From Candidatus Saccharimonadota bacterium (GTDB taxonomy: Bacteria > Patescibacteriota > Saccharimonadia > Saccharimonadales > Saccharimonadaceae): DNA of 64,000 nucleotides. The notes under the pieces are model-generated. The model had not been told where the DNA came from. It did no database searches and worked only from the letters and a program-made list of their open reading frames with translations. Shown in pieces: positions 1 to 64,000 of the stretch. The translations under genes were made by a program, and so were the position numbers. Location: assembly GCA_027492255.1 (NCBI GenBank), contig JAPUFB010000003.1:13889-77888 (forward strand), given 5' to 3'. Numbering within the stretch: position 1 is the stretch's first letter; each line of letters starts with the position of its first letter.

Positions 1-319
1 GGTGCGTGTCGAGTGTCGCGCTGATGTTGGTCAGCACACCGAGGTTCCGGTAGATGAACTCTACCAGACGCCTCGCGTCATCGACTGCACCAGCGCCGGA
101 CATGCCACCGACGTACAGCTCGCCGTTCGGGTCACAGAAGGTGTTCTGGACATCGATCGCGAGCAGGCCAACGCGGAACTTGTCCGTGGCAGCCGCCTTG
201 ATGTCGTGGCGCGTACGGAAGTTGTTGGCTTCCGCCTGAAGCGCTCCGTAGTCGATCCAACGGTCGGATACGACGTTCTTCGGGTCGTAGAAGTAGGGAT
301 TGGACAGGTTGGTGGTCAT
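1..319 (-). CDS. isochorismatase/nicotinamidase-family hydrolase, N-terminal 106 codons (continues beyond window start)
   Basis: Edge-truncated and absent from the ORF track. Reverse complement from ATG (319..317) reads MTTNLSNPYFYDPKN...KFRVGLLAIDVQNTFCDPNGELYVGG...NISATLDTH. The hhhDxQNxF strand with catalytic Asp is typical of the PncA/isochorismatase fold. AAAGGA lies 7 nt upstream. ORF 2..406(+) is its antisense shadow. Confidence 0.6.
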   Translation of the reverse strand, partial: MTTNLSNPYFYDPKNVVSDRWIDYGALQAEANNFRTRHDIKAAATDKFRVGLLAIDVQNTFCDPNGELYVGGMSGAGAVDDARRLVEFIYRNLGVLTNISATLDTH

Positions 320-333
320 GATCGGATCCTTTC

Positions 334-2199
334 TCATCTGATCTCAAGGAGTGTGATTTCCTTGCTGGAAACCACATGGATACCACCTGGTCCTGGGACC
401 AAGTAGCTGTGGCTGTCGACGAAGGGTTCTGTATCCGGGAACTCACGTTCCGTAACGATACTTCCTCCATCAATCGCCAAGCGGACAATACCGTCATCAG
501 TTGCCGTGAAAAGCGCTTCACCAAGTGCAAGATGTCCGCGAATTTCGCGACCAAGCCAGGAATCGCTTCCCTGCTCCGCCGTTTCACTCGTCAGAAGATG
601 GCCATTGGAATCGAAGATGTAGCAACGATTCATAAGCCGTGTCTTCTCTTGGGACGCAGTAAAGAACCACGCCTTGTTGTCGCCAAAGTAACACGTTGCG
701 TCAGTGAGCTGACCTTGCAACGCGGGTAGTTCGACTCTGTCGTTCAAACCAGATTTCCCGGGCTCGAACATGAATGCTCGAGTCAAGTTATGTGCCTGGT
801 AAAACCCAAAGCCAAATCGCTTACCTACCCAGAATAGAGTCTGGCCAGGCAAAACATCGCCGATATAGCGAGGTTGCAGTTGACCGCTTTCAAGCAGTTG
901 ACCGTTTGCCTCCCAAAACACATTGCTTGCATTGGCATCGAACACTGGCAGTCGATCGCGGTACATCCCGAGGAGCGTCTTACTGACAGAACCGTCAGCT
1001 TCAGCACCCAGTAGGGTTGTACCTTGTCCGATTAGTGTCGTGTCGCCCTGAATCCGAAACCGAAGTCCTGGACTCAGATCGGCAGACATCAGACGACGGC
1101 CGCCTTCACGGTAGAGCGCGCCAGATTCCTCATAGAGGAACCGTAATGTCCCGCCATGATTGACCGCTTGCAGGATTCGTCCGGTAGTACGGAAGATACG
1201 CCGGGCAGTTACCTGACCGCGAATCGTCACAACTTGACGGACAACCCCAGGAGTACTGCACTGCGGGCACACGTTGCGAGCGTGAAGCGTACCGCAACTA
1301 CTACACACAGTAAAGCGCAGTGTGTTCAATAGACGCTCAGGAAAATCTTCCCGCTTGTTGTGCTTGAACACCTGGTCAATATAGGCAAGCCACTCATCCG
1401 GCAACGCGCCGAAGTGAAGCGCTGGCTTCGGGTAGATCACATCCGTATCAAGAAACGTGACGCGCTGAAGCACGCGGGCGTCTTGTGTGAGACGTTTTCC
1501 AACCTTCGGCCTATGAACCCCGCCGTACGGACCCACATAAAGCAGCGACTGGAGCAGCATCACAAAGTATGCGTACCAATCACTCTGCTCGTTATGGGGA
1601 CGAATGAGCGTTAACGCATCAGGTCGAGCAATCAGCGGATCAATGAAACGGTTCGTGTAGGTATGACACTGAAAAGCGCCAAATTGCATACTATCCGCAT
1701 CAATCAACCGAACGTCCGTGTTATTTGTCATAACATTAAGATCATTGAAGTCACCGATCACTGCATGAGCTCCGTGAATACGATCCACAACACTCCGCAG
1801 CTTTCGAAATACTTCAACTACCATGTTGTTATCGACATTAGCCGTCTCGCGATACGACCGGTTACCAAGATTCATCAGCACATCCATACCATTTACAAAC
1901 GGCATCGTGTAGCCAACGATCCTTCCTCCGGGAGTATCATATGCGAGTGCGGCGGGTGCGATCACTTCAGGTGGCAACGATTTCGGAAATGCCAACAGCT
2001 TACGCTGCTGCTCATCAAGCCGGAATTGCGCCCCCTGCTGAGCAATTACATCACCCGCAAAATCCGGATGAGTCGGCTCCTTGTATCGCTTAAGTACGGT
2101 ATGAGCATCGATCTTGTAGATCTCAGCTTCACCGCCAACGCCTACTAGCATCCCCGCATTCAGGCGGAGAGATTTACCATCCACAATTGCCTTGGCCAT
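334..2199 (-). CDS. atypical Ser/Thr protein kinase (YegI-like) with zinc ribbon and beta-rich C-terminal half
   Basis: ORF 334..2214; GGAGG sits 4 nt before the ATG at 2199 (MAKAIVDG...). Motifs: VGGEAEIYK, HAVIGDFNDLNV (HxDxxxxN catalytic loop), LIDADS (DFG-equivalent), CSSCG...CPQC. Layout resembles E. coli YegI-type kinases. TGA stop. Confidence 0.6.
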   Translation of the reverse strand: MAKAIVDGKSLRLNAGMLVGVGGEAEIYKIDAHTVLKRYKEPTHPDFAGDVIAQQGAQFRLDEQQRKLLAFPKSLPPEVIAPAALAYDTPGGRIVGYTMPFVNGMDVLMNLGNRSYRETANVDNNMVVEVFRKLRSVVDRIHGAHAVIGDFNDLNVMTNNTDVRLIDADSMQFGAFQCHTYTNRFIDPLIARPDALTLIRPHNEQSDWYAYFVMLLQSLLYVGPYGGVHRPKVGKRLTQDARVLQRVTFLDTDVIYPKPALHFGALPDEWLAYIDQVFKHNKREDFPERLLNTLRFTVCSSCGTLHARNVCPQCSTPGVVRQVVTIRGQVTARRIFRTTGRILQAVNHGGTLRFLYEESGALYREGGRRLMSADLSPGLRFRIQGDTTLIGQGTTLLGAEADGSVSKTLLGMYRDRLPVFDANASNVFWEANGQLLESGQLQPRYIGDVLPGQTLFWVGKRFGFGFYQAHNLTRAFMFEPGKSGLNDRVELPALQGQLTDATCYFGDNKAWFFTASQEKTRLMNRCYIFDSNGHLLTSETAEQGSDSWLGREIRGHLALGEALFTATDDGIVRLAIDGGSIVTEREFPDTEPFVDSHSYLVPGPGGIHVVSSKEITLLEIR

Positions 2200-2218
2200 C
2201 ACTCCTCCTTTCATTGGC

Positions 2219-3007
2219 CTAGGATGCGCGTCGTCCCACGATGATTGTTGTATCGTCGCTCAGTAATCCGTGCTCTGGATTGTTATGGGGAAAATCGCGC
2301 CCAGCAAGTCTCAACTGACGACTGACAAGATCAGGGTTACCCTTGAAATATCTGTCATCCAGCCAAAACTGGCTCAGTGGTCCGATGTTGCGGTCAAGTC
2401 CTGGCATCGTCTTGTCTTGATGCTTCACGAAATCATCGACTCCGTCAGTACCAATCAAGAACGAGTTCAGCTCTTCATTCGCAACCTCCATGAACGGCAG
2501 CAGTTTAATCCCAGAAGGATCAATGCGCAGTTCATTTTCGAGCAATCCATACGCAAGGTACGGCGGTCTATTTTCGGGATATGGTCCAAGTGGCCATTGT
2601 TCGCCATTGATAACAGCTGTGCCGTCACCGCAGGCAAAGAAGGTTGCAGTCTCAGGAGTCAAAATAACACCGATGATCGTGAAGAGAAAATATTCCTCAA
2701 CGACCTTACGATAATCGCCACCCAAACTCTGAGCAAGAATATCCAGTTGTGAAAGTACATGACGCTGAGTCTTTTGCCAATCGATTCTTCGATAGGCGCC
2801 GTACTGTCGCGCAATCTGTTCCGCAACCATTCTCACGCCAAGCTGAGCACCGACCTCCGTTTTCGCACCGCTTCCGCAGCCATCTGAAACTACCGCTACT
2901 GTCAATCCGGTGTATTGCAGGATCGTATAAGCATCCTGATTATTCCGGTTAACGACGCGATGGTCACGTCCGACCATGCTTCCGCCTGCGAGCTGGAAAT
3001 CCGTCAT
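2219..3007 (-). CDS. PP2C-family Ser/Thr protein phosphatase
   Basis: ORF 2219..3118, but GGAGGT lies 7 nt before the ATG at 3007 (MTDFQLAGGSMVGRDHR...). VVSDGCGSG and LIGTDGVDD are PP2C metal-binding Asp motifs. The stop is 19 nt before the kinase start, so they form an operon. Confidence 0.7.
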   Translation of the reverse strand: MTDFQLAGGSMVGRDHRVVNRNNQDAYTILQYTGLTVAVVSDGCGSGAKTEVGAQLGVRMVAEQIARQYGAYRRIDWQKTQRHVLSQLDILAQSLGGDYRKVVEEYFLFTIIGVILTPETATFFACGDGTAVINGEQWPLGPYPENRPPYLAYGLLENELRIDPSGIKLLPFMEVANEELNSFLIGTDGVDDFVKHQDKTMPGLDRNIGPLSQFWLDDRYFKGNPDLVSRQLRLAGRDFPHNNPEHGLLSDDTTIIVGRRAS

Positions 3008-3140
3008 TACACCTACCTCCATAGCTCTAGTGATACAAATTGTTAAGGATGCGAGGAGCGATTTCGGGCTCACTTGGCTCCGTCCGTCTCGACCTGCATA
3101 GTGGCAGGGAGGCTTCAATCATCACTTCCGTAATGCTTGA

Positions 3141-3159
3141 TAGTGTTAATATAACACTA
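3141..3159. promoter_or_regulatory. perfect palindrome TAGTGTTA-ATA-TAACACTA upstream of the PP2C-kinase operon (candidate operator)
   Basis: 8-bp arms with a 3-nt spacer in an AT-rich 100-nt spacer. The same half-site (TTAGTGTT/AACACTAA) recurs as inverted pairs at 5694-5704/5752-5762 and 21845-21856/21903-21914. Confidence 0.35.
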
Positions 3160-3221
3160 AGTAATATTTAAAGTAAATAGTTTTTGTAAATATTACAATA
3201 ACTATTGTGTTTCAAAAGAAA

Positions 3222-4772
3222 TTAAGGCTTAGCTGCAATAAGTAATGTATTTGTCACAGGCTGTTCAACTGGTACGAGCGTATCGTTCTGCCTCTCATAC
3301 ACGTCGGCAGCTACTGCAAACCGATTGTCGATAAGCCATTGATTCCGAATAGCACGAGTCCCCTGCTGTATCTCAAAACCAACCGCACGAAGTGCCTGCT
3401 GCCATTGTTCGTGACTGAAGAAACAAAACCGTTCATGCATTTCGCTTTTCCAACTATTGAGGTAGTCTTTCTTCGCGAGAAAATCACAGAGATCACCATG
3501 ACGAAGAGAAATATATTCCTGGTCTCCAATAATAACTGTTTCACTCTGAATCTGATCGCCTTCAGTCGCGCGAAAGTCCCGCGCAAAGCGTTTGAAACGA
3601 CTGGCGCTCGAAAGAGTTCTGAGGAAATCGGCAAGTTCAGAACCCTCAAGTTCCCAATGCAAATCTTCCGGATTATCTCCGTCTTCGTGATTAAACCGAA
3701 CAAACACCTGCTTGTCCGGATCATCAGGCCCGACAACATCGTAATTGATATAGACGCCACTTTTTTTAAGCATCGTGAACGCACGGACCAAGAACTTCTC
3801 AAGCTCAGGACGCCCCAGGTAGGATTCTATCTCGTGCGTAAGCGCCATTGTGAGCACGGTCGACATAGAATTCTCGACAAATAAATCGCTTTGCATAATA
3901 TTGCGCTGATAGAAGAATACGTTGGCATCACCGAATTCTGAGTTGTGCTGACGCTGCCGGCAAATATCATAGAGCGGGCGGGCGACTTCAACCCCATAAA
4001 AATCCGACTCAAAAAACTCTGGCCGCTCAGCAAGCAATTTGATTGTCTGCCCAGTCGCACATCCGACATCGACGATTCGGCCAGGCTTCACATAGTCAAC
4101 AAAATCCGCTACTTTCCGCCAGGCATTGTCCTCGAACGAAGCTCGGTACGTCGCATAATCTCGAGAGACAGTGATATCACCGTCATCAGTCGAAACAAGC
4201 GGGTCAGCAAACACTGTCTGGATAGATTCAGCCATTTTGTAGCGATCATAGTACGTTCGGCAAGCGGGATCGATTGTACTAGCTACCATATCATCGCTTG
4301 CCCACTCTTTCCCAGTTTGAACGATTCGCTCAACAACATTCCACGGCTTGGGTGCCCCTGTTTCCAACTCGTTCTTTTTGACAGTAAACCCGAGCGCCTC
4401 ATACAGCTCAATCACACCCTCTGTCGAGCAGATGACGAGCGTATTATCAGGAGTACATACTATCTCGCCGTTCGATTGGATGCGAATATCTTCGATGAGA
4501 TAATGTGAAAAATCCTTTTTATATTGACGGTTCGGAATCATAAATACCATCGATGGGAGATTGTTGACACCTACTACATACTCGATCATCCCAAGGCGGC
4601 GTGAGCCCCTCAGTGGATTGCGGAGTGTACCGGTATGATCTGCTGAGGTAACAGCCCACACTATTATCGCCTCAGGAAATTCTTCTAAAAGAGTTTTTAG
4701 ATATGCAATCTCAGCCGAAGTTACGAGATGATGCCTTCCAGGTATAAGCAGATAGCGCATAGTACTTCTCAC
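3222..4772 (-). CDS. two-domain protein: nucleotidyltransferase-like N-terminus fused to class I SAM-dependent methyltransferase
   Basis: 516-aa ORF starting at GTG 4772; ATG at 4760 gives MRYLLIPGRHH. LIPGRHHLVT sits where adenylyl/cytidylyltransferase folds carry the HxGH motif, and is degenerate here. IVDVGCATGQ is SAM motif I. Confidence 0.5.
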   Translation of the reverse strand: MRSTMRYLLIPGRHHLVTSAEIAYLKTLLEEFPEAIIVWAVTSADHTGTLRNPLRGSRRLGMIEYVVGVNNLPSMVFMIPNRQYKKDFSHYLIEDIRIQSNGEIVCTPDNTLVICSTEGVIELYEALGFTVKKNELETGAPKPWNVVERIVQTGKEWASDDMVASTIDPACRTYYDRYKMAESIQTVFADPLVSTDDGDITVSRDYATYRASFEDNAWRKVADFVDYVKPGRIVDVGCATGQTIKLLAERPEFFESDFYGVEVARPLYDICRQRQHNSEFGDANVFFYQRNIMQSDLFVENSMSTVLTMALTHEIESYLGRPELEKFLVRAFTMLKKSGVYINYDVVGPDDPDKQVFVRFNHEDGDNPEDLHWELEGSELADFLRTLSSASRFKRFARDFRATEGDQIQSETVIIGDQEYISLRHGDLCDFLAKKDYLNSWKSEMHERFCFFSHEQWQQALRAVGFEIQQGTRAIRNQWLIDNRFAVAADVYERQNDTLVPVEQPVTNTLLIAAKP

Positions 4773-4826
4773 TATAGCAGATAGACGGTGGTTATATCAG
4801 TACAAAAAATACCTGAAGAAGCCTTC

Positions 4827-5648
4827 TTATGAACCGAGAATACGCGGACTATGTTCGGCTTGATGAAGCAATTCCTTGCCGCTATAGCGTCGTCGTTCTT
4901 TTAGTTCAACCCATTCACCACTATATGGCGAGCGCTCAAGATCAACAGGATTTGTATAACGACGCCAGTGTATCCTATCCCTCACGTCATGTGCGTCCTT
5001 AGGATTTACCCTCGTATACTCTAAAATCATGCAGTTCTTAAAACTGAGCGCTCCGTCACGATCAACTTCTTCCCATTCTTCTGGTGTCATGCGCTCAATG
5101 CCGTACCGTGCAGCATTCATAAAGTCGCCGTGCGTCACGATGATAACGCGTTTTCCATCTTGTTCCCTGTGCAACGTTCCTTGAAAATCACGAAACCGAG
5201 CATACACATCCAGCATACTTTCTCCGCCATCAAGACGAATATACCAAGGGTTAAGGGATTTTTCTTTTGCAGTCAGAGGATACTTTTCACTCTGCTCCTC
5301 GCGGCTTAATTTCCCGTACACCCCCCATCCGCGCTCAGCCAAACGATCGTCGATCGTCCATCCAGTTGTCTTATTACCTCCGACATAGGCAGCTGTTTCC
5401 CTGGTTCTATAAAATGGTGAAACATACAGTGCATCAAAATCTGCCACAGGACCAATATGCTCCGTAAACCATGCACCCGCGATAACCGCTTGTTCGACGC
5501 CGAGACTCGTGAGGCGATGTTGCCAATCAGGACGGTCAAAAATCTGCTTTACGAGCGTTGCCTTGACACCGTGCTGGCCATCTTTTTGCACAACATTTGC
5601 CTCGGACTGTCCATGGCGGATAAATATGACATGATTCGGCATACTCAT
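4827..5648 (-). CDS. histidine phosphatase (phosphoglycerate-mutase-like) family protein
   Basis: VIFIRHGQSEAN (RHG catalytic motif), SPFYRTRETA, IIVTHGDF. GAGGAG precedes the ATG. Confidence 0.7.
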   Translation of the reverse strand: MSMPNHVIFIRHGQSEANVVQKDGQHGVKATLVKQIFDRPDWQHRLTSLGVEQAVIAGAWFTEHIGPVADFDALYVSPFYRTRETAAYVGGNKTTGWTIDDRLAERGWGVYGKLSREEQSEKYPLTAKEKSLNPWYIRLDGGESMLDVYARFRDFQGTLHREQDGKRVIIVTHGDFMNAARYGIERMTPEEWEEVDRDGALSFKNCMILEYTRVNPKDAHDVRDRIHWRRYTNPVDLERSPYSGEWVELKERRRYSGKELLHQAEHSPRILGS

Positions 5649-5702
5649 AGTATTGTTTCTCCTCTTTGTAGTTTCTAGTGTATCACAAATCTATAGTTAG
5701 TG

Positions 5703-5731
5703 TTGACATTACATTAAGTAGCGTATACACT
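5703..5731 (+). promoter_or_regulatory. sigma70-type promoter for pncB (TTGACA-17 nt-TACACT)
   Basis: TTGACA at 5703-5708 and TACACT at 5726-5731, about 45 nt upstream of the AGGAG/ATG of pncB. Confidence 0.4.
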
Positions 5732-5777
5732 GTAGGTATTGGTGTATATATAACACTAACTAATACAGGAGTCTACT

Positions 5778-7067
5778 ATGAACAATTATCTTACCGAAAA
5801 CCCAGAACGCGACACTTTCCTGTCCCAAGGACTTGATTACTACAAGGCGACCATGAGCCAGGTTGAATATGAAAAACACCCGGATACAATCGTTACGTTT
5901 GAGATGAAAAATCGCGGCAAAAACCGCCTTTCCGAATACGTATCCCCTACTGAACTTGAAGCTCGGCTGGCTGAACTTGAAAAGGGTTGGAGTCCCGAGG
6001 AAATAGCCTATCTCGCAAGCTTGCAAAACCAAGACGGCAAAGGACAATTCTCGGAAGAGTTTCTTGATTATCTTATCGATAACCCCCTGCCTCCTATCGA
6101 CATCTCTCTTGACGATGCGGGTGAATTAGCGGTTCAAACTACTGGACCATGGCCGCTAGTAACCTTCTGGGAAACGGTTGCGATGAGTGAAATAAATGAG
6201 ATTTACTTTGCAAATAAATTGAATAGTGAAGGTAAAGATCTCGATGACCTGTACCGCGAAGGTGATCGCCGGCTTGATGAAAAAATTGCGCGCTTGAAAG
6301 CTCGTCCTGATATCAAATTTTCAGACTTCGGAACCCGCAGACGCTTCAGTTATGATTGGCAGGAACATGTGGTAACTCGAATCGCAACTGAGCTACCCGA
6401 TAACTTTCTCGGTACCTCCAATATATTTCTTGCGCATAAGCTAGGATTAAAGCCAATTGGCACGTTCGCTCATGAACTGTTAATGGTCTATGCTGCACTT
6501 GAAGACAAGGCAGGCAATGATCCATTAACGGGACAGAGAAAGGTTTTTCAAGATTGGAATGAAGTATATAGAGGTGACCTTTCGACTGCTCTCACGGATA
6601 CATTCACGACGCCGTTCTTCTTTGCAGATTTCACCCCGGAACAAGCTCGAGCATGGAAAAGCCTCCGTCATGACTCTGGCGATCCGTTTGATTTCGGCGA
6701 CGAAGTGATTGAGTTTTACGAATCGCTCGGTATAAATCCGCTGGAAAAGACAATTGTCTTCAGCGACAATCTCGACATCGATAAGATCTTTGAACTGGCA
6801 GATTATTTCCAGGGCAAGATTAATATCATCTTCGGCTGGGGCACGACGCTCATGAACGACCTCGGTATTGAGACAAACAATTTCGTGATGAAAGCTGTTC
6901 GAGCGGACGGCCAAGATGCAGTGAAATTAAGCGACGCTAAAGGCAAACATACCGGCAACGAAGCCGATGTTGTGCGCTACGAATCGTTCGCGGAACGTCA
7001 CATTGCTGCCCGGGCTCTGAGAAAAACTGTCGTCCTGAGCCCTGAACGACAGCTTGTTGCCGCATAG
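5778..7067 (+). CDS. pncB: nicotinate phosphoribosyltransferase
   Basis: 429 aa with DYYKATMSQV and SDFGTRRRFS (PncB signature), HELLMV, IFGWGT. AGGAG lies 7 nt upstream. Confidence 0.85.
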   Translation: MNNYLTENPERDTFLSQGLDYYKATMSQVEYEKHPDTIVTFEMKNRGKNRLSEYVSPTELEARLAELEKGWSPEEIAYLASLQNQDGKGQFSEEFLDYLIDNPLPPIDISLDDAGELAVQTTGPWPLVTFWETVAMSEINEIYFANKLNSEGKDLDDLYREGDRRLDEKIARLKARPDIKFSDFGTRRRFSYDWQEHVVTRIATELPDNFLGTSNIFLAHKLGLKPIGTFAHELLMVYAALEDKAGNDPLTGQRKVFQDWNEVYRGDLSTALTDTFTTPFFFADFTPEQARAWKSLRHDSGDPFDFGDEVIEFYESLGINPLEKTIVFSDNLDIDKIFELADYFQGKINIIFGWGTTLMNDLGIETNNFVMKAVRADGQDAVKLSDAKGKHTGNEADVVRYESFAERHIAARALRKTVVLSPERQLVAA

Positions 7068-7079
7068 GAAAAATGCTAT

Positions 7080-8906
7080 TTACTCTGAGAGTTCACTTTC
7101 ATGGAGCTGAGATTCGAACATGCGATAATAACGACCCTTCTTGGCTATAAGTTCTTTGTGAGTTCCCTGTTCGGTCAATTCGCCCTCTTCGAGCATATAG
7201 ATCACATCGGCTTTCTCGACCGTCGTCAAACGGTGGCTAATTGTGATAATCGTCTTGTCTTTGCGCCCGAGCAGTTTCTTAAAAATCCTTGATTCCGCAA
7301 GCGCATCGATTGCACTGGTTGGTTCGTCGAGGATGATAATCGGTGCATCGCGGTAAAAATTCCTAGCGAGCGCCAATCGTTGCCACTGACCACCGGAAAG
7401 CTCGACTCCTTTCGTCCCCTCATCATCCTGCATCCAGTTATCGACATGAGTATCTTCACCCTTCGGCAGTTTCTTGACGAATTCTTCCGCTTCAGCATCA
7501 CGTAGCGCCCGGTCGAGGAGCTCGCGGCTATTTTTGTCGACATCACCGAAGAGGACATTGTCTTTAGCCGTTGCAAACCAGTACTTGGCAAAATCCTGAC
7601 CCAAAACCGCCAGCTGCTTGTGCCACTGGTCAGTTTTTACGTCAAACAACAGCATACCATCAACCAACACCTCACCTTTCGTCGGATTGTAGACTCCGGA
7701 TAGGAGCTTTATGAGTGTTGTTTTACCGGCACCATTTTCACCAACAATTGCGATATGCTGCCCGCGTATTATCGAGAAACTAATCCCTTTCAGGACATCG
7801 CTATCTTGTCCGTGGTAGCGAAACCACACGTCTTTAAATTCAATTTTTTCAGGCATATCTTTAAGCGCAATAGTTCCTACTTTTCCCTGAGCCAACTCCA
7901 TGAATTTTTGATATTCAAATAGATTAGCGACATCTTCGTCGATACTACTGAGCTCGGAGATAAAGCCGTTTGACCCGCTGAGCGCACGTTGCACGATCTG
8001 CTGCACGTACACAAATTGACCAATTGGCTGCGTACGGCTAATCACCTGCAATGTCACCCAAATGAGTGATCCAAGTTCGGCTATTGCCTGTAATGCGTCT
8101 GCTAAGAGCCGCTTTGAAACATATTTGCGCTCGAACTCTATACGCGCTTTTTCATCTTTATCCCGCAGTGTTGAACGGAGATCAAGCAGATAGCGAACAA
8201 TACCGTAAAGCCTGAGCTCAACAATAATACCCGGCTGCAGAAGATTCCACTCTATCAAGCTTTTAGCACGACGGGTTTCAACATTTTTATTCCAATGTTC
8301 GACCTGCTGCCGTGTCAGCCTGAACTGCAAATAGGTACCTGGAATAATTGCAATAAGCACAAACAATGCCATCCAGACATTCACCGTGACCAGAGCCACA
8401 ACACCAGCAATCATTGTAATTAACTGTGAGATAATCGACGCGAGCCGATCAAATATCCAGGCGAAAAACTGCGAAAATTTCTGGGCTTTATCGTAAAGAT
8501 CGGCCGTCTCTTTATCGTCATATCGCCAAAACTCAAGTCGCAGAAACTGTTCATACATCCGATCTGATACTTTCGACTCAACAATAAAGCGCATCTTTGC
8601 CTGTACGTATTGATCAATACTACTCCAAACTAGTGAAAAGAGGCCAAGTACCGACGTGATGATGATATATACAAGTACTTGCTGTTTTGCCTGCTCACTA
8701 CCTCCATAGGCGGCAACGAGTGCGGTTGTCGTCAGTGCTGCAAAGTAGGCGGTCGCAAACGGAACTAACGAGCTGACGAGTGCCCCGGCCAGCTTAAATA
8801 GGACAGCGCCGGGCGCGATCGAGAAACTTAACTTAGCAACACTAAAAATTGCTGCCGCTTGTTCGCGCAGTGTCATCTTTTTACTCCTATTAAATCGAGA
8901 CCTCAT
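7080..8906 (-). CDS. ABC transporter, fused permease/ATP-binding exporter (MsbA-like type)
   Basis: 608 aa. N-terminal half has 6 TM segments. Walker A GENGAGKTT, signature LSGGQWQRLALAR, Walker B IIILDEPTS. Confidence 0.85.
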   Translation of the reverse strand: MRSRFNRSKKMTLREQAAAIFSVAKLSFSIAPGAVLFKLAGALVSSLVPFATAYFAALTTTALVAAYGGSEQAKQQVLVYIIITSVLGLFSLVWSSIDQYVQAKMRFIVESKVSDRMYEQFLRLEFWRYDDKETADLYDKAQKFSQFFAWIFDRLASIISQLITMIAGVVALVTVNVWMALFVLIAIIPGTYLQFRLTRQQVEHWNKNVETRRAKSLIEWNLLQPGIIVELRLYGIVRYLLDLRSTLRDKDEKARIEFERKYVSKRLLADALQAIAELGSLIWVTLQVISRTQPIGQFVYVQQIVQRALSGSNGFISELSSIDEDVANLFEYQKFMELAQGKVGTIALKDMPEKIEFKDVWFRYHGQDSDVLKGISFSIIRGQHIAIVGENGAGKTTLIKLLSGVYNPTKGEVLVDGMLLFDVKTDQWHKQLAVLGQDFAKYWFATAKDNVLFGDVDKNSRELLDRALRDAEAEEFVKKLPKGEDTHVDNWMQDDEGTKGVELSGGQWQRLALARNFYRDAPIIILDEPTSAIDALAESRIFKKLLGRKDKTIITISHRLTTVEKADVIYMLEEGELTEQGTHKELIAKKGRYYRMFESQLHESELSE

Positions 8907-8927
8907 AGCAGGTGCTATTGTAACGGT

Positions 8928-9176
8928 TTAAGATAGCTTTTCAAAACGCTGGCGCGTCATACCGCCGATTGCTACCGTGGCCGTAAAATCTTTGTATGTC
9001 CGCACCCAAACATCTGGTGTCTCTCCGGTGTCGTAGAGTGCACGATACACCACAAGCCATTCATGCGTTGCTTTGTTCATCGCCAGTGTCAACACTTCAT
9101 ATTCCCCGCCTTTATAGTGACGGTATTTCCCTATCTCAAGCTCAGGCCGTGGAGTAAAGCTGTCGCGATCAGGCAT
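8928..9176 (-). CDS. DUF1653-like small protein
   Basis: 82 aa; YRHYKGGEYEVL...WLVVYRALYD...WVRTYKDF matches the DUF1653 pattern. Overlaps the upstream gene by 8 nt. Confidence 0.6.
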   Translation of the reverse strand: MPDRDSFTPRPELEIGKYRHYKGGEYEVLTLAMNKATHEWLVVYRALYDTGETPDVWVRTYKDFTATVAIGGMTRQRFEKLS

Positions 9177-10006
9177 TGTCTCGCCTTATAAGATCAACTT
9201 TATGTTCTACGATCATCTTCTGATATTCATTCAATAGCATATGAATTCCTGCCTCAGATGTAGTCCACTCGTCTCGCCTGAGCGCCTCACTGAGATTTTG
9301 CTCATCAGAACTAATCGCAATTGTTTTGATCGAATATGGCGAAAATTTGTACCACTCCATTTTTGCCCGTGCAAGTACATAAGTAGAAGCCACGATAATG
9401 AGTTTTTCGGGATGCCAGTCCATATCATCAAACATATCAAGTGTGCGTTTCACATTATCGGGGAGTGTCACTGCCCGGTCTTCCGTGATAATCGCATCAG
9501 CCGGTACACCTTGTTCCATGGCATAGCGTTTTAGCACTTCAGCTTCAATTGGCAGATGTGGCGCGTAGTATGGCCCACGTCCGCTGATTATTAGTTTTGG
9601 AGCGTATCCATCTTTATAAAGTTGGACCGCTTTTTTAATCCTTGCGTTGCTTTGTGAACCGAATACAAAAATAGCGTCAGCATTTTCAAGCTCATCCTCC
9701 TGGCTTAGTGAGTCAAACAGTTTCGAATAATCATCTTTGTGTGAAAGTATGTATTCACTAAGCGTATCGTTATATTTCGTAGATTCTGACACTAATTGTT
9801 CAATTGGAAGATGCTGATAATCATCAATCCATGTATTATCTGCACCAGCCATATCACCAAGTTCACGATACGCCATGAAAAGATCAGTGTTATTTTTGAG
9901 GAAGTCATAGCGCTCAGCCTTACGCGGTGACTCTGCAGCTAGGATATCAAATAGTTCCTGAGCACCAGGTAATTGCGCACCCGATGTTCTAGGTGATTGA
10001 TTTAAT

Positions 10007-10014
<8 letters not shown>
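9169..10014 (-). CDS. YdcF/DUF218 (ElyC/SanA) family protein
   Basis: AIFVFGSQSNARIKKAVQLYKDGYAPKLIISGRG is the typical DUF218 core. Overlaps both neighbouring genes. Confidence 0.6.
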
Positions 10015-13971
<3,957 letters not shown>

Positions 13972-13972
<1 letters not shown>

Positions 13973-14850
13973 TACATCTTCCTTCCCATAGTCTCGAGTC
14001 GTGAGATACGATCCTCGAGTGGCGGATGCGTGCTAAACCAATTAGCAATCGTGCTTCCTTTGAGTGGGTTCGCAAAAAAGAGGTGGGCCGTTGATGCATT
14101 TTGACGCTGAGTCGCCGTTGAATACTCTTTGAGTTTTTCAAGAGCACTTGCAAGCCCTTCCGGATTGCGTGTTGTCATAGCCCCTGTTGCATCGGCAAGA
14201 TACTCACGCTGCCGTGAAACTGCCATCTGTACAAGCATTGCAACGAGTGGCGCAATTAACGCGGCAACAATTCCAATTACCATAAACACAGGTGAGGGAG
14301 AATCCTCTTCATCGGAATTACTGAACCACATCATGCGCATAAACATATCTGAGATAAGTCCGATTGCACTCACGAGTCCAAAAACAATCATCATGACACG
14401 AATATCATAGTTTTTTACGTGTCCGAGTTCATGAGCAATCACCCCTTCAAGCTCCGCTTTATTCATAATTTCAAGCAGTCCTGTTGTTGCTGCAATATAG
14501 GCATGCTCTGGGTCTCTGCCGGTCGCAAACGCGTTCGGTGCTGGATCATTAATCACATAGACACGAGGCATTGGCATGCCATTTGTGATCGTAAGATTTT
14601 CAACAATACGATAGAGTTCTGGCGCATCTTTTTTTGTCACTTCTTTGGCACCGTTAACCGCCAGTGCTAATTTCGCAGCTAAAAAATACTGAATTAACGC
14701 GTAGACCCCTGCTCCGATCATTGATCCCCAGAATATTCCTGTTGAACCATATACTGAAGAAAATATCCAACCGAGAATGGTAATAATCGCTATAAAAAGT
14801 CCGATGATGATATAGGTGTTGCGCTTATTTGCTGCAATCGCTGAATACAT
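13972..14850 (-). CDS. htpX: zinc metalloprotease HtpX (M48)
   Basis: HELGHVKN zinc motif, TM segments, EYLADA downstream Glu motif. Confidence 0.9.
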
Positions 14851-14917
14851 ATATAACCTCCTTAAGCCCTACTAGTTGGTACTCTGTTTTTGAAAAACAG
14901 AGTACCGCAAGAAGTTC

Positions 14918-15493
14918 CTAGAATTTTACCTCGACTGGTTTTTCAATTGATGCCATGTCTTCAACTTCGAAAAATTCTCGCTTCGTAAAGCCGAGCATGC
15001 CAGCAATCATATTTGCTGGAAACATTTGGATACGTGTATTGAGATCGCGAACTCCACCATTATAGAAACGACGGGAAGCTTGAATCTTATCTTCGGTATC
15101 AACGAGTTCGTTTTGTAGTTGTTGGAAATTCTCGCTCGCACGAAGCTGTGGATACGCCTCAGCAACAGCAAAAAGGCTTTTGAGCGCACCTTCAAATTGA
15201 TTCTCGGCTTTCGCGGTTGCAGCAGGACCTTGTGAGGTTGCACTCATAACCGCAGCGCGAGCCTCCGTAACGGCAGCAAACACACTACTTTCGTGTGCGG
15301 CATAACCCTTCACACTTTCTACAAGATTTGGAATCAGGTCGGCGCGTCGCTTGAGTTGGACGGTGATATCACTCCATGCTTCTTGTACGCGGACATTCAA
15401 TTTTACAAGACTGTTGTAGGTTGCCCAGAAAAACAAGCCGATAAGCAGTACAACGACTACTATAGCTATAAGCGCGATCATTACTGAATCCAT
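14918..15493 (-). CDS. lemA: LemA family protein
   Basis: 191 aa with an N-terminal TM. YNSLV...RRADLIPNLV...AYPQL...ENF..LQ..L..TE..I...RR.YN pattern. lemA-htpX pairing is common. Confidence 0.85.
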   Translation of the reverse strand: MDSVMIALIAIVVVVLLIGLFFWATYNSLVKLNVRVQEAWSDITVQLKRRADLIPNLVESVKGYAAHESSVFAAVTEARAAVMSATSQGPAATAKAENQFEGALKSLFAVAEAYPQLRASENFQQLQNELVDTEDKIQASRRFYNGGVRDLNTRIQMFPANMIAGMLGFTKREFFEVEDMASIEKPVEVKF

Positions 15494-15736
15494 GTGATTT
15501 ACTCCTTATACGTTTACGTCTTTATTATAACAAAAATCGCCTCAGTCGAGAGGAGATTTTTTTATATCTGATGAGATAGGACTATGCGGGACTTTGATCT
15601 ACAAATATTTTTTCTGACGGAAAAATCTCCCAGACCGCGGCTCGCCGTCTTCGCTTTTCACTTCGTTCAAACTCAGACATGGCTGCGCCCGTTCAAGTCC
15701 GTCGTGAGCAAAGCAGTTTGCTCACTGCTCCGGCAC

Positions 15737-15762
15737 AAAAAATTGACCATACAGTCAATTTT
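15737..15762 (-). terminator. intrinsic terminator after tRNA-Leu(UAA), bidirectional type
   Basis: Stem AATTGAC/GTCAATT (15741-15747/15754-15760) flanked by an A-tract and a T-tract. Confidence 0.6.
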
Positions 15763-15848
15763 TGGTGCGCGGGGCGGGACTTGAACCCGCAAGCCTTGTG
15801 GGCAAGAGATTTTAAGTCTCTCGTGTCTACCGATTCCACCACCCGCGC
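15763..15848 (-). tRNA. tRNA-Leu (anticodon UAA)
   Basis: Acceptor GCGCGGG/CCCGCGC, anticodon stem AGAGA/TCTCT, loop CTTAAAA, long variable arm, T-loop TTCAAGT. CCA is encoded; 86 nt. Confidence 0.9.
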
Positions 15849-15851
15849 AAA

Positions 15852-15925
15852 TGGAGGCACGTATGGGAGTTGCACCCATCTAAACGGTTTTGCAGACCGT
15901 CGCGTAACTGCTCCGCCAACGCGCC
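15852..15925 (-). tRNA. tRNA-Cys (anticodon GCA)
   Basis: Acceptor GGCGCGT/ACGTGCC, anticodon loop CTGCAAA, 4-nt variable loop, discriminator U73 (Cys identity). CCA is encoded; 74 nt. The T-loop TGCAACT is non-canonical (G at position 55). Confidence 0.85.
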
Positions 15926-16027
15926 ATCGAAGTTTATTATACCGTATCTTGATAAGTTCGGTACAGAGTAGCGTTTACGGAATTCATGGAGCCAACTATA
16001 GACGCCTGGATCTCTGTAAGGTATCTT

Positions 16028-16873
16028 CTATAGCTCTCCCCTGAAATCTTCCAAGTCTTCATCGCCAAGTCTTGGAACTTCAAATTGCACTTTATCGGTG
16101 CCTATTCTCCGATAAGTAATGGGCGATTTATCTGAGTAATGCCTAAAGTATTTGACTGTACCACCCTGTTTTTTCTTGTTGCGAACCTCTCCTAGAACTC
16201 CGTCACTCACTTCATCAAACACCCATACTTCGTCCGCTATCCGCACAAGATTATCATTCCCCTCATAGACTGTTTCTCTGGGTACGCTGTCTCCAATAAA
16301 GTACCGAAACATTAAAAAGGGATTGAGTGGAACCGTGTGATGCTCAAGACAAAATTGGCTGATGTGCATCTGAAGATAGAAATTATGTTTTGAATACGCA
16401 GGATAGACCAAAGGGTATTCTTTATAAAAGCGTAGTCGTGGATGCCAGCGTGAGATATCCTTGCCATCAAGCATATACTCCCACAGCCAGCTCGAGACAT
16501 CCTCAAGCGTCACATCAGACTGTTGTATCTCTGAAAACATCCCATCTCCACTGCGTCGAAAATACCTAACTGGAATCTTTCGACGGCGAGCGAGATATAC
16601 CTCAGCCAGCACTCCGTCACTCACCTCTCCAAATACCCAAAGCTCATCGGCATGAGCAATTAACGAATTATTTGCAACGCGCACGAGCGATTTATCAACA
16701 ACCCCCGATAGATTGTAGTCAAAATTCATATAGGGATTAATTGGTGTATTCCCCCCGCGCAGCACATATTGTGACACCTCTGCTCGATAGTAAAAATTTC
16801 TCTTTGAATACGAAGTGAAGATAATTTTATTTACTTGTCGCTTCTTGCTTTGATTTTTCACTACCGCACTCAT
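16028..16873 (-). CDS. hypothetical protein built from two tandem homologous ~125-aa domains
   Basis: The halves align: YSKRNFYYRAEVSQYVL..NTPINPYMNF...ADELWVFGEVSDGVLAEV...PVRYF versus YSKHNFYLQMHISQFCL..TVPLNPFLMF...ADEVWVFDEVSDGVLGEV...TVKYF. Vaguely like a nucleoside 2-deoxyribosyltransferase/DUF4406 domain (weak). Confidence 0.5.
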   Translation of the reverse strand: MSAVVKNQSKKRQVNKIIFTSYSKRNFYYRAEVSQYVLRGGNTPINPYMNFDYNLSGVVDKSLVRVANNSLIAHADELWVFGEVSDGVLAEVYLARRRKIPVRYFRRSGDGMFSEIQQSDVTLEDVSSWLWEYMLDGKDISRWHPRLRFYKEYPLVYPAYSKHNFYLQMHISQFCLEHHTVPLNPFLMFRYFIGDSVPRETVYEGNDNLVRIADEVWVFDEVSDGVLGEVRNKKKQGGTVKYFRHYSDKSPITYRRIGTDKVQFEVPRLGDEDLEDFRGEL

Positions 16874-16947
16874 AGAAATATGATATCACTATTTTTGGAC
16901 CAAGAATACTAATTTCATAATTCATAGAGGAATATAATGGAGTATTT

Positions 16948-16982
16948 AAAAAGACTGCTCTCATAGAAGCAGTCTTTTTATC
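16948..16982. terminator. bidirectional intrinsic terminator downstream of heliorhodopsin
   Basis: AAAAAGACTGCT-ctcataga-AGCAGTCTTTTT: perfect 9-bp core stem with an A-tract and a T-tract. Confidence 0.7.
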
Positions 16983-16998
16983 AAACAATATACTCAGT

Positions 16999-17766
16999 TT
17001 ATGGCCGCAATGTACCCGCGAAGACCTGCCAAGCAAGAAGTGTTTTTGCGACAAGACTGAGGATGATATAGGCTCGTTCACCGTAGAGGTAATCCTTCCA
17101 CGGGCCAACTTTTTTGTATTGAAGCACCATATTGATCGCGAAGCAGCTGAAGAATGTAAAGATTGAAACAAAGATCCAGTACACAAATGTTGGAGCTGGA
17201 CTTCCCTTTTCAGCTGAGAGCCAGAAGTAAAATGCGATCACAAGCCATGGAATTATGCCGGCAAGACATCCTATCCAATAACTAATCCAGTTTGTCTTTT
17301 TCGTCGTTTGATTGTGGATTTCCATAACGAGACCAAGAAGGTTCATGATTGCCGCAAGCGCAAATACCATTACGAGGCTCATAGAATCATAGATTCCAAC
17401 GAGCAGCGCGATAGCAACCATCATGATGCTCGCAGAGATAGAATACTCAACCCATCGCATCTTATTGATACCGATACGAAGATCTGAATTGTATTTTTTA
17501 TTGTAAAGGGTAGCTATATAGAGATGTGCAATCGCTGAGAGGAAGAAGAAGCTTGCGATAAGCAGTGGCAACGAAAGATTAAAGAGATTCGTAACTGTCG
17601 GCTCAAGACTCTTTGTTGCTGGGTTAAACGAAAGATAGTTAGCCGAGATCGGCAGGTCAAATGTACGACTAAGTACAAGAACTGCCACACCCTGTAGCCC
17701 ATGTAGCGCCGCCGCTATCAGGTTGTAGGTTTTTAGTGATTTAAAACTAATTGTTTTACTCATCAT
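16999..17766 (-). CDS. heliorhodopsin
   Basis: 255 aa, 7 TM. RWVEYSISASIMM (counterion Glu), IPW, GERAYIILSLVAKTLLAWQVFAGTLRP (retinal Schiff-base Lys). Near-collinear with the heliorhodopsin 48C12 motifs I remember. Confidence 0.85.
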   Translation of the reverse strand: MMSKTISFKSLKTYNLIAAALHGLQGVAVLVLSRTFDLPISANYLSFNPATKSLEPTVTNLFNLSLPLLIASFFFLSAIAHLYIATLYNKKYNSDLRIGINKMRWVEYSISASIMMVAIALLVGIYDSMSLVMVFALAAIMNLLGLVMEIHNQTTKKTNWISYWIGCLAGIIPWLVIAFYFWLSAEKGSPAPTFVYWIFVSIFTFFSCFAINMVLQYKKVGPWKDYLYGERAYIILSLVAKTLLAWQVFAGTLRP

Positions 17767-17842
17767 ATTCCTTTGTTATATTACTGTTCATCTGGTGTTT
17801 TTATAGTATCAGAAAAACATAATTATTTTCAAAATTATTACC

Positions 17843-17871
17843 TTGACTGTCATAGTACTGTGATATACAAT
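17843..17871 (+). promoter_or_regulatory. sigma70-type promoter TTGACT-17 nt-TACAAT, 6 nt before the padR-like ATG (leaderless-type)
   Basis: TTGACT at 17843-17848, TACAAT at 17866-17871, ATG at 17878. No Shine-Dalgarno is possible in the 6-nt gap. Confidence 0.6.
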
Positions 17872-17877
17872 GTAAAT

Positions 17878-18207
17878 ATGATCGATAACAAACTTACTTC
17901 CGACTTACTCCGTGGCCACACCGATACGATGATTTTGAAATTGCTCTCTAGTGGCGACAAATACGGCTACGAGATAACAAAACTTATCTACGAACTGTCA
18001 GGCCATGAGTACGAACTCAAAGAAGCGACCATGTACTCTAGCGTAAAGCGTCTCGAACATGACGGATACATCATGTCGTACTGGGGCGACGAGTCCCAAG
18101 GCGGCCGACGCCGTTACTACCGCATCACGGCAAGTGGCCGAGAGCTGTACGAAAGCAACCAACGCAACTGGACATATGCGAAACAACTATTAGAGAAACT
18201 TTTATAA
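17878..18207 (+). CDS. PadR family transcriptional regulator
   Basis: ORF 17773..18207; the ATG at 17878 gives MIDNKLTSDLLRGHTDTMILKLLSSGDKYGYEI...YYRIT, a typical PadR wHTH. Confidence 0.8.
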   Translation: MIDNKLTSDLLRGHTDTMILKLLSSGDKYGYEITKLIYELSGHEYELKEATMYSSVKRLEHDGYIMSYWGDESQGGRRRYYRITASGRELYESNQRNWTYAKQLLEKLL

Positions 18208-18216
18208 GGAGGGTTT

Positions 18217-19038
18217 ATGAACGACAAACTAAAGAAATTTTTGGACGACGCATTTAAACCATACGGCAACTTCCCTGCCCGCGCGGATGTGCAACAGGAA
18301 CTGCTCGCAAACTTGACCGAAAAGTATAACGACTTGAAGGCTGAAGGAAAAAGCGACAACGAAGCATACGCGCAAGTCGTCGAATCATTTGGTGACGTGT
18401 CAGAGATCATGGAAAATATCTCACACGAAAAGCCAAGTGAAAAGCCTACCAGCCCGTCACTCATGGACAGTGTAAAAAACATTTTCAAAGCTGGCGACAC
18501 GCGCTTTATGACGACCGACCTGCGCGGCTCCGACCTTGCAGACACCTCTCTCGTTAACGGCAACTTCAGCATGAGTGACCTACGCGGCACGAACTTTAAC
18601 CATGCTGACGCGACCAATGCTCGCTACAAAGCCGCCGACCTCACGAGTACTACTTTTGTTGGCGCAAACCTTTCCCGTGCTCGGTTTGATAGTAGCGATC
18701 TTTCAAAGTCAAACCTGTCCGAAGCAAATCTGACCGATGCGAAATTTGCCCGCTGTGCTTTCAAGGACTCATCACTCGCCGGCGCGACGCTCGACAACAC
18801 AACATTCAACATGTGCGACCTGAGCGATATATCATTTGACGGTCTGACGCTATGTGGCACTGTGTTCGACAAAACGTCACTCCGCGGCGCAACATTCAAA
18901 GACGCTGTGCTCGAAGACGTTTCGTTCCACCACTCCGACGCGAAAAAAGCCATCTTTGCCGGCGCAACCATGGACAAAATAACCTACGCGTTACTGAAAA
19001 GTTCAAAAGCAAACTTGGACAATGTGATAGTTAAGTAA
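18217..19038 (+). CDS. PadR-associated protein: DUF1700-like N-terminus plus pentapeptide-repeat C-terminal domain
   Basis: The N-terminus KKFLDDAFKPYG...ELLANLTEKYNDL resembles DUF1700. About 30 A(D/N)LxX-type pentapeptide repeats follow (DLRGSDLADTSLVNGNFSMSDLRGTNF...). AAGGAGGG is the SD. Confidence 0.7.
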   Translation: MNDKLKKFLDDAFKPYGNFPARADVQQELLANLTEKYNDLKAEGKSDNEAYAQVVESFGDVSEIMENISHEKPSEKPTSPSLMDSVKNIFKAGDTRFMTTDLRGSDLADTSLVNGNFSMSDLRGTNFNHADATNARYKAADLTSTTFVGANLSRARFDSSDLSKSNLSEANLTDAKFARCAFKDSSLAGATLDNTTFNMCDLSDISFDGLTLCGTVFDKTSLRGATFKDAVLEDVSFHHSDAKKAIFAGATMDKITYALLKSSKANLDNVIVK

Positions 19039-19253
19039 TTTTGCAACTTTAATACCCCCGAGACAATGTCCGGGGGTAGAGCTTCGACTTTACTCAACCT
19101 GGTTAGAGGGAGTGCGGGCTCGAAGGTGGCCGCGTGTAAAAAGCTGTATTATCTGCTGCGCGATGATGGCTGGTCCGAAGACTCCCATCTTTAGCCGTCG
19201 CGCCGGCAACACCTTGGTGGTGCTGTCCCAGATTTCGCTGGTTCGATTGTCGC

Positions 19254-19652
19254 CTAGAAGCCTACGCTTTGGGTCACGTAGACCAGGTCGGCCCCGGCAT
19301 GTGGGTCGCGGCGCAAGGCCGCGTCCCGGTTACGCCGGTTCTGACGTGCAACGAGCACGTCAGCGAGGTCAACTATCTTCTCCCCAATCTTCTCGGCCTC
19401 GGCCGAGAAGCCGTAATCCGAGGAATCACCGCTGAGGCCATATGCCCCCAGGCGGAGCGGCCCGTATCCGTCTAGCGTATGCTGGACGTCGCCCACCACG
19501 CCCAACGCCTGGTGGGCGTCGACGTAGTAGCTCCGCCACTCAACCCCGCCAGGGGTCCTTCGGATGTGGTGGAGGCCGACCTCACCTACCTCCGCTGCCA
19601 GAAATTTGGCCGCGTTGCGGATCATGCGCTTGGTGATGGTGATGGTGATCAT
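19254..19652 (-). CDS. hypothetical 132-aa protein encoded on a high-GC insert
   Basis: ORF 19254..19865, but the coding-like GC-rich part starts at ATG 19652 (MITITITKRMIRNAAKFLAAEVGEV...). AGGAG lies 7 nt upstream. No family recognised. Confidence 0.55.
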   Translation of the reverse strand: MITITITKRMIRNAAKFLAAEVGEVGLHHIRRTPGGVEWRSYYVDAHQALGVVGDVQHTLDGYGPLRLGAYGLSGDSSDYGFSAEAEKIGEKIVDLADVLVARQNRRNRDAALRRDPHAGADLVYVTQSVGF

Positions 19653-20053
19653 TTTTTTGCTCCTAGGTCTGTGCGCATTAGGCGCGAGTTTGATTTTTAC
19701 ATCTATTCGCTCAAGCGCGAGAACCAAGAGCTGCTCATGTGAGCTCTTGCCGTCCCTCGTTTGTAACAAATGAAGGATTCGCAAGAGTTCAATGCGCAAA
19801 AATGACTCTATTGCAGATAATAAAGCTGTTAATGTGCGGGGTATCCGGTCGATCATATTTGACATGAAGCTCGACGAACATCCCCGAAATAGTTCATAAA
19901 AGAAAGGGCTTTACCTTACCTATAAACCAAATCGGCGGTGTTAGTACTGGATAAATTGGCTACGTTCATGGATGAAAGTCATCCATAACTGTATAATACC
20001 ACAAGCGCAATGAAATGTCAATAGTCTCATCTCTCAAGGCTTATTTCTTTTGC

Positions 20054-20404
20054 TCAGCGAAGGATTTTCTCCATAGCTTTTCCATGAGCCAGTTCATCGA
20101 CGAGTTTGTCGAGGTAGCGGATGTTTTGCATCGTTGGTTCTTTGATATCTTCAACGCGAATACCGCAAACAACACCGGTTATCAAAGACCGGGCGGGGTT
20201 GAGCGAGGGAGCGTTAGCGAAAAACGTTTCAAGGTCGGTCTGTTTTTCAACCACCACCTCAAGTTCATGCTGGCTATAGCCCGTCAACCACCGGATGACT
20301 TCGTCAACCTCAGCCTTCGCACGCCCCTTTCGCTCCGCCTTTGCAATATAGAGCGGGTACACACTTGCAAAGCTCATGCCGTAGATGCGATGTTTCTGCT
20401 CCAT
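20054..20404 (-). CDS. DUF2200 family protein
   Basis: [37 protein letters not shown] is the DUF2200 hallmark. Confidence 0.7.
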
Positions 20405-20412
20405 GGTCGCGA

Positions 20413-20682
20413 CTACTTACTTAGGTCTTTTTTCAACTGCTCGAACTGCTCTTTATTTATCTCACCCTTGGCGTAGCGCTCGCGAACGATATCAAGTGCG
20501 TCAACGCTCTGACCATCTTCATGCGGGTGATGCATACCCATACCGTGCTGCCCTTTCGATATCCGTACCAATACTAAAATTACGAGGACAAAAACTAACG
20601 CCATAATAAGCATCATTACCCATCCTAGTCCTGAATCATAACCGTACCCATTCATTATTCGATAGCCATACATAAACGTCAC
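20413..20682 (-). CDS. SHOCT-domain membrane protein
   Basis: 89 aa with one TM segment. C-terminal [25 protein letters not shown] is the SHOCT motif. Confidence 0.7.
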
Positions 20683-20765
20683 CTCCTTCTTTATCTATAT
20701 AGTATACTCGCAAACATTAGACGAAACTCGGTAGTAGCACACGGAAAATCACAGACTGTCATCAC

Positions 20766-21362
20766 CTAGTCGTCCGAACCATGCCCGCTAGAAGAACCGG
20801 TACTGCTACCACTCGAGTTACTAGACCCACCTGTGTCATCGCTTCCACTTCCTGAAGAATTTCTAGTAGATGAATCACTATTCTTAGTGCTATCTTCACC
20901 ACTCGACCGGCCACTTGAATCATCAGCGTTCCCCGAAGTACTCGTATCATCTGAGCCACGTCTGTCGTCGTTTCCTGTTCGGTCGTCATTGGAATCGTGG
21001 TTTATTCTTTCTTGCTCCAGCTCACGCTCTTTTTCGAGCTCTTGTTTATATCCTGGTTGTACGAGTGCGCGAACATCCTCAATGCCACGTTTCAATGCAT
21101 AGAGGGGTGATCCGGGCTGAGCAAATACAGAAGCTACGACAAGTACAAGAAATAGCGCAAACGCTCCTGCAAACCCTACACGGCGTCTTGCCTTTACATG
21201 CATTGGCTTAAAACCAATCTGTTCAGCGATGCCATCCTTTGCTTCGCGGCTCAAATGCACATCACCCATGTTCAGTTCGCGTGCAACCCGCAAAAGCTCC
21301 GCACGTTCTTGTTTGCTAGCGCCAGCACGTTTCAGTTGCCACCAAAGACGAAGCTGTTTCAC
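20766..21362 (-). CDS. anti-sigma-factor-like membrane protein (DUF5667-like) with Ser/Gly/Asp-rich tail
   Basis: 4-nt overlap with the ECF sigma gene. One TM segment (FAGAFALFLVLVVASVF), GSPLYALKRGIEDV, and a low-complexity C-terminus. Confidence 0.55.
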   Translation of the reverse strand: MKQLRLWWQLKRAGASKQERAELLRVARELNMGDVHLSREAKDGIAEQIGFKPMHVKARRRVGFAGAFALFLVLVVASVFAQPGSPLYALKRGIEDVRALVQPGYKQELEKERELEQERINHDSNDDRTGNDDRRGSDDTSTSGNADDSSGRSSGEDSTKNSDSSTRNSSGSGSDDTGGSSNSSGSSTGSSSGHGSDD

Positions 21363-21838
21363 TCTAGTTCCCCTTTCAGTTTCTTAAGCGCTCTATGTTG
21401 CAGGACCCGCACGTTGACTTCTGTCATACCTAAACTATTAGCAGTTTTGCGCGCCGAATATTGCAACAAAAACCGTAACGTGACTACTGAGCGCATCATT
21501 TCGGGCAGCGAACTCACGGCTTTCACGACCCGTTCGCGAACAAGCGTCTTTTCAACCACTTCTTCAATATTTTCGTCCGACTCTTGTTCCTCGAGTGTAT
21601 CTTCCAGTACTGGCTGTTTTTTGCGCCAGTGATCATTTAACACATTCCGTGCAATGGTATAGAGCCACGGCCGTGGTTGAGCAAAATCAAAAGTATCAAT
21701 AGCTTTCCAGCCTTTCATAAACGTATCCGCTGTCAGATCTTCGGCGGTATGCGTGTCATGTACGTGAACAAGCAGATACCTGAAAATGTCGTCGGCGTAT
21801 GTGTCATACATCTTGGCAAACTTTCGCTCGTTAGTCAT
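21359..21838 (-). CDS. ECF-type RNA polymerase sigma-70 family factor
   Basis: 159 aa. Region 2 (YADDIFRYLLVHVHDTHTAEDLTADTFMKGW) and region 4 (VVTLRFLLQYSARKTANSLGMTEVNVRVLQHRALKKL). Confidence 0.85.
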   Translation of the reverse strand: MTNERKFAKMYDTYADDIFRYLLVHVHDTHTAEDLTADTFMKGWKAIDTFDFAQPRPWLYTIARNVLNDHWRKKQPVLEDTLEEQESDENIEEVVEKTLVRERVVKAVSSLPEMMRSVVTLRFLLQYSARKTANSLGMTEVNVRVLQHRALKKLKGELE

Positions 21839-21862
21839 TTATTACCTTTTAGTGTTCATAGT

Positions 21863-21894
21863 ATGTAACGTTTATATGGCTCATATCGTTACAT
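21863..21894. promoter_or_regulatory. palindromic ATGTAACG-N16-CGTTACAT: candidate bidirectional ECF-type promoter (GTAAC-17 nt-CGTT on both strands)
   Basis: Lies between the divergent sigma (start 21838) and PepSY (start 21923) genes, nested inside the 12-bp inverted repeat CCTTTTAGTGTT/AACACTAAAAGG (21845-21856/21903-21914). Confidence 0.4.
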
Positions 21895-21922
21895 ATAATG
21901 CTAACACTAAAAGGAGAACTAT

Positions 21923-22426
21923 ATGAAACGAATATTAGCAATCGCATTAATCGCCGGACTTGTGGCCGTACCAACACTAGTATCAGCACATCGCGGCACA
22001 GACGATACCAGTACAAGTACCCCAAGTGTTCAACGAGAAGACAGGGTTAATTCCTCAAACACGCAGTCAACTGTAACGATACCAAGTCAAACAACTCCTG
22101 TTCGGGTTGAGACAGAGTCGCCACAAAGCAGCACTACAATAACTGCCGAATCAGCTATTACACAGGCACTTACTGTCTTCCCAGGCAAAACAGTGGCCAA
22201 GGTTGAACTCGAGCACGAGAATACTGTACTTGTATATAGTGTCCGATTTTCAGATGGTAGTCGAGTGGATGTAAGTGCGACTGACGGTACTATTATGAGC
22301 ATACGAGATTTCACTAACCACGATAACCGAGATAACGAGCACCGCCAGAACAACCGAACCCAAGGAGACGATGATGCTAATCATACCGGCTCTGTATCGG
22401 GTCGTGATCACGCCGAAGACAACTAG
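21923..22426 (+). CDS. secreted PepSY-domain protein
   Basis: Signal peptide MKRILAIALIAGLVAVPTLVSA. PepSY core ITAESAITQALTVFPGKTVAKVELEHENTVLVYSVRFSDGSRVDVSATDGTI. AAAGGAG is the SD. Confidence 0.65.
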   Translation: MKRILAIALIAGLVAVPTLVSAHRGTDDTSTSTPSVQREDRVNSSNTQSTVTIPSQTTPVRVETESPQSSTTITAESAITQALTVFPGKTVAKVELEHENTVLVYSVRFSDGSRVDVSATDGTIMSIRDFTNHDNRDNEHRQNNRTQGDDDANHTGSVSGRDHAEDN

Positions 22427-22488
22427 ACAGCTCTGGTCTGTTACGAAAATACCCGAGATAACTCGGGTATTTTTAAGACCTCATTAAA

Positions 22489-23070
22489 CTATATTACCGC
22501 GTCCACGACATCACCTGCGAGCCTATTCTGTGCAACTACTCTCCTGACAGCAATACTCCCGACGACCAGTCCAAGAACAACCTGGGGGGCGAACGCATGT
22601 ATAAAAGCCGAGACTAGTGAAGCCCACGGGGTAGTATCGAACGGTGATCCTTGCATAAAACCAATCAACATCAGCGTCCTATGATCTGGTGAGAAGAGAC
22701 TATACGTCGACGGTATAAACAAGTCGATGCCATATACCATACCGTGCAATAAAAATGCTGACATAAAGCAGATAGCAGCGATTATCACCAGCGCTCGAGG
22801 CGTGTTTTTGAAACGTTTGCTATACAGCAGTGCCCCACAAATACAAACTGCAATAAAAAGTAACAAGTTCACGACACTCAGCAATATATAACCGGAGCGA
22901 GCCGAAAGCATCGTCATCCAACTGGAAAAATCCCATGGATTTTTTACCCCTGCCGCGGCGAGAGGCACAAATACTAGCGTAGCAACGACAAGTAATAGCG
23001 TCATAACGCCTGCAAGGCCTAAAAACACCCAAAATACTGAGCGTCGCTTGTGATTATTCATATATACCAC
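22489..23070 (-). CDS. membrane protein, unknown function
   Basis: 193-aa ORF with 5-6 hydrophobic segments; no family recognised. Confidence 0.5.
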   Translation of the reverse strand: MVYMNNHKRRSVFWVFLGLAGVMTLLLVVATLVFVPLAAAGVKNPWDFSSWMTMLSARSGYILLSVVNLLLFIAVCICGALLYSKRFKNTPRALVIIAAICFMSAFLLHGMVYGIDLFIPSTYSLFSPDHRTLMLIGFMQGSPFDTTPWASLVSAFIHAFAPQVVLGLVVGSIAVRRVVAQNRLAGDVVDAVI

Positions 23071-23245
23071 GCTGTAACATACTGCATAATACCCTGCTCG
23101 ATGCCTCTTTATACATAGTCTTTCGAGACGGCTTTAATCCAATATTTCATGTAATCTTTCTCTCTTTTATTATGTGGTTGTTCACTTTTCCTAGCTCTAT
23201 TATAACTGAGCCGAGATATTAGCATGTCTGGTATGCTAGTAACAT

Positions 23246-24115
23246 ATGGATCGTCTCAAACAACTTGCTCATAGTCTGAAACCTAGCCCAAAAATGCCCG
23301 TCCTATTTGTGGGGCATGGCAATCCGATGCATGCGATTCTTGACGATGAAATTACACGTAACTGGGCAAAAGTTGGAGGCAATTTGCCAGAGCCGCAAGC
23401 ATTCGTGGTTATTAGTGCACATTGGCAAACCAGAGGCACAAAGATTACCGACGCACCGACACAACCAATCATCTACGATATGTACGGCTTCCCTGATGAG
23501 TTATACCAAGTACAGTACCCCGCCAAGGGTGACCCCGAAATTGCCCGAGAACTCCGTGACGCATTTTTGCACTACGAAGCACAGCTCGATAACACCTGGG
23601 GATTAGACCACGGCACATGGTCAGTTTTGAAATACATGGCGCCGAAAGTAAAGGTACCGGTACTCCAAATCAGTATTGACATGACCCAGTCATTGCCGCA
23701 ACTCGTTGAAATGTTCCGCTTACTGAAGCCTCTGCGCGAAAAAGGTGTAATATTTATCGGCAGCGGCAACCTCGTACATAACCTCGGACGACTCAATTTT
23801 CACGACAATAGTATATTTGACTGGGCAATAGAATTTGACGAAAAAGCGAGCGAACAAATGAGCCTCCATAACCTCGACCTACTCACAAACCCACTCAAGA
23901 TGACGAATGCCGCCAGCCATACGTGCCCCGACTACAAACGAATACGTAACCAGTCATTAATAATTTTTTTCAATGCAATCACATTAGCATTGATGGATTC
24001 AAGAGTTGTAAATGTCATGATACCTCTTATATCAGAACTCCATTCGACCAATCCGCTCGTATCTGGCATCACTGGAGTGCCATTCTTCTCCTCTTTGCGA
24101 CGAGCACCCATATGA
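23246..24115 (+). CDS. LigB-family extradiol dioxygenase (YgiD/DODA-like), C-terminus replaced (probably truncated/decaying)
   Basis: PVLFVGHGNPMHA, VVISAHWQT, IYDMYGFPDELYQVQYPA, GSGNLVHNL. Family similarity stops near codon 228 (ASHTCPDY), exactly where the convergent gene 23932..24324 ends. The last ~60 codons are antisense read-through. Confidence 0.6.
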   Translation: MDRLKQLAHSLKPSPKMPVLFVGHGNPMHAILDDEITRNWAKVGGNLPEPQAFVVISAHWQTRGTKITDAPTQPIIYDMYGFPDELYQVQYPAKGDPEIARELRDAFLHYEAQLDNTWGLDHGTWSVLKYMAPKVKVPVLQISIDMTQSLPQLVEMFRLLKPLREKGVIFIGSGNLVHNLGRLNFHDNSIFDWAIEFDEKASEQMSLHNLDLLTNPLKMTNAASHTCPDYKRIRNQSLIIFFNAITLALMDSRVVNVMIPLISELHSTNPLVSGITGVPFFSSLRRAPI

Positions 24116-24324
24116 AGTATAAGCTTCACCGCCCCTTGTTTGTTCATGAGGTTAAATGTAATCCTGTCTTCACCATCTAGGACATAGCTAGGCGCGTTCC
24201 ATTTGATGCGTTCACTGAGTCGTGGCTCAGTCTTTAGTATCAGGTCCCGTAGTATATCAACTAGTTGTCGTTTATCTATCGGCAAGTCATCCAAAAATTC
24301 GTCTGTCGTTTTGTATTTCTGCAT
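23932..24324 (-). CDS. DUF1801 (YdhG-like) domain protein
   Basis: 130 aa; FLDDLP...ILRDLILKTEPRLSERIKWNAPSY is the DUF1801 pattern. TAAGAT hexamer lies 6 nt before the ATG. Confidence 0.6.
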   Translation of the reverse strand: MQKYKTTDEFLDDLPIDKRQLVDILRDLILKTEPRLSERIKWNAPSYVLDGEDRITFNLMNKQGAVKLILHMGARRKEEKNGTPVMPDTSGLVEWSSDIRGIMTFTTLESINANVIALKKIINDWLRIRL

Positions 24325-24424
24325 ATACCTATCTTAACAAACCTTGTGCACGACAAAAATCGACACCTATTACTATAGAGTCATTTTTAATCTATCGTGC
24401 GGCGTTGTTGATTGGTTTGATAAA

Positions 24425-24985
24425 TTATTTCTTCCAGTGTGACAATGCATTATTGATTATCGTTTTAATTTTTTCCTGAGCTTCCGTGATTGATATTTCT
24501 TTATCTTTATAAAAAACGAAATCGTCACTACTTTGTAGTAAAAACTGATGGAAATTATGACTTTTAGAGATTACGTCATCATTGGGGCTATATGTTGCAA
24601 TAATAATCATTGGATCGCCGTCGAAATCTCCGCCAATGTCTTGCCAGAAAGTAGTAATGCGGCTTGAATTATCCGGTTCACTCTCTTTCCATTCACTATT
24701 CTCAGTGTCCCATTCATCCCAAATGATGTGCTTTTCGTATCGAGTTATGATCTCTCTCTTCACATAATCAGACAATTTATAATCGCCACTAAGTCCAATG
24801 TAGATATACTTTTCTCTAGGTTGCCAGTCGTTGAATAGAATTTTCGGTAATTTGTTGATCCGACGTTTTGCAAAGGGTAGTCTGATTAAACTAAAAAATA
24901 ATGCAAAAGGCATCACTACTATCACGAGTAGAATAAATAATGGCATTAGAAGAGTATTCTTTGGTGCATTGATGTTTATGGCCAT
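24425..24985 (-). CDS. hypothetical membrane-anchored protein
   Basis: 186 aa, N-terminal TM (LLMPLFILLVIVVMPFALFF), AT-rich. TATAAT lies 7 nt before the ATG. Confidence 0.5.
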   Translation of the reverse strand: MAININAPKNTLLMPLFILLVIVVMPFALFFSLIRLPFAKRRINKLPKILFNDWQPREKYIYIGLSGDYKLSDYVKREIITRYEKHIIWDEWDTENSEWKESEPDNSSRITTFWQDIGGDFDGDPMIIIATYSPNDDVISKSHNFHQFLLQSSDDFVFYKDKEISITEAQEKIKTIINNALSHWKK

Positions 24986-25108
24986 TGTCGTAATTATATC
25001 AAAAAGAAGCCTCGCAGCCCCTTCAGCTAGAAACTATTATTCAATACCAAGAAAAATAGCCCATACGGGATGGACTACTCTTCTTAGTACGCTTTCGTAT
25101 ATAGGATC

Positions 25109-25300
25109 TTAGTAGGCTTTCGTTGCGCCGTCTTTTACTGCTTTTTCCGCATTGTCCTTAGACATCATTGCGCAAACTGTTGTTCCACATTTTTCATGCT
25201 TGCCTTTGGCCATGAAACCACCTGATTTAGTTTTGACAACTTCTGGAGCTGACAATTCAACGCCTTTTTCCTTACATTTAACGCAGTATCCTGTAACCAT
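25109..25300 (-). CDS. small zinc-ribbon protein (DUF5679-like)
   Basis: 63 aa, CVKC...x...CGTTVC. GAGGAG is the SD. Confidence 0.5.
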   Translation of the reverse strand: MVTGYCVKCKEKGVELSAPEVVKTKSGGFMAKGKHEKCGTTVCAMMSKDNAEKAVKDGATKAY

Positions 25301-25369
25301 GGCTATCTCCTCTTGAATTGATTATTACTTAACATAACGCTTGTCTAGTATATACCTTCTCATAGAAAA

Positions 25370-25807
25370 CTACGCTTGTCCATCTCGTATTGGATCAAAT
25401 TCTACTGTCCACTCAATGCCAAATTTGTCTCTAAACATTGCAAAATATGTCCCCCATGGACTCTCGCTCATAGGCATCTCAACAGCTCCTCCCACTGAAA
25501 GACCGGCAAATATTTTGTCAGCTTCTGCTTGGCTTTCCGCGGCGACCGCTATTTTAGACCTGTTTTCATCTTCGTTTACGCGTCCCATACTTTCAGGCAC
25601 ATCGTTGGCGATTAACACATTGCCGCCAATTGGCAAAACAATACGCATGATCTTATCGGCTTCGTCATCTGATACGGGAAATTCAGAGTTTTCTAAATCT
25701 TTAAAGCGCACAATGCTCGTAAACTCTCCGCCAAACACAGATTTGTAAAAGTTGAAGGCTTCTTCGGCATTTCCATTGAAATTAATTTATGGGTTGATTG
25801 TTGCCAT
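25370..25807 (-). pseudogene. VOC/PhnB-like (glyoxalase-fold) gene with in-frame TAA at codon 7
   Basis: From ATG 25807: MATINP*INFNGNAEEAFNFYKSVFGGEF... The family consensus has Tyr (I-x-P-Y-L/I-x-F-x-G-N-A) where TAA sits (25787-25789). The ORF track only finds the GTG-started remainder, 25370..25738. Confidence 0.65.
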
Positions 25808-25960
25808 GTAGATTGTCCTCCTGAGTACGAGTCTTAAACTTCTAGCCGCGCGGTCGACTTACGTCCACTGTCCTATGTCCATATTATAGCATTTTTTAGA
25901 GCATCAGTCATTACAACGCAGGTATCAAACGTTTCGGTCACAAAGGGCTATACTTAATAT

Positions 25961-26620
25961 ATGAGTGATGAGATTGAACTTGATAACGTGTATTATTTTT
26001 CTGTTAAAAAACGCCAACACCCTGAAGTTTTTAATCTAGTCCAGAATGTAATTGAAGATTCAAACCAACACAGTGGAGATAAATTGGAAATTCAGAGAAG
26101 GCTGCGACTTTTGACTACCAGCGAAGGGAATGAGCATTTAAGACAGTGTAGTAACTTTTTAGCTGAAGCTTTAGCCTTTGCGGAAATACATAATAAGGGA
26201 CAGACGCCTCATTGGGTGCCTGTAACTTCTCTGCCAACACCTGATATTAAGTATGAGGCGAGTGGTATGTTTCAACCTGTAGAAGTAAAGCACTTAAATA
26301 GTCCGAGAGAAGAACATGAGGCATTGGCGAGTGGAATGATGTACGGAGGTTCCGTGAACATGGACTATGATGCTGGACTTGTTAGGAAGATAAATGATTT
26401 TATCGTGTCTGCTAAATCAAAGTTCCTTCAATTCAATGCATCTGTTAACGAAACCGAAAGCGAGAAGGGTACTCTGTATCTGTACTTCAGCAAGTCCATC
26501 GATGCTGGTCTGACAGACGGCATAGAATGGCAGAAGACCATGAAAGAAAGAATAGCGGACATAGCAACGCCTTTATGCGGTGATGAAGTTAACTTGATAA
26601 TCGAAGATATAAACGAATAG
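25961..26620 (+). CDS. hypothetical protein with PD-(D/E)xK-like nuclease motif
   Basis: 219 aa; LPTPDIKYEASGMFQPVEVKHL reads as PD...x12...E-V-K. TATACT lies 6 nt before the ATG. Converges on the HEPN-like gene with a 14-nt gap. Confidence 0.45.
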   Translation: MSDEIELDNVYYFSVKKRQHPEVFNLVQNVIEDSNQHSGDKLEIQRRLRLLTTSEGNEHLRQCSNFLAEALAFAEIHNKGQTPHWVPVTSLPTPDIKYEASGMFQPVEVKHLNSPREEHEALASGMMYGGSVNMDYDAGLVRKINDFIVSAKSKFLQFNASVNETESEKGTLYLYFSKSIDAGLTDGIEWQKTMKERIADIATPLCGDEVNLIIEDINE

Positions 26621-26634
26621 TTCGTACAACCGAG

Positions 26635-27090
26635 TTAGTCTCTCCAACTCCACTCATTATGAATTGCTGCATGGGCTCTCTTTAGCAGTCGTACGTACAA
26701 ATCATCGACCATCGAGTTGGCATCATAATGACCAAATGTTCCTACTTTCCCGTATCTTGTTTCTATAACATTTCGGTCCTTGAATTCAGGATACTTATCG
26801 AAAAACTCATTTATCAAATCTCTTGTTACATCGTCTTTGACTATCTCAAGGGCTTTATCTTTGGTTCTACCTAACTCATGGCTGAATTTCTTCATTTGAG
26901 CTGTGGTTGAGTATTGTTTATCTATACAAATTAGTGCCTTCAATAAAAACTCTATAGAAAAACAGAATGCTACATACTTGGCTGTCGTAAATCTAGGTCG
27001 AGGGAGACTCATTCCTTCCGTAGCTAAGTCGTACCACTCCATGCTACGACTTAATAGCGATGCGGGCGTATGGTCATAATCTTTAGACAT
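26635..27090 (-). CDS. HEPN-like domain protein (third gene of orphan operon)
   Basis: 151 aa. Helical pattern AFCFSIEFLLKALICI ... KFSHELGRT ... VIETRYGK matches the classic HEPN layout (ExxLKA, sHxL, RY). 8-nt overlap with the upstream gene. Confidence 0.5.
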   Translation of the reverse strand: MSKDYDHTPASLLSRSMEWYDLATEGMSLPRPRFTTAKYVAFCFSIEFLLKALICIDKQYSTTAQMKKFSHELGRTKDKALEIVKDDVTRDLINEFFDKYPEFKDRNVIETRYGKVGTFGHYDANSMVDDLYVRLLKRAHAAIHNEWSWRD

Positions 27091-28189
27091 AATACTCCTG
27101 GCTGCTGAATAGCTCTTTCACGTATTTATTGAAATTTTCATGGTTAATACCCAAAGTATTACTGCCTGTCTCGAATATATCAAATACAGTTTTGACACTA
27201 TGGTTTTCAAACTCTAGACCATAAACGGGTACAGCAAACATATTTTTATTATCCATTACAAATCCATGCAGTTCGCCGATGAACCTCAGCGCAGATATTT
27301 CTATGCCATGTCTATTTGCATCCCTCGGCACCATTACCCACGGTATCGACTCTTTATCCAGCGCAAAGGATTGCTTATCTGCTTTTACTAATGATTCCTT
27401 CAGTTTATCAATTGCTGGACCCATGTCCCAACTGGCCTGAAAATGCACGTTTACATTGTTGGGATTGAATGAAAACATGAAATCTGATGAGTAGTCATTA
27501 TTCCGAATCATGGCACTCAAAGTCATATCTGAATATCTCGCTAAGTCTAAATCTTCTTCAAACGCTATAGCCATTTTTTCTAATGATTTATGTATTAGCT
27601 TCTTATCGGGAGTAAACACCGAAATTAATATACTTTGGTTCCTAACCAACTTTATAACACGCAGCAGTTCACTTGCAGATGCGTTCACTATATCTTCGAA
27701 ATATAGCCTGCTATTAGGAAAAGTTTTAGCGTCTGACGCAAACGGAATCTCTAATAAGTCAACATCGGCTAGCCCTTTTTGTTTTGAAGAATTAAATCCT
27801 ACTTTGATGTTTTGGTATTTATAAAAACCTCCTACAATGATTTCATTAAGAGACGAAAGCATTGGGCCAGAGTTAGGACTTAATAATCCACGTTGTAACT
27901 CAGATAAGTAATCAGGGTTTGATTTGATTTCATCTTTCAACTTACCTAGTACTGAAGCAGTGAATTTGAAATACCCATAGTCGTCTGCTGGCACACTCTG
28001 CTGCTGATGACTATAGAGATGACCATTGAATTCGTAGCTTGTATTGATAATAAACCTCATCGAAGGATTAGTAACACCAATCAGCTTGTTGGTGTATGTG
28101 CGCCTCATACATTCCTTAATAGCGTTTCTAATAGCCTCATGTCCAAAAACATCAATATATTTCTGAAGACTAATTGCTCTCTTATGCAC
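27083..28189 (-). CDS. hypothetical 368-aa protein (second gene of orphan operon)
   Basis: GTG start sharing one base with the upstream TAG. No family recognised. SLNEIIVGG...GLADVDLLEIPFASDAK could be an E...D...DxK nuclease core (weak). Confidence 0.5.
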   Translation of the reverse strand: MHKRAISLQKYIDVFGHEAIRNAIKECMRRTYTNKLIGVTNPSMRFIINTSYEFNGHLYSHQQQSVPADDYGYFKFTASVLGKLKDEIKSNPDYLSELQRGLLSPNSGPMLSSLNEIIVGGFYKYQNIKVGFNSSKQKGLADVDLLEIPFASDAKTFPNSRLYFEDIVNASASELLRVIKLVRNQSILISVFTPDKKLIHKSLEKMAIAFEEDLDLARYSDMTLSAMIRNNDYSSDFMFSFNPNNVNVHFQASWDMGPAIDKLKESLVKADKQSFALDKESIPWVMVPRDANRHGIEISALRFIGELHGFVMDNKNMFAVPVYGLEFENHSVKTVFDIFETGSNTLGINHENFNKYVKELFSSQEYYV

Positions 28190-29001
28190 TATTTCTTTAC
28201 CTGCATTAATATGTCTGACTTGAATCGTCCATTACCGTAGCTTCTATTCCACATTTCTTTGTTAGAAAAATAGAAGTGGGTTAATAGAACTTCGTTTTCC
28301 TTGGTACCTTGAGCAGTAATAATCTTTTGCATATTTTCAAGCAATGATGAAATCAACATAGATTTAATGATTACTCTTGCATGGTTAAAGGCTAGAGTAT
28401 TCTCGTATATTACGAAGTGTTTGCTATCCTTTTTCTCACGTGTGTAATAAGTTAAAGATGAATCGAATTTTGCCAACGGGAATGACTGACCATCTGAAGT
28501 TCTTACAGTATATACACTTTCATTGGTGTTGCCCCTAACTCTAAAGCCATGTTTATAAGCATTCAAAAACTGAGCATCAAGATTGTAGTCGCTCATCACT
28601 TCGCTAAGTATAGATAAATGCTCATCTAGCTTATTTTGATAATTCTTGATGGATTCTTTTTCGTTAATGCCAAAGGCGTAATGTTCCAGAATCCATTTCT
28701 TGAACTGAAGAGAGTTTTCCGTTTTCTTAACAAAATCCAAAATCTCATCACTGCGAGAGAACATCCCTTCAAGGATAGTATTCTCTCTCCCAGCGACAAT
28801 CATCATATTTATCATTAAGATTTCGCTTAATTGCATGTATGTAGCGTAAAGCTCAATCAGATGCCTTCTTTTTGTTTTGTCGGTTTTGAGCTTTTGTAAT
28901 TTATCGGCAATATGCTCGATTCTTTTAAGCCATCCTGAAAAATCTTGCTGGCTGTAGTATTCATAAAAAAAATCTTGAAGTGCATTGTCTTGGTCGACCA
29001 T
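28189..29001 (-). CDS. hypothetical 270-aa protein (first gene of orphan operon)
   Basis: ORF 28189..29055 (GTG), but GGAGGA (complement of 29012-29017) lies 10 nt before the ATG at 29001 (MVDQDNALQDFF...). No family recognised. Confidence 0.5.
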   Translation of the reverse strand: MVDQDNALQDFFYEYYSQQDFSGWLKRIEHIADKLQKLKTDKTKRRHLIELYATYMQLSEILMINMMIVAGRENTILEGMFSRSDEILDFVKKTENSLQFKKWILEHYAFGINEKESIKNYQNKLDEHLSILSEVMSDYNLDAQFLNAYKHGFRVRGNTNESVYTVRTSDGQSFPLAKFDSSLTYYTREKKDSKHFVIYENTLAFNHARVIIKSMLISSLLENMQKIITAQGTKENEVLLTHFYFSNKEMWNRSYGNGRFKSDILMQVKK

Positions 29002-29175
29002 GACAATATTATCCTCCAATCTAATCTCTTTAGCTACCAAGTATATGTAGCTCACGTCCGAAAAGCCTCACGTGCGGTCTGAGAGGTATCTCGGAGTGTC
29101 TAAGCGCGCGTATCTAAGGACGCTTTTTGCTGTAAAACGGTAAGAAAAATAGCCATATACGATGGAATACTTTCT

Positions 29176-29198
29176 TGGTGCGGGTACAGGGACTCTAA
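29176..29198 (-). repeat. displaced copy of the 3' terminal 23 nt of tRNA-Gly (att-like direct repeat)
   Basis: tggtgcgggtacagggactctaa is identical to 33356-33378. Confidence 0.8.
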
Positions 29199-29225
29199 AC
29201 CCCGAACGCCGAAGCGTTCGGGCAA

Positions 29226-29290
29226 TCACACCTGGACTATTGATTTCTTTGACGAGGTCCAGGGTTAGAGAATTACAATACATACCAAAC
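29226..29290. repeat. 65-nt repeat (copy A) containing a 20-nt sense copy of tRNA-Gly positions ~40-59
   Basis: tcacacctggactattgatttctttGACGAGGTCCAGGGTTAGAGaattacaatacataccaaa, compared with 33261-33324. Flanked by hairpins at 29203-29224 and 29296-29316. Confidence 0.75.
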
Positions 29291-29522
29291 GTAAAACCCC
29301 AACGACGAGGTTGGGGCATTACATTTGGTGCTCAACGAGCAGAAAGTTGTACACCCATTTAGCCTTGATAGCTTTGCTGTACAGAGCCTGGAAGTACAAC
29401 GGTGGCGTGATATTCTTGCTGTTCCGTATGCCAACTATAAGAGTATGTTAGTGCCTCGCTAGACTTACACACCACGCCATAGTTATGCTTGATAATAAAA
29501 ATATAAAACCTACAATAGCCTT

Positions 29523-30035
29523 ATGGACTACAAACAACAGAGTAACCAAGGCTGTCTCGTCGTAGACTTGATGTACTTATTTGGCATAGAGCCAACCAGA
29601 GACAAGGAACAGGATATTTTGAGTGATGGGCTATTTAGATTGCGTGAGAACTATACGCTAGGCTGTTTACTTGCTTTTCTCGAACGCTACGAAGATAAGT
29701 CAGTAACGCTATACGTTGACAACAAGTACTATCTGGATATTCTGAAACAATGGGTCAAGCATCCACGCATAGAGATGGTGCATAAGAAAAATGACACCAA
29801 GTTGCTAGACACTCTCGACACGCCTTTTATTGTCTACGTCGACAACAATATAACTGATGGCTGGACGCACCTACCTCACTTTATGATGGTTACAAGTGCT
29901 ACAGATAAGTTCTATAGTGTCTTTGACCCTTGGGATGGTAAGACAGTTAGGCTCTCGAAAGATAAACTACTCAACGGAATTGAGCTTTTGCGTACTCACG
30001 TTAAGGTTTGCCCGTTCATTATTCAAGCCAACTAA
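29523..30035 (+). CDS. papain-like cysteine peptidase, C39-like
   Basis: 170 aa. QQSNQGCLVVDLMYLFG (Q-x5-C) and HFMMVTSATDKFYSVFDPW (His ... DP) follow the C39 bacteriocin-processing peptidase pattern. TTGATA-16 nt-TACAAT ends 6 nt before the ATG. Confidence 0.5.
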   Translation: MDYKQQSNQGCLVVDLMYLFGIEPTRDKEQDILSDGLFRLRENYTLGCLLAFLERYEDKSVTLYVDNKYYLDILKQWVKHPRIEMVHKKNDTKLLDTLDTPFIVYVDNNITDGWTHLPHFMMVTSATDKFYSVFDPWDGKTVRLSKDKLLNGIELLRTHVKVCPFIIQAN

Positions 30036-30229
30036 GCCCCCCTACCCATCGTGCACATCATTTTTGATAAGCTTGTAAACGCACTTGTCAGCTAAAAATA
30101 TGTCGGTATCAAAAAATGGTTTGTTTTGCCATTTCACCCAACAATTACGAACAGGGGTCGGCATTAAAAAATCGCCCAACAAACAAAAATGAGCTAAACA
30201 GAGGTGAGCCGTTGGTATGCCGTTAGATA

Positions 30230-30967
30230 CTAGGCTGTTTTGTTGGGTTCAGTAGCATCTTTGAGACTATAGTGGTCAAGAACTTGCCTAATGTTATCCG
30301 CTAGTTGCAAGGGGCTTACGTTGACGAAAACTTTAAGTGGATGGTTGTCTGGCAAATTGACGAAATAGTCCTCACGACGTTCAACATCCCAGTGTTGGAT
30401 TGAGGTGCGTAGTTTATTGACCTCGTTAACTTTTTCCATAAGTTCGGTGTTGTAGATACTGGGCTTGCCTGAAAGTTGAGATGCCAATTTAGTTATCTTT
30501 GTTACAAAGCCTTTAGCGGTAAACTCGGGAAATGTCAGCTCTTTGCCGTCAATCTCTACTTTTCTTTCCTTGTTTTTGCGTATATACAATTCGTACACCA
30601 TACTTTCAAGCGAAGAATATAAACCAAGCAATCCTAAAGAGAGTAACTGGATATAGGTGTAGAAAAGCTCCTCGTCAACTAGGTGGTAGCTAGCGTTTGT
30701 TGTTGCGGTCTTCAAAGCCCGTGATTTGATGGCTTCCGCTTTTTCTAAGTCTCTTTTTGACTGGAAAAAGATAAGCTCTGCCATACTTGGTAACGATAAC
30801 GATACTTGCTGACCAGCTATATCAACAAATGCAGAACCTCTTACTACCGACCCGACTGGATGCTCTATACCGTTAGGACCCTTAAACGGCTTAGTAGTTG
30901 TTGACTCAAAGAAAACACGTGGGTCACCGTATTTGATTGACCTATATTTTCTATTGTTATTAGCCAT
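30230..30967 (-). CDS. hypothetical protein with C-terminal Rx4H (HEPN-type) motif
   Basis: 245 aa; VNEVNKLRTSIQHWD carries R-x4-H in a helical C-terminal half. 6 nt downstream of the S51-like gene. Confidence 0.4.
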   Translation of the reverse strand: MANNNRKYRSIKYGDPRVFFESTTTKPFKGPNGIEHPVGSVVRGSAFVDIAGQQVSLSLPSMAELIFFQSKRDLEKAEAIKSRALKTATTNASYHLVDEELFYTYIQLLSLGLLGLYSSLESMVYELYIRKNKERKVEIDGKELTFPEFTAKGFVTKITKLASQLSGKPSIYNTELMEKVNEVNKLRTSIQHWDVERREDYFVNLPDNHPLKVFVNVSPLQLADNIRQVLDHYSLKDATEPNKTA

Positions 30968-30973
30968 ACAGCC

Positions 30974-31570
30974 CTACTGCTCAAAGACTTTATATTCGCC
31001 CTCTTCTAGAGCGTAAATTGGTAGCGACTTATCGCCATATTCTTCAAGTTCACGCTCCGCTTGCTCCCAGTCAATACTGCCACGTGGGTCATCGTCACCA
31101 AATGCTGAGTTGTAGTGGGGTATAAACTTGATTGGCAGTATCCCAAAACCATCACCGCACTGCCTCCAGTCGCAAGTCCAGTAGTGTGTAACTAACAGAT
31201 TGGAACTAGCCGAGTTAGTTGCAACGACTTTATCCTTGAATAACTCTACTAAATCAAACTGACGCATCCAGTACTGAATTAGGTGGTCATCTCCACCGTG
31301 GAAGTAGATAATATCAGCTTCGCTACATTGTGTAGTAAAAGTATCGGGCATTGCTAAAGCAAATGATGGGCTTACGGTATCTGGCAAGTCTTCTGATATA
31401 GCGTCCGAGTAGCCTTGAAACTTTGCCTCCCAATACTCCCTACCTTGTGCGAAATTACAGAGCAGAAACTTAGGACTATCGCCTAAGTCTTTGACAAGTT
31501 CTCTATGGAACTCTCGCTTGAGATTTGGTGCGTTTTTTATACCGCCAGAGTTAATAACATATTTCGTCAT
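30974..31570 (-). CDS. peptidase S51/type-1 glutamine-amidotransferase-like protein
   Basis: 198 aa. ADIIYFHGGDDHLI and VVATNSASSNLL correspond to the dipeptidase-E family blocks. 4-nt overlap with the upstream gene. Confidence 0.5.
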   Translation of the reverse strand: MTKYVINSGGIKNAPNLKREFHRELVKDLGDSPKFLLCNFAQGREYWEAKFQGYSDAISEDLPDTVSPSFALAMPDTFTTQCSEADIIYFHGGDDHLIQYWMRQFDLVELFKDKVVATNSASSNLLVTHYWTCDWRQCGDGFGILPIKFIPHYNSAFGDDDPRGSIDWEQAERELEEYGDKSLPIYALEEGEYKVFEQ

Positions 31571-32433
31571 CTGCTTACAAAGCTCCCTATGGTTTCTGCT
31601 AGGCTATCTTCAAATCCTTTAAATCCGTGCGAAGCACCGTCCACCACGGCTATCTTAGTATTGGCATTTTTGATAGCGTTAACACGCTCTAGCCATTTGT
31701 CCATAGAACCGTCAATCTGTGTAATACCAATATCCTCAGTACCATATGGTATAAGCATTGGTAGCTCAACTCTACCGAGAAGTGAACCGCCATCACGCTC
31801 ACCGTAAATGTCCGCAGAACTACCAGCTTCACAGATAGTAGGATAGGTTTGTGCTGAAATTGGTGTTTTATCGAGCCAGCACTGAGCATCTACAAGTTCT
31901 TCTCCCTTGCCTTCAGACAAGAGTTGTTTTGCTTTGGCTAAGTATTCAGCGTGCATCGGCTCTGTGTTTGCCCAGCCTGTCATATCAGTTGGTGCTAACA
32001 AGATGACTTTCTCAACGCCGTTAACATCTTCGTTAAGTACAAAGTTAACAACTTTGGTGCATCCTAAAGAGTGACCTTGTAATATGAGCCGTGTTTTTCC
32101 GAGTGACTTCAGGTAGTCGATTGCTCCACGGATATCGTGGGCACTCTCTTCAAAAATCTCAAAACAACTCCCAGCGTGCTTCCAGCCATCACCTTGTCGA
32201 AAATCGCTAATGATACCCCGACCACGACTGTCTATAGTGAATAGTGATACGTCGTACTCAGCGTACATTGCTCGTAGATTATCAAGAAAATAGTTCTCGT
32301 AGCCGTTGCCTGACATACCGTGAATGTGCACAACAGCAATATCACTTGCCTCGTTGTTGAGCCAGCCTTGCAATTCGACATCGTCAGATGCTTTAAAGCG
32401 GACAAAATCTACAGTGCTTTTTGAGTACTCCAT
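31567..32433 (-). CDS. alpha/beta-fold hydrolase
   Basis: 288 aa. HIHGMSGN oxyanion region, nucleophile elbow GHSLGC, C-terminal DGASHGF. Confidence 0.65.
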   Translation of the reverse strand: MEYSKSTVDFVRFKASDDVELQGWLNNEASDIAVVHIHGMSGNGYENYFLDNLRAMYAEYDVSLFTIDSRGRGIISDFRQGDGWKHAGSCFEIFEESAHDIRGAIDYLKSLGKTRLILQGHSLGCTKVVNFVLNEDVNGVEKVILLAPTDMTGWANTEPMHAEYLAKAKQLLSEGKGEELVDAQCWLDKTPISAQTYPTICEAGSSADIYGERDGGSLLGRVELPMLIPYGTEDIGITQIDGSMDKWLERVNAIKNANTKIAVVDGASHGFKGFEDSLAETIGSFVSR

Positions 32434-32500
32434 AATAAGCCTATTATATACTGTTTTATATGATAGACACCCGCAATCGCTGGTTGAACGAGGACGGCTT

Positions 32501-32585
32501 GGGTTTGTATTAGGGTTTGTATTAGGGTTAGACCCTAAACAGATTTGTATCAGGGTTTGTATCAGGGTTAGACCCTAAACAGATT
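32501..32585 (+). repeat. two tandem REP-like units: 12-nt direct repeats GGGTTTGTAT(T/C)A followed by hairpin (T)TAGGGT-tag-ACCCTAA(A)CAGATT
   Basis: Unit 1 is 32501-32545 and unit 2 is 32546-32585, immediately 5' of the Y1 transposase gene. Confidence 0.75.
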
Positions 32586-32617
32586 GGTTAGTTCGGATTT
32601 TGTGATATTCTAATAAC

Positions 32618-33208
32618 ATGCCATCTCGTAATACAGTTCGTCAGTACGATGCTCCAGCATATTATCATGTGTATAATCGCGGTGCGGGCGGAAGCTATAT
32701 TTTTAGAGATGCTCAGGATAAATATAAGTTCCTATCACTCGTACAACGCTATTTGAGTCACGACTCGCAATATGAAAAATATCCTACTTTCGATATCGAG
32801 CTTATTGCCTACTGTGTCATGGGAAACCATTTTCATTTGCTACTATTCCAGGAGCATGACCTTGAAGCAATCACGAAGCTCATGAGGTCGGTCTCGACTT
32901 CTTACTCAATGTATTACAACCTCAAGTACAGGTCTCATGGCCACGTGTTTCAAAGCGTGTTTAAAGCCGCTAGGATAACTAATGAATCATACCTTGCACA
33001 TATTACACGCTATATACACTTAAACCCCGAAACATACCTGACATACAAATGGTCAAGTTTACGCTACTACATGGGCGAGCAGCCGCCGGACTGGGTAAAT
33101 CCAGCAAGATTACTTGATATGACTTCCATACAATACAAGAAATTCCTAGAGGATTATGAGGATCGAAAGAAGCTCTTAAAAGAGGTTAAGGATCAGCTGG
33201 CACTATAG
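32618..33208 (+). CDS. IS200/IS605-family Y1 (HUH) transposase, RAYT-like
   Basis: 196 aa. VMGNHFHLLLFQ (HUH motif), RYIHLNPE (catalytic Tyr helix). TGaTATTCT lies 6 nt before the ATG. Hairpin GGGTC...GACCC (33214-33236) follows the stop. Confidence 0.75.
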   Translation: MPSRNTVRQYDAPAYYHVYNRGAGGSYIFRDAQDKYKFLSLVQRYLSHDSQYEKYPTFDIELIAYCVMGNHFHLLLFQEHDLEAITKLMRSVSTSYSMYYNLKYRSHGHVFQSVFKAARITNESYLAHITRYIHLNPETYLTYKWSSLRYYMGEQPPDWVNPARLLDMTSIQYKKFLEDYEDRKKLLKEVKDQLAL

Positions 33209-33260
33209 CCATGGGTCTAGGTAGCTTGACCCAGAAACCGACGCGTTCGCGTTCGGAGAG

Positions 33261-33324
33261 TCACATTTGGACTATTGTTTTCGTTGACGAGGTCCAGGGT
33301 TAGAGAATCAAATACATACCAAAG
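33261..33324. repeat. 65-nt repeat (copy B); its 20-nt box is a perfect inverted repeat of part of the adjacent tRNA-Gly
   Basis: 33286-33305 (gacgaggtccagggttagag) is the exact reverse complement of 33373-33392 inside the tRNA gene. Confidence 0.8.
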
Positions 33325-33355
33325 AAAAAACCGACCGAATGGTCGATTCTTTCTT

Positions 33356-33432
33356 TGGTGCGGGTACAGGGACTCTAACCCTGGACCTCGTCCTTGGCAA
33401 GGACGCGCTCTAAACAACTGAGCTACACCCGC
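33356..33432 (-). tRNA. tRNA-Gly (anticodon GCC) with non-canonical D-loop/T-loop
   Basis: Acceptor GCGGGTG/TACCCGC, anticodon stem CGTCC/GGACG, loop TTGCCAA, T-arm CAGGG-TTAGAGT-CCCTG. CCA is encoded; 77 nt. D-loop AGTTGTTTA (G18 U19) and T-loop A56 replace G19/C56. Confidence 0.8.
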
Positions 33433-33505
33433 ATGATGGTGTAAAAGTATAACCGGAAGGTACAATGTGTGCATCTATAGTTGCGTCCTTGGCCTGGCAA
33501 GGATC

Positions 33506-33594
33506 GGTCACCTTCGGCGACCCCCGAACTTCGCTATTGAAAACAAGTTTTCATCGGAAGATTCGTTTCCGAACTGCCACTGGCAGTTCTCACC
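33506..33594 (-). repeat. copy X2 of an unclassified ~85-90-nt hairpin-rich element (possible structured RNA or miniature mobile element)
   Basis: Minus sense: GGTGAGAACTGCCAGTGGCAGTTCGGAAACGAATCTTCCGATGAAAACTTGTTTTCAATAGCGAAGTTCGGGGGTCGCCGAAGGTGACC. Homologous to 47891-47977. Confidence 0.6.
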
Positions 33595-33617
33595 CTAAAC
33601 AACTGAGCTACACCCGC
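33595..33617 (-). repeat. duplicate of the first 23 nt of tRNA-Gly
   Basis: ctaaacaactgagctacacccgc is identical to 33410-33432. Confidence 0.8.
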
Positions 33618-33791
33618 GCGTCGAAATCGAGGCGTTTAACTCGTGATAGAAACAAGTTTCATCACTGCGTCTTATGCCATCGCTTTCTCCTTACAATCCT
33701 CAGTATAGCCTTCGGCGTACCTCGGATTGGGAAGAGCATTAATAGTATAGATAACAGAGACGATTTTGACAAGTACTACAGCCGAGAAGCA

Positions 33792-34166
33792 CTAGTGATT
33801 TTCAAGTTCGTGGATGCGGCCGTGATCAAGTCCATAATGATGCGCAATTTCATGCCAGAGCGTGCGTTTGATACGCTCAAATAGTGAGATTTCATCGTGC
33901 GAGAGAAGTAATATTGGTTTTTTGAATAGCGTGATCTTGTCGGGCAGTACGAGGTTATACCCTGCCCCGCGTTTCGTGAGCGGAATTCCTTCATAAAGAC
34001 CGAGCAATAACTGGTTTTCCCTCACCCCTTGTTTCAGGAGTTGTTCAGGAGATGGTTCATCGGCGTATGTAATCGCAACATTGTTAAGTCCTCGAATATA
34101 CTGCTGAGGTAATTCATCCATAGCTTTGCTTATGAGGACATCAAATAGTTCATCGGATATATCCAT
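33792..34166 (-). CDS. minimal zinc metallopeptidase family protein (DUF1025/zincin-like)
   Basis: 124 aa, HEIAHHYGLDH zinc motif at the C-terminus. N-terminal FDVLISKAMDELP...ITYADEPS is typical of the family. Confidence 0.65.
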   Translation of the reverse strand: MDISDELFDVLISKAMDELPQQYIRGLNNVAITYADEPSPEQLLKQGVRENQLLLGLYEGIPLTKRGAGYNLVLPDKITLFKKPILLLSHDEISLFERIKRTLWHEIAHHYGLDHGRIHELENH

Positions 34167-34235
34167 GCATCAAGTGTACACGAAGTTAAGGGCATGAAAA
34201 GTAAAACACCCTAGGCAAGCTAGAGTGTTTTACTT

Positions 34236-34260
34236 TGGTGGCTCCTCCCAGACTTGAACT
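34236..34260 (-). repeat. displaced copy of the 3' terminal 25 nt of tRNA-Phe
   Basis: tggtggctcctcccagacttgaact is identical to 34370-34394. Followed by its own terminator hairpin at 34201-34233. Confidence 0.8.
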
Positions 34261-34369
34261 AGAGGGACAGAGCCCTCAGCAAAAACCATCGCTCTTCAAG
34301 GCCACGCCTGAAGAGCCTTGTGAATAAGTACCAAAGAAAAAAGACCAGCTCTTACTGATCTTCATTCTT

Positions 34370-34445
34370 TGGTGGCTCCTCCCAGACTTGAACTGGGGAC
34401 ACAAGGCTCTTCAGGCCTCTGCTCTACCAACTGAGCTAAAGAGCC
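34370..34445 (-). tRNA. tRNA-Phe (anticodon GAA)
   Basis: Acceptor GGCTCTT/AGGAGCC, D-loop AGTTGGTA, anticodon loop CTGAAGA, T-loop TTCAAGT. CCA is encoded; 76 nt. TGaTATAAT (complement of 34469-34477) lies 24 nt upstream. Confidence 0.9.
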
Positions 34446-34516
34446 GCAATCAGTGATTTCGTTAACATATTATATCACGCAACCTCCTATAACATATCAT
34501 CTCATCTATGACTCAC

Positions 34517-34553
34517 TAAAAATCACCCCGGTACTTACCGAGGTGATTTTTTT
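34517..34553. terminator. bidirectional intrinsic terminator after the DUF378 gene
   Basis: AAAAATCACC-C-CGGTA-ct-TACCG-A-GGTGATTTTTTT. Confidence 0.65.
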
Positions 34554-34570
34554 ATTTTTCCTACAACTGT

Positions 34571-34783
34571 TTATACTTCAACTTCTTTTTTACTTGAGCG
34601 CATAGCCCAGTCGGCAAGCACCCACAGTGCTGCAAGTCCTACGACTGCGTACACGACTCGTGCAAGAGTTGATCCTGCACCGAAGATACTATCAACGAGA
34701 TTGTAGTCGAAGAATCCGACCAAACCCCAGTTAATACCTCCTATTACAACTAATACTAATGCTGTTGCGCCTAGAAACTTCAT
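34571..34783 (-). CDS. DUF378 family membrane protein
   Basis: 70 aa; GGINWGLVGFFDYNLVDSIFG...RVVYAVVGLAAL is the DUF378 signature. Confidence 0.75.
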   Translation of the reverse strand: MKFLGATALVLVVIGGINWGLVGFFDYNLVDSIFGAGSTLARVVYAVVGLAALWVLADWAMRSSKKEVEV

Positions 34784-34862
34784 GTTCAGACCCTCCTTAG
34801 TTAGTACGCTTAGTATAAGCTTAAGCTAACCGAAAAACAAGATACTAATAACAGAGGTCGCA

Positions 34863-35552
34863 CTATGAAATTGTTGTCCCGAACAAATGCCCCACAAGGA
34901 ATGTCGCCGCCATAGCGAGAACACCACCTATGACAACACGGAATATTGCTCGCGAACGTGAGGCGCCACCGACTGTCGCGCTATAATAACCTGTCAATGT
35001 AAGCGCGATTACCACTGCAACCAATGTGACCCAGATTCGCCAGTGCGCTGGTGCAAAAACCACACTAAGAAGTGGGATAAGCGCACCTGCAGTAAACGAC
35101 AACAGTGATGCTACTGCCGCATGCATAGGATTTGTCAGCTCATCTTCATCAAGCCCTAGCTCAGCCTGAAGATGCGCTCGTATTGGATCTTTTTCCGTCA
35201 ATTCGGTTGCAAACTGAAGGGCGGTCGCATGATTCACACCATTTTTGACAAATGTATTCGCAAGCTCTTCAAGTTGCTCGTGCGGATATTGTTTCAGAAG
35301 CTGTTTTTCTTTCTCGATATAGGCGCGTTCCGTATCGCGTTGCGTACTCACAGAAACATACTCACCAACACCCATCGACAATGCACCAGCTACAAGACCA
35401 GCGAGTCCTGCCATAAAAATTGTTCCACCATCGCTCGTAGCTCCAGCTACACCAAATATAAGACTCGCCGTGCTAACGATACCATCATTAGCACCAAGGA
35501 CTGCCGCACGCAATTTATTTAGCATTGCGCTGTTTGAACTCGTATCAGCCAC
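34863..35552 (-). CDS. VIT1/CCC1-family iron/manganese transporter
   Basis: LRAAVLGANDGIVSTASLIFGVAGA, central acidic helical domain, 5 TM segments. Confidence 0.75.
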   Translation of the reverse strand: MADTSSNSAMLNKLRAAVLGANDGIVSTASLIFGVAGATSDGGTIFMAGLAGLVAGALSMGVGEYVSVSTQRDTERAYIEKEKQLLKQYPHEQLEELANTFVKNGVNHATALQFATELTEKDPIRAHLQAELGLDEDELTNPMHAAVASLLSFTAGALIPLLSVVFAPAHWRIWVTLVAVVIALTLTGYYSATVGGASRSRAIFRVVIGGVLAMAATFLVGHLFGTTIS

Positions 35553-35555
35553 TGC

Positions 35556-35804
35556 TTATTTTCGCTCTACAATAATTTTACATTCAGTCACTAGCGCCGC
35601 AATTGCCCCAACCGCTGCAAGAACCGGTGCTAGCGCAATACCAACCACGCCGATCGTCAAAGGAAGTTCAATAAGCGTTTCATCTTTTGAGTTTTTTATG
35701 ATGACACGGCGAACATTACCTTCTGCGATAAGTTCTTTCACTTTTGCGATTAAACTTTCACCCGTAATAACAAACTCTTCTGTATTCTTTTTTTCTTCTG
35801 ACAT
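35556..35804 (-). CDS. DUF4342 family protein
   Basis: EEFVITGESLIAKVKELIAEGNVRRVIIKN...PLTIGVVGIALAPVLAAVGAIAALVTECKIIVER. Confidence 0.7.
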   Translation of the reverse strand: MSEEKKNTEEFVITGESLIAKVKELIAEGNVRRVIIKNSKDETLIELPLTIGVVGIALAPVLAAVGAIAALVTECKIIVERK

Positions 35805-36220
35805 TATTTTTCTCCTTGTGAGACACTAAGCCCCCAGATGTATGCAGCCATAACACCTACAAAGCCTACTGACATTAAAAATGTATACCAATCGTTTTGA
35901 GTAGAGACGAATCGTTCACCGCTCCCTAATGCAATAAGCATAAAGACTAGCCCTGTCCAGCCGGCAATTTTCCATGTGCGTTTTTGCTGTTTATGAGCGG
36001 ATATTACCAATGAAATCGCGCCTACTACAAGTAGTGCACCTAAGATGGCATGCAAGAATACCGACCACTGCGAAAAACTAAAGTCCCAAAGCTGGCTCGA
36101 AGAACTGTCTTCGGGGAATTTAACAAATAAGCCCGCCCAAACACCAAGCAAGAACTCAACGCCAAGCAACCCTAAAAGCCCTTCTGCGTGCTCTTTCAAG
36201 GTGCCATGTCTCATTGTCAT
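35804..36220 (-). CDS. small 4-TM membrane protein, unknown function
   Basis: 138-aa ORF sharing 1-nt stop/start overlaps with both neighbours. Confidence 0.5.
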   Translation of the reverse strand: MTMRHGTLKEHAEGLLGLLGVEFLLGVWAGLFVKFPEDSSSSQLWDFSFSQWSVFLHAILGALLVVGAISLVISAHKQQKRTWKIAGWTGLVFMLIALGSGERFVSTQNDWYTFLMSVGFVGVMAAYIWGLSVSQGEK

Positions 36221-36990
36221 TATTTTATCTCCTTCGCCATGAACTGCTTAACACTATCGACGGTGTCCATAAACTGTGACGGGAAGATAATTGTTGAATT
36301 CTTCTCTACGGCAATCTCTGTTAACACTTGTAGATTTCGGAGTTGCAATGCGATTGGATGCGAAGCGATAATATCTGCTGCTTCACCGAGTTTCGTTGCG
36401 CTCATCTGCTCACCTTCTGCGGCAATAATTTTCGCACGGCGTTCACGTTCAGCTTCAGCCTGCTTCGCCATCGCTCGTTTCATATCTTGCGGAAGTTCAA
36501 TGTTCTGTACTTTCACATTTTCAACATCGATACCCCATTTGTCGGTTTCGCTGTCGACGATCTCTTTAATCTTTTCAGAAATTGCCTCACGACTTGATAA
36601 TAACTCGTCGAGTTCGGCGCCACCTGTTACATCACGAAGCGCAGCTTGTGCGAACTGACTTGTTGCATATACGTAATTAGTTGTTTCAAGTACAGCTTTT
36701 GCCGGATCAACAACCCGCAAGTACACCACTGCATCCACGGCAGCGGTCACGTTGTCCTTAGTGATAACTTCCTGCTTTGGGACATCGATAGGCATACTAC
36801 GTACATCAACTTTGATCATCCGCTGGAAAATCGGCACGACAACCCGCAAACCTGGCGCTCGTATACCGGAAAACTTACCGAGGGTTAGTACGACGCCCCG
36901 CTCATATTGATTAACAATTTTAAGGCCACTCAAGATGAGAATTAGCACCGCTACTAGTACGGGCACTGTTAAACCTGCAAATATTTCCAT
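36220..36990 (-). CDS. SPFH/band-7 (stomatin-like) protein
   Basis: N-terminal TM, ERGVVLTLGKF, PxQEVITKDNV, Ala/Glu-rich coiled region AMAKQAEAERERRAKII. Confidence 0.85.
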   Translation of the reverse strand: MEIFAGLTVPVLVAVLILILSGLKIVNQYERGVVLTLGKFSGIRAPGLRVVVPIFQRMIKVDVRSMPIDVPKQEVITKDNVTAAVDAVVYLRVVDPAKAVLETTNYVYATSQFAQAALRDVTGGAELDELLSSREAISEKIKEIVDSETDKWGIDVENVKVQNIELPQDMKRAMAKQAEAERERRAKIIAAEGEQMSATKLGEAADIIASHPIALQLRNLQVLTEIAVEKNSTIIFPSQFMDTVDSVKQFMAKEIK

Positions 36991-37015
36991 ACATCCTCCT
37001 TAGGGGTTATGTTAT

Positions 37016-38026
37016 TTATTGTACCGCTAAAGTGATGAGCTTATCAATCAACTCTTTACTGCTTAGCCCAGCTTCTTGCCAAAGTTTCGGATACATACTG
37101 ATATTCGTGAAACCAGGGAGCGCATTTACCTCAATGACATGCGGCACATCATCCTCGAGCATGTAATCGATACGCGCCATGCCCGTACATCCAAGTACCT
37201 CAAATGCTTTATGTGATATACCGCGAATCTTCTGTTCGATTTCGGGATCGAGGTCAGCGTGTGATACTACTTGCGATGTACTATTGGGTGAATACTTGTC
37301 GTCATAATCATAAAATTCTGCACCGCTAATAATCTCACCTATTCCGCTGACGAGATGTTCGGGTGGATTGCCAAGTACGGCCGTTTCAAGTTCACGACCA
37401 CTCACGGCTCGCTCAATTAATACGCGGTCATCATGTTCAAGCGCTCCTTTGATTGCGGGAAGAAATTCAGATTTATCATGCACCTTGCTTACGCCAACTG
37501 AACTCCCAGATCGTGCGGGTTTCACGAACAGTATTCTCCCAAGTGTTTCTGAAACATCTTTATAGTCCGGTAACTGATTACCTTGACGATGGACGATATG
37601 CTCAACAGTCCTAATACCATTTGCTTCGAGTATCTGCTTCGTAAGCACCTTGTCCATACAGACAGCGCTCGCAGTGTTATCGCAACCAACAATAGGAATA
37701 TGTAGTAGATCAGCCATACCCTGTACCGTGCCGTCTTCGCCATTTTTGCCGTGCAGAACTGGAAAGATAACATCAACCACAATCTCACGTTTTGTCTTGC
37801 TAGTGAGAAATTTCCTTTGACCTAAGACAGGCATCAGCTCTTCACTATTGTCTTGATCGTCGCTCACGCGATCCGTGAGCCAACATCGTCCATCACGATC
37901 TATATAGCAACGCGTAATATCATATTTTGCAGTATCAAGCGCTGCACTCACATTTGTCGCACTCTTTATCGAAATTTCATGCTCAGTTGACTCGCCGCCA
38001 AAGACTAATAGGACTCGTTTATTCAT
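37016..38026 (-). CDS. ddl: D-alanine--D-alanine ligase
   Basis: ORF 37016..38089 (GTG); the ATG at 38026 gives MNKRVLLVFGGESTEHEISI..., the typical Ddl N-terminus. ATP-grasp motifs (FVKPARSGSSVGVSKV, EVNALPGFT). Confidence 0.9.
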   Translation of the reverse strand: MNKRVLLVFGGESTEHEISIKSATNVSAALDTAKYDITRCYIDRDGRCWLTDRVSDDQDNSEELMPVLGQRKFLTSKTKREIVVDVIFPVLHGKNGEDGTVQGMADLLHIPIVGCDNTASAVCMDKVLTKQILEANGIRTVEHIVHRQGNQLPDYKDVSETLGRILFVKPARSGSSVGVSKVHDKSEFLPAIKGALEHDDRVLIERAVSGRELETAVLGNPPEHLVSGIGEIISGAEFYDYDDKYSPNSTSQVVSHADLDPEIEQKIRGISHKAFEVLGCTGMARIDYMLEDDVPHVIEVNALPGFTNISMYPKLWQEAGLSSKELIDKLITLAVQ

Positions 38027-38032
38027 AGTACT

Positions 38033-38040
38033 AGTATACT
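38033..38040. promoter_or_regulatory. palindrome AGTATACT supplying overlapping TATACT -10 boxes for divergent ddl and rarA, each 6 nt from its ATG
   Basis: Plus strand: TATACT at 38035-38040, then 6 nt, then ATG at 38047. Minus strand: TATACT (complement of 38033-38038), then 6 nt, then ATG at 38026. The whole intergenic spacer is 20 bp. Confidence 0.5.
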
Positions 38041-38046
38041 GTATGT

Positions 38047-39207
38047 ATGAATAGCGTGCCGCTTGCGGAGGAGATGAGACCACAGACACTACACGAGGTG
38101 ATTGGACAAAGTCACCTGCTTGCCGATGGGGAGATCTTGAAACAAATCGTCGCCCGAAAAGAACCGGTTAGCCTTATTCTTTGGGGGCCTCCCGGCACTG
38201 GCAAAACAACTCTTGCCCGAATCATTGCCAGCGAGGTTAACGCTGATTTCGTCGAACTCTCAGCTGTCACAGCCGGCAAAAAGGATGTTTTGAAGGTGGT
38301 TGAACATGCACGCCAGAATTGGAACCTTGGTGTCCGAACGATATTATTCGTCGATGAAATCCATCGTTTTAATAAGGCGCAGCAAGATGCATTTTTGCCC
38401 CATGTTGAATCAGGGCTTATCACACTCATCGGTGCAACCACAGAAAATCCAAGCTTTGAAATCATCTCACCACTCCTTAGTCGTTCACGAGTACTTGTCC
38501 TGCAACCACTGGCGAAAATAGAGATTATTGAAGTCATAAAGCGTGCACTTAAACATTTGAAGCAGACGAAAAATGTCACGCCAAAAGCACTGGATTATCT
38601 CGCAGAACTCTCAGGTGGGGATGCCCGTGTCGCCCTTGGTAATCTCGAGCTAGCCCTCAGCCTCGGCGAAAAAGTAACCCCGGAAATTGTCAAAGTCGCC
38701 GCACAAAAACGCGTGCCGGGCTATGACAAAAAAGGTGACATGCATTATGACGTTATATCGGCATTTATTAAAAGTATGCGGGGCAGCGATGTGACCGCAA
38801 CACTCTACTACCTGAGTCGTATGATCGATGCGGGTGAGGATCCGAAATTTATCGCCCGTCGTATGGTTATCTTTGCTAGTGAAGACATCGGACTAGCTGG
38901 CAATGGCGCATTGGCACTGGCAAGTGCGACGTTTCAAGCAATCGAGCGCGTGGGACTTCCTGAGGGTAATTATAGTCTGTATCACTGCGCCACCGCTCTC
39001 GCTCGCTCCCCGAAATCCCGCGAAATAGCCAATCTTATGTTCGGTGCCAAAGAGCTTGCAAAACGTTACCCTGATTCCCGGGTTCCACTTCACCTTCGCA
39101 ATGCCCCAACAAAACTCATGAAGGATCTTGGGTACGGTAAGAATTATGAATGGAAAGCGAACTTCAAACACGCAAAAGGTTTTCTGCCTGACGATATTAC
39201 AATTTAA
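38047..39207 (+). CDS. rarA: replication-associated recombination protein A (AAA+ ATPase)
   Basis: LAEEMRPQTLHEVIGQ, Walker A GPPGTGKTT, Walker B ILFVDEIHRFNK, MgsA C-terminal block DVISAFIKSMRGSD...YYL.RM...GEDP.FIARR. Confidence 0.9.
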   Translation: MNSVPLAEEMRPQTLHEVIGQSHLLADGEILKQIVARKEPVSLILWGPPGTGKTTLARIIASEVNADFVELSAVTAGKKDVLKVVEHARQNWNLGVRTILFVDEIHRFNKAQQDAFLPHVESGLITLIGATTENPSFEIISPLLSRSRVLVLQPLAKIEIIEVIKRALKHLKQTKNVTPKALDYLAELSGGDARVALGNLELALSLGEKVTPEIVKVAAQKRVPGYDKKGDMHYDVISAFIKSMRGSDVTATLYYLSRMIDAGEDPKFIARRMVIFASEDIGLAGNGALALASATFQAIERVGLPEGNYSLYHCATALARSPKSREIANLMFGAKELAKRYPDSRVPLHLRNAPTKLMKDLGYGKNYEWKANFKHAKGFLPDDITI

Positions 39208-39746
39208 AACGAATCGATATTACGTAGCACATCAAGGACTGGCTTAAAATTATCGCTATGCATCATCGTTAAACAGTTCCCCCGCGCCGTATACACAACT
39301 GCCGTTGAGCCGTCACTCAAAACTTTTTCAAACTGTTTTTCGTAATGTTTTGTTTCATACGCTGCACTGTCCTGCCCGATCGCAATCGTGATAGGTAGCG
39401 TCGAATAACAATTCATACCTGACGCCGTGTCAGGACTACCGATGTATAAGGTACGACTAGTGCTACTTGTCATATAAATAAACTTACTCGCAACCGTACT
39501 ATCATATGGCAGGGAAACATTTACTTCCGGAAAGTACAATTTCTTTGAACCAGCGTCGAATGCAGGCCGTGCATACATCGTGTAGAGCGCTTTTGTTACC
39601 TCGCCAGTCCCGCCCTCGTTAAAGCGTTCGAGACTTTTCACTCTTGTCCATAAAATTAATGAGACTACGGTAAGCGCAAGCACCGCAACGAGCATCAAGA
39701 AATTAAACATGCTCAGTGTAGGACGAATTGATTGTGATTTTGCCAA
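39204..39746 (-). CDS. membrane-anchored hypothetical protein
   Basis: 180 aa, TTG start 7 nt after AAGGAG, one N-terminal TM segment. Confidence 0.5.
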   Translation of the reverse strand: MAKSQSIRPTLSMFNFLMLVAVLALTVVSLILWTRVKSLERFNEGGTGEVTKALYTMYARPAFDAGSKKLYFPEVNVSLPYDSTVASKFIYMTSSTSRTLYIGSPDTASGMNCYSTLPITIAIGQDSAAYETKHYEKQFEKVLSDGSTAVVYTARGNCLTMMHSDNFKPVLDVLRNIDSF

Positions 39747-39788
39747 GAAGGTTCTCCTTAATTTATAATGTTATTGCTTACTATACGC

Positions 39789-41345
39789 TTATTTGACGCT
39801 GATAACGATACCTTCATATGGCGCGAGATGAATTTTTTCTTGGTGCGTGCGAATTCGTGATCGAGTGGAAAATAGAACCGGGTATGAGCCGTGATGAATC
39901 ATCCGATACTCACTCGAAAAATTCAATATAATTCGATAGGTTTTGTTCTGAAGTGTCCGCTCATACATCAACACATCATCGTCATGGGATACGAGTGCAA
40001 ATGCACCGCTACGCAGAGTTTCCTCGTTCGCGCGCAGGGTAAATAATTTCTTATACAAAGCCCAAAATGACCGCTGGCTCTTCTGTTCATTTTTGGCATT
40101 GAACCGTTTATACGTTTTGCCAATTGGCAACCAGGATTCTACTTCACTAAACCCGGCATGAGCCGATGCATCCCATTGCATAGGCGTCCGTTCTGGGTCT
40201 CGCCCGCCCATATCACTGCCTTCACTAAACCCATCTTTCCTGACCTTGATCGGTACATTGCGCATACCGATTTCTTCGCCGTAATACACACTTGGAATTC
40301 CCGGTAACGTCAGTTGCAGCATAGCGATAAGCCTGGATTGCTTGTAACCAAACCGGCTAATGATACGCGGTTGATCGTGATTCCCAAAACAAAATATTGG
40401 CAATGCGCCCATAGGCAGGACGGCGAGATATTCTTCGATTTTCTTACCAAAGTTTTCAGCGCCCCATTCGGTATGAAGTCCTTCGAAATAGAACGGTGAG
40501 GCAAACTTTGGACTTACTTCATGAATCATCTTGAGCTGGTCATTCATATTACCGAGCATGCCGTCGGGATAATACTCAAAGGCCACGAAACGATCCGTAT
40601 ACTCGGCAGCGACACTGGCGATATCGCTCAAATACTCTTTAAGTCGTGGACCATTTTTAGAATTTGAATGCACGTAAGCACCGAATTCATCAGGTGAACC
40701 GTGGTGCTCAGGATTTGTTGGATCATCGATCAAGTCTGGATGTTTCGAAAGTACCCACACTGCATCGACTCTAAACCCGTCAACGCCCATATCAAACCAA
40801 AATCGCATCACATCTTTGATCTCGGCTCGGACTTTGGGGTTTTCCCAATTGAGATCTGGTTGTGAATCCATAAACGAGTGGAGGAAATATTGCTTGGTCG
40901 TCTCATCGTACATCCACGATGAACCTCCGGCCAAACTCACCCAATTGTTCGGTTGGTCACGCCACACATAATAGTCACGCTTCGAATTAGTCTTCGAACT
41001 ACGGGCTTCTTTGAACCACTCATGCTGGTCGGAGGTATGGTTCGGTACGAGGTCGATCATCACCTTTATGCCGCATGCATGCGCGCGCGACAACATGTTT
41101 TGAAAGATTTTGAGTGACCCATACACTGGATCAATATCTCGATAATCGCTAATATCATAGCCAAAATCTTTTTGTGGAGAGGGATAAAATGGCGACAACC
41201 ATACGACGTCAACACCAAGTTTTTGTAAGTATGGCAATCGGCGTGTGATACCTTTTAAGTCACCAATACCATCATGATTGGTATCCTGAAAACTGCGCGG
41301 ATAAATCTGATAAATTGCCGAAACATCACGCCATGTTTTTGTCAT
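39789..41345 (-). CDS. GH13 alpha-glucosidase / oligo-1,6-glucosidase family (paralog 2)
   Basis: IYQIYPRSFQDTN.DGIGDL, DLVPNHTS, GFRVDAV, YFEG, FGNHDQPR: the four GH13 conserved regions. Confidence 0.85.
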   Translation of the reverse strand: MTKTWRDVSAIYQIYPRSFQDTNHDGIGDLKGITRRLPYLQKLGVDVVWLSPFYPSPQKDFGYDISDYRDIDPVYGSLKIFQNMLSRAHACGIKVMIDLVPNHTSDQHEWFKEARSSKTNSKRDYYVWRDQPNNWVSLAGGSSWMYDETTKQYFLHSFMDSQPDLNWENPKVRAEIKDVMRFWFDMGVDGFRVDAVWVLSKHPDLIDDPTNPEHHGSPDEFGAYVHSNSKNGPRLKEYLSDIASVAAEYTDRFVAFEYYPDGMLGNMNDQLKMIHEVSPKFASPFYFEGLHTEWGAENFGKKIEEYLAVLPMGALPIFCFGNHDQPRIISRFGYKQSRLIAMLQLTLPGIPSVYYGEEIGMRNVPIKVRKDGFSEGSDMGGRDPERTPMQWDASAHAGFSEVESWLPIGKTYKRFNAKNEQKSQRSFWALYKKLFTLRANEETLRSGAFALVSHDDDVLMYERTLQNKTYRIILNFSSEYRMIHHGSYPVLFSTRSRIRTHQEKIHLAPYEGIVISVK

Positions 41346-42946
41346 AGTGCGATAACTACTCCCTCATACGGCCCAAGTACAATACCCGTTACCGGTGCTT
41401 TTACCGGCTTGCGTGAGGGTGCAGTGAAACAAATTATTTCTGAATTTTTTGGTACTTTGACCGTACGATACCAGCGGGAAAAATTGAGCGCCACCATGTA
41501 ACGACCGTCTGCATGGCGACGCTCGTATACGAGTACGTCACGGCGTCCGTCATTGCTAATTTCTTGGTAGTCACCCTTAATCATCGTTTCGTCTTTATTA
41601 CGGAGTGTTAATAACTGTCGATACAGGTTATACATAGAATTCTTATTCTTCATCTGCGCCTCAACATTGTAGCGGCGATAGTTCTTTGAAAGAGGCAGCC
41701 ACGGCTCAGCAGGCGTAAACCCTCCGTGCTTCTTTGCATTCCACTGCATCGGTGTCCGCTCAGGATCACGTCCACCCATCGGATTTTCAGCACTAGCTGG
41801 GTCCTGTCGTTTCTCTGGTGGAATATGAACATTTTCCATAGCGATCTCGTCACCGTAATAAATCGCTGGAATACCCGGAAGTGTGAGAAGTAGCATTGCG
41901 ATAAGCCGCGCTTGTTTGCGACCAAAACGCGAAACGATGCGTGACTGGTCATGATTTGAAAAACAATATGCAGGACGATCGCCTGTACGAAGCATGTCCT
42001 GAAAATTTCGTACATAATCACCCATCGGTTTTGCGCCCCATGGAAGGAACATTCCTCCAAAGTTAAAGGGCAGTCCAATACGAGCGTTCACATCGTACAT
42101 GGAATAAAATTGGTCGTTGATAGATAGTCCAATTTCACCGTCCGGCATAAGCTCGTAAAACATTATCTTGTCTGGATAATTTTCGACTGTATTCGTTAAT
42201 TCACGCAAATAGTCGTGCATGTTTGGAAGCAACTTACTATATTTGCGAATACATGAATCATAGGTTCCTGGAGGTCCGATGTAATTTGGATTCGCTGGTT
42301 CATCAGGAAATGTATAGTCTTTGCCAAGATGACTAACTGCATCAACCCTAAATCCGTCAACGCCAAGATCAAGCCAAAACTCGAGTGATTTTTTCATTTC
42401 TTCGCGCACAGCTGGGTTTTCCCAATTTAAGTCAGGTTGCTCCTTGAGGAATGTGTGGCAGTAGTATTGGCCACTTTTTTGGTCATATTCCCACATAGAG
42501 CCACCAAATATACTTACCCAGTTATTTGGAACTCCGCCGTCCTTCGGATCATGCCAGATATAAAAATCGCGGTATTTACTATCCCGACCTTTTAGAGCGT
42601 CTTGAAACCATGGATGCTGATCTGATGTGTGATTGGGGACGAAATCGATCACAACTTTAAGACCGTGGTCATGGGCATTATCAAGTACTTCTTTAAACTC
42701 TTCGAGCGTTCCGAAGAGTGGATGGATATTGTTATAGTCACTAACATCATAGCCAAAATCCGCCATTGGCGAGGGGTAAAATGGCGAGATCCATACCGCG
42801 TCAACACCGAGCGCTTTGTGACGGCCGCGCAAATATTCAATCTGCTGTGCGATACCCTTAAGATCACCGACGCCATCTCCGTCTGTATCTTTAAAACTTC
42901 GTGGATAAATCTGGTAGAGTGCGTTGACGTTGGCCCAAGTTTTCAT
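41342..42946 (-). CDS. GH13 alpha-glucosidase / oligo-1,6-glucosidase family (paralog 1)
   Basis: LYQIYPRSFKDTDGDGVGDL, DFVPNHTS, GFRVDAV, FSNHDQSR. 4-nt overlap with paralog 2. Confidence 0.85.
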   Translation of the reverse strand: MKTWANVNALYQIYPRSFKDTDGDGVGDLKGIAQQIEYLRGRHKALGVDAVWISPFYPSPMADFGYDVSDYNNIHPLFGTLEEFKEVLDNAHDHGLKVVIDFVPNHTSDQHPWFQDALKGRDSKYRDFYIWHDPKDGGVPNNWVSIFGGSMWEYDQKSGQYYCHTFLKEQPDLNWENPAVREEMKKSLEFWLDLGVDGFRVDAVSHLGKDYTFPDEPANPNYIGPPGTYDSCIRKYSKLLPNMHDYLRELTNTVENYPDKIMFYELMPDGEIGLSINDQFYSMYDVNARIGLPFNFGGMFLPWGAKPMGDYVRNFQDMLRTGDRPAYCFSNHDQSRIVSRFGRKQARLIAMLLLTLPGIPAIYYGDEIAMENVHIPPEKRQDPASAENPMGGRDPERTPMQWNAKKHGGFTPAEPWLPLSKNYRRYNVEAQMKNKNSMYNLYRQLLTLRNKDETMIKGDYQEISNDGRRDVLVYERRHADGRYMVALNFSRWYRTVKVPKNSEIICFTAPSRKPVKAPVTGIVLGPYEGVVIAL

Positions 42947-43064
42947 GTATTACCCTCATTTTGCTGTTTGTCTATATACTATTTACTAAAAGTATACAGT
43001 ATCGCTAGGGGGAAATATAGCTAAAATTTCAGCTCGCCACATCCGTATTATTGCCAAATTATTA

Positions 43065-43787
43065 TTGGTGATATTTGTTGCGCTTGTTGGTATGACAGAG
43101 CTACAGCAATCCCAGCTTAATAAGAGTGATGACTCGTATAGCAACTTACCGAACGCAGGGTCGTCTAAGGCTGCGGAGGCACTCGCGCAACTACCTATAA
43201 AAGGGCGTGCACCAAAGACTGGATATACGCGTAGTCAATTTTCAGAAGGATGGGATTCGGTACCAGGCTGTGATATTCGCAACCTAGTGCTTGCCCGTGA
43301 TCTGACGCAGGTTACCTTTTTGCAAGGTACGTGTAAGGTAACCAAGGGGCTTCTGCAGGATCCCTATACTGGAGTCGAAATTAGTTTCCTACGAGGGCAA
43401 AATACGAGTGATACTATCCAGATAGATCATGTTGTTGCGCTTAGTGATGCCTGGCAAAAGGGAGCTCAACTACTGTCGTATGAACGTCGTCACGCGCTCG
43501 CGAATGACGAACTAGATTTATTAGCCGTCGATGGTACGGCAAACAATATTAAGGGCGATGGCGATGCGGCAACCTGGCTGCCAAAAAATAAAATATTCCG
43601 CTGTGCCTATGTCGCACGACAGATTGCTGTAAAGAAAAAATATTCCCTCTGGGTCACGCGAAGTGAATACGATGCAATAGCAAACGTACTAAACGCTTGT
43701 CCTGACCAGCCGCTTCCTGACGACGGCGCCGCAATTCTTGCGCCACATGCGCTTCAAACCCAAATACCAGGAAGCGTCACCAATTAA
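43065..43787 (+). CDS. extracytoplasmic HNH/DUF1524-type nuclease
   Basis: IQIDHVVALSDAWQKGA ... DGTANNIKGDGDAATWLP. The TTG start is uncertain; the reading frame is open from 42990 and encodes more of a hydrophobic anchor. Confidence 0.6.
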   Translation: MVIFVALVGMTELQQSQLNKSDDSYSNLPNAGSSKAAEALAQLPIKGRAPKTGYTRSQFSEGWDSVPGCDIRNLVLARDLTQVTFLQGTCKVTKGLLQDPYTGVEISFLRGQNTSDTIQIDHVVALSDAWQKGAQLLSYERRHALANDELDLLAVDGTANNIKGDGDAATWLPKNKIFRCAYVARQIAVKKKYSLWVTRSEYDAIANVLNACPDQPLPDDGAAILAPHALQTQIPGSVTN

Positions 43788-44466
43788 TGGTCAGGGATTT
43801 ATAAAAGAAGCCTGTATACTCCTCTACGGCTTGTATAATCTCGCGTGTTCCCGGAGATAATACGAGACTAGGAATTTCATCGAGATCTATCCATTGTACT
43901 TTTGTGTGCGTCACATCATTGGGTTTCATATCAACTTTAAATATATGCGCAAGAGTGTGTGACGCCGTTTGGCCATCAATTTCTGCTATAAATTCAATCA
44001 CTCCGCAGTGTTCTATAGCTTGGGGAGGTTTATCACTCAGGTACCCTGCCTCTCTCAGCGCTGCCGCTTCAACCGATACGTCATCATAGTGAACCTTCCC
44101 GCTCGGTAGTGACCATGATCCGATGAATGGCTGTTTATATTTTGGCCATAACCATATATGGTTATCGTTGATAATTATAAGCATTGTTAATAGCTTTGGT
44201 TGCCAGCGTGGTTCAAATGTCTCAAGACTCACATGATCAACAAACCTCATACCAGCAGCACTCAGTCTGTATCCCCTCGCGGGATCGTGCTCAATATATT
44301 CTTCTTTCACGAGTCGTTTAAGATGATAATTATATAAATTACTATCAACATTTTCTGGCCTCATTTTGCTAAATTTTACCCACTCCGCATAGGTAAGAAC
44401 ACGTAATATATGCTTTCGAATAAAATGCATGTCAGGCGTTAATTTCATATCATCAGTATAAATCAA
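43777..44466 (-). CDS. winged-helix plus NUDIX-fold protein (Nudix box degenerate)
   Basis: WSLPSGKVHYDDVSVEAAALREAGY approximates Gx5Ex7REUxEExGU but lacks the EE pair. The N-terminal ~90 aa look like a wHTH. Confidence 0.45.
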   Translation of the reverse strand: MIYTDDMKLTPDMHFIRKHILRVLTYAEWVKFSKMRPENVDSNLYNYHLKRLVKEEYIEHDPARGYRLSAAGMRFVDHVSLETFEPRWQPKLLTMLIIINDNHIWLWPKYKQPFIGSWSLPSGKVHYDDVSVEAAALREAGYLSDKPPQAIEHCGVIEFIAEIDGQTASHTLAHIFKVDMKPNDVTHTKVQWIDLDEIPSLVLSPGTREIIQAVEEYTGFFYKSLTINW

Positions 44467-44556
44467 TTTGAGTCAAAACATACTCACTATTTATTGGTTA
44501 CCATTGCCAATATACTGCTAGTGTAATCTTAAAAGGCTCGAAAGGAGCAGTCTGCA

Positions 44557-45264
44557 ATGAGCGTACAACATAGTCCGCATAGTGCTGAATTTGACCAAAT
44601 ATATCGTCATGAGACAGCTCACGAAACTGCGTTCAAAATTGAGCGCGATGCTATCAATCTAGCTGATGTCGCCATGCGTTTCGCTGCAATAGATCGTATC
44701 CCCCGCTACTCAGCTGAAACACGAGAAAATGATGCTGAACACAGTTTCATGTTAGGACTTGTTGCACAGGAAGTCGCAACAGCATATTTTCCAGAGTTAG
44801 ATTCGGGGCTCGTTGCTCGCTTTGCGCTCGTGCATGATTTAGTTGAACTTGAAGTCGGTGATGTCGCCACGTTTGCTATTACCGCCTCCGAACTAAGGGA
44901 TAAGAGGGTTGCCGAATATACCGCTCTCGAAGCCTTGTGTGAGCGATTACCTAAGCATACGGCATTACTACTGCGTGCATATGAAGAACAAGATATACCA
45001 GAAGCGCGTTTCGTACGATTCGTCGATAAGATGATGCCTGTACTTGTTGACATTCTCGGCCACGGGTGTCAAGTCATGCATGAAGATTATGCAACTTTTA
45101 CTCACGAGCAACTATCGGAGGCACAAGACGCATTAAAGACTCGTTTCGAACAAATGTTTCCAGAACCAGAACTTGCATCAATCCATCTGGCACGCAATGG
45201 TCTTGCTCGTCGTTTCAGGGAATGTTTTACTCCTCTAGTTGAGGAACAAGATACGTTATTCTAG
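44557..45264 (+). CDS. HD-domain phosphohydrolase (YfbR-like)
   Basis: ENDAEHSFML ... LVHDLVELEVGD gives the H...HD...D pattern. AAAGGAG is the SD. Confidence 0.6.
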   Translation: MSVQHSPHSAEFDQIYRHETAHETAFKIERDAINLADVAMRFAAIDRIPRYSAETRENDAEHSFMLGLVAQEVATAYFPELDSGLVARFALVHDLVELEVGDVATFAITASELRDKRVAEYTALEALCERLPKHTALLLRAYEEQDIPEARFVRFVDKMMPVLVDILGHGCQVMHEDYATFTHEQLSEAQDALKTRFEQMFPEPELASIHLARNGLARRFRECFTPLVEEQDTLF

Positions 45265-47078
45265 TTCTTGGCGCGTTTTCGCTCGGTTGGATCAAGGTAG
45301 CGCTTGCGGAGACGAAGATTTTTCGGCGTCACTTCAAGCAGTTCATCGTCATTCAAAAAGTCGATACATTGTTCAAGGCTATAGTTCGTGAACGGCGTGA
45401 GCTGAACAACACCATCGCTTGAGCTGCTGCGCATATTCGTAAGATGTTTTGCCTTACAGACATTAATTTCCATATCTTCTTGGCGACGATTAATGCCGAT
45501 GATCATGCCGGCATAGACTTCAACGCCTGGACCAACGAGAAGCTCTCCACGACTCTCGGTGTTTTCGAGTGCATATGGCGTCGTTGTACCAGCTTCAAAT
45601 GATATCAGTGCACCATTTCGTGTCGACGCAAGACGCGGACCCAGTGCTTGGTACCCGTGCGGCAAGCTGTGCATAATAATCGTTCCCTTAGTGTCAGTCA
45701 AAAGCGAGTTTCGAAGCCCGATAAGTGCCCTGGTCGTAATAATGTAGAGCATACGGGAAAGTCCGGCACTTGTTTGTTCCTGTTTTACAAGTTCCGCTCG
45801 ACGAAGACCAAGTTCTTGACTAACAACACCGACAAATTCCGGCGCGATTTCAATAAGCAGTTCTTCAACAGGCTCTTTCTCTTGCCCATCTTCAGTGATA
45901 GTTACGACCTGTGGTCGACCAACTTCAAATTCATAGCCTTCACGGCGCATTTCCTCGATAAGTACAGAAAGATGAAGTTCACCGCGACCAGAAATAACGA
46001 ATCCAATACCCTCATCACGAACTGTCAGGGCAACATTTGTCTCAAGCTCGCGCTGCAATCGGTCACTCAGCTGGCGTGAGGTACTAAAATCACCCTCTCG
46101 ACCCTTCATCGGGCTTGTATTAGGACCAAGATACATACTAATGGTTGGTGCTTCAACCTTGATAACAGGTAGTGCCTCAGGATTCTCTCGCCCTGCAACC
46201 GTATCGCCAATATGAGCTTGTGCGATACCAGTCAGCGCAACAATATCGCCACTCCCCGCATCTTCGACTTCTTCACGGCCAAGTCCGCGTGAACTAAAGA
46301 CTTTATCAATTTTTGAATTAATCAAACTTCCGTCTGCTTTCATGAGAACGATTGGCATATTTTTAGCGACCGAGCCGCGTTCGATACGGCCAATTGCATA
46401 CTTGCCGAGGAAACTGTCGTGCTGAAGCGCAGCAACGACCAATTGCAAACTACCCTCTTTGGCAATTGGCGGATCAATATCGGTAGTAATCGCTTCGAAG
46501 ATAGGTGTAAGATCGGCTGCTTTATCGACGTTCTCTGGCATTTCTTTCCACGCCTTTCCTTCGCGGGCAATGGCAAAGTAGACAGGATAGTGTAGTTGGC
46601 TTTCATGGGTTGCGAGCTCAAGGAATAGATCGGCTAACTCATCTTCTACCTCATCGATACGGCGGGCAGGCTTGTCGATTTTATTAATAACCACTACCGG
46701 GCGAAGACCTAGTTCAAGTGCTTTACTGAGGACAAATTTTGTCTGAGGCATCGGTCCTTCCTGAGCATCAACGACGAGCAAGACACCGTCCGCCATATTG
46801 AGCGTGCGTTCAACCTCACCACTAAAGTCGGCGTGTCCTGGAGTATCAATAATATTAATTTTAAAATCATTCCAGAAAATCGTTGTCTGCTTGGCAGTGA
46901 TCGTGATACCACGCTCTCGCTCCTGATCACCACTATCCATGATAAGTGTCTGCCCCATCTCGGCTTGATTATCACGAAAAGTATTTGACTGTTTTAAAAG
47001 ACCGTCCACCAAGGTTGTCTTACCGTGGTCGACGTGAGCAATAATTGCAATATTTCGGATTCTACTTGTATCTGTCAT
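45261..47078 (-). CDS. typA: translational GTPase TypA/BipA
   Basis: [32 protein letters not shown]; 605 aa with an EF-G-like domain order. Confidence 0.95.
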
Positions 47079-47157
47079 AAAAAATAAGCCGTATTTGTGG
47101 CTTCCTCTTGTATGAATTATAGCATGGAGTAGTATTCTTCGCTAGTAGCAGGGAGAG

Positions 47158-47352
47158 TTAAGTTCTTTGTGATTTTATTTTCACAAATGCAAGTCTTGCA
47201 AGTTGACGCCTACGTAAGCGTGGACTAGGAATTAATCTTCCCTCTCCTGCTGTTTCCATTAAAAATGCATTTTCCTCAATTGCCCTATCTCGAGCATTGT
47301 CGGCTTCTCTGTTACGCTGTTCTTGGGCTGAAATGTCGATAGGTTTATTCAT
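47158..47352 (-). CDS. small hypothetical protein (64 aa)
   Basis: ORF 47158..47403 runs into the tRNA. The ATG at 47352, 7 nt after AAAGGA, gives MNKPIDISAQEQRNREADNARDRAIEEN...; charged and helical. Confidence 0.35.
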   Translation of the reverse strand: MNKPIDISAQEQRNREADNARDRAIEENAFLMETAGEGRLIPSPRLRRRQLARLAFVKIKSQRT

Positions 47353-47367
47353 TTGAAATCCTTTATT

Positions 47368-47444
47368 TGGTGGGGAATACAGGGCTTGAACCTGTGACCT
47401 CACGAATGTGAATCGTGCGCTCTAGCCAACTGAGCTAATTCCCC
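47368..47444 (-). tRNA. tRNA-Val (anticodon CAC)
   Basis: Acceptor GGGGAAT/ATTCCCC, anticodon stem CACGA/TCGTG, loop TTCACAT, T-loop TTCAAGC. CCA is encoded; 77 nt. Confidence 0.9.
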
Positions 47445-47533
47445 GTGGCTGATATAGATAGAGGGTGCGATATGCGGTATTAGCTTAAAGCGAAGCTGGC
47501 TAGAGCGTGCGCGCTTTATTCGCTGAAGGCTCT

Positions 47534-47552
47534 CCAACTGAGCTAATTCCCC
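47534..47552 (-). repeat. duplicate of the first 19 nt of tRNA-Val(CAC)
   Basis: ccaactgagctaattcccc is identical to 47426-47444. TATATT box lies just upstream in minus sense. Confidence 0.75.
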
Positions 47553-47580
47553 GCAATTACAATATATGATTGTAGCGATG

Positions 47581-47609
47581 TTGTGTTCAGTGTGCAACAT
47601 CGGTATAAT
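47581..47609 (+). promoter_or_regulatory. promoter of the tRNA-Leu(CAG)/tRNA-Val(UAC) pair (TTGTGT-17 nt-TATAAT)
   Basis: TATAAT at 47604-47609, 19 nt before the tRNA 5' end. Confidence 0.55.
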
Positions 47610-47628
47610 AGTCATCGTCCCAAGCTAC

Positions 47629-47715
47629 GCGGATGTGGCGGAATTGGTAGACGCGCTAGCTTCAGGTGCTAGTGTTCGCAAGGACGTGGAGGTTCAAGTC
47701 CTCTCATCCGCACCA
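47629..47715 (+). tRNA. tRNA-Leu (anticodon CAG)
   Basis: Acceptor GCGGATG/CATCCGC, anticodon stem CTAGC/GCTAG, loop TTCAGGT, long variable arm, T-loop TTCAAGT. CCA is encoded; 87 nt. Confidence 0.9.
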
Positions 47716-47727
47716 TACGCAGGATAA

Positions 47728-47804
47728 GGGCGCTTAGCTCAGTTGGCTAGAGCATCTCGTTTACACCGAGAGGGTCGGGGGTTCGAGCCCCTCAGCGCCC
47801 ACCA
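47728..47804 (+). tRNA. tRNA-Val (anticodon UAC)
   Basis: Acceptor GGGCGCT/AGCGCCC, anticodon stem TCTCG/CGAGA, loop TTTACAC, T-loop TTCGAGC. CCA is encoded; 77 nt. Confidence 0.9.
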
Positions 47805-47811
47805 AAATAAG

Positions 47812-47839
47812 AAGGTCACGAAAGTGGCCTTTTTGTTTT
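47812..47839 (+). terminator. intrinsic terminator after tRNA-Val(UAC)
   Basis: AAGGTCAC-gaaa-GTGGCCTT followed by TTTTGTTTT. Confidence 0.7.
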
Positions 47840-47892
47840 GGTGAATAATTGTGGACTCAAACAGCCGACCCTCTCTGGCGGAGGGGTCGGGG

Positions 47893-47977
47893 TGAGAATT
47901 GCCCGTGGCAATTCGCAAGGAAACCTTCTCTTGAAAACTTGTTTTCAAAGATGAAGTTTCGGGCCAGCCGAAGGTAG
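47893..47977 (+). repeat. copy X1 of the unclassified hairpin-rich element, inserted in a partial tRNA-Val(UAC) 3' half
   Basis: TGAGAATTGCCCGTGGCAATTCGCAAGGAAACCTTCTCTTGAAAACTTGTTTTCAAAGATGAAGTTTCGGGCCAGCCGAAGGTAG. Preceded by GAGGGGTCGGGG and followed by GTCGAGCCCCTCAGCGCCCACCA. Confidence 0.6.
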
Positions 47978-47978
47978 G

Positions 47979-48000
47979 TCGAGCCCCTCAGCGCCCACCA
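47979..48000 (+). repeat. displaced copy of the 3' terminal 22 nt of tRNA-Val(UAC)
   Basis: tcgagcccctcagcgcccacca is identical to 47783-47804. Confidence 0.8.
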
Positions 48001-48037
48001 AAGTAAAAACCGGTCACGACGACCGGTTTTTACTTTT
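48001..48037. terminator. bidirectional terminator (perfect 15-bp stem) shared by the tRNA fragment and the convergent oxidase gene
   Basis: AAGTAAAAACCGGTC-acgac-GACCGGTTTTTACTT. Confidence 0.7.
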
Positions 48038-48042
48038 AGATA

Positions 48043-49686
48043 TTAGTTTCTAGGTAAATGCTCGGCAAGATGCGCGAGTGAGTATTCATGACGGAGCATG
48101 CCCACTACATCCTTGAGGTCGGTTCCAAGCTTCACACCAGGATTAAGTACATTGTAGGGATCACAGCCATCTTTTATGCGCTGGAAAAGAGCAAGCACCT
48201 CTTCACCTACCTGCATTTTCACGTATGGCGCACGTAAACGACCGTCGTTGTGCTCGGCAGCAATGCTTCCACCCATCTTAAGAACGAGGTGATAATACTC
48301 GTCCATAAGCTTGAATACCTTCTGACGATCCGGTACTTTACTAAGATCAAGTAGTGGCTGGATATGAAGATTAGCGTCTCCAGCATGCCCCCACACAGCT
48401 GAGTCGAGATGATGCCGCTCGAACAAGTCATAAATACTCTCAATAAATTGTTGCAAATTTTCTGGTGGTACAACTCCGTCTTCAATAATCGGCAATGATG
48501 CTTTTCCACCTTCATCGTAATTAGTGACAGTTGCGGCAGAATGGCGAATTGCCCATAATTTCTCCTGCTCTAGTGGATCCGTCGTATAGTCGATATTCTC
48601 AGTAACGGTTCGTAGTAATTTGAGTGCACGCTTCACGATTTTTGAACGTGCACGTTTCACCTTATCGTCAAATTCAATAAACAAGATTGCGGCTGGTGTA
48701 TTGTTTGGTGGAACAAGCTCCTCTGAAAATATATAATCGCTATGTTTTTTTGCAAAATCGATAAGGTGACGATCCACGAGCTCAAGTGCACTCGGATGAA
48801 GATCGCGAAGCTGATCGAGGATATCCGACATTGTCTCGAGAGTATCGAAGCCGGCGACAATTAGATCATTGTGCGGATTGTAAGGCTCCAGCTTAAGGAT
48901 AGCTTCAGTCACGACACCAAGCGTTCCTTGCGAGCCAACAAAAAGCGGCGTAAGATCAAACGATCCATCACGTTTCTGAACCTGTTCGAGTTGGTATCCG
49001 ATACTATTTTTAGTCACTTTTATGGTATCAAAATAGGTATCGATGAGTTCAGGATTGTCATTGAGTACGCCATCAACCGCACGATACAATTCGCCTTCAA
49101 GCGTTGCTAGTCCTTTTTTCTTCTGTAATTCTTTACGACTAATCCTACCTGTTTGAATTACCTCGCCGTTCGCAAGCACTACTTCAAGCTTATCCACCCA
49201 CTCGAGCATTGAACCATATTTCACCGATTTTTCACCTGCCGAATTATTCGCAATTGCCCCGCCGATAGTTGAATACTGGTATGACGCAGGATATGGAGGA
49301 AGAAAGAGGCCGTGAGTATACAGTGTTTCCTGGAGTGATTTAAAATTGACGCCCGGCTGAACGCGTACCAATTTTTGCTGCGTATCAAGTTCAAGAATTC
49401 GATTGAGGTGGGCAGGAAAAACTAACATAATTCCCTTACCAATAGCAGCTCCTGTCTGATCAGTGCCACTCCCCCTGGCGGTAATTGGTAGAACATGGCC
49501 TTTTTCAGCAAGCTGCCAGGCAAATCGAGCTACTTTTCGTACATCAGAGGTCGAGCGCGGATAGACGATAAATGACGGCTTCACCGACAAAACACTCGCA
49601 TCAGTCGAAAAAAAATCCCGAGCTTTCTCGCTGACTAACACCTCACCACTGAGATGAGTTTGTAGATAACTAGCAACTTTGTTCAT
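48043..49686 (-). CDS. FAD-linked oxidase (GlcD/D-lactate dehydrogenase family)
   Basis: ORF extends to 49758; the ATG at 49686 follows AAGGGGAG (MNKVASYLQTHL...). FAD-binding PCMH domain (PITARGSGTDQTGAAIG) and a C-terminal oxidase domain (GGSIAAEHNDGRLR). Confidence 0.75.
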   Translation of the reverse strand: MNKVASYLQTHLSGEVLVSEKARDFFSTDASVLSVKPSFIVYPRSTSDVRKVARFAWQLAEKGHVLPITARGSGTDQTGAAIGKGIMLVFPAHLNRILELDTQQKLVRVQPGVNFKSLQETLYTHGLFLPPYPASYQYSTIGGAIANNSAGEKSVKYGSMLEWVDKLEVVLANGEVIQTGRISRKELQKKKGLATLEGELYRAVDGVLNDNPELIDTYFDTIKVTKNSIGYQLEQVQKRDGSFDLTPLFVGSQGTLGVVTEAILKLEPYNPHNDLIVAGFDTLETMSDILDQLRDLHPSALELVDRHLIDFAKKHSDYIFSEELVPPNNTPAAILFIEFDDKVKRARSKIVKRALKLLRTVTENIDYTTDPLEQEKLWAIRHSAATVTNYDEGGKASLPIIEDGVVPPENLQQFIESIYDLFERHHLDSAVWGHAGDANLHIQPLLDLSKVPDRQKVFKLMDEYYHLVLKMGGSIAAEHNDGRLRAPYVKMQVGEEVLALFQRIKDGCDPYNVLNPGVKLGTDLKDVVGMLRHEYSLAHLAEHLPRN

Positions 49687-49846
49687 ACTCCCCTTTTCCT
49701 GTTGAATTTCAAGAGATATTTCACTATACATTCTAGCATAAGCGTTTTTAAGCACCACTATCTGCTATTTATTTTTGGATTCTATGATAAATCAAGGTAT
49801 AATACCTGATGTCTAACGTATAGAACCTCACGCACTTTACACATTT

Positions 49847-49855
49847 TGGTATAAT
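49847..49855 (+). promoter_or_regulatory. extended -10 promoter (TGgTATAAT) for tRNA-Leu(GAG)
   Basis: 14 nt upstream of the tRNA 5' end. Confidence 0.5.
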
Positions 49856-49869
49856 TTTTTATACATTAC

Positions 49870-49957
49870 GCGGACGTGGCGGAATTGGTAGACGCGTCAG
49901 CTTGAGGGGCTGGTGAGCATTGCGCTCGTGGAGGTTCAAGTCCTCTCGTCCGCACCA
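49870..49957 (+). tRNA. tRNA-Leu (anticodon GAG)
   Basis: Acceptor GCGGACG/CGTCCGC, anticodon loop TTGAGGG, long variable arm, T-loop TTCAAGT. CCA is encoded; 88 nt. Confidence 0.9.
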
Positions 49958-49994
49958 ACAAAAATTGGGGTCGTATGACCCCTGTTTTTGTTGG
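49958..49994 (+). terminator. intrinsic terminator whose outer stem pairs with the tRNA CCA end
   Basis: Core GGGGTC-gtat-GACCCC plus T-run. The outer 10 nt ccaacaaaaa (49955-49964) are complementary to tttttgttgg (49985-49994). Confidence 0.7.
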
Positions 49995-50018
49995 TTTTAA
50001 AATATACCTCTTTATTCC

Positions 50019-51815
50019 CTATGGTGTTGTATACACTTGAGTCTGTTCAACGGTCCAGTATTCTATAGATCGATAGCGGTCAATAGGATCAGCAAGCGTC
50101 GAGCGTGAGACAAGCGAGCGAGTAGTATCCGTTGTGACGTAATTAGCAAGCGGCCGATAAAGGGCGACTGCTGGGGCATCTTTTATCCACTCGTCCACAA
50201 AAGTTTTGTATTTACTATCTCGCAAATCAGTTTCTCTTCGTGAACGAGCACTAATGAGCAAATCATCAACACGGCCCGACTTATAGTTAGCAAAGTTAAG
50301 GCCTCGTGGTTTTGCTTGTGATGAATGCCAGTATGCATACACATCAGGATCAGCGCCGAGTGCAAGCTCAAATACCAGTGCATCATACTGACGACTCTGA
50401 AGATAATTCGGAGCAATCTTATCAGGATCGATCGCCTCTGCCTTAACGGTCGCGCCAAGCAGTTTCCATTGACGCGCAAGTTCATTGATGACAAGCGAAT
50501 AATCCCCCGAACGTGGAGCAATTAAAGAAATCTCTAACTTTTTACCATCTTTTACTCGTACATTTCCTTCAATTTTCCAGCCAGCGGCATCAAGTTTCTG
50601 ATTTGCAGCCGTAAGGTCATACTTTGCCTGTTCTGAAAGTGTCATATTGACCTGTTCCGGTAAAATTGGACCACCGAGCGACACCACATTGTGCCCTAGT
50701 AATGCCAATAGCCCTAGGCGATCAGTACCCTGAACAAATGCTTGACGCACGGCAGTATCTTGAAAGACTGGGCTATCATTTTTTAGGAGCGCATAGACTC
50801 CATTCTCAACTTTGATGTCATTGTCTGAAACGGTTGGAATATCTTTCCTGATCGACGATACATCCGTAGGTGTTAATCCGTATGCAGCATTTACTTCATG
50901 AGAGACAAAACCTCTTCGAAGTGCGTCATTATTTGCATACGTATGAAGCTGAAATTTCTCTAGTTTTGGGTCCCCGCGATAAAAATCTTTGTTCGCGTCG
51001 AACTGTACAACAAGCCTGTCTTTATTTGGATCAATAACCTGCAGGCTCACAAATTTAAAGGGGCCTGAACCGATAGGACGACGATTATAACTGTTTTCGC
51101 GAAGCTGTGATGGTGAAATATCCTTAAGAAGGTGCTGCGGGAGGATGCCAAACGTTAGCGCATGTGCAAATGGCGCGTACTGACTCGGAAGTATAAATTG
51201 CACTTCATTTTTGGCTGTCTTTTTAGCAGTTACGCCCGCCCAGCTTGAATACCATGGCGATTTTACTCGATTATCCTTCATGAGACCAACGGTAAATATA
51301 ACATCATCAACAGTTAGCGGTTCACCATCATGCCAGCGTATACCATTGCGCAGCACGATTGAGTACGTCTTACCGTCATCGCTTACTTTCCAGCTTTCAG
51401 CCGCTTCACCACGAAGTGTATTGAGACGATCATATCCTAGGAGGCCAACAAAAAGTAGTTTACTTGCTGATTTTTCCGCACTTGTCGTTGCAAATAATGG
51501 ATTCATGGTATCAAGCTTACCGACAACCCCTTCCGCATACGTCCCGCCTTTATCAGCCGCCATCTCAGAGTAACTCTCTTGTTGCCAGAAGATTTGTAGG
51601 GTAGCAAGACCAATCAATAGTCCAACAAAAAACAACCAGGCAAGCGCATGGCGACGAACATCACGAATATTATCCCATCGTTTTACGATAAATTTATGGG
51701 CATGCTTCAAGGTTGATGTCTCGATTCGCCGAGCATGGCGGCGAAGAGTCGATTGACTAAATCTGAGACGCTTCAACTGCTGCCACGGTTTCAGCGGACG
51801 TCCACTATCGTCCAT
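50019..51815 (-). CDS. ABC transporter substrate-binding protein, family 5 (peptide/nickel type), membrane-anchored
   Basis: 598 aa. Basic N-terminus plus TM segment, then SBP_bac_5-like blocks (WKVSDDGKTYSIVLRNGIRWHDGEPLTVDDVIFT). Confidence 0.7.
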   Translation of the reverse strand: MDDSGRPLKPWQQLKRLRFSQSTLRRHARRIETSTLKHAHKFIVKRWDNIRDVRRHALAWLFFVGLLIGLATLQIFWQQESYSEMAADKGGTYAEGVVGKLDTMNPLFATTSAEKSASKLLFVGLLGYDRLNTLRGEAAESWKVSDDGKTYSIVLRNGIRWHDGEPLTVDDVIFTVGLMKDNRVKSPWYSSWAGVTAKKTAKNEVQFILPSQYAPFAHALTFGILPQHLLKDISPSQLRENSYNRRPIGSGPFKFVSLQVIDPNKDRLVVQFDANKDFYRGDPKLEKFQLHTYANNDALRRGFVSHEVNAAYGLTPTDVSSIRKDIPTVSDNDIKVENGVYALLKNDSPVFQDTAVRQAFVQGTDRLGLLALLGHNVVSLGGPILPEQVNMTLSEQAKYDLTAANQKLDAAGWKIEGNVRVKDGKKLEISLIAPRSGDYSLVINELARQWKLLGATVKAEAIDPDKIAPNYLQSRQYDALVFELALGADPDVYAYWHSSQAKPRGLNFANYKSGRVDDLLISARSRRETDLRDSKYKTFVDEWIKDAPAVALYRPLANYVTTDTTRSLVSRSTLADPIDRYRSIEYWTVEQTQVYTTP

Positions 51816-51825
51816 CTACTGTCCT

Positions 51826-52050
51826 TTACGCTAAAATTAGGTTAACTAAGATTGAAAGAATAAAAATAACAACTAGAATGATCGTTGCCTCATGAAGATT
51901 CTTATCGAGACCACGCCTCGTCGTAAATAATTCCCCTGATGCACCAAAGCCCGCCCCAAGACTCGCACCGCGGGCTTGAAGTAGGATTGCTAATGCTAAT
52001 AGAATTGCTGAAACAATTGTAGTGATCTGAAGTATATAGGACAGTGTCAT
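51826..52050 (-). CDS. secG: preprotein translocase subunit SecG
   Basis: 74 aa, two TM segments separated by the Gly-rich loop ARGASLGAGFGASGELF. Confidence 0.75.
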   Translation of the reverse strand: MTLSYILQITTIVSAILLALAILLQARGASLGAGFGASGELFTTRRGLDKNLHEATIILVVIFILSILVNLILA

Positions 52051-52439
52051 GATCTTACCGTCTCCTCGTCGTAATGTTCTTTATAATCTATTATACCGGT
52101 TATAGCGTAATTTATGACACTGATTATGATGCCGGTTATAACTGCACCCCAAAAGGTGACGTCCACCCCAGGTGCCAACTTCAACGCAACATAGACCATA
52201 AAGCCATTCACGATCAACATAAAGAGACCAAGTGTTAATAAAATAGCCGGCAAGGCCAGCACGACGACGATTGGCTTCAAAAGAGTATTTGCAAGCGATA
52301 GCAACAGGCCCGCCACGAGAAAGGTTGATGTTGTTGCTCCAGTATCATTAAAACTACTGCTTAGCACACGACTTGCTATCCATAGACCGAAGCTCATCAA
52401 AATCCAGCGCAGCAAAAAACCAAGAAATTGTTTCTTCAT
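52047..52439 (-). CDS. phage-holin-4_2/DUF360-like membrane protein
   Basis: 130 aa, 4 TM segments; LLSLANTLLKPIVVVLALPAILLTLGLFMLIVNGFMV is the family pattern. Confidence 0.55.
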   Translation of the reverse strand: MKKQFLGFLLRWILMSFGLWIASRVLSSSFNDTGATTSTFLVAGLLLSLANTLLKPIVVVLALPAILLTLGLFMLIVNGFMVYVALKLAPGVDVTFWGAVITGIIISVINYAITGIIDYKEHYDEETVRS

Positions 52440-52462
52440 ATTTACTCTTTAGTATAGCAAAC

Positions 52463-53977
52463 TTACACTGGAATATCTTTTTTACCATTAAGCCAAACGT
52501 ATACTTGGGCACCTTTTTTAGGTCCAAGCGCAGAAATCAATTCATCTCGCGATGCTTTTTTGACTCCGAGCCCACTCCCGAAAAGCCTCACGAGCTTTTT
52601 GCGCGTCACAGGTCCAACATTTGGAATATCATCAAGAATACTGTGAGTTGCCTGCGACCGCTTAAGGACTGTATGATAGCTAACCGCAAAACGATGTGAC
52701 TCGTCACGAATTCGCTGGAGTAGTTTTACGAGATTACTTGAATGCGGCACGTTTACAAGTATAAAATCGTCGGTTTCAGTAAAAAAACCTCCGAGAGATT
52801 GGAGCGAGGATGCATTAAGCCATACCTTGCTGCCATCTTCTGTTTTTTTGATAACAATCTGTTCTTCGCGTTTCGCAAGTCCGATCATTGGAATATCATA
52901 GCCCTGCTCATTACGGGCAGAAAGCGCCGCATCAAGTTGTCCTTTCCCGCCGTCGATCAAGAAGAGATCCGGCCTTCCCCAGCGCTTAATATTTTTTTCG
53001 CTCAATCGACGCATGAGTGTTTCGCGCATATTGGCAAAGTCGTTATTCTGATCGGTTGTAGTCTTAAACTTGCGATATTCTCCTTTATCGCTAACTCCGT
53101 TGGTGAATACAACCATACTTGCAACAACATTTGTTCCACTCATGTGTGAAATATCATACCCTTCAATCCGTCGTGGTGCCGTCGGGAGACTAAGAAGATC
53201 GATAAGCTCATTAAGCGCATGATCTTTACTGATGTCAAGAAACTCCTTGTCTGAAAATATCACGTGTTTGCTGAGTGATCGAAGCGCAAGAAGCTGATTG
53301 CGGATTTTACCGGCTTGCTCAAACTGCTGTAATCTTGCTGCTTCTTGCATATCGCGCTGTAGTTCTTTTTCGATCGTTTTTTTCTTGCCCTCGATGACAC
53401 TCATAAGCTTTCGTAAGTTTGCCCGATAATCCTCAATGCTTGTCTTCCCACCCTCAAGACCAGGATCAAGTCCTAGATGATATTGTAAATTCTCACGCTT
53501 CTGGCCTCCTAGCTGACGAGTTGCATACGGAAAAATCCTTCTCAGTAATTTAAGCGCTTCTTTTGTGCTACTTGCTGAAAAATACGGTCCAAAATATTTT
53601 GCACCGTCATCAAGCGGACGACGCGTCATGCCAACTGTCGGATACGCACTATCGTAGTCGATACGGATATAACTCAATGATTTATCATCCCGCAGCAATA
53701 TATTGTAACGAGGCATATAGCGACGGATCATTTCAGCTTCAAGAAATAGCGCCTCAAGCTCACTCTCAACTACCATCCAATCAGTATCGGCAATCTCGGT
53801 AACAAGCGCCTCTGTCTTCAGGTCACGACTACGTGAAGCTTGGAAATACTGCCGTACTCGATTACGTAGTACTGCGGCCTTACCGACATAGATAATTTCA
53901 CCGTCGCTGCTTTTATGAAAATAAACTCCGGGTTCTTTTGGAAGTTGTTTCAGCTTATCCTGTAATACGTCGTTCAT
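52463..53977 (-). CDS. uvrC: excinuclease ABC subunit C
   Basis: GIY-YIG N-terminus (PGVYFHKSSDGEIIYVGKA...LRNRVRQY), RNase H-like endonuclease domain, C-terminal HhH (IPNVGPVTRKKLVRLFGS). Short form, 504 aa. Confidence 0.9.
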   Translation of the reverse strand: MNDVLQDKLKQLPKEPGVYFHKSSDGEIIYVGKAAVLRNRVRQYFQASRSRDLKTEALVTEIADTDWMVVESELEALFLEAEMIRRYMPRYNILLRDDKSLSYIRIDYDSAYPTVGMTRRPLDDGAKYFGPYFSASSTKEALKLLRRIFPYATRQLGGQKRENLQYHLGLDPGLEGGKTSIEDYRANLRKLMSVIEGKKKTIEKELQRDMQEAARLQQFEQAGKIRNQLLALRSLSKHVIFSDKEFLDISKDHALNELIDLLSLPTAPRRIEGYDISHMSGTNVVASMVVFTNGVSDKGEYRKFKTTTDQNNDFANMRETLMRRLSEKNIKRWGRPDLFLIDGGKGQLDAALSARNEQGYDIPMIGLAKREEQIVIKKTEDGSKVWLNASSLQSLGGFFTETDDFILVNVPHSSNLVKLLQRIRDESHRFAVSYHTVLKRSQATHSILDDIPNVGPVTRKKLVRLFGSGLGVKKASRDELISALGPKKGAQVYVWLNGKKDIPV

Positions 53978-53983
53978 TACCTA

Positions 53984-54493
53984 CTATTGTACAGTGTGTC
54001 GTGGGAAAATATTTCCAAGATTCAGTGTGGTAATAATATCAAGAATCAGCTGCTTATAGTGCGGATCTGTCGCATATTTCACCTCACGCCCAACAAGGAC
54101 ATCAAGATACTTCTCGTCATCATCGGGGTATGCTAACGCTTCTGAAAAATATGGACTCTGCTGTATAAAATCAACATAGTCTGCGAAAGAATCAACAAGC
54201 GTTGCATACACCCTAAAAAATGCCCCCTCATTAACGACATATCCTTTTATCACTTCTTGCGTGTCGAGATTCACCTTATCACCCCTCCACTGTGTGCCCG
54301 CTTTAATCCCAAAGAGATTGCGGTATTCATGTGCAAGACGACTCTCACCCCAGCCTGATTCAAGAATCGCCTGCGCTGTGATAACACGTGGATTTATAGT
54401 ATTATTCTGTTGTTGCAAATCTTTTACATTAACAACAATTTTACTCAAGAAATCTTTTTGTTTTGGTGTAATATTGAGCGTATTAATTCCCAC
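53984..54493 (-). CDS. glucosaminidase-domain peptidoglycan hydrolase
   Basis: ITAQAILESGWGESRLAHEYRNLFGIKA (mannosyl-glycoprotein endo-beta-N-acetylglucosaminidase block). ORF opens at 54610 but overlaps trx there; the GTG at 54493 is the likelier start (uncertain). Confidence 0.6.
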   Translation of the reverse strand: MGINTLNITPKQKDFLSKIVVNVKDLQQQNNTINPRVITAQAILESGWGESRLAHEYRNLFGIKAGTQWRGDKVNLDTQEVIKGYVVNEGAFFRVYATLVDSFADYVDFIQQSPYFSEALAYPDDDEKYLDVLVGREVKYATDPHYKQLILDIITTLNLGNIFPRHTVQ

Positions 54494-54821
54494 TCTGTAG
54501 CGCTTTCGCGATTTCTTGACGCAGTACACTTTCAGGTCGAGCGCCAATAAGTTCATCAAGCACTTTCCCATTTTTGTACAGCTGCATATTTGGGATACCC
54601 TGCACGCCATGTTCGCCCGCTAATCGAGAATTATCCGCCGAAGCCTCAACATCTACTTTTACGATATCAATCTCATCATCTGCTGCAATTTTCTCTAGTA
54701 TAGGCGCCATCATGCGGCACGGAGGGCACCATGTTGCCCAAAAATCAACGAGGACAAGCTTATTATTCTTCTGAACCTTTTCTTCAAATTCTTGCTGAGT
54801 TGTGGTTATATAAAGTGCCAT
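54483..54821 (-). CDS. trxA: thioredoxin (active site WCPPC)
   Basis: 112 aa; LVDFWATWCPPCRMMAP. CPPC replaces the canonical CGPC. Confidence 0.85.
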   Translation of the reverse strand: MALYITTTQQEFEEKVQKNNKLVLVDFWATWCPPCRMMAPILEKIAADDEIDIVKVDVEASADNSRLAGEHGVQGIPNMQLYKNGKVLDELIGARPESVLRQEIAKALQSGN

Positions 54822-54822
54822 A

Positions 54823-55218
54823 TTATTTCTCCTTATTATTCATACAATCGTGACATGATCCCGAGACCGTAAGGGGACCGCTTATGAGGCAATTTCCGAG
54901 CTCCTTCTCAAGCAACAGACGATGCGCTGAGGGAATAATGATATCCTTCAGCCGATCACAATCCTCGCAGAGAAAGTGATCATGCGAACGAACTTTTGCA
55001 TCATATCGCACCGATCCATCACCAGCCTTCGGACCAAGGCTCAACTCATTATCCTCGTACATGCGAGCCGTTATCCTATGTACCGTTGTGTCGCTAATAT
55101 CGGGATATAATTTCCGCATATATTGAGTAATTTGAGCATTCGTACTATGCCCCATTTCCCCGATAATCCTTCGGATATGCTTTTTGTAGGGTGTCTCTCT
55201 TCTTTTTATAGTAAACAT
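54823..55218 (-). CDS. Fur-family metalloregulator
   Basis: 131 aa; wHTH, HDHFLCEDC...x...CHDC metal sites. Confidence 0.8.
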   Translation of the reverse strand: MFTIKRRETPYKKHIRRIIGEMGHSTNAQITQYMRKLYPDISDTTVHRITARMYEDNELSLGPKAGDGSVRYDAKVRSHDHFLCEDCDRLKDIIIPSAHRLLLEKELGNCLISGPLTVSGSCHDCMNNKEK

Positions 55219-55283
55219 AATACTATTGTAAATGATTTACTTTTTATGTAAAGTGTTCATAGATAAACTATGCAAGGAGGGGT

Positions 55284-55661
55284 ATGAGAATTTGGATTCT
55301 AGTCGTCGCATTGGTTGTAGTTGCAGTAGGTGTTACGGTATTGACGCGAACTAACGATGCTACCGCGCCCCCTGCATCCAAAACTCAGCAGCAGCTCACA
55401 AGTGGTACGAAAATTATTGATGTGCGCACTAAGGAGGAGTATGCCGTCTCACACGTCAAGGGTGCTCAACTATTCCCCCTGCAAGACATGCAAAATAATC
55501 AAGTTCCCGATATAGCAAAAGACACGCCAATCGCTATCTATTGCCGATCGGGAAATCGTTCTTCACAGGCATACACTATTCTTAAGAATTCTGGATTCAC
55601 GAATGTTACGGATCTTGGCGGGCTTACTATGCTTGCCCGCTATGGTCTGAAGGTTGAATAG
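55284..55661 (+). CDS. membrane-anchored rhodanese-domain sulfurtransferase
   Basis: N-terminal TM segment, IIDVRTKEEY, active-site loop IYCRSGNRS. AAGGAGGGG is the SD. Confidence 0.8.
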   Translation: MRIWILVVALVVVAVGVTVLTRTNDATAPPASKTQQQLTSGTKIIDVRTKEEYAVSHVKGAQLFPLQDMQNNQVPDIAKDTPIAIYCRSGNRSSQAYTILKNSGFTNVTDLGGLTMLARYGLKVE

Positions 55662-55664
55662 AAA

Positions 55665-56369
55665 CTAAAGAGTTGAGCGACCAAAAGCAGTCAGTCCACG
55701 CTCTCCTTCACGTAGATCATTGGTACGAATCTGCAAAATTCCTCTGTCGGTTTCATTTCCGCCGATTGTTACGAGAGTATCATTCTTTACATCAAGAACT
55801 AGCGCAACATGTTCGCGGCTTTTGCCATCAGGCGTTTCTCCGAAGTAAAATGCAACATCACCAAACTTTGGCGTATAACTACCAACCATAACGTACGCGT
55901 CACTAGCTGCGTAGTAGTCTTTTAATGACACGACACCTGGTATCCTCCAGTAGTCTGTATCTTCACTTATATAAGGACGCCCTGCTTCCATCCTCACCCA
56001 GCTAATAAAATCAGCACACCAAGATTCTTCAAAGCCTTCGGTATACTTCATAACATTATCGTCATACGATTCTGGCTGTAAGAGATATTCCTGTGTAATA
56101 ATTTCTAGTAATCTTTTCTGAGCAATTGTAAATGACGTAGTATCTAGTGACGGAAATGGAGTTTGTGATTTCTTCACAGAAACCGTCGCGGCTTTTACTT
56201 GTTTATCAGGAACTGTAGTTGACTGCGTTTCCGCACCTGCTGGACGGAAGAGAACAGCTACTATGATCAATAAAAAACCTACGAAAAATACTAGTTCTTT
56301 ACTTACGCGAAACGATCGTTTTTTTGACACCGCAGGACGAACTAATGGTTTATTTCTTCTGTTATGCAT
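55665..56369 (-). CDS. CHAP-domain cell-wall amidase/peptidase, membrane-anchored
   Basis: ORF extends to 56438; the ATG at 56369 (MHNRRNK...) avoids overlap with the upstream gene. CADFISWV (Cys) and REHVALVL (His) are the CHAP catalytic blocks. Confidence 0.6.
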   Translation of the reverse strand: MHNRRNKPLVRPAVSKKRSFRVSKELVFFVGFLLIIVAVLFRPAGAETQSTTVPDKQVKAATVSVKKSQTPFPSLDTTSFTIAQKRLLEIITQEYLLQPESYDDNVMKYTEGFEESWCADFISWVRMEAGRPYISEDTDYWRIPGVVSLKDYYAASDAYVMVGSYTPKFGDVAFYFGETPDGKSREHVALVLDVKNDTLVTIGGNETDRGILQIRTNDLREGERGLTAFGRSTL

Positions 56370-56418
56370 GTTTGTTTTGGTGGTTGTTCTTATAAGTATA
56401 TCATGGAGATATTGGGTA

Positions 56419-56952
56419 TTAAAGCTCGTGGCCAACAAGCTCAGCTAGTTTCCGAGCCGTTGTGACATTACGTACAGTCATTCGCTGGTAGAGGGGAGTT
56501 CCCATGATCTTAAGGATACTGCTCTTTGGCTGGTTTTTGCGCGTCACGTTCGTAATAAGTGCTCCCTGAGTATAGAGAATTGTCTCAAATTCTGGACGAT
56601 AGCCAATTTGCTTAACAAGGTCCGGTTCATCAACATCACCGAAGAGATACAGTACGTCAGATTTTTGCTCCTTATCGTTGAGCCATGTCTCGGGGATTGT
56701 TTCTGCAATCCGCCTTACACTCTCAGCGCCTAATATAAGCAGATCCAGATTAAATCCGAAATACGCTTCGAGATGCGTCTGAACTTTAACTGGATCCGGT
56801 TTCTCCTCAGATGAAAAGATTACATTGCCGGAATTAATATACGTTATAACATCACTAAAGCCCATTTCGGTGAATAACCTCCTGAGCTCGGCCATCGGTA
56901 CACGGCGACCAATACCGACATTAATCCCACGTAGTAATAAAACGTATTTCAT
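56419..56952 (-). CDS. DUF1697 family protein
   Basis: MKYVLLLRGINVGIGRRVPMAELRRLFTEMGFSDVITYINSGNVIF. Confidence 0.7.
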   Translation of the reverse strand: MKYVLLLRGINVGIGRRVPMAELRRLFTEMGFSDVITYINSGNVIFSSEEKPDPVKVQTHLEAYFGFNLDLLILGAESVRRIAETIPETWLNDKEQKSDVLYLFGDVDEPDLVKQIGYRPEFETILYTQGALITNVTRKNQPKSSILKIMGTPLYQRMTVRNVTTARKLAELVGHEL

Positions 56953-56980
56953 AAATCTATTGTACGCTAAAGTCTTATTA

Positions 56981-58183
56981 TTACGGATTTACCGCCGATC
57001 CAAGTTCGTGAGCGGTGGTTGCGGCTGCTCCACTACCCCATACGTTCCCTGACCAGACATTGCCTGAACCGGTCAACCAATTTGAAACTACACCCCAATA
57101 CCCACATTCAGGAAAATATTTACGCCCAAACGTATTGCTTATGACACGCATAGTATTTCCAGATGCTGCGCCCTGCTCAAATCCAGCCTTAAGACAATAT
57201 CCGGCAGAATTTATAAGATTATTCTGAATCAATACATCCGAGAAAGCACCAAAATCGTCGTAATTTGCGATGCCGCCCGATGTGCAGTCACCTGGTAATA
57301 GATCAATATTATTATGAATCATCTGAATATTTGTCGCACCCCCATTAGTGCCGATTCCCGATTGATGATCCGGAGGATTACACGCATTGTCGTGAATGTA
57401 AGAATTCTGAACGACTGTATTAGATCCCATCATAGCCGCCTTACCCGTAAATGCGTGTGAATCGACTCTATTCCACGAATACCCACTTCCCTTCATCTGA
57501 ACGGCTGAACCAACTAGCTCGACATCCTGGAGCTGTACATTTGTACTCACATTAAAGTCCCCTAGCCTAAATAAGTAATCACAGGAACCGGTTACTCGAG
57601 AACGCTTTACGGTGACTGTTTGTACACCGACGGTATTATCGATATAGACACACCCATGAATATCAAGACTATCCAATACGGCTCCATCACCTGTAATCTT
57701 TACGTAGTTGAACGGTGAACCCTCCCAAGACCATCCCGTCCCACTCGTTACTTGTTCTGGCACAGACCGAAGCGTTACGCCAGTATGTCGCCAGCCGGTA
57801 CATTCACTATTTGGAACTGACGGGTATGCGCCGCAATAGGTTGAAGCAGGGGGAATTACAGGCGTAGCAGGAGGTGTTGTTTGTGTCGGCGGCGTTGACC
57901 CAGGATTTGTAGCCGTCGCAGTAGAAGATGGTGTGGCGTTTTTTGTAGCAGAGGCAGGCTTATCGGTGCTTGTAGATTTATTCGAATCAGCAGATACATC
58001 AGTAGAACTAGATGGAGATGATGGTGTCGTCGACTGAGTTTCAGCGGTTTTATTTTTCCCAGAATCTAGAGAAACAACACCACCTATATCTAATTTCAGT
58101 AATATTACGCCAACAGTTATAACCCCAAGGACAATCAAGATGAGGACTTTATACCGTACAATAATCTTTAACAGTGTTTTCAT
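56981..58183 (-). CDS. secreted/anchored protein with Ser/Thr/Pro-rich linker and parallel beta-helix-like domain
   Basis: 400 aa. N-terminal TM segment, about 90 aa of S/T/P low complexity, then repetitive N/G/V-rich turns (IHNNIDL, IQNNLIN) typical of right-handed beta-helix repeats. Confidence 0.5.
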   Translation of the reverse strand: MKTLLKIIVRYKVLILIVLGVITVGVILLKLDIGGVVSLDSGKNKTAETQSTTPSSPSSSTDVSADSNKSTSTDKPASATKNATPSSTATATNPGSTPPTQTTPPATPVIPPASTYCGAYPSVPNSECTGWRHTGVTLRSVPEQVTSGTGWSWEGSPFNYVKITGDGAVLDSLDIHGCVYIDNTVGVQTVTVKRSRVTGSCDYLFRLGDFNVSTNVQLQDVELVGSAVQMKGSGYSWNRVDSHAFTGKAAMMGSNTVVQNSYIHDNACNPPDHQSGIGTNGGATNIQMIHNNIDLLPGDCTSGGIANYDDFGAFSDVLIQNNLINSAGYCLKAGFEQGAASGNTMRVISNTFGRKYFPECGYWGVVSNWLTGSGNVWSGNVWGSGAAATTAHELGSAVNP

Positions 58184-58312
58184 ATTTTTGATTTTAGCTA
58201 TTAGTATCCTTTACTATAATTATACCTCTTTTTTTGTGGATAGGAAAGTATTACAACACTCAACCCACAAAGATGATAGCCTAGCATATTTCATGAATTT
58301 GGTGTCGAAACG

Positions 58313-59635
58313 TTACTGTTTCGCTTCTGCGTATTCTTTACTGATCACTCCATAGGCTTTCGAGCGAAACGCGATAATAGTGAGAGTGAGCATGATAAGT
58401 GATGCACATATAAAAATCAAAGCGATACCGCGCATCTCACCTGCTCCAAGTAGCCATTTAAAATCCTGTTCGCCCCGCTCTCTCATATATGGAATAACCA
58501 TAAATTGTGCAACTGGACCTATTATGAATGCTGTTATAGGAGCTGCAGCAGCTTCCATACTCTGCTTCAAGCCAAAAACGCGTCCTTGTTTTGCAAGAGG
58601 CACGATTCGCTGCATGACTACCTGTTCTGAGGCCTGTGCAACAGGCATGAAACACATATATAGAAATATCCCGAGCACATAAACCCACGCTAATTCACGA
58701 ATAGTGAAGAACAAACCAACGAACGACGTTATAATGTTCACGATCAACAAGGTTCTTAGCGGACTTTTTCCAAGTCCTGTCTTTGAAACAACTAGGCCAC
58801 CGATGATAAACCCGACACTGGTAATTGCAAGCATAATTCCCCAGATCTGTACACTAAATAACGTTAAACCATACGGATCCATGAGCGCCATGAATACACC
58901 ACCAATAAGATTATTCAATACAGCGAAGAGCATTAGCTTCCAAAGGCCTGGTATCTCAGAAATAGCTTTTACAGCGCCCTTTAGGTCCATATGCTTACCG
59001 ACAAGATTTGGGTCGTGGACAATTTTTTCTTCAGAAATCGTTACGGTGGTGAGATGTAGAAGCGCAAGCACCGTCAAGGCGATTGCCACAACGAGTGTCC
59101 AGCCAAGTCCGAGATACCCAATTGATAAGCCGCTTAATACCGACGTGACGAGAAAAGCTACTCCGCTCACTGATCCGATGAGACCATTTGCTTTATCACG
59201 TTGACTCTTAGGCACCATAATCGTCACTGTTGTTGAGAGTGCGATATTACGTAAATTCTCGACGACCGCCCCTATCAGAATAATCGCCGCAAACAACCAA
59301 AGCCATGGTGATAAAAGATCGGCTAGTTGACGCTCGCCTACAATCAAATATACAACCCCGGCCAGTACGTATGCCGTGGTACTTATAGCCGAGGACCACA
59401 TCATGACATATTTTTTGTAATTCTTATCAACGAATGTCCCAAAGAGTAATCCGCAAAAAGCCACAAGGAGCATATACAAGCCACCCACTACTGCTGTCGC
59501 GAGTACTGATTTGGTTTCAATATAGAGCCAAAATGTTAACGCAAACCACAGATAACTTGTCGTAACATTCGCAATAAGCGTGTTTATAAGTAAACGGTAG
59601 AAATGTTTCATCAATACACTAACCAGCATTCTCAA
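58313..59635 (-). CDS. MFS transporter
   Basis: 440 aa, 12 predicted TM segments, loop motif KSQRDKANGL between TM2 and TM3. Confidence 0.75.
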   Translation of the reverse strand: MRMLVSVLMKHFYRLLINTLIANVTTSYLWFALTFWLYIETKSVLATAVVGGLYMLLVAFCGLLFGTFVDKNYKKYVMMWSSAISTTAYVLAGVVYLIVGERQLADLLSPWLWLFAAIILIGAVVENLRNIALSTTVTIMVPKSQRDKANGLIGSVSGVAFLVTSVLSGLSIGYLGLGWTLVVAIALTVLALLHLTTVTISEEKIVHDPNLVGKHMDLKGAVKAISEIPGLWKLMLFAVLNNLIGGVFMALMDPYGLTLFSVQIWGIMLAITSVGFIIGGLVVSKTGLGKSPLRTLLIVNIITSFVGLFFTIRELAWVYVLGIFLYMCFMPVAQASEQVVMQRIVPLAKQGRVFGLKQSMEAAAAPITAFIIGPVAQFMVIPYMRERGEQDFKWLLGAGEMRGIALIFICASLIMLTLTIIAFRSKAYGVISKEYAEAKQ

Positions 59636-60083
59636 GGTCAGTGATAATAATCTTCTTCATCTGCATCATGGCTTGAACTTGTGCGGGTGTTTTCATCATA
59701 TCACCCATATTTTCCGGAATAATCTGCCAACTAATTCCGAATGAATCCTTACACCATCCACACTGTTCATTCTCGGGATGAGCAGATAACTTTTCCCAAT
59801 AATAATCAATCTCGGTCTGATCTTTGCATGTCACCGTAAAAGACACGGCTTCATTGAACTTGAACAGCGGACCACCATCAAGACAAAGAAAATTTATACC
59901 ATCAAGCGTAAAACTACCATTAATAACCTTGCCACCCATACCCTTAAAGTGTTCGTCAAGAGATTCGCTGGGATACCGTTCTATATGATTCACTGATGAG
60001 TTCGGAAAAACTGTACAGTAGTAGTTCATCGCCTCCTCTGCGTTATTATCAAACCATAGACTTGGAGTAATCTTTTGCATCAT
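59619..60083 (-). CDS. VOC-superfamily protein (PhnB/3-demethylubiquinone-9 3-methyltransferase-like domain)
   Basis: KITPSLWFDNNAEEAMNYYCTVFPNS...DSFGISWQI. Confidence 0.65.
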   Translation of the reverse strand: MMQKITPSLWFDNNAEEAMNYYCTVFPNSSVNHIERYPSESLDEHFKGMGGKVINGSFTLDGINFLCLDGGPLFKFNEAVSFTVTCKDQTEIDYYWEKLSAHPENEQCGWCKDSFGISWQIIPENMGDMMKTPAQVQAMMQMKKIIITDLENAG

Positions 60084-60100
60084 ATCATCCTCTTTTTACT

Positions 60101-60523
60101 TTATTGTAGCCAACTAATAATCGCAGCCGCGGCCATGTAGCATACAAATGCACCACCGGCCATAATCGCAATTTTCTTCACAATCCACCGAGGTTCAGTT
60201 CCTCCGAATAATACAGCTGATACTTGTGTTGGCAATGCAAATCCTACCCACATCAAACCTGCGAGTAGGTACGGAGACTGACTCGGTAATGCTGCAACAA
60301 TATACGCAAGCACGAACGCATTAAGTCCCACCATGAGGAACTGCATAACGAGGAGTGGCATCATTTGTCGTCGCATCTCTGTCTGTTCTTCTTGACTGTG
60401 CTTCTCAAATCCATGTATTTTCCCCCATACTCGCCCAAAAAGTGGTGTATACCAGATTGCTCCGACAATAAATTGTGTTATTGTCGCAACTAGAACAGCT
60501 ATGCCATTTATATGTTCATTCAT
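60101..60523 (-). CDS. DUF1761 family membrane protein
   Basis: 140 aa, 4 TM segments, FIVGAIWYTPLFGRVW. Confidence 0.6.
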   Translation of the reverse strand: MNEHINGIAVLVATITQFIVGAIWYTPLFGRVWGKIHGFEKHSQEEQTEMRRQMMPLLVMQFLMVGLNAFVLAYIVAALPSQSPYLLAGLMWVGFALPTQVSAVLFGGTEPRWIVKKIAIMAGGAFVCYMAAAAIISWLQ

Positions 60524-60532
60524 ATTTTCTCC

Positions 60533-60868
60533 TTATTGTATGTTCTGTATTCTATACTTTATTACTCGTTCAATAAGCGAAATCGGAAGTGATTCAGAGA
60601 GGGGAAACTGCACTGATCCTTTACCTTGCTTGTAGTGAGAAAATTCATCGCGAAACGCCTCGTGTCCATTTGGCGTTGCATAAAATCCTATATGATTTTT
60701 GTAGCCCGCGAAATACACAAGCGGCTTGCCTTTAAGTTTATACGCAGGCATACCATACGCCATAGCCTCCTCAGCCTCAGGGGCAGTCTCACGTATAACC
60801 TTACGCATCACCCTTAATCGTTGCTCGACTTCGCCATCAAATCTAGTAATATACTTATCAACGTCCAT
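60533..60868 (-). CDS. DUF1801 (YdhG-like) protein
   Basis: 111 aa, YGMPAYKLKGKPLVYFAGYKNHIGFYATP. Confidence 0.65.
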   Translation of the reverse strand: MDVDKYITRFDGEVEQRLRVMRKVIRETAPEAEEAMAYGMPAYKLKGKPLVYFAGYKNHIGFYATPNGHEAFRDEFSHYKQGKGSVQFPLSESLPISLIERVIKYRIQNIQ

Positions 60869-60944
60869 AATTGATCTTCGTATCCGGCCCTTTGGGCGCT
60901 AGTCCTTTCTATTTATTCGTGCAGTATATAGTATCTGCTTGTTG

Positions 60945-61865
60945 TTATTCTGTAATTATATTCACTGTTTTATTTTTAGATATCACTTTTTTTCTACAGC
61001 TATCACTATGGAATAGTTTCTCAGGCTTTAGTTTGCAATCATCACATATAAGTACCAGTTCATTACATTCAGGTTCAGCGCAATTTTCATAATTGCTTGT
61101 TTTATGGCCGCAATGAATACACTGTCCAATCACTTTCGTGTGGTCGGAAAAATCAACGCCCATGCGACCGTCAAAGACATATAACTGTCCTTCCCATAGT
61201 CCATCATCACCAAAGGCTTCGCCGTATTTTACGATGCCGCCATCAATTTGATAGACATCAGTAAACCCACGCTGCTTCATCATTGCACTCAGGAGCTCGC
61301 AGCGTACTCCGCCCGTACAATAACTAATCACTTTCTTATCTTTGATACTATCGTACTTGCCGCTCTCAAGTTCTCGCTTGAAGTCCCGACTTGTCCGTGT
61401 ATCTGGCACGATCGCATGTTTGAACCGGCCAACCCTTGCCTCATACTGATTGCGCCCATCAAAGAACACGACCTCATCACCGTACTTTTCAACCATCTCA
61501 TTCACCTCGTGGGGCTTCAGGTGTGTACCACTTCCAACTACCCCATTCTCATCTACGGTAATTTCGTCATAACTTTCAAAGGCGACAAGTTCTTTCTTAA
61601 CCTTCACGCTCATGCGCGGAAAATTCTCGCGACCACCCTCGCTCCATTTCCAAAGGATGTCTTTAAAACCTGGAAACTCTTTTGTTGCCTTGATGTATGC
61701 CTTAAGATCGTCAAGATCGCCCCCAACCGTCCCGTTAATTCCCTGGACACTCACAAGTATTCTTCCTTTTAGATTTAAGGAATCGCAAAGAGTTTTCTGC
61801 CACAGCTTCAGTATCTGTGGGTCTTTAACGGGAGTGAATTTGTAATACAGAAGAATTTTTTGCAT
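60945..61865 (-). CDS. trhO: rhodanese-related tRNA uridine(34) hydroxylase (UPF0176/YceA)
   Basis: YYKF...LKGRILVSVQGINGTVGG, rhodanese loop YCTGGVRCE, C-terminal Cys cluster CIHCG...CAEPEC...CDDC. Confidence 0.8.
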   Translation of the reverse strand: MQKILLYYKFTPVKDPQILKLWQKTLCDSLNLKGRILVSVQGINGTVGGDLDDLKAYIKATKEFPGFKDILWKWSEGGRENFPRMSVKVKKELVAFESYDEITVDENGVVGSGTHLKPHEVNEMVEKYGDEVVFFDGRNQYEARVGRFKHAIVPDTRTSRDFKRELESGKYDSIKDKKVISYCTGGVRCELLSAMMKQRGFTDVYQIDGGIVKYGEAFGDDGLWEGQLYVFDGRMGVDFSDHTKVIGQCIHCGHKTSNYENCAEPECNELVLICDDCKLKPEKLFHSDSCRKKVISKNKTVNIITE

Positions 61866-61868
61866 ATG

Positions 61869-62372
61869 CTACCGTACTATTTTCTCTTCCTTCAACTTTT
61901 GCCATTCGCCGTACACGAGCCAGATAATAATTGCATCAAGCAGTGAGAACAAGAACATACTGACACTTGGGTGCATGATAAATACATACACCTGGTAGAT
62001 GAAAAACATCCCTAGTACCACTAGGGCGTACGGGTATGCCCAAATTATTTCCTTCAGCAGACAATACACGAGCGCGAGTTTAACAACGCCATGCGTAATT
62101 AGGAAAAGTATCACAATCAATAATCCACCCTTCGCCAGGTCTTGATCGATATGTGCCACGTTCTCCGCCATAAACTGCATAAAGCGGCTATGGTGTTGTA
62201 CAAGCTCACCAAAAATCCCCTGCAAGAGTGCGTGAAGTGTAGCTGGAGCGATAAGCAACCATAACCCTGCCAACAGTTCGACGAGCCCGTCAAACCCCTT
62301 AACACCTACACTTATCTTGTAGGCTGTTTCGTACCACGTGCTCCTGCGAATTCTTTCAAGTAGTTCAGACAT
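61869..62372 (-). CDS. DUF2127-like membrane protein
   Basis: 167 aa, 4 TM segments, N-terminal KISVGVKGFDGLVELLAGLWLL. Confidence 0.5.
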   Translation of the reverse strand: MSELLERIRRSTWYETAYKISVGVKGFDGLVELLAGLWLLIAPATLHALLQGIFGELVQHHSRFMQFMAENVAHIDQDLAKGGLLIVILFLITHGVVKLALVYCLLKEIIWAYPYALVVLGMFFIYQVYVFIMHPSVSMFLFSLLDAIIIWLVYGEWQKLKEEKIVR

Positions 62373-62490
62373 TACTCCTATTATAATCTACCCAGTCTTT
62401 ACCCCCTATATAAATAGATATTCATCACATAATAAAAGTAACTGCCGGGTTTGCCGACAGTTACTTACTTTTGAATGCGTCAGATTATTC

Positions 62491-63222
62491 TTACTTTTCG
62501 CCTTCTTTTGCTCCGACCTCAGCTGTTGTGGCTTCTGCGCCGTTGTCGGCTGCAACTTCGCTCACATCTTCGCCTGAACCAGCAGTAGCTTCATTCTGAG
62601 CCTGGAGGGCACTTGGCTCCCAAACACTCGCGACCTGAAGATCAAAGATACTTGGCCTCTCTTCCTCATCATCCTCTTCTTCATCTCGACCATCCGTATG
62701 TTCGACTAGTTCGACATTTGCAGGCAATTTGATGTCGCCGACAAGAACTCGTTCGCCAGCTTCTTTCAGTGCGCGAATATCGACTTCAAGTGCTTCAGGA
62801 AGATCCATTGGCAGCGCCTTTACTTCAAGTTCATCGATATTCTGTAGGATGATAAGTCCGGCTTTCTCAGCTTCGCTCTCGCCTTCACCAATGAGATGTA
62901 CTGGCACCATTGCTTCAACGGGTTGGTTCGCCTTCACTGCATGAAAAGCAACGTGATTAATACGATTCTTTGCTGGATCAAAATTAACTTCCTTCACCAT
63001 TGCAATACGCTTCTTGTCTCCAAGGGTAATATGTACTGGAGCGTGAGTACCGGCAGCGCGAACAACTTTCTCAATCTCCTGGATAGTTGCTTGTGCTGAC
63101 TGTGGTGCCATCTCAGCCCCGTACACAACAACAGGAATTAAGCCCTCTGCGCGTAATTTTGCAACTTTTTTACCGTGGACCGTACGGCCACTCAAACTAA
63201 GTGTGATTTTATTGTCTCCCAT
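62491..63222 (-). CDS. rplY: 50S ribosomal protein L25/general stress protein Ctc (long form, acidic tail)
   Basis: LRAEGLIPVVVYG ... ITLGDKKRIAMVKEVNFDP ... HVAFHAV. Confidence 0.9.
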   Translation of the reverse strand: MGDNKITLSLSGRTVHGKKVAKLRAEGLIPVVVYGAEMAPQSAQATIQEIEKVVRAAGTHAPVHITLGDKKRIAMVKEVNFDPAKNRINHVAFHAVKANQPVEAMVPVHLIGEGESEAEKAGLIILQNIDELEVKALPMDLPEALEVDIRALKEAGERVLVGDIKLPANVELVEHTDGRDEEEDDEEERPSIFDLQVASVWEPSALQAQNEATAGSGEDVSEVAADNGAEATTAEVGAKEGEK

Positions 63223-63296
63223 TTCTTTCCTTTCTTCGGATACTCGTTCGGAGAACGTCTAATTGTAGTTAGATTATTATACCACAGTTTTTAAAA

Positions 63297-64000
63297 TTAT
63301 CTAAATGAGTTAGTCAATCGTGCTCGACGATTTCTCAAAAATAAGCAGCTACCTGTGATGATAACAAACGCAACTCCAATAACACCGTACATATTAATAC
63401 CAGTAGCAGCAAGATTTGGTGAGTTCGTACGCAAATACGCGTCGAGTTGAGCAGCCGTTATTCCATCACCAAGCACCTCGCCACGAGTTACTTCGACTGC
63501 GCCAATATCATAGGACCGCAACAGCGAGCGTGCTTGGCCTCGTTGATCTGTTTCAATACCAACATCCCCCGCGCTATCGATAAGCGGACTGCCCCATTGA
63601 GGCCTTAGCGTCAACGGATAACCACCAGATTGGTTGTAGCCAATAACTGCTTTTCCTCCATTGTCCACTAAGGGTGCAAGGAGAAAAGATGCAACCTGAC
63701 GAAATGCAGATCGGAGAAAAACAGGTCCGGAAAAAGCGGTTGTTGTGATGTTATTTGTCGCCGAAGTCGCCCCCGAAACAGAGAAATCACCAGTAAGTGC
63801 ACTACCCTCTAGGGCATTGTTTTGTAACGTAATATTTTTAAGTATTGTCCCATCCATGATCGCAAGATCAGAGAACACTCCAAGCGTGTTTCCGGCAAAT
63901 GTATTATGCTGCAAAAGTACGGTGGTATTGGTCGTAAGCGATTGCAGCGGACAGCTTGGGTTCAGTGTCGAATCTAGAGAGATTACTGCGGCAGGTGAGC
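63297..64000 (-). CDS. cell-surface protein, C-terminal part (beta-helix / choice-of-anchor-Q-like) with LAATG sortase-type sorting signal; continues beyond window end
   Basis: The reading frame stays open upstream of the listed TTG (63914) to position 64000. DQRGQARS...YDIGAVE, then NLAATG plus a 20-aa hydrophobic stretch plus RNRRAR. Confidence 0.6.
   Translation of the reverse strand, partial: SPAAVISLDSTLNPSCPLQSLTTNTTVLLQHNTFAGNTLGVFSDLAIMDGTILKNITLQNNALEGSALTGDFSVSGATSATNNITTTAFSGPVFLRSAFRQVASFLLAPLVDNGGKAVIGYNQSGGYPLTLRPQWGSPLIDSAGDVGIETDQRGQARSLLRSYDIGAVEVTRGEVLGDGITAAQLDAYLRTNSPNLAATGINMYGVIGVAFVIITGSCLFLRNRRARLTNSFR

Follow-up and report, generated by a model that had tools for sequence, protein, structure and literature searches.

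High-GC islets in the small, AT-leaning genomes of CPR bacteria are routinely taken as host-derived genes, and the locus described here raises the question of whether one such islet is a recent import or a property that its lineage maintains. The locus lies in a 64,000-nt stretch of a Saccharimonadaceae genome (contig JAPUFB010000003.1), hereafter called the window. An earlier note, made from the sequence alone, had read it as a recent horizontal acquisition from a high-GC donor; it named the taxonomic spread of protein homologs, codon usage, and sister genomes as checks, and homologs of the same GC bias conserved vertically throughout the lineage as a result that would speak against it. We favor a different explanation, to which we assign a probability of roughly 0.6: a rare, Saccharibacteria-restricted cassette whose hyper-folded mRNA would be gated post-transcriptionally and would work like the mRNAs of type I toxins.

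Composition, coding capacity, and relatives

The compositional patch is as the earlier note described it: between 19100 and ~19650, G+C content reaches 0.59 to 0.675 in 200-nt intervals, versus 0.39 to 0.48 in the flanks. Genome-wide, 400-nt intervals average 0.456 (standard deviation, 0.040; 99th percentile, 0.59), and the 854-kb genome holds ~20 stretches of at least 58% G+C, such that the patch is not unique; many of the stretches inspected contain ORFs with GC3 values of 0.74 to 0.91. The minus-strand frame at positions 19254 to 19652 (stop codon included) encodes a 132-aa orphan protein, P0001, and its translation from the ATG at 19652 is identical to the protein quoted in the earlier note. 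The G+C contents of its three codon positions are 0.68, 0.44, and 0.79, and the codon-usage comparison shows it to be strongly atypical for the genome (GC3 z = 5.7, versus 0.425 ± 0.064 for typical genes). The composition break can be placed at the ATG, as had been claimed, because the in-frame extension upstream of it (19653 to 19865) has values of only 0.48, 0.37, and 0.48. The AGGAG reported 7 nt before the ATG is indeed present (19664 to 19660, minus strand), and this Shine-Dalgarno (SD) sequence is invariant in all seven leaders compared. The interval 19254 to 19652 is a real gene with a clear coding signature, and its protein looks real as well, given dN/dS values of 0.17 to 0.73 across the coding sequences of its relatives and an AlphaFold2 model with an alpha/beta fold (pLDDT, 83.5; pTM, 0.78). 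The surrounding genes encode a PadR protein, a pentapeptide-repeat protein, a DUF2200 protein, and a SHOCT protein.

Neither P0001 nor its relatives matched any family in Pfam, NCBIfam, PADLOC, or PHROGs, and nothing below E = 0.3 was recovered for P0001 by sequence profile against the PDB or by Foldseek against the PDB and BFVD. An exhaustive HMMER search of 1.84 billion representative proteins returned one real relative, and a profile search of 5.8 billion clusters added three more (P0003, P0007, P0008, and P0009 in all). This check on taxonomic spread placed every relative on a Saccharibacteria-like contig (~45 to 54% G+C), where each is embedded in the same noncoding scaffold. Apart from these four further members of the P0001 family, the leader/trailer scaffold also encloses an unrelated 185-aa protein with a GC3 of 0.95, found in G091, a family-mate labeled Candidatus Saccharibacteria. 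The two cargo families show no relationship by BLASTP (E = 0.68) or hhalign (E = 0.22), and the AlphaFold2 model of the 185-aa cargo is unusable (pLDDT, 35.6). A possible, distant, and weak copy of the cassette in G295 encodes a 26-aa hydrophobic peptide.

The P0001 gene belongs to the accessory gene set and has a patchy distribution. The sister-genome check recovered no cassette DNA in eight genomes of the same genus, and a model of the trailer core (R1; see below) matches 2 of 151 genomes of the family; the match in G092 lies inside proS and was discarded as a false positive. The neighborhood of the cassette differs by locus, with copies located after RNase J, NADAR, or rplM-rpsI genes. No clean empty site was found in sister genomes; in G159, this is because an ABC transporter follows the pentapeptide-repeat gene, where synteny ends. 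Searches of phages and plasmids by tblastn gave no match, and pattern scans for the trailer core in JGI metagenome contigs and viral contigs gave 0 matches.

Promoter, leader, and trailer of the proposed transcription unit

As part of the favored explanation, the minus-strand interval from 20021 to 19053 would probably form one autonomous transcription unit of ~970 nt. Its upstream end is a sigma-70-type promoter (20021 to 19993) of the form TTGACA-17 nt-TG-n-TATTAT, which matches the consensus at 11 of 12 positions, has an extended -10 TG, and is kept in the homologous loci L002, L025, L030, and G091. From the -10 box, transcription is expected to start near 19985, yielding a structured 5′ leader of ~330 nt (19985 to 19653). 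The ~400 nt upstream of the gene, previously called noncoding AT-rich DNA, thus consist of a conserved promoter and this leader. The leader shares 83.7% identity with that of L002 despite a dS of ~1.05 between the two coding sequences; it can be regarded as noncoding because indels between the two copies are not multiples of three, and it is alignable with the leaders of L025, L028, L030, and G091. Between the window and L002, the coding sequences share 62.3% identity and the trailers 90.2%, a value that rises to 98% within the trailer core.

This core, of ~100 nt (19250 to 19150), is organized as a CCAG/CUGG hairpin, a variable hairpin, GCCG/CGGC, and a GCGCGA/UCGCGC stem enclosing GAUGG-[GUC-UUCG-GAC]-CCAUC. 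R1 is single copy in the genome and occurs 3′ of the stop codon in all seven distinct cargo genes (E = 1e-21 to 1e-29). In its alignment, 99% of cells are paired and GCCG/CGGC displays one double change, although the fold is barely tested by these figures because the core hardly varies. Downstream of the core, the distal trailer (19141 to 19079) forms CUUCGAG...GUCGAAG hairpins that show compensatory change, from CUUCGA/UCGAAG in the window to UUCUGA/ACAGAA in G091. A terminator-like G+C hairpin (19078 to 19053), with no clear U-run 3′ of it, closes the unit and is common to it and the convergent pentapeptide-repeat gene; its stem is conserved in L002 and G091, and its loop differs. Homology to L002 extends from the -35 box to just beyond this terminator, with unrelated genes on either side.

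Several other interpretations of the trailer were rejected. A 32-aa minus-strand ORF (19090 to 19188), which the earlier note had considered a possible remnant of a toxin-antitoxin-like cassette, runs for only 11 codons in L020 before stops cut the frame, which also differs in L002, although the DNA itself is almost invariant; a 42-aa plus-strand ORF inside the trailer is likewise truncated by stops in L020 within DNA that is still conserved. Strings resembling those of tmRNA (GGGGG...UUCGAC and GGUUCGAUU-like) do not denote that gene, as both ARAGORN and RF00023 locate the genuine ssrA elsewhere, on contig C6. No Rfam covariance model matched positions 17000 to 22000 (E ≤ 1) or six homologous loci (E ≤ 0.1).

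Predicted folding and proposed gating

The whole mRNA is predicted to fold with -385.5 kcal/mol, versus -320.7 ± 6.9 for shuffled sequences (z = -9.4). When the P0001 coding sequence is compared with synonymous-codon shuffles, z is -5.6, and the cassette coding sequences as a series give values of -5.6, -4.4, -3.2, -2.0, -2.6, -3.8, and -7.1; three neighboring genes give -0.5, +0.3, and +1.2. Such base-pairing exceeds what protein sequence and codon usage require, and the high G+C content therefore appears to be, at least in part, a selected and maintained property of the RNA; it looks like this rather than like the mark of a gene newly imported from a high-GC host. The synonymous-shuffle z value denotes that extra structure is present, not that structure caused the GC-richness.

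Two elements of the predicted fold recur among homologous transcripts. The first is a long-distance pairing between the leader and the trailer, in which AGCUUUAUUAUCUGC (19827 to 19813, minus strand) pairs with GCAGAUAAUACAGCU (19156 to 19142, minus strand) at 14 of 15 positions in the minimum free energy (MFE) structure, with pair probabilities of 0.93 to 1.0. A leader-trailer helix of 12 to 15 pairs is present in the MFE of five of six separately folded transcripts; the 11-bp pairing proposed for G091 is absent from its MFE. In L002, L025, L028, and SKS1, the homologous leader segment also pairs with the trailer of the same locus, but by way of different sequences, and between distant loci the cognate duplexes win (for L025, -22.7 kcal/mol, versus -13.8 or weaker). 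We judged this helix on short homologous segments and full-length folds, as RNAduplex over whole leaders and ungapped pair counts were too noisy for a long-range interaction. On the sense strand, every wobble read in these helices, with pair types assigned by eye, is a G·U, a pattern that favors pairing at the level of RNA and not of DNA; for this reason, and with no invertase nearby, we discarded the idea that the repeats are sites of DNA inversion.

The second element is a putative three-segment switch in the leader, composed of S1 (GAACUCUUGC, 19790 to 19781), S2 (GGCAAGAGCUC, 19751 to 19741), and S3 (GCAGCUCUUGG, 19734 to 19724), all read on the minus strand. S2, which resembles a ribosome-binding site, can pair with either S1 or S3, and S3 is the anti-SD strand, paired with the SD region in the full-mRNA MFE. 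For S1:S2, 94% of cells are paired and four pairs changed on both sides (enclosed hairpin included), support that was equaled by 4 of 500 shuffles; for the alternative S2:S3 hairpin, 91% are paired and two pairs changed on both sides. Column 54, in S2, changed jointly with both of its partners in G091 and L030. The S3:SD helix comprises 8 to 9 pairs in the MFE of all four loci that have the switch (the window, L002, L025, and L028), and the full-mRNA MFE engages 21 of 24 nt around the SD and AUG in base pairs; the SKS1 leader is without any switch. The covariation statistics, drawn from only five to seven distinct sequences, are weak because these sequences are few and several double changes come from one lineage (G091/L030).

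If these predictions hold, pairing of leader and trailer, which has covariation support, would loop out the ORF, and the switch, supported in the same way, would adopt two exclusive states: a closed one, in which S1:S2 and S3:SD hide the ribosome-binding site, and an open one, in which S2:S3 frees it. The full-length mRNA would then be stable yet translationally closed, and its translation would require a trigger for refolding. One candidate trigger is the trimming away of the trailer strand from the 3′ end, as in hok and aapA1; another is the binding of some factor to the invariant core of the trailer. The 132-aa alpha/beta protein would be a conditionally expressed product, possibly one harmful to the cell. 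More tentatively, and with somewhat less than even confidence, we suggest that the promoter, the leader with its switch, the clamp between leader and trailer, the invariant trailer core, and the terminator form a modular Saccharibacteria RNA chassis for unrelated orphan ORFs, whose extreme G+C content would be selected for a closed, nuclease-resistant, silent mRNA of ~1 kb that opens on a specific cue.

Alternative explanations and known systems

Plain horizontal acquisition, by which the ORF would have come recently and without amelioration from a high-GC donor, such as an actinobacterial host, into ordinary native intergenic DNA, seems unlikely. Several points speak in its favor: Actinomycetota are the hosts on which Saccharibacteria live; GC3 is far from the genomic norm; the cassette was not recovered in the eight congeneric genomes, with synteny in G159 breaking right after the pentapeptide-repeat gene; and the genome has ~20 other high-GC patches, orphan ORFs being present in many of them. 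However, neither the 1.84 billion representatives nor the 5.8 billion clusters contained a single homolog outside Saccharibacteria-like contigs, nor did phages and plasmids, such that the high-GC donor of the earlier note finds no backing. Nor can the event be called recent, as the window and L002 copies, at a dS of ~1.05, both still have a high GC3 (0.79 and 0.70). Across loci, the flanks show stronger conservation than the protein and so are not ordinary, and the coding sequence has structure in excess. Of the proposed host-to-symbiont transfer, then, the accessory and patchy occurrence, the atypical codons, and the organism's own kinship with Saccharibacteria, to which its family-mate G091 is assigned, stand, but neither a donor nor a recent date does. 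The result that the earlier note named as speaking against it is seen in part: the lineage does contain homologs with the same GC bias, but their occurrence is patchy, without vertical conservation. The cassette ORFs may still be of foreign origin.

A genuine type I toxin-antitoxin locus, with the protein as the toxin and a small antisense RNA that overlaps the leader or trailer and neutralizes the mRNA, is quite unlikely, even though the predicted architecture resembles that of such loci. A closed 5′-3′ fold, a sequestered SD, and alternative hairpins are hallmarks of hok/sok, whose mRNA, like other known type I toxin mRNAs, is a few hundred nucleotides long. The same hallmarks are reported for aapA1/IsoA1, whose full-length transcript is described as untranslatable before processing of its 3′ end (PMC5416894). 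Like hok/sok of plasmid R1 and aapA1/IsoA1 of Helicobacter pylori (PMC5416894; PMC6733600), the cassette is a self-contained unit with its own promoter and an accessory, patchy distribution, here as a single-copy locus. As in aapA1 and hok, which are activated by 3′ processing and refolding, a long-distance 5′-3′ interaction and alternative hairpins are predicted to keep the SD closed, and this predicted fold recurs in four to five homologous transcripts with compensatory changes. The hydrophobic peptide of the possible G295 copy is of the classical toxin type. Unlike the small toxin peptides of type I systems, which are hydrophobic or membrane-active and usually under 60 aa, however, the cargo is a soluble protein of 132 aa (predicted alpha/beta) or 185 aa, and across the cassettes cargo proteins measure 130 to 185 aa and are not hydrophobic; PADLOC and Pfam contain no toxin match. 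The transcript, at ~940 nt, is long, its coding sequence is GC-rich and itself hyper-structured, and its invariant ~100-nt trailer core is without counterpart in aapA1 or hok. A consensus promoter scan of 18900 to 20150 gave no sign of an antisense RNA of the kind found in type I systems, as it revealed no promoter-like site on the plus strand.

Beyond toxins, a predicted interaction of 5′ and 3′ untranslated regions is shared with the Bacillus subtilis hbs mRNA, in which such an interaction, together with initiating ribosomes, is reportedly linked to ribonuclease control (PMC5737220). hbs differs in being a conserved housekeeping gene, one not described as having a modular scaffold common to unrelated cargo, a GC-rich coding sequence, or an SD-hiding switch.

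Very unlikely, in our assessment, is a relocating moron-like cassette, in which a promoter-to-terminator module would move and swap cargo, its RNA structures serving mobility or stability and not the gating of translation. Phage morons are autonomous promoter-gene-terminator units of deviant composition, and the cassette matches them in this autonomy and composition, in its orphan cargo, and in neighbors that vary from locus to locus; the confinement of L002 homology to the unit itself and the presence of unrelated cargo inside one scaffold also accord with relocation. Against this, there is one copy per genome, and we saw no target-site duplication, no terminal repeats of known elements, and neither a transposase nor, short of a dedicated search, an integrase. 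PHROG, phage, plasmid, and viral-contig searches gave neither a match nor a prophage context, neither 5′-3′ pairing nor leaders and trailers of conserved structure are part of what defines a moron, and the sense-strand wobbles point to pairing in RNA. Integron attC cassettes are similar in carrying interchangeable, often orphan ORFs, each with a structured, conserved 3′ element; in contrast to these, the unit has its own promoter and leader, lies in no cassette array, has a single-copy trailer element without attC-like R/L boxes by eye, and shows wobbles that indicate pairing of RNA and not of single-stranded DNA. That high-GC reads of another organism were joined into a low-GC contig, as can happen in MAGs and as the sharp G+C step might suggest, would be a misassembly of very low likelihood, given that a 10,889-nt Logan contig from run SRR22048721 is 100% identical across 18477 to 29365 and both junctions, that the scaffold has a GC-rich ORF inside it in six other independent assemblies, and that the SD, start codon, and trailer abut the ORF precisely.

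Should the explanation of a hyper-folded, post-transcriptionally gated cassette be correct, it would bring to light two RNA elements not described before, a leader that carries a switch and a trailer core that hardly varies, and would call for caution when horizontal transfer is inferred from composition in these genomes. If the cassettes do share a modular chassis, they would constitute a new class of gene cassettes that are gated post-transcriptionally and would offer an explanation other than horizontal transfer for the many GC-rich islets of CPR genomes that look foreign. For the Saccharibacteria, which have few classical regulators, the gated cassette would mean that accessory genes are controlled by elaborate mRNA architecture.

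The GC-rich patch and its gene

G+C content in 200-nt windows is 0.59 to 0.675 within positions 19100-19600 versus 0.39 to 0.48 on either flank, and the genome (G000; 854,584 nt in 6 contigs, 45.6% G+C) gives 0.456 ± 0.040 in 400-nt windows, bearing out the GC-rich patch described in the earlier note. The ORF at 19254-19652 (minus strand) translates to the 132-aa protein quoted there (P0001) and has codon-position G+C contents of 0.68/0.44/0.79, the last of these versus a GC3 of 0.425 ± 0.064 for long ORFs of the genome. Because these values drop to 0.48/0.37/0.48 in the in-frame stretch upstream (19653-19865), the composition break lies at the ATG of P0001, as had been claimed, and the AGGAG 7 nt upstream is likewise present. 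P0002, the publicly called version of the gene (200 aa; 19254-19865, minus strand), starts too early, at an upstream ATG inside the noncoding leader: relatives of P0001 begin at the ITIT motif, the conserved start being the ATG at 19652, and upstream indels relative to the closest relative are not multiples of three. Judged by its substitutions (dN/dS of 0.17 to 0.73 in the family), the gene evolves as a protein; AlphaFold2, from only five sequences, gives a pLDDT of 83.5 and a pTM of 0.78. A Logan contig of run SRR22048721 is 100% identical over 18477-29365, and the same arrangement is present in six other assemblies.

The patch is not unique, as ~20 stretches of the genome reach 58% G+C. Many of those checked carry orphan ORFs with GC3 values of 0.74 to 0.91, and no significant Pfam match was found for six of the eight scanned (examples are C4:264439-264978, C5:64516-64956, C3:275518-275961, C3:86390-87088, and C4:157688-158398). 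Window positions 1-343 are the end of another high-GC ORF, C3:13164-14231.

Boundaries, trailer, and distribution of the cassette

Aligned to L002, a 1.8-kb contig, the minus strand of the window shows homology that begins at a near-perfect promoter (TTGACA-17-TG-TATTAT, 20021-19993, minus strand; 11 of 12 consensus matches) and stops just beyond a G+C hairpin (19078-19053, minus strand), with unrelated genes on either side. Identity is 83.7% in the leader, 62.3% in the coding sequence (CDS), 90.2% in the trailer, and 98% in a 101-nt trailer core (19250-19150, minus strand); since synonymous sites are saturated (dS, ~1.05), the noncoding parts are more constrained than the protein. What had been read as noncoding AT-rich DNA upstream is thus a conserved leader behind a near-consensus promoter. 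The 5′ strand of a predicted leader-trailer helix overlaps a second promoter-like site (TTAACA-16-TAGAGT, 19805-19832, minus strand), of which all leaders retain the CATTAA(C/T)A portion; a transcript begun at that site would lack part of the clamp. The terminal hairpin is common to the cassette and a convergent gene (18217-19038, plus strand), which sits behind a PadR regulator and encodes a 273-aa pentapeptide-repeat protein with an N-terminal “permease prefix”/HAAS-like domain.

A covariance model built on the trailer core (R1) finds one copy in the genome and places the element directly 3′ of the stop codon in every member of the P0001 family (E values of 1e-21 to 1e-29). R1 likewise lies downstream of the gene for an unrelated 185-aa protein in G091 (CAYLGT010000009, “Candidatus Saccharibacteria”) and in locus L030/L031, with GC3 values of 0.95 and 0.89, respectively; the two cargo families share no significant similarity. 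The trailer’s small ORFs do not stay open in relatives, so the element is noncoding, and the 32-aa ORF proposed as a gene or toxin-antitoxin-like remnant falls away. Neither the window nor six related loci matched any Rfam family, and an early suspicion that the trailer was a tmRNA fragment proved wrong.

The element is rare: R1 was found in 2 of 151 genomes of the family and, with a weaker match, in one genome of the same order (G295), but in none of 22 others from that genome’s own family, and scanning 185,579 species representatives for the exact pattern returned 2 contigs. Comparison with sister genomes confirmed the patchiness, with cassette DNA in none of eight genomes of the same genus. 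The locus in G159 (C50; L036/L037), also of this genus, lacks the cassette, DUF2200, and SHOCT: an ABC-transporter pair comes immediately after the PadR and pentapeptide-repeat genes, so the stretch 3′ of the latter is a variable slot. At locus L025 (contig ERZ27236853 k141_540126), a second GC-rich (0.54 to 0.62), uncalled ORF (..MTVTILSQTAVQAGHRP..; L025 1552-1851, plus strand) lies right after the cassette, without R1.

Predicted structure of the mRNA

All RNA structures are predictions from five to seven distinct sequences, with several compensatory changes stemming from one lineage. Of the cells in the helices proposed for the trailer core, 99% are paired, and covariation is minimal because the sequence hardly varies; GCGCGA/UCGCGC and GCCG/CGGC, which would be alternatives to each other or make a pseudoknot, have one double change each, both of the G091 lineage. 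The leader holds three related segments on the minus strand, S1 (19790-19781), S2 (19751-19741), and S3 (19734-19724). Pairing reaches 94% for S1:S2 together with the hairpin it encloses, where four pairs have both members changed (matched by 4 of 500 shuffles), and 91% for the mutually exclusive S2:S3 hairpin, where this applies to two pairs; one S2 position in G091 and L030 has changed along with both partners. In the minimum free energy (MFE) fold of the whole ~941-nt predicted transcript, S1:S2 is formed, S3 pairs with the Shine-Dalgarno (SD) region, and 21 of the 24 nt around the SD and AUG are paired; S3:SD pairing recurs in L002, L025, and L028, each folded separately.

Leader and trailer are also predicted to pair with each other (19827-19813 with 19156-19142; 14 of 15 positions, probabilities of 0.93 to 1.0). 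Homologous segments of L002, L025, L028, and SKS1 do so via different sequences (at L025, CAACUUGAUAUCUGC with GUAGAUAUCAAGUUG) in each full-length fold, and between distant loci, cognate duplexes are stronger than noncognate ones. Every wobble pair read in these duplexes is G·U on the sense strand, a point in favor of RNA-level pairing rather than DNA repeats. Only in G091 is the candidate helix, of 11 bp, absent from the MFE fold.

The whole mRNA folds at −385.5 kcal/mol versus −320.7 ± 6.9 for dinucleotide shuffles (z = −9.4). Against permutations of synonymous codons that keep protein and codon usage, z is −5.6 for the window CDS, −4.4 for L002, −3.2 for SKS1, −2.0 for L025, −2.6 for L028, and −3.8 and −7.1 for the cargo genes of G091 and L030, versus −0.5, +0.3, and +1.2 for three ordinary neighboring genes. 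For five other high-GC ORFs of the genome, z is likewise negative throughout (−1.4 to −7.3), and R1 is absent from every other high-GC patch.

Origin and nature of the cassette

P0001 has no family match in Pfam, NCBIfam, PADLOC, or PHROG, and its fold has no PDB or BFVD match below an E value of 0.3. One true relative, P0003 (55% identity), emerged from an HMMER search of 1.84 billion representative proteins, and P0007, P0008, and P0009 came from a profile search; aligned with each other, P0001 and P0007 match over their N-terminal 63 residues (E = 1e-08). A search by tblastn against phages and plasmids found no match. The relatives all lie on Saccharibacteria-like contigs of ~45 to 48% G+C, each gene a local G+C peak. 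The transfer proposed in the earlier note survives in part: the gene is accessory and patchy, as lateral movement would have it, and its codon bias is extreme. Recent import from a high-GC donor, however, is not supported, given that these searches found no such donor, the relatives have a lineage-specific scaffold in common, two copies at a dS of ~1 both keep high GC3, and the GC-rich CDS is more structured than its synonymous shuffles. An older foreign origin of the ORFs is possible.

The predicted behavior of the cassette resembles that of type I toxin mRNAs. For aapA1, the full-length transcript is reported to become translatable only once its 3′ end has been processed (PMC5416894). In the cassette, the predicted ground state combines a closed leader-trailer clamp with S1:S2 pairing and with S3 bound to the SD; this state should be translationally silent, and formation of S2:S3 would open the SD. 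The Bacillus subtilis hbs mRNA is a nontoxin precedent for 5′/3′-UTR interaction (PMC5737220). The single marginal R1 match in G295 (L038; C1 ~1440-1900, minus strand; 31 bits) may be a distant copy of the scaffold. It lies after rplM-rpsI, ~130 nt upstream of a tRNA gene, and comprises a TTGACG-17-TATAAT promoter, a leader, a 26-aa hydrophobic ORF (MGSPYALIIGLVFLTFILGFLVGKLN), an R1-like trailer whose first hairpin is compensated, and a strong terminator, an arrangement consistent with the type I toxin-mRNA-like picture. We do not file the window locus as a type I toxin-antitoxin system, because the 132-aa cargo is a soluble protein, an antisense promoter is not apparent at the cassette, and toxicity is putative. 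In our reading, the patch forms the coding part of a self-contained and very strongly folded mRNA cassette, whose scaffold is specific to a few Saccharibacteria and can carry unrelated cargo.

Follow-up and report, generated by a model that had tools for sequence, protein, structure and literature searches.

A candidate defence module on a Saccharibacteria island: a predicted restriction-fold nuclease with a non-canonical HEPN-like neighbour

The middle gene of a compact three-gene block from Candidatus Saccharimonadota, here termed gene 2, encodes a member of a rare protein family that lies outside Pfam, NCBIfam, PHROGs, PADLOC and the PDB and has a predicted restriction-endonuclease-fold signature. 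It is an autonomous, mobile module: its homologues occur alone, or last in line behind unrelated anti-phage systems, and they are associated with an adjoining HEPN-type gene at seven of 13 loci. We tentatively interpret the locus studied here as an island cassette in which a new restriction-fold DNase has a non-canonical HEPN partner, the two forming a candidate defence module; the prospect that this is correct falls a little short of even. For gene 2 we infer nuclease activity, a DNA substrate, a functional link to gene 3 and a role in defence.

Gene 2 is considered a defence candidate because its homologues are found repeatedly among bona fide defence genes and its nuclease signature is clean. 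To our knowledge, the phage resistance of bacteria of the Candidate Phyla Radiation (CPR) is poorly understood, and gene 2 offers a specific candidate for a new defence gene that can be put to the test. CPR bacteria, for example Saccharibacteria, rarely carry CRISPR-Cas (PMC6509639).

The gene block and its island setting

The features discussed are listed in Table 1; the window is the whole 64,000-nucleotide stretch of DNA that was analysed.

Table 1. Positions of the genes, motifs and island features within the window
Feature	Position	Strand	Remarks
Gene 1	28189-29001	minus	270 aa from ATG; 288 aa if GTG at 29055 is used
Gene 2	27083-28189	minus	368 aa; GTG start
Gene 3	26635-27090	minus	151 aa; ATG start
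Shine-Dalgarno-like GGAGGA	29012-29017	minus	10 nt before gene 1 ATG at 29001; sequence inspection
Gene 2, predicted nuclease core	27605-27877	minus	residues 105-195
Gene 2, E116 codon	27842-27844	minus	checked against sequence
Gene 2, D142 codon	27764-27766	minus	checked against sequence
Gene 2, D153 codon	27731-27733	minus	checked against sequence
Gene 2, K155 codon	27725-27727	minus	checked against sequence
tRNA-Gly 3'-end copy, displaced	29175-29201		27 nt; matches 33355-33381
Intact tRNA-Gly	33356-33432	minus	gene whose 3' end is copied
Y1 transposase	32618-33208		Pfam Y1_Tnp, 2e-7

The preliminary description of this DNA had portrayed three tightly packed orphan genes, preceded by a single Shine-Dalgarno sequence and lying in the most AT-rich coding block of the window, and this portrayal is borne out. 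Base 28189 belongs both to the TAG stop of gene 1 and to the GTG start of gene 2 (a 1-nt overlap), the overlap between genes 2 and 3 is 8 nt long (27083-27090), and an AGGAG is situated 5-6 nt ahead of the gene 3 ATG. The block contains the lowest-GC kilobase of the window, with a GC content of 0.354 at 28001-29000 (the minimum among 64 one-kb segments) and 0.381 at 27001-28000, against about 0.45 in the backbone. In Pfam, PADLOC, PHROGs and NCBIfam, no match of the three genes attains a curated cut-off or has a convincing E-value, and four neighbouring genes searched alongside them likewise gave only noise-level matches; nor do the three match any system model of PADLOC-DB v2.0.0 at E<0.01. 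Their families were likewise not found in the literature on Saccharibacteria defence.

Judged from sequence, genes 1-3 are real genes; the possibility that they are chance ORFs was dismissed because clusters of homologues exist for each, 24 for gene 2, six for gene 3 and two for gene 1. The start which gives gene 1 270 residues agrees in alignment with the N-termini of both its homologues, and the MHKRA start of gene 2 agrees with homologous N-termini of the form M-H-x-R/Q-T. A promoter and terminator scan of the locus found no minus-strand terminator-like site within the three-gene block. Gene overlaps are common in compact CPR genomes, and for this reason tight packing alone is no proof of a functional link.

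The locus appears to be horizontally acquired island cargo, abutting the old 3' flank of the tRNA-Gly gene. A displaced tRNA-Gly fragment and a Y1 transposase had been reported beside the block, and both reports stand. The leading 24 nt of the tRNA copy are an exact match, where the chance expectation is 0 matches; the fragment lies some 120 nt upstream of gene 1, at the far boundary of an insertion of roughly 4.2 kb. The scan gave one notable site, a hairpin at 29296-29317, upstream of this fragment. Low GC and a tRNA-fragment boundary form the island signature of the gene 2-3 locus, and the same signature is seen after a tRNA-Asn in a second Saccharibacteria species (locus L002). The convergent 219-aa gene, earlier taken to be PD-(D/E)xK-like, does not sustain that assignment, its sole match being PADLOC REase_II at E=0.024, with none in the PDB. 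Searches of 50,697 phage records, 72,556 plasmids and IMG/VR yielded nothing for the gene 2 family, and the IMG/VR search nothing for gene 3.

A predicted nuclease and its HEPN-like neighbour

Full-length homologues of gene 2 form 24 clusters at 38-59% identity, and an exhaustive HMMER search of 1.84 billion representatives recovered a family of only 27 clusters. All are singletons, with members of about 365-380 aa and a single architecture, a pattern typical of fast-turnover conflict genes. So far the family has been seen mainly in Saccharibacteria and other uncultured genomes.

The possible nuclease core proposed earlier for gene 2, E...D-x10-DAK, is upheld by this family. In an alignment of 25 sequences (A3; 20-60% identical to gene 2), E116, D142 and K155 do not vary and position 153 is either D or E throughout, whilst a literal proline precedes D142 in the majority of the more distant members. 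The PD-(D/E)xK catalytic signature is therefore present in the family at the level of sequence alignment. The AlphaFold2 model (pLDDT 87, pTM 0.85) has a core consisting of a helix (107-125), three strands (130-132, 143-145 and 150-156), a second helix (160-170) and a final strand (186-191). Such an alpha-beta-beta-beta-alpha-beta core is the restriction-endonuclease signature. The motif residues map to the helix, strand 2 and strand 3 of this predicted unit, the PD-(D/E)xK core topology being found in the predicted model only.

Neither sequence nor whole-chain structure searches revealed similarity between gene 2 and a known PD-(D/E)xK member. The 25 family members have no sequence match in Pfam, NCBIfam, PADLOC or the PDB, profiles built from alignments A1 and A3 found nothing in the PDB, and whole-chain Foldseek searches of the PDB and BFVD gave best E-values of 0.015-0.065 with TM <0.2, none of them significant. 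Viral proteins annotated as PD-(D/E)xK also appeared in the Foldseek output, at E ~0.5 and TM ~0.1, and were discarded as noise. Since gene 2 has no structural neighbour in the PDB or BFVD, the fold assignment rests on the motif and the predicted secondary structure. No internal duplication was found. The segment 'NSS...ADVDL' was also considered as the G[GS]...DxD of a minimal nucleotidyltransferase and rejected, the spacing being too short and D144 varying in distant members.

Within the putative cassette, gene 2 would be the functional core, a predicted Mg2+-dependent DNA endonuclease of the PD-(D/E)xK fold, whose N-terminal helical domain and C-terminal alpha/beta domain presumably serve target recognition or regulation. 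These flanking domains have no structural match and may hold a new recognition module.

Gene 3 had been described as showing the classic HEPN helix pattern. A likeness at the level of the fold is probable, but the Rx4-6H motif which defines active HEPN RNases is missing. The gene 3 family has seven members (six clusters besides gene 3), and the AlphaFold2 model built from these seven sequences is all-helical, with a pLDDT of 87. In a Foldseek search of the PDB, HEPN proteins, including HepT, ST0689 and the sacsin HEPN domain, make up seven of the top nine matches and 12 of the top 18; these matches are weak, with probabilities of 0.9-0.98, TM 0.45-0.59 and E-values of only 0.1-1. Gene 3 itself does not match the Pfam HEPN model (PF05168), while for its relative P0030 the model gives 17.4 bits (E=0.005; cut-off 22), with colinearity over 113 of 117 model positions. 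E47, K51, H71, R112 and Y113 are invariant in the family, and no conserved histidine occurs 4-6 residues past R112. The PF05168-type HEPN family is often non-canonical, with its conserved histidine elsewhere (PMC3710099). Gene 3 may thus be regarded as weakly HEPN-like at the fold level, of a non-canonical, PF05168-like kind. A LAGLIDADG-like identity was also considered and rejected: the matches to PADLOC HEase (E=0.014) and to I-AniI and I-HjeMI (E ~0.4) are not significant, and the all-helical bundle with its HEPN structural matches contradicts it.

Gene 3 would be the HEPN partner in the window, translationally coupled to gene 2 and without a canonical active site. It is most likely an RNA- or nucleotide-binding regulator, or else a non-canonical second effector. 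Together the two genes might act like known restriction-nuclease-plus-HEPN arrangements, two-pronged defence or abortive-infection systems following the logic of PrrC/EcoprrI or of fused HEPN-REase proteins.

Neighbourhoods of the gene families and competing readings

The defence-island flavour attributed to the locus is strengthened by the surroundings of gene 2 homologues. Their neighbours include SIR2 (4e-56) with HerA (3e-168), a Ppl-like protein (1e-27), GmrSD with an EcoRI-type methylase, type I R-M with Mrr, PLDc_2 (a PLD nuclease) and canonical HEPN proteins, and nearby PADLOC matches comprise REase_II, NsnA, PD-T4-2_A, MkoB/C and methyltransferases. SIR2-HerA (in L002) and Ppl (in L006) lie immediately upstream of the gene 2 homologue, separated from it by short gaps and transcribed in the same direction; elsewhere the homologue follows GmrSD. 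In all, gene 2 is preceded by at least eight unrelated sets of upstream genes, and it is solitary at two loci, being monocistronic at the P0018 locus and having nothing upstream in L018.

The adjoining HEPN-type genes are of at least three unrelated kinds. Both the window and L002 have gene 3 as the neighbour, and directly upstream of gene 2 lie Ymh in L016 (3e-11) and Cthe_2314 in L019 (6.6e-7); in L017 only the tail of an ORF homologous to the L016 upstream ORF is kept. Further calls are made on a short motif alone, namely RNDIIH in L004_348, RNDGGH in L007_278 and RSSYIH in L015; by comparison, none of the 68 ORFs in the window with a length of 150 aa or more contains RNxxxH. Furthermore, one gene 3 relative lies directly before a Cthe_2314-type protein, 28% identical to the one ahead of gene 2 in L019, a third link. 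In all-against-all BLASTP and hhalign comparisons the variable partners of gene 2 showed no hidden homology to one another or to genes 1 and 3, and tblastn found no decayed remnants of gene 1 or gene 3 beside other gene 2 copies. A 69-aa ORF after gene 2 in L014, with an N-terminus that looks gene 3-like by eye, has no tblastn match and was set aside.

It is a doubtful yet serious proposition that the gene 2 family constitutes an undescribed anti-phage effector, a restriction-fold DNase with novel flanking domains serving as a plug-in partner for swappable HEPN RNases from three or more unrelated families, and sometimes for SIR2-HerA or Ppl. If true, it would amount to a modular, DNA-plus-RNA two-pronged form of abortive infection in a phylum about whose phage defences little is known.

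We give the same modest credence to the view that the block comprises three independent single-gene modules. Gene 2 would then be a self-sufficient restriction-like nuclease, for example modification-dependent and type IV-like, and genes 1 and 3 unrelated cargo sharing its transcript through genome compactness. The solitary copies of gene 2 fit this view, as does the distinct set of neighbours of each of the three families; the window gene 2 has no adjacent methyltransferase, as suits a nuclease needing no cognate methylase. It accounts less well for the recurrence of unrelated HEPN-type genes beside gene 2, and for the identical 8-nt overlap of genes 2 and 3 kept in L002, where the two proteins are 59% and 77% identical to those of the window. 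Should gene 2 prove to be no more than a conventional restriction nuclease acting by itself, the gain would be modest, one further divergent REase family.

The preferred reading, a cassette of genes 2 and 3, has itself a narrow base of co-occurrence. Gene 3 accompanies gene 2 in only two of the 13 gene 2 loci, the pair is found in one other species only, and relatives of gene 3 are without gene 2 in four of six readable contexts. The pair may be a clade-specific juxtaposition. It is improbable that it forms a toxin-antitoxin-like unit, with the HEPN-fold gene 3 product (or else the gene 2 nuclease) as the toxin and the overlapping neighbour as its antidote, acting to maintain the island and not to defend against phages. 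The best structural matches of gene 3 are indeed the HepT toxins of HEPN-MNT systems, and genes 2 and 3 are tightly coupled on an island-borne locus. Set against this, each of the two genes occurs without the other, gene 3 lacks the RNase motif, and gene 2, large for an antitoxin at 368 aa, is not a minimal nucleotidyltransferase, having no conserved D-x-D in 'ADVDL' and no NTase match in Pfam.

The three genes had originally been proposed as a single unit, and this has not survived comparison. All three families occur together in none of the roughly 20 other loci examined, gene 2 being found alone or with other partners. Gene 1 has two distant relatives (38% and 28% identity) sharing the motifs ELYATYxQ and F[LI]NAYKHGFRV, and no match in Pfam, PADLOC, PHROGs, NCBIfam or the PDB. 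Both relatives sit behind other, unrelated upstream genes and never with gene 2 or gene 3. Gene 1 would be a co-transcribed orphan accessory whose relatives travel with different partners, and would not be required as a third subunit. It is very unlikely that the genes make up an obligate defence or abortive-infection system of three components, with gene 1 as sensor, gene 2 as nuclease and gene 3 as HEPN effector: the lone Shine-Dalgarno sequence, the overlapping stop and start codons and the lack of a minus-strand terminator-like site in the block would suit it, but the scattered relatives of gene 1 do not, and in the closest relative, L002, SIR2-HerA occupies the position of gene 1. Least probable of all is a function outside conflict, with gene 2 a nuclease for recombination, repair or mobile elements (resolvase-like, or a transposition accessory) borne on integrative elements, for although the locus adjoins a tRNA and some loci have serine recombinases, a rolling-circle Rep or a VirB4/TraG-like ATPase within a few kb, the recombinases are inconsistently placed, with none in the window, the family is missing from the plasmid and viral collections searched, and the immediate neighbours of gene 2 homologues are overwhelmingly defence genes.

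Comparison with known systems

Gene 2 resembles stand-alone PD-(D/E)xK enzymes, whether type II or type IV such as Mrr, in its E...PD...(D/E)xK signature, its length of ~370 aa, its extreme divergence and sporadic distribution, and its residence in defence islands. It differs from them in having no match to Mrr_cat or any other REase model in Pfam or PADLOC, and the window contains no cognate methyltransferase. SIR2-HerA and Ppl, reportedly systems of Gao et al. from 2020 that are modelled in PADLOC, share with the present locus their place immediately upstream of gene 2 homologues (L002 and L006). They are, however, complete by themselves and absent from the window, and gene 2 is no described component of either.

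The best structural counterparts of gene 3 are the HepT proteins of HepT/MntA pairs and other HEPN proteins of the PF05168/DUF86 type (PDB 6m6u, 7bxo, 5yep, 1wol and 3o10), which are of similar size and all-helical. These matches reach E-values of 0.1-1, the Pfam score falls short of the gathering threshold, and gene 3 has neither Rx4-6H nor an MNT partner: a search for the G[GS]...DxD of an MNT antitoxin beside it gave no NTase match in gene 1 or gene 2, D142-x-D144 not being conserved.

In the PrrC/EcoprrI system a latent HEPN anticodon nuclease is held by a type Ic R-M system (PMC3710099). The proposed parallel lies in a DNA-targeting restriction component with a HEPN partner as second prong. 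By contrast with PrrC, gene 3 is without an ABC-ATPase domain and lacks the canonical HEPN active site, and methylase and specificity subunits are absent from this locus.

A further parallel is with HEPN-REase modules of the R-M-linked or Abi kind. Fusions of the two domains (DUF4145-REase, EC042_2821-type) arose independently, linkage of HEPN to R-M is documented (Anantharaman et al. 2013, PMC3710099), and Ymh is described 'in operon with R-M' (PMC3710099). Here the HEPN and REase domains are separate genes, gene 2 matches no Pfam or PADLOC model and has N- and C-terminal domains without structural match, and the window HEPN protein lacks Rx4-6H. In common with such modules, a predicted DNase of REase fold is coupled genomically to HEPN genes in defence islands, repeatedly and with HEPN partners from different families, among them Ymh and Cthe_2314, which are encoded directly upstream of gene 2 homologues. 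Such recurrent association with HEPN genes of unrelated kinds would widen the theme of HEPN and restriction nuclease to an unfused, partner-swapping form.

Gene structure and genomic setting

Genes 1, 2 and 3 are packed as the preliminary description stated: base 28189 belongs both to the stop codon of gene 1 (TAG) and to the start codon of gene 2 (GTG), and there is an 8-nt overlap between genes 2 and 3. The SD sequence described ahead of gene 1 is also present, GGAGGA at 29017-29012 lying 10 nt before the ATG, and the ATG of gene 3 is preceded at 5-6 nt by AGGAG. The shorter, 270-aa form of gene 1 starts where both homologues begin to align, whilst the homologues of gene 2 have N-termini of the form M-H-x-R/Q-T, as in the GTG-initiated product. 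Full-length homologues of gene 2 fall into 24 clusters (38-59% identity); gene 3 has six homologues besides itself and gene 1 two. Genes 1, 2 and 3 are real genes. They are orphans, as first thought, in that none scores meaningfully in Pfam, PADLOC, PHROGs or NCBIfam, and gene 1 has no match in the PDB either. The conserved blocks of gene 1 are ELYATYxQxxEI and F[LI]NAYKHGFRV, the second of which resembles the HEPN motif RNxxxHG with the arginine replaced; this may be taken only as a lead.

Coordinates of features in and around the locus of genes 1-3
Feature	Position	Strand	Remarks
Gene 1	28189-29055 from GTG, or from ATG at 29001	-	288 aa or 270 aa; ORF list and sequence
Gene 2	27083-28189	-	368 aa, GTG start; ORF list and sequence
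Gene 3	26635-27090	-	151 aa; ORF list and sequence
tRNA-Gly, intact	33356-33432	-
tRNA-Gly 3' fragment	29175-29201		27-nt copy, matching 33355-33381
Y1 (IS200-like) transposase	32618-33208		Pfam 2e-7
60-nt direct repeats	29214-29273 / 33249-33308		88% identical
22-nt direct repeats	29277-29298 / 33311-33332
Peptidase_C39-like ORF	29523-30035	+	170 aa
Tandem 40-nt units	32504-32583		two, 95% identical
Repeat of tRNA-Gly 5' 23 nt	33595-33617		exact
Repeat of tRNA-Phe 3' part (34367-34410)	34233-34276		84% identity
Convergent ORF	25961-26620	+	219 aa
LigB-family ORF	23246-24115	+
DUF1801 ORF	23932-24324	-	convergent with the LigB-family ORF

The claim that this is the most AT-rich coding block holds, since G+C content falls to 0.354 at 28001-29000, the minimum of the 64 one-kb windows, against a backbone of about 0.45. 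A low-GC stretch from approximately 24 to 29 kb encloses all three genes. The displaced tRNA-Gly fragment and the Y1 transposase noted earlier were both recovered. The fragment lies approximately 120 nt upstream of gene 1; its leading 24 nt are exact, with a chance expectation of zero matches. Some 4.2 kb of inserted DNA separates it from the intact tRNA-Gly gene, so that genes 1-3 reside on the old 3' flank of that gene. Together with the transposase, the insertion carries an alpha/beta hydrolase, a borderline C39-peptidase-like ORF and unannotated ORFs, and it is also bracketed by the 60-nt and 22-nt direct repeats. The locus of the closest relative, L002, comes from an uncultured Saccharibacteria metagenome-assembled genome and has the same signature, its G+C content falling from 0.49 to 0.41 directly beyond a tRNA-Asn gene. 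The best-supported reading of the gene 1-3 locus is that it is island cargo.

Further features of this region may be recorded. The repeats and the tRNA piece stand in a permuted order at one end of the islet compared with the other (29175-29298 and 33249-33432), and about 20 nt of the tRNA-Gly T-arm region recur inverted within the 60-nt repeat, a pattern which suggests serial or rearranged integrations. With the additional repeats of tRNA-Gly and tRNA-Phe sequence, the tRNA cluster resembles an integration hotspot that has been used time and again. The tandem 40-nt units, some 35 nt upstream of the transposase gene, contain the palindrome-like GGGTTAGACCCTAA and could represent a subterminal hairpin of the IS200-like element, or REP-like sequences. 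The C39-like ORF scores 22.6 bits against a cut-off of 22, over the C-terminal part of the domain only, and may be a fragment or a divergent papain-like protease. On the other side of the three genes, the stretch 'TPDIKYEASGMFQPVEVKH' in the 219-aa ORF is open to a reading as PD...ExK; the ORF has a single match, to PADLOC REase_II (E=0.024), and none in the PDB. The LigB-family and DUF1801 ORFs overlap by 184 nt, and the C-terminal tail of the former looks like read-through or decayed sequence.

The gene 2 family and its predicted nuclease core

Of the three genes, gene 2 is the conserved one. An exhaustive HMMER search, made with a profile against 1.84 billion representative proteins, returned only 27 clusters for the gene 2 family, and the clusters looked up were singletons. 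Only two GTDB species representatives, both Saccharibacteria, encode a relative, so the window probably derives from the same phylum. Full-length members are approximately 365-380 aa long and share one architecture. Across an alignment of 25 members, which share 20-60% identity with gene 2, only eight columns never vary, namely N41, P42, N91, E116, D142, K155, Q273 and W284; D or E occupies position 153 throughout, and most of the more distant members have G-x-P-D at 139-142. The AlphaFold2 model is confident (pLDDT 87, pTM 0.85). In it, E116 lies within helix 107-125, D142 opens strand 143-145, and strand 150-156 holds D153-x-K155 and is followed by helix 160-170 and strand 186-191. The textbook PD-(D/E)xK arrangement is alpha-beta-beta-beta-alpha-beta with E...PD...(D/E)xK. 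Because conservation and model together reproduce this arrangement, the E...D-x10-DAK core originally suggested for gene 2 is well supported by residue conservation and predicted topology. The core of the locus is best read as a putative new restriction-endonuclease-fold family, to judge from an invariant catalytic signature carried on the right predicted scaffold.

Around this core, the N-terminal helical domain has an invariant TNP and the C-terminal domain is alpha/beta. Whole-chain Foldseek searches of the PDB and BFVD gave no significant neighbour for the model and no structural match for these flanking domains; no family member matched Pfam, PADLOC or PDB sequences, and no internal duplication was found. 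A reading of NSS...ADVDL in gene 2 as a nucleotidyltransferase motif was rejected because D144 is not conserved.

Partners of gene 2 and the HEPN connection

The surroundings of gene 2 relatives were read in 13 distinct loci, the window included.

Gene 2 and its relatives with their neighbours in the 13 loci
Locus	Genes
Window	gene 1, gene 2, gene 3
L002	SIR2 (PADLOC 4e-56) and HerA (3e-168), gene 2, gene 3; same 8-nt overlap
L006	895-aa PHP/ATPase protein (PADLOC Ppl, 1e-27), gene 2, EcoRI-type methylase, GmrSD
L014	GmrSD, gene 2
L016 (and L017)	HTH-Ymh protein (Pfam PF09509, 3e-11), 4-nt overlap, gene 2; in L017 only the tail of the homologous upstream ORF remains
L019	415-aa Cthe_2314-type HEPN protein (6.6e-7), gene 2
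L004	348 aa and 321 aa, gene 2
L007 (and L008)	244 aa and 278 aa, gene 2
L015	truncated upstream ORF, gene 2
P0018 locus	solitary gene 2, flanked by divergent and convergent genes; the island also holds type I R-M, Mrr and PLDc_2
L018	gene 2, upstream empty
L013	gene 2 truncated at contig end, then PAS histidine kinase
L021	gene 2 split pseudogene

The upstream partners have no mutual homology by BLASTP or hhalign. A PADLOC scan of 53 neighbours also found REase_II, NsnA, PD-T4-2_A, MkoB/C, HEC-05 and many methyltransferases. Gene 2 behaves as an autonomous, mobile defence-island gene. The two relatives of gene 1 sit behind mutually unrelated proteins of 381 aa and at least 517 aa, and neither locus contains gene 2 or gene 3. 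Relatives of gene 3 occur alone (L023), ahead of a 427-aa Cthe_2314-type protein (L024), between a 266-aa ORF and an M78-peptidase/DUF4411 pair (L009), and behind an ORF of at least 244 aa. The three-gene system proposed at the outset does not survive these comparisons: the trio is not a unit.

Some of these loci have features of their own. In L009 (1399-3100), the gene 3 relative is followed by Peptidase_M78 (ImmA/IrrE-like, 4.9e-14) and DUF4411 (1.3e-24), a pair which is a toxin-antitoxin-like or defence-associated module. The L021 relative of gene 2 (7986-9052) is split into ORFs of 246 and 94 aa and is therefore a pseudogene, in keeping with the fast turnover by gain and loss that characterizes conflict genes. 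Three loci of a single gene 2 subclade (L004 9445-10176, L007 9736-10513 and the P0018 locus) carry a convergent PLDc_2 (Nuc-like) gene of 160-178 aa a short way downstream of gene 2, with one or two small ORFs of 67-82 aa; the L004 and L007 proteins are 79% identical, though the genes upstream of gene 2 differ. PLDc_2 may be a second recurring partner or mark a shared island boundary.

Gene 2 adjoins a HEPN-type gene in seven of the 13 loci and, as an association, is frequently coupled to such genes. Profile or fold evidence identifies three unrelated kinds: gene 3 (window, L002), Ymh (L016/L017) and Cthe_2314 (L019). A conserved Rx4-6H is listed for both Ymh and Cthe_2314 among the HEPN families (Anantharaman et al. 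2013, PMC3710099). A motif scan offers leads to what may be three more kinds, from RNDIIH in the 348-aa protein of L004, RNDGGH in the 278-aa protein of L007 and RSSYIH in the truncated ORF of L015; RNxxxH is absent from the 68 window ORFs of at least 150 aa (19,374 residues). The Cthe_2314-type proteins of L024 and L019 are 28% identical (1e-56), a likeness that links gene 3, Cthe_2314 and gene 2 in a triangle.

The AlphaFold2 model of gene 3, built from seven sequences, is all-helical (pLDDT 87 for the best model, around 80 for the other four). HEPN proteins make up seven of its nine, and 12 of its 18, top Foldseek PDB matches, including the HepT toxin (6m6u, 7bxo, 5yep), ST0689 (1wol) and sacsin HEPN (3o10), with probabilities of 0.9-0.98, TM scores of 0.45-0.59 and E-values of only 0.1-1. 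A 53% identical relative, P0030, aligns with 113 of the 117 positions of Pfam HEPN PF05168 (E=0.005; 17.4 bits against a cut-off of 22). E47, K51, H71, R112 and Y113 are invariant in the family, which has no conserved histidine 4-6 residues past R112. The earlier HEPN assignment therefore stands as a likely PF05168-like HEPN fold, albeit one missing the canonical Rx4-6H, which may or may not act as a HEPN RNase. PF05168-type proteins frequently depart from the canonical motif, possibly with a histidine elsewhere, and cluster with R-M operons (PMC3710099). The best-supported reading is that gene 3, a non-canonical small HEPN protein, is the partner of gene 2 in the window; the gene 2/gene 3 junction is kept in a second species.

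Proposed function and relation to known systems

It is attractive to consider that the gene 2 product would cleave DNA, with gene 3 in a regulatory role or serving as a non-canonical second prong directed at RNA, perhaps along the lines of HEPN-REase and PrrC/EcoprrI arrangements. The main alternative is that genes 1-3 are functionally independent neighbours. An obligate three-part system is contradicted by the co-occurrence data. A toxin-antitoxin pair is a further lesser alternative, against which stand the lack of an MNT and of Rx4-6H, and the occurrence of each gene alone. A mobile-element maintenance nuclease fares no better, given its absence from plasmid, phage and IMG/VR collections and an inconsistent link to recombinases.

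The phage defences of the Saccharibacteria phylum are poorly known, and gene 2 is a solid, testable candidate defence gene. What is new is the gene 2 family itself, which swaps partners and is in none of Pfam, PADLOC, PHROGs, NCBIfam or the PDB. REase-fold nucleases accompanied by HEPN genes in defence islands are an arrangement of an already known kind: HEPN domains have been fused to REase-fold DNases independently many times, and in the PrrC/EcoprrI model the restriction component restrains the HEPN nuclease, which provides a second line of defence (PMC3710099).

Follow-up and report, generated by a model that had tools for sequence, protein, structure and literature searches.

In the genome of a Candidatus Saccharimonadota bacterium (GCA_027492255.1), a 4.2-kb islet lies beside a tRNA-Gly gene and ends in a second copy of that gene's 3' end, and no integrase is encoded in it. 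How did this DNA enter the site, and can it still leave? In the present study, we analysed the islet within a stretch of 64,000 nucleotides (JAPUFB010000003.1:13889-77888, here called the window) and compared it with other genomes of the order. An earlier note on this DNA had taken the repeated tRNA end for the scar of integration of the cargo and had offered two explanations of the missing integrase, its loss or mobility through something else such as an HUH enzyme. Our comparison favours loss, since intact copies of the island carry a recombinase and the window keeps only its detached tail. We consider it quite probable that the islet is the remnant of a split island of a large serine recombinase (LSR), inserted at the extreme 3' tip of tRNA-Gly(GCC).

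Layout of the islet and the repeats at its ends

The minus-strand tRNA-Gly(GCC) gene, identified by ARAGORN and Rfam, occupies 33356-33432. GCACCA at its 3' tip (TGGTGC on the plus strand, 33356-33361) is read as the attB core and the proximal junction, and this core is common to the distal junction. Beside the tRNA, also on the minus strand, lies a trailer module, M1 (33238-33355), with a palindromic terminator (33318-33359; 88% identical to the trailer of tRNA-Gly(TCC) in the same genome), a repeat block (R65-R), an inverted fragment of the tRNA and a hairpin. M1 sits where intact islands have the 3' end of the recombinase gene. Next comes an IS200-like unit on the plus strand (32504-33232). 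At 32504-32583 it has two tandem 40-nt repeats with GGGTTAGACCC hairpins; the ORF of a RAYT-like Y1 transposase takes up 32618-33208, and a hairpin at 33213-33232 closes the unit. The cargo operon (30230-32433, minus strand) encodes a DUF1749 alpha/beta hydrolase (31567-32433), an S51-like protein (30974-31570) and a 245-aa Rx4H-motif protein (30230-30967), which we label HEPN-like. A variable slot on the plus strand (29474-30229) holds here a C39-like peptidase gene (29523-30035). Pfam was used for the annotation of these genes. Next to the slot stands a conserved 146-nt end unit on the plus strand (29325-29470), whose ORF (29325-29462; 45 aa, LVLNEQKVVHPFSLDSFAVQSLEVQRWRDILAVPYANYKSMLVPR) begins inside the core TGGTGC at 29326-29331, the distal junction. 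A second trailer module on the minus strand, M2 (29176-29324), has a terminator hairpin (29297-29316), the other repeat block (R65-L), an inverted tRNA fragment, a hairpin and the 23-nt copy of the tRNA end. Beyond this copy, a minus-strand terminator at 29142-29175 is 84% identical to the terminator after a DUF5679 gene (25049-25085), so that a further pair of direct repeats encloses the block 25370-29141, which is low in the GC profile.

The two repeats noticed earlier at the ends of the islet are both real. The 23-mer TGGTGCGGGTACAGGGACTCTAA, the last 23 nt of tRNA-Gly(GCC), occurs exactly twice in the window (29176-29198 and 33356-33378) and was never found in 100 dinucleotide-preserving shuffles; the identity reaches 24 nt, or 27 nt with one mismatch. 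The second repeat, described as about 65 nt long, extends over an 83-nt block with about 87% identity (29214-29296 against 33249-33329) and is adjoined by hairpins at 29201-29223 and 33238-33256. The order of the two repeats is swapped between the ends, with the tRNA fragment preceding the 65-nt block on the left and the block preceding the tRNA on the right. In addition, each block contains a perfect 20-nt inverted copy of positions 41-60 of tRNA-Gly (29251-29270 and 33286-33305, corresponding to 33373-33392 in the gene). Both repeats belong to the tRNA-trailer modules and are not the ends of the mobile unit.

Shared ends, the empty site and the recurrence of the cargo

The end of the mobile unit was located by comparison of its copies. 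The 146-nt unit recurs with 93-97% nucleotide identity in six other contexts and with 74-79% in two more, each time with sharp edges, and the island always ends in ...GAGCACCA(A), after which the flanks are unrelated and open with a terminator hairpin of the kind expected at the start of a native tRNA trailer. Among independent copies the homology ends at the 6-8-nt core GCACCA(A); in eight contexts it does so within 1-2 bases, with unrelated right flanks. GCACCA stands at both junctions not only in the window (33356-33361 and 29326-29331) but also in L055, L068, L069 and G365. Thus, the mobile unit ends at 29326-29331, 127 nt further in than the 23-nt repeat that had been proposed as its boundary. 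We infer, rather than observe, the position of the crossover and its exact dinucleotide. No excised circle and no attP junction were seen, and a collection of viral contigs gave no exact match.

An empty site exists in G004, a genome of the same genus, in which tRNA-Gly...GCACCAAATGTAATGCCCCAACC runs on directly into the sequence that follows GCACCA at 29331 in the window (86% identical to 29331-29238). No site was found in which tRNA-Gly meets what lies left of 29176, as the earlier reading predicts; the junction found is that with the sequence left of 29331. According to the same note, its reading would fail if related strains showed no presence/absence polymorphism and if the 23-nt repeat belonged to a general family of tRNA fragments. 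The polymorphism exists, as G004 demonstrates, and the repeat does belong to such a family, since about half of the tRNA genes in this genome are accompanied by copies of their ends.

The cargo itself has moved between distant hosts. The operon is 89-93% identical at the nucleotide level in L055, L065, L069 and G365, while other genes of these genomes are 70-73% identical to the window or unalignable; in G365 the remaining matches to the window are at 70-73%. Between L055 and G000, BLASTN found besides the island only tRNA genes (80-99%) and one 204-nt stretch of VIT1 (72.5%). The cargo recurs in distant Saccharimonadales, always 3' of tRNA-Gly(GCC). The end unit accompanies it at 93-97% identity in L055, L063/L066, L067/L068, L069 and L070/G365, and L065 has the cargo only. 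The 146-nt unit is present in just 5 genomes out of the 401 of the order, spread over four families with up to 97% identity. The variable slot differs between copies: L055, L069 and G365 have an MFS transporter there, L063 a glyoxalase and a GNAT gene, and L065 and L068 other genes. Homologues of the 245-aa protein occur in neighbourhoods with restriction-modification, HEPN or serine recombinase genes. Horizontal transfer is evident from this comparison, and the islet of the window is acquired DNA at the tRNA-Gly 3' end. That part of the earlier proposal holds, and the boundaries assigned to the islet do not.

The recombinase of intact copies and its detached tail

As the earlier note had stated, the islet has no tyrosine or serine recombinase: tblastn with five LSRs gave no match in it, and the window has no PF00589 match. 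The whole 855-kb genome encodes one Xer-type tyrosine recombinase, one LSR on another contig with weak similarity to CcrB and XisF (NCBIfam), and one Y1 transposase, that of the islet. The Xer-type protein, its only PF00589 protein, scores far below the cut-off as an integron integrase. An integron-like cassette array was also considered and rejected, given that there is no integron integrase and that the modules are tRNA-derived and follow the sequence of the local tRNA.

In the intact copies of L069 and G365, the tRNA-proximal edge carries a 524-aa ORF with a Resolvase domain, which is convergent with the tRNA and has its stop codon within the antisense of tRNA-Gly. In G062, a 68%-identical homologue is represented by its N-terminal part, about 6 kb away from the 146-nt unit, and in L055 the recombinase is reduced to a C-terminal remnant. 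Since a recombinase stands at the tRNA edge of homologous copies and is absent from the window, we classed the window copy as a decayed member of this group. The missing integrase would accordingly be an LSR and not of the tyrosine type, and the 524-aa protein is presumed to be an active recombinase.

The 146-nt unit links the window to this recombinase. Its 45-aa ORF is kept as a protein even where the DNA is only 74-79% identical. In the last 24 codons, 0-4 second-position changes stand against 4-13 third-position changes among the copies (0-1 against 4-13 without the most divergent copy, G097). The L069 recombinase reads ...KSF-MV-RVRGL*, with MV encoded by ATGGTGC, and the tail of L069 reads (L)V-LKEQ... 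in the same frame. Furthermore, in Ca. Saccharimonas aalborgensis a homologue of the tail (61% amino acid identity) lies 6.7 kb upstream of L336_0161 and is likewise in frame. We sampled 17 recombinase homologues for the reading of the core. All of them have (L/M)V at this place, and 12 continue with VRV(R/K/Q/W)(G/R)L, the antisense of tRNA-Gly; 11 of these stop there and one reads on. One sampled homologue carries a tail, because two islands stand in tandem. On its coding pattern and frame, the 146-nt unit is what remains, at the far end, of the lost recombinase gene: the segment for the enzyme's 45-aa C-terminal tail, in frame across the GCACCA core. Two observations count against this model. 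In Ca. S. aalborgensis the recombinase-side flank has no recognisable tRNA, and L068 has the same end unit together with a very different recombinase (24% identity) that reads the unit out of frame, so that the model needs the extra assumption of tandem accretion.

The history that we propose is as follows. An intact island has the order tRNA-Gly, the convergent gene of the 524-aa recombinase, cargo, the 146-nt end unit, GCACCA and the host's tRNA trailer. Because the core lies inside the recombinase reading frame, integration would detach the last 45 codons and leave them at the far end of the island, and the integrated gene would instead take its last few codons from the antisense strand of the tRNA. 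M2 would be the pre-existing trailer of tRNA-Gly, in place before the island arrived. Still present in the window copy are the distal junction (29325-29331), the cargo operon and the recombinase tail; the body of the recombinase and the element half of the proximal junction have been lost, and M1 and the IS200-like unit with the RAYT-like gene now stand in their place. With these two parts gone, the islet is most likely fixed and no longer able to excise. M1 is an 87% copy of the M2 core right beside the tRNA; integration by a serine recombinase does not produce it, and a separate event is needed for it. We infer the origin of M1, as well as the order of the events that removed the recombinase.

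Trailer modules, rival explanations and known systems

The trailer modules are found well beyond the islet. In the island-free G004, the sequence directly after tRNA-Gly is 86% identical to M2, and G003 has a module with 81% identity; the counterpart of M2 in L055 contains fragments that match the tRNA of L055 itself. Self-fragments lie at a distance of 75-190 nt from about 13 other tRNAs, and the modules of tRNA-Phe and tRNA-Val(TAC), which we looked at in detail, are insertions without cargo. M1, M2, the tRNA-Phe module and the pieces bearing an 88-nt tRNA-associated repeat, X2, have a common layout, in which copies of the tRNA's own ends stand on either side of the intact gene and a small conserved insert lies beside the copy. 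M1 and M2 carry a hairpin in place of X2. Their inverted fragment follows the sequence of the local tRNA. The match is perfect in five of seven genomes, with four tRNA variants among them, and the remaining two genomes show one or two mismatches. We set the tyrT/rtT repeats of E. coli beside these modules, and an Rfam search that accepted E values up to 1 found no RtT here. One tentative and rather doubtful explanation is that the modules (M1, M2, Phe, Val, and the X2- and E44-bearing pieces) are not decayed integrase scars but an undescribed class of miniature insertions, 130-190 nt in length and directed at tRNA genes; each insertion would rebuild the tRNA end, supply a terminator or promoter, and copy part of its target in direct and inverted form. 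If this is true, a second tRNA tip would be made as a side effect and could serve as a decoy attB, a module beside the tRNA, such as M1, could sever an island from its integrase junction, and the match of the inverted fragment to the local tRNA would stem from the way of insertion or from selection for pairing.

Three other explanations of the islet were weighed. A classical island from 29176 to 33378, bounded by the 23-nt repeat and inserted by a later lost tyrosine-type integrase with a T-loop crossover, would suit a repeat that is exact and begins in the T-loop (position 55), a known sublocation of integrases, and Dehalococcoides ssrA islands leave 20-bp repeats of such a kind (PMC3146451). 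Against it, GCACCA(A) and not the 23-nt fragment marks the end of the cargo in independent copies, most of the right flanks inspected lack an exact copy of the tRNA end, and the intervening 127 nt are the native trailer in G004. Moreover, self-fragments lie near about 13 other tRNAs, with cargo-free modules at Phe and Val(TAC), and the only tyrosine recombinase of the genome is of the Xer type. We regard this course as very improbable, though an older and separate insertion may well have left the 23-nt fragment as its scar and M2 as its remainder. Entry of the cargo by natural transformation and homologous recombination, with the tRNA gene and the trailer modules as anchors and the serine recombinase irrelevant here, seems very unlikely to us. 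Across these genomes the tRNA gene keeps about 91-99% identity, identical blocks of 20-25 nt are available in the modules on the far side, and the proximal part of the islet varies among copies in a way that fits recombinational mosaicism. However, the unrelated right flanks in the eight contexts leave no right-hand homology for a crossover, and in the window the tail cut off from the recombinase has remained an uninterrupted ORF.

Mobilisation by the HUH/Y1 enzyme through the flanking hairpins and 65-nt repeats, as in IS200/IS605 or REP/RAYT, is extremely unlikely. The islet does hold the genome's only Y1 gene (Y1_Tnp, E=2e-7 in Pfam; NCBIfam REP_Tyr_transpos 40 bits, below the 80-bit cut-off) with hairpins on either side, and this RAYT family and X2 co-occur beyond expectation among 251 genomes, whose relatives are not independent (47 shared, odds ratio 2.6). 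On the other hand, X2 occurs without this family in 71 genomes, the hairpins of the unit have no further copy elsewhere in the genome, and Y1 transposition leaves no duplication of a tRNA end. The family is patchy (74/251 genomes), its copies are divergent, and those in other genomes are old paralogues. These features of the Y1 gene and its hairpins concern the unit of about 730 nt and not the islet as a whole. Every other island copy lacks the RAYT-like gene, and its unit of about 730 nt stops exactly where homology to intact islands resumes (at 32502 in the alignment with L069). With its own unit and its absence from the other copies, the gene is a later passenger and not the mobiliser, contrary to the HUH option of the earlier note.

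The split serine-recombinase island, which we prefer, shares features with several known systems. With the LSRs of phages and mobile elements (phiC31, Bxb1, A118, SPbeta SprA and SCCmec CcrAB) it has the Resolvase catalytic domain in common, and the recombinase of L068 also has the Recombinase and zinc-ribbon domains of phage-type LSRs. A short core and little identity between attP and attB are what is expected for these enzymes. To our knowledge, these LSRs have attP beyond the integrase ORF, rarely target tRNA tips and take their direction from a separate factor; no such factor was identified in the tRNA-Gly island. An attP within a gene, so that integration alters or splits the product, is a feature of the SSV-type archaeal integrases and of integration-dependent immunity in mycobacteriophages. 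The likeness to the tRNA-Gly island lies in this position of attP; the difference is that both systems rely on recombinases of the tyrosine type. Integration divides the SSV integrase gene into large pieces, and in the mycobacteriophages the repressor is the shortened gene.

The closest likeness is with the ssrA islands of Dehalococcoides and their LSR DsiB, which use the 3' end of a tRNA-like gene as site (McMurdie et al. 2011, PMC3146451). The DsiB gene occupies the edge next to the target gene, in opposite orientation, overlaps attL/attP and has a stop codon that depends on the junction; the islands form tandem arrays, carry accessory genes and include integrase-less 'cis-mobilizable' or fixed members (PMC3146451). 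The type of insertion site, the placement of the recombinase and the accessory cargo are shared with the tRNA-Gly island, as are the junction-dependent stop codon, tandem islands and copies devoid of an integrase. In contrast, the target in Dehalococcoides is tmRNA with a T-loop crossover and a 20-bp repeat (PMC3146451), and the island described here uses a core of 6-8 nt at the tip of tRNA-Gly; DsiB is accompanied by DsiA and other module genes that are not seen here; and a conserved detached tail was not identified by the Dehalococcoides authors (PMC3146451), whereas the 45-aa tail described here is conserved as a protein. The islet adds a decayed example to an already known kind of island that resembles the ssrA islands of Dehalococcoides.

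tRNA-derived repeats and the surroundings of the islet

The islet (29176-33432) lies at the 3' end of tRNA-Gly(GCC), which occupies 33356-33432 on the minus strand. The repeats reported in the earlier note were confirmed. An exact second copy of the last 23 nt of the tRNA is located at 29176-29198, with no such match in 100 shuffles, and a second repeat pair (29214-29296 and 33249-33329) shows 87% identity across 83 nt. The order of the 83-nt repeat and the tRNA fragment is swapped between the two ends of the islet, and both 83-nt copies contain a perfect 20-nt inverted copy of tRNA-Gly positions 41-60. The islet ORFs encode a C39-like protein, a 245-aa protein with an Rx4H motif, an S51-like protein, a DUF1749 alpha/beta hydrolase and a RAYT-like Y1_Tnp protein. 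PADLOC gave no defence match among the islet and neighbouring proteins, and an exact-protein look-up of the flanking metallopeptidase found no further contig. The host genome (855 kb, 6 contigs, 45.6% GC) carries one Xer-type tyrosine recombinase, one large serine recombinase (contig C5) and one Y1 gene, that of the islet; reverse transcriptase, IS110-type and TnpB-type proteins had no match in it at E <= 0.01.

Long tRNA-fragment repeats would mislead here if taken as island borders, and Saccharibacteria genomes carry a separate layer of tRNA self-fragments. In about 13 of 41 tRNA genes, the last 11-25 nt are repeated exactly at 75-190 nt downstream, and in about 9 the first 13-36 nt recur at 87-190 nt upstream; short inverted tRNA fragments often lie between the tRNA and the copied end. 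At tRNA-Phe, 1 kb from tRNA-Gly (34233-34445), the gene is followed by a palindromic terminator, an inverted fragment, a 3'-end copy and a second terminator. The module there (within 34198-34445) measures 134 nt; besides the terminator it has a 17-nt inverted fragment of the anticodon arm and 44 nt copied from the 3' part of the tRNA. Its empty site is found in the same-genus genome G004, in which tRNA-Phe is directly joined to the trailer located beyond the fragment in the window. In the compared locus L055, the orientation of tRNA-Phe to its neighbour VIT1 is the reverse of that in the window. At 47805-48000, tRNA-Val(TAC) is followed by a module of 175 nt, in which the small repeat X2 sits in the T-loop of a partial tRNA copy and whose last 22 nt repeat the tRNA end exactly; its empty site is on contig C84 of the same-genus genome G003. 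X2 measures 88 nt, has 5 full copies in the host genome and is present in 118 of 251 genomes of the order; a second small repeat family, E44, also adjoins copied tRNA ends.

The same layout follows tRNA-Gly(GCC) itself. A terminator with an inverted fragment, in some cases also with a 3'-end copy, stands after this tRNA without cargo in G004, G020, G015 and G025, after the cargo in L055 and beside a DUF5679 gene in G003; seven other relatives have a plain terminator only. Five of the seven genomes, with four tRNA variants among them, have an inverted fragment that agrees exactly with their own tRNA; the fragment of G020 has two mismatches and that of G003 one or two. Because G003 has such modules on either side of its DUF5679 gene, an integron-like cassette array was considered; it was rejected, as no integron integrase is present and the modules are derived from tRNA. 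As an origin of the trailer modules, inverted duplication by template switching, scars of a T-loop integrase and long target duplications were also considered, and each fits only part of the pattern. Upstream of tRNA-Gly, 33433-33617 holds an exact copy of the first 23 nt of the tRNA, X2, a distorted anticodon arm and a new promoter-like TATACT box. This is a 185-nt insertion with a 23-nt repeat, because in G004 and G006 the tRNA stands right after the conserved upstream sequence; the insertion is also present in G003.

Beyond the 23-nt fragment, the block 25370-29141 has a low GC content (36-40%) and orphan genes and is bracketed by terminators of 84% identity (29142-29175 and 25049-25085). 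Neither G004 nor G003 has it between trailer and DUF5679 gene. This block is a second, separate acquisition at the same hotspot; with the islet counted too, at least two acquisitions and the small modules are stacked downstream of tRNA-Gly. On its far side, a conserved gene of about 64 aa (25100-25300, minus strand) shows 83-86% DNA identity in same-genus genomes, and its G003 homologue matches DUF5679. This gene directly follows the tRNA-Gly trailer in G004 and stands between two trailer modules in G003.

The distal end of the island and a probable split recombinase gene

The distal end of the island is marked by a conserved 146-nt unit (29325-29470), which recurs with 93-97% identity and sharp edges in the loci L055, L063/L066, L067/L068, L069 and L070/G365. 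The unit ends in ...GAGCACCA(A), and the bases beyond it differ between contexts and start with a terminator hairpin. The more divergent copies of G062 and G097 (74-79%) likewise have GCACCA at their end and a terminator after it. In the window this distal junction is intact and reads from the tail through the core GCACCA (29326-29331) into the native trailer module M2 (29176-29324). The segment 29238-29331 is 86% identical to the sequence directly 3' of tRNA-Gly in G004, from GCACCAAATGTAATGCCCC on, and G004 is a natural empty site of the island.

The tRNA-like conservation of the unit, its sharp edges and the terminator after it prompted its consideration as a chromosomal ncRNA gene. No Rfam match was found in it, and the ncRNA reading was rejected because the unit is present in only 5 of 401 genomes of the order, from four families, and its substitutions are distributed by codon position. 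The last 24 codons show 0-4 second-position and 4-13 third-position changes; without the most divergent copy, that of G097, the second-position changes fall to 0-1 against 4-13 at the third position. A role as promoter of the variable gene was rejected, as the neighbouring gene lies in either orientation among the copies. The reading that we favour is that the unit represents the detached end of a recombinase gene, as judged from its coding pattern and the following comparisons. On the strand opposite to the tRNA, the unit holds a 45-codon ORF beginning in TGGTGC, the reverse complement of the core, and copies with only 74-79% DNA identity keep the tail peptide (L/M)V...QK(V/L)(V/L)H...LE(V/I)QRWR(D/E)ILAVPYA.YKS(M/K)(L/I)VP.

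The other part of the gene was found at the tRNA. In L069 and G365, a 524-aa Resolvase-domain ORF directly adjoins tRNA-Gly(GCC) in convergent orientation and has its stop codon inside the antisense tRNA. The L069 protein ends in ...KSF-MV-RVRGL*, in which MV is encoded by ATGGTGC. The tail ORF shares this frame, and a single uninterrupted protein would thus be encoded after excision. Among 17 sampled recombinase homologues, all have ...(L/M)V at the core, and in 12 of them VRV(R/K/Q/W)(G/R)L follows, which is the antisense tRNA-Gly acceptor and T arm; 11 end there. The published genome of Ca. Saccharimonas aalborgensis provides an independent case of a split recombinase: L336_0161 ends in ...EKSS-LV-QHS* at a TTGGTGC core, and 6.7 kb upstream of it the same strand has, in frame with it, a tail ORF of 61% identity. 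G062 has the N-terminal 110 residues of a 68%-identical homologue about 6 kb from its 146-nt unit, and only a C-terminal remnant of the 524-aa recombinase is left in L055; no remnant of this type was found in the window.

Islands of this kind are also stacked, as directly seen in L086, where two recombinases stand in tandem. In L068, a different recombinase (564 aa, 24% identical) belongs to an 11.6-kb island that ends in the same 146-nt unit, read out of frame, and we interpret it as a later island that came to lie on what was left of an earlier one. The C5 recombinase of the host has no BLASTP match to the L069 type and shows 32% identity to the L068 type. Its gene (C5 441-2078, in locus L031) runs antisense through the whole tRNA-Leu(TAG), and the perfect 135-nt inverted repeat on its flanks (155-289 and 1836-1970) takes in the trailer of that tRNA; upstream of the tRNA there is a nearly full-length pseudo-tRNA-Leu broken by X2. 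The segment 155-2250 could be invertible or an assembly effect at the contig end.

Cargo transfer, decay of the islet and comparison with known islands

The hydrolase, S51-like and 245-aa genes show 89-93% nucleotide identity on contigs reached via homologues of the 245-aa protein, and the other genes of the hosts sharing this cargo align at 70-73% or not at all. By BLASTN against the host genome, L055 matches outside the cargo only in tRNA genes (80-99%) and in a 204-nt piece of VIT1 (72.5%), and therefore the cargo was exchanged recently between distant lineages. In G365, tRNA, recombinase, small genes, S51-like and 245-aa genes, an MFS gene and the 146-nt unit follow each other over 5.8 kb, and the S51-like and 245-aa proteins have 93% amino acid identity to those of the window. 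Between the 245-aa gene and the 146-nt unit is a variable slot, filled by the C39-like gene in the window and by MFS, glyoxalase plus GNAT, or others elsewhere. This slot (29474-30229) and its homologues hold a different gene in almost every island copy, with both flanks more than 88% identical, and thus are a swap point inside the island. In L055 (8532-9797), an rve-family transposase insertion breaks the S51-like gene; the two flanks have 8 bp of the window sequence (31164-31171) in common, which fits a target duplication. With 540 recombinase homologues at E <= 1e-20, split serine-integrase islands are apparently one of the main ways by which genes move from family to family in these small epibiotic bacteria.

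On the proximal side, the sequence after the tRNA tip differs from the recombinase end of L069, G365 and L055, and a second trailer module, M1 (33238-33355), is found there instead. In its terminator, M1 is similar to the trailer of the host's tRNA-Gly(TCC), and in its 65-nt core it shares 87% identity with M2. Adjoining M1 is an IS200-like unit of roughly 730 nt (32504-33232) with hairpin repeats in tandem, the RAYT-like gene and a terminal hairpin. The earlier note had suggested the HUH enzyme as a possible mobiliser. Homology to the intact islands starts again at 32502, right at the edge of this unit, and the enzyme is a passenger instead. The RAYT family is patchy (74 of 251 genomes of the order, with 1-9 divergent copies); a DNA search of eight same-genus genomes gave no match to it, and the hairpins have no other copy in the host genome. 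The RAYT copies of G036 and G051, inspected for transposon ends, have only short flanking palindromes, and no ends could be derived from them because they are old paralogues.

In the history that we propose, M2 would already have been the tRNA-Gly trailer when the island integrated at the tRNA tip. The second module M1 and the IS200-like unit may have entered subsequently, and an adjacent deletion would have taken out the recombinase. As attL has lost its element half, excision of the islet should have become impossible, even with a recombinase supplied in trans. The earlier view of an island at the tRNA with a lost integrase holds, but its borders, core and integrase class had to be revised, as the island ends at GCACCA and the intact copies carry a serine recombinase. 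By comparison, an islet without integrase has been explained, with the integrase family identified, the junctions mapped to the base and a natural empty site named. If the 45-aa tail, which is lost on integration, controls the enzyme, the island would have its own inbuilt switch, which would be relevant to the engineering of serine integrases. Our literature searches on serine recombinases and genomic islands in Saccharibacteria returned nothing relevant. As a decayed copy, the islet belongs to a known kind of island, described for Dehalococcoides, for which McMurdie et al (PMC3146451) suggested that the gene is complete perhaps only on the circle or beside another island.
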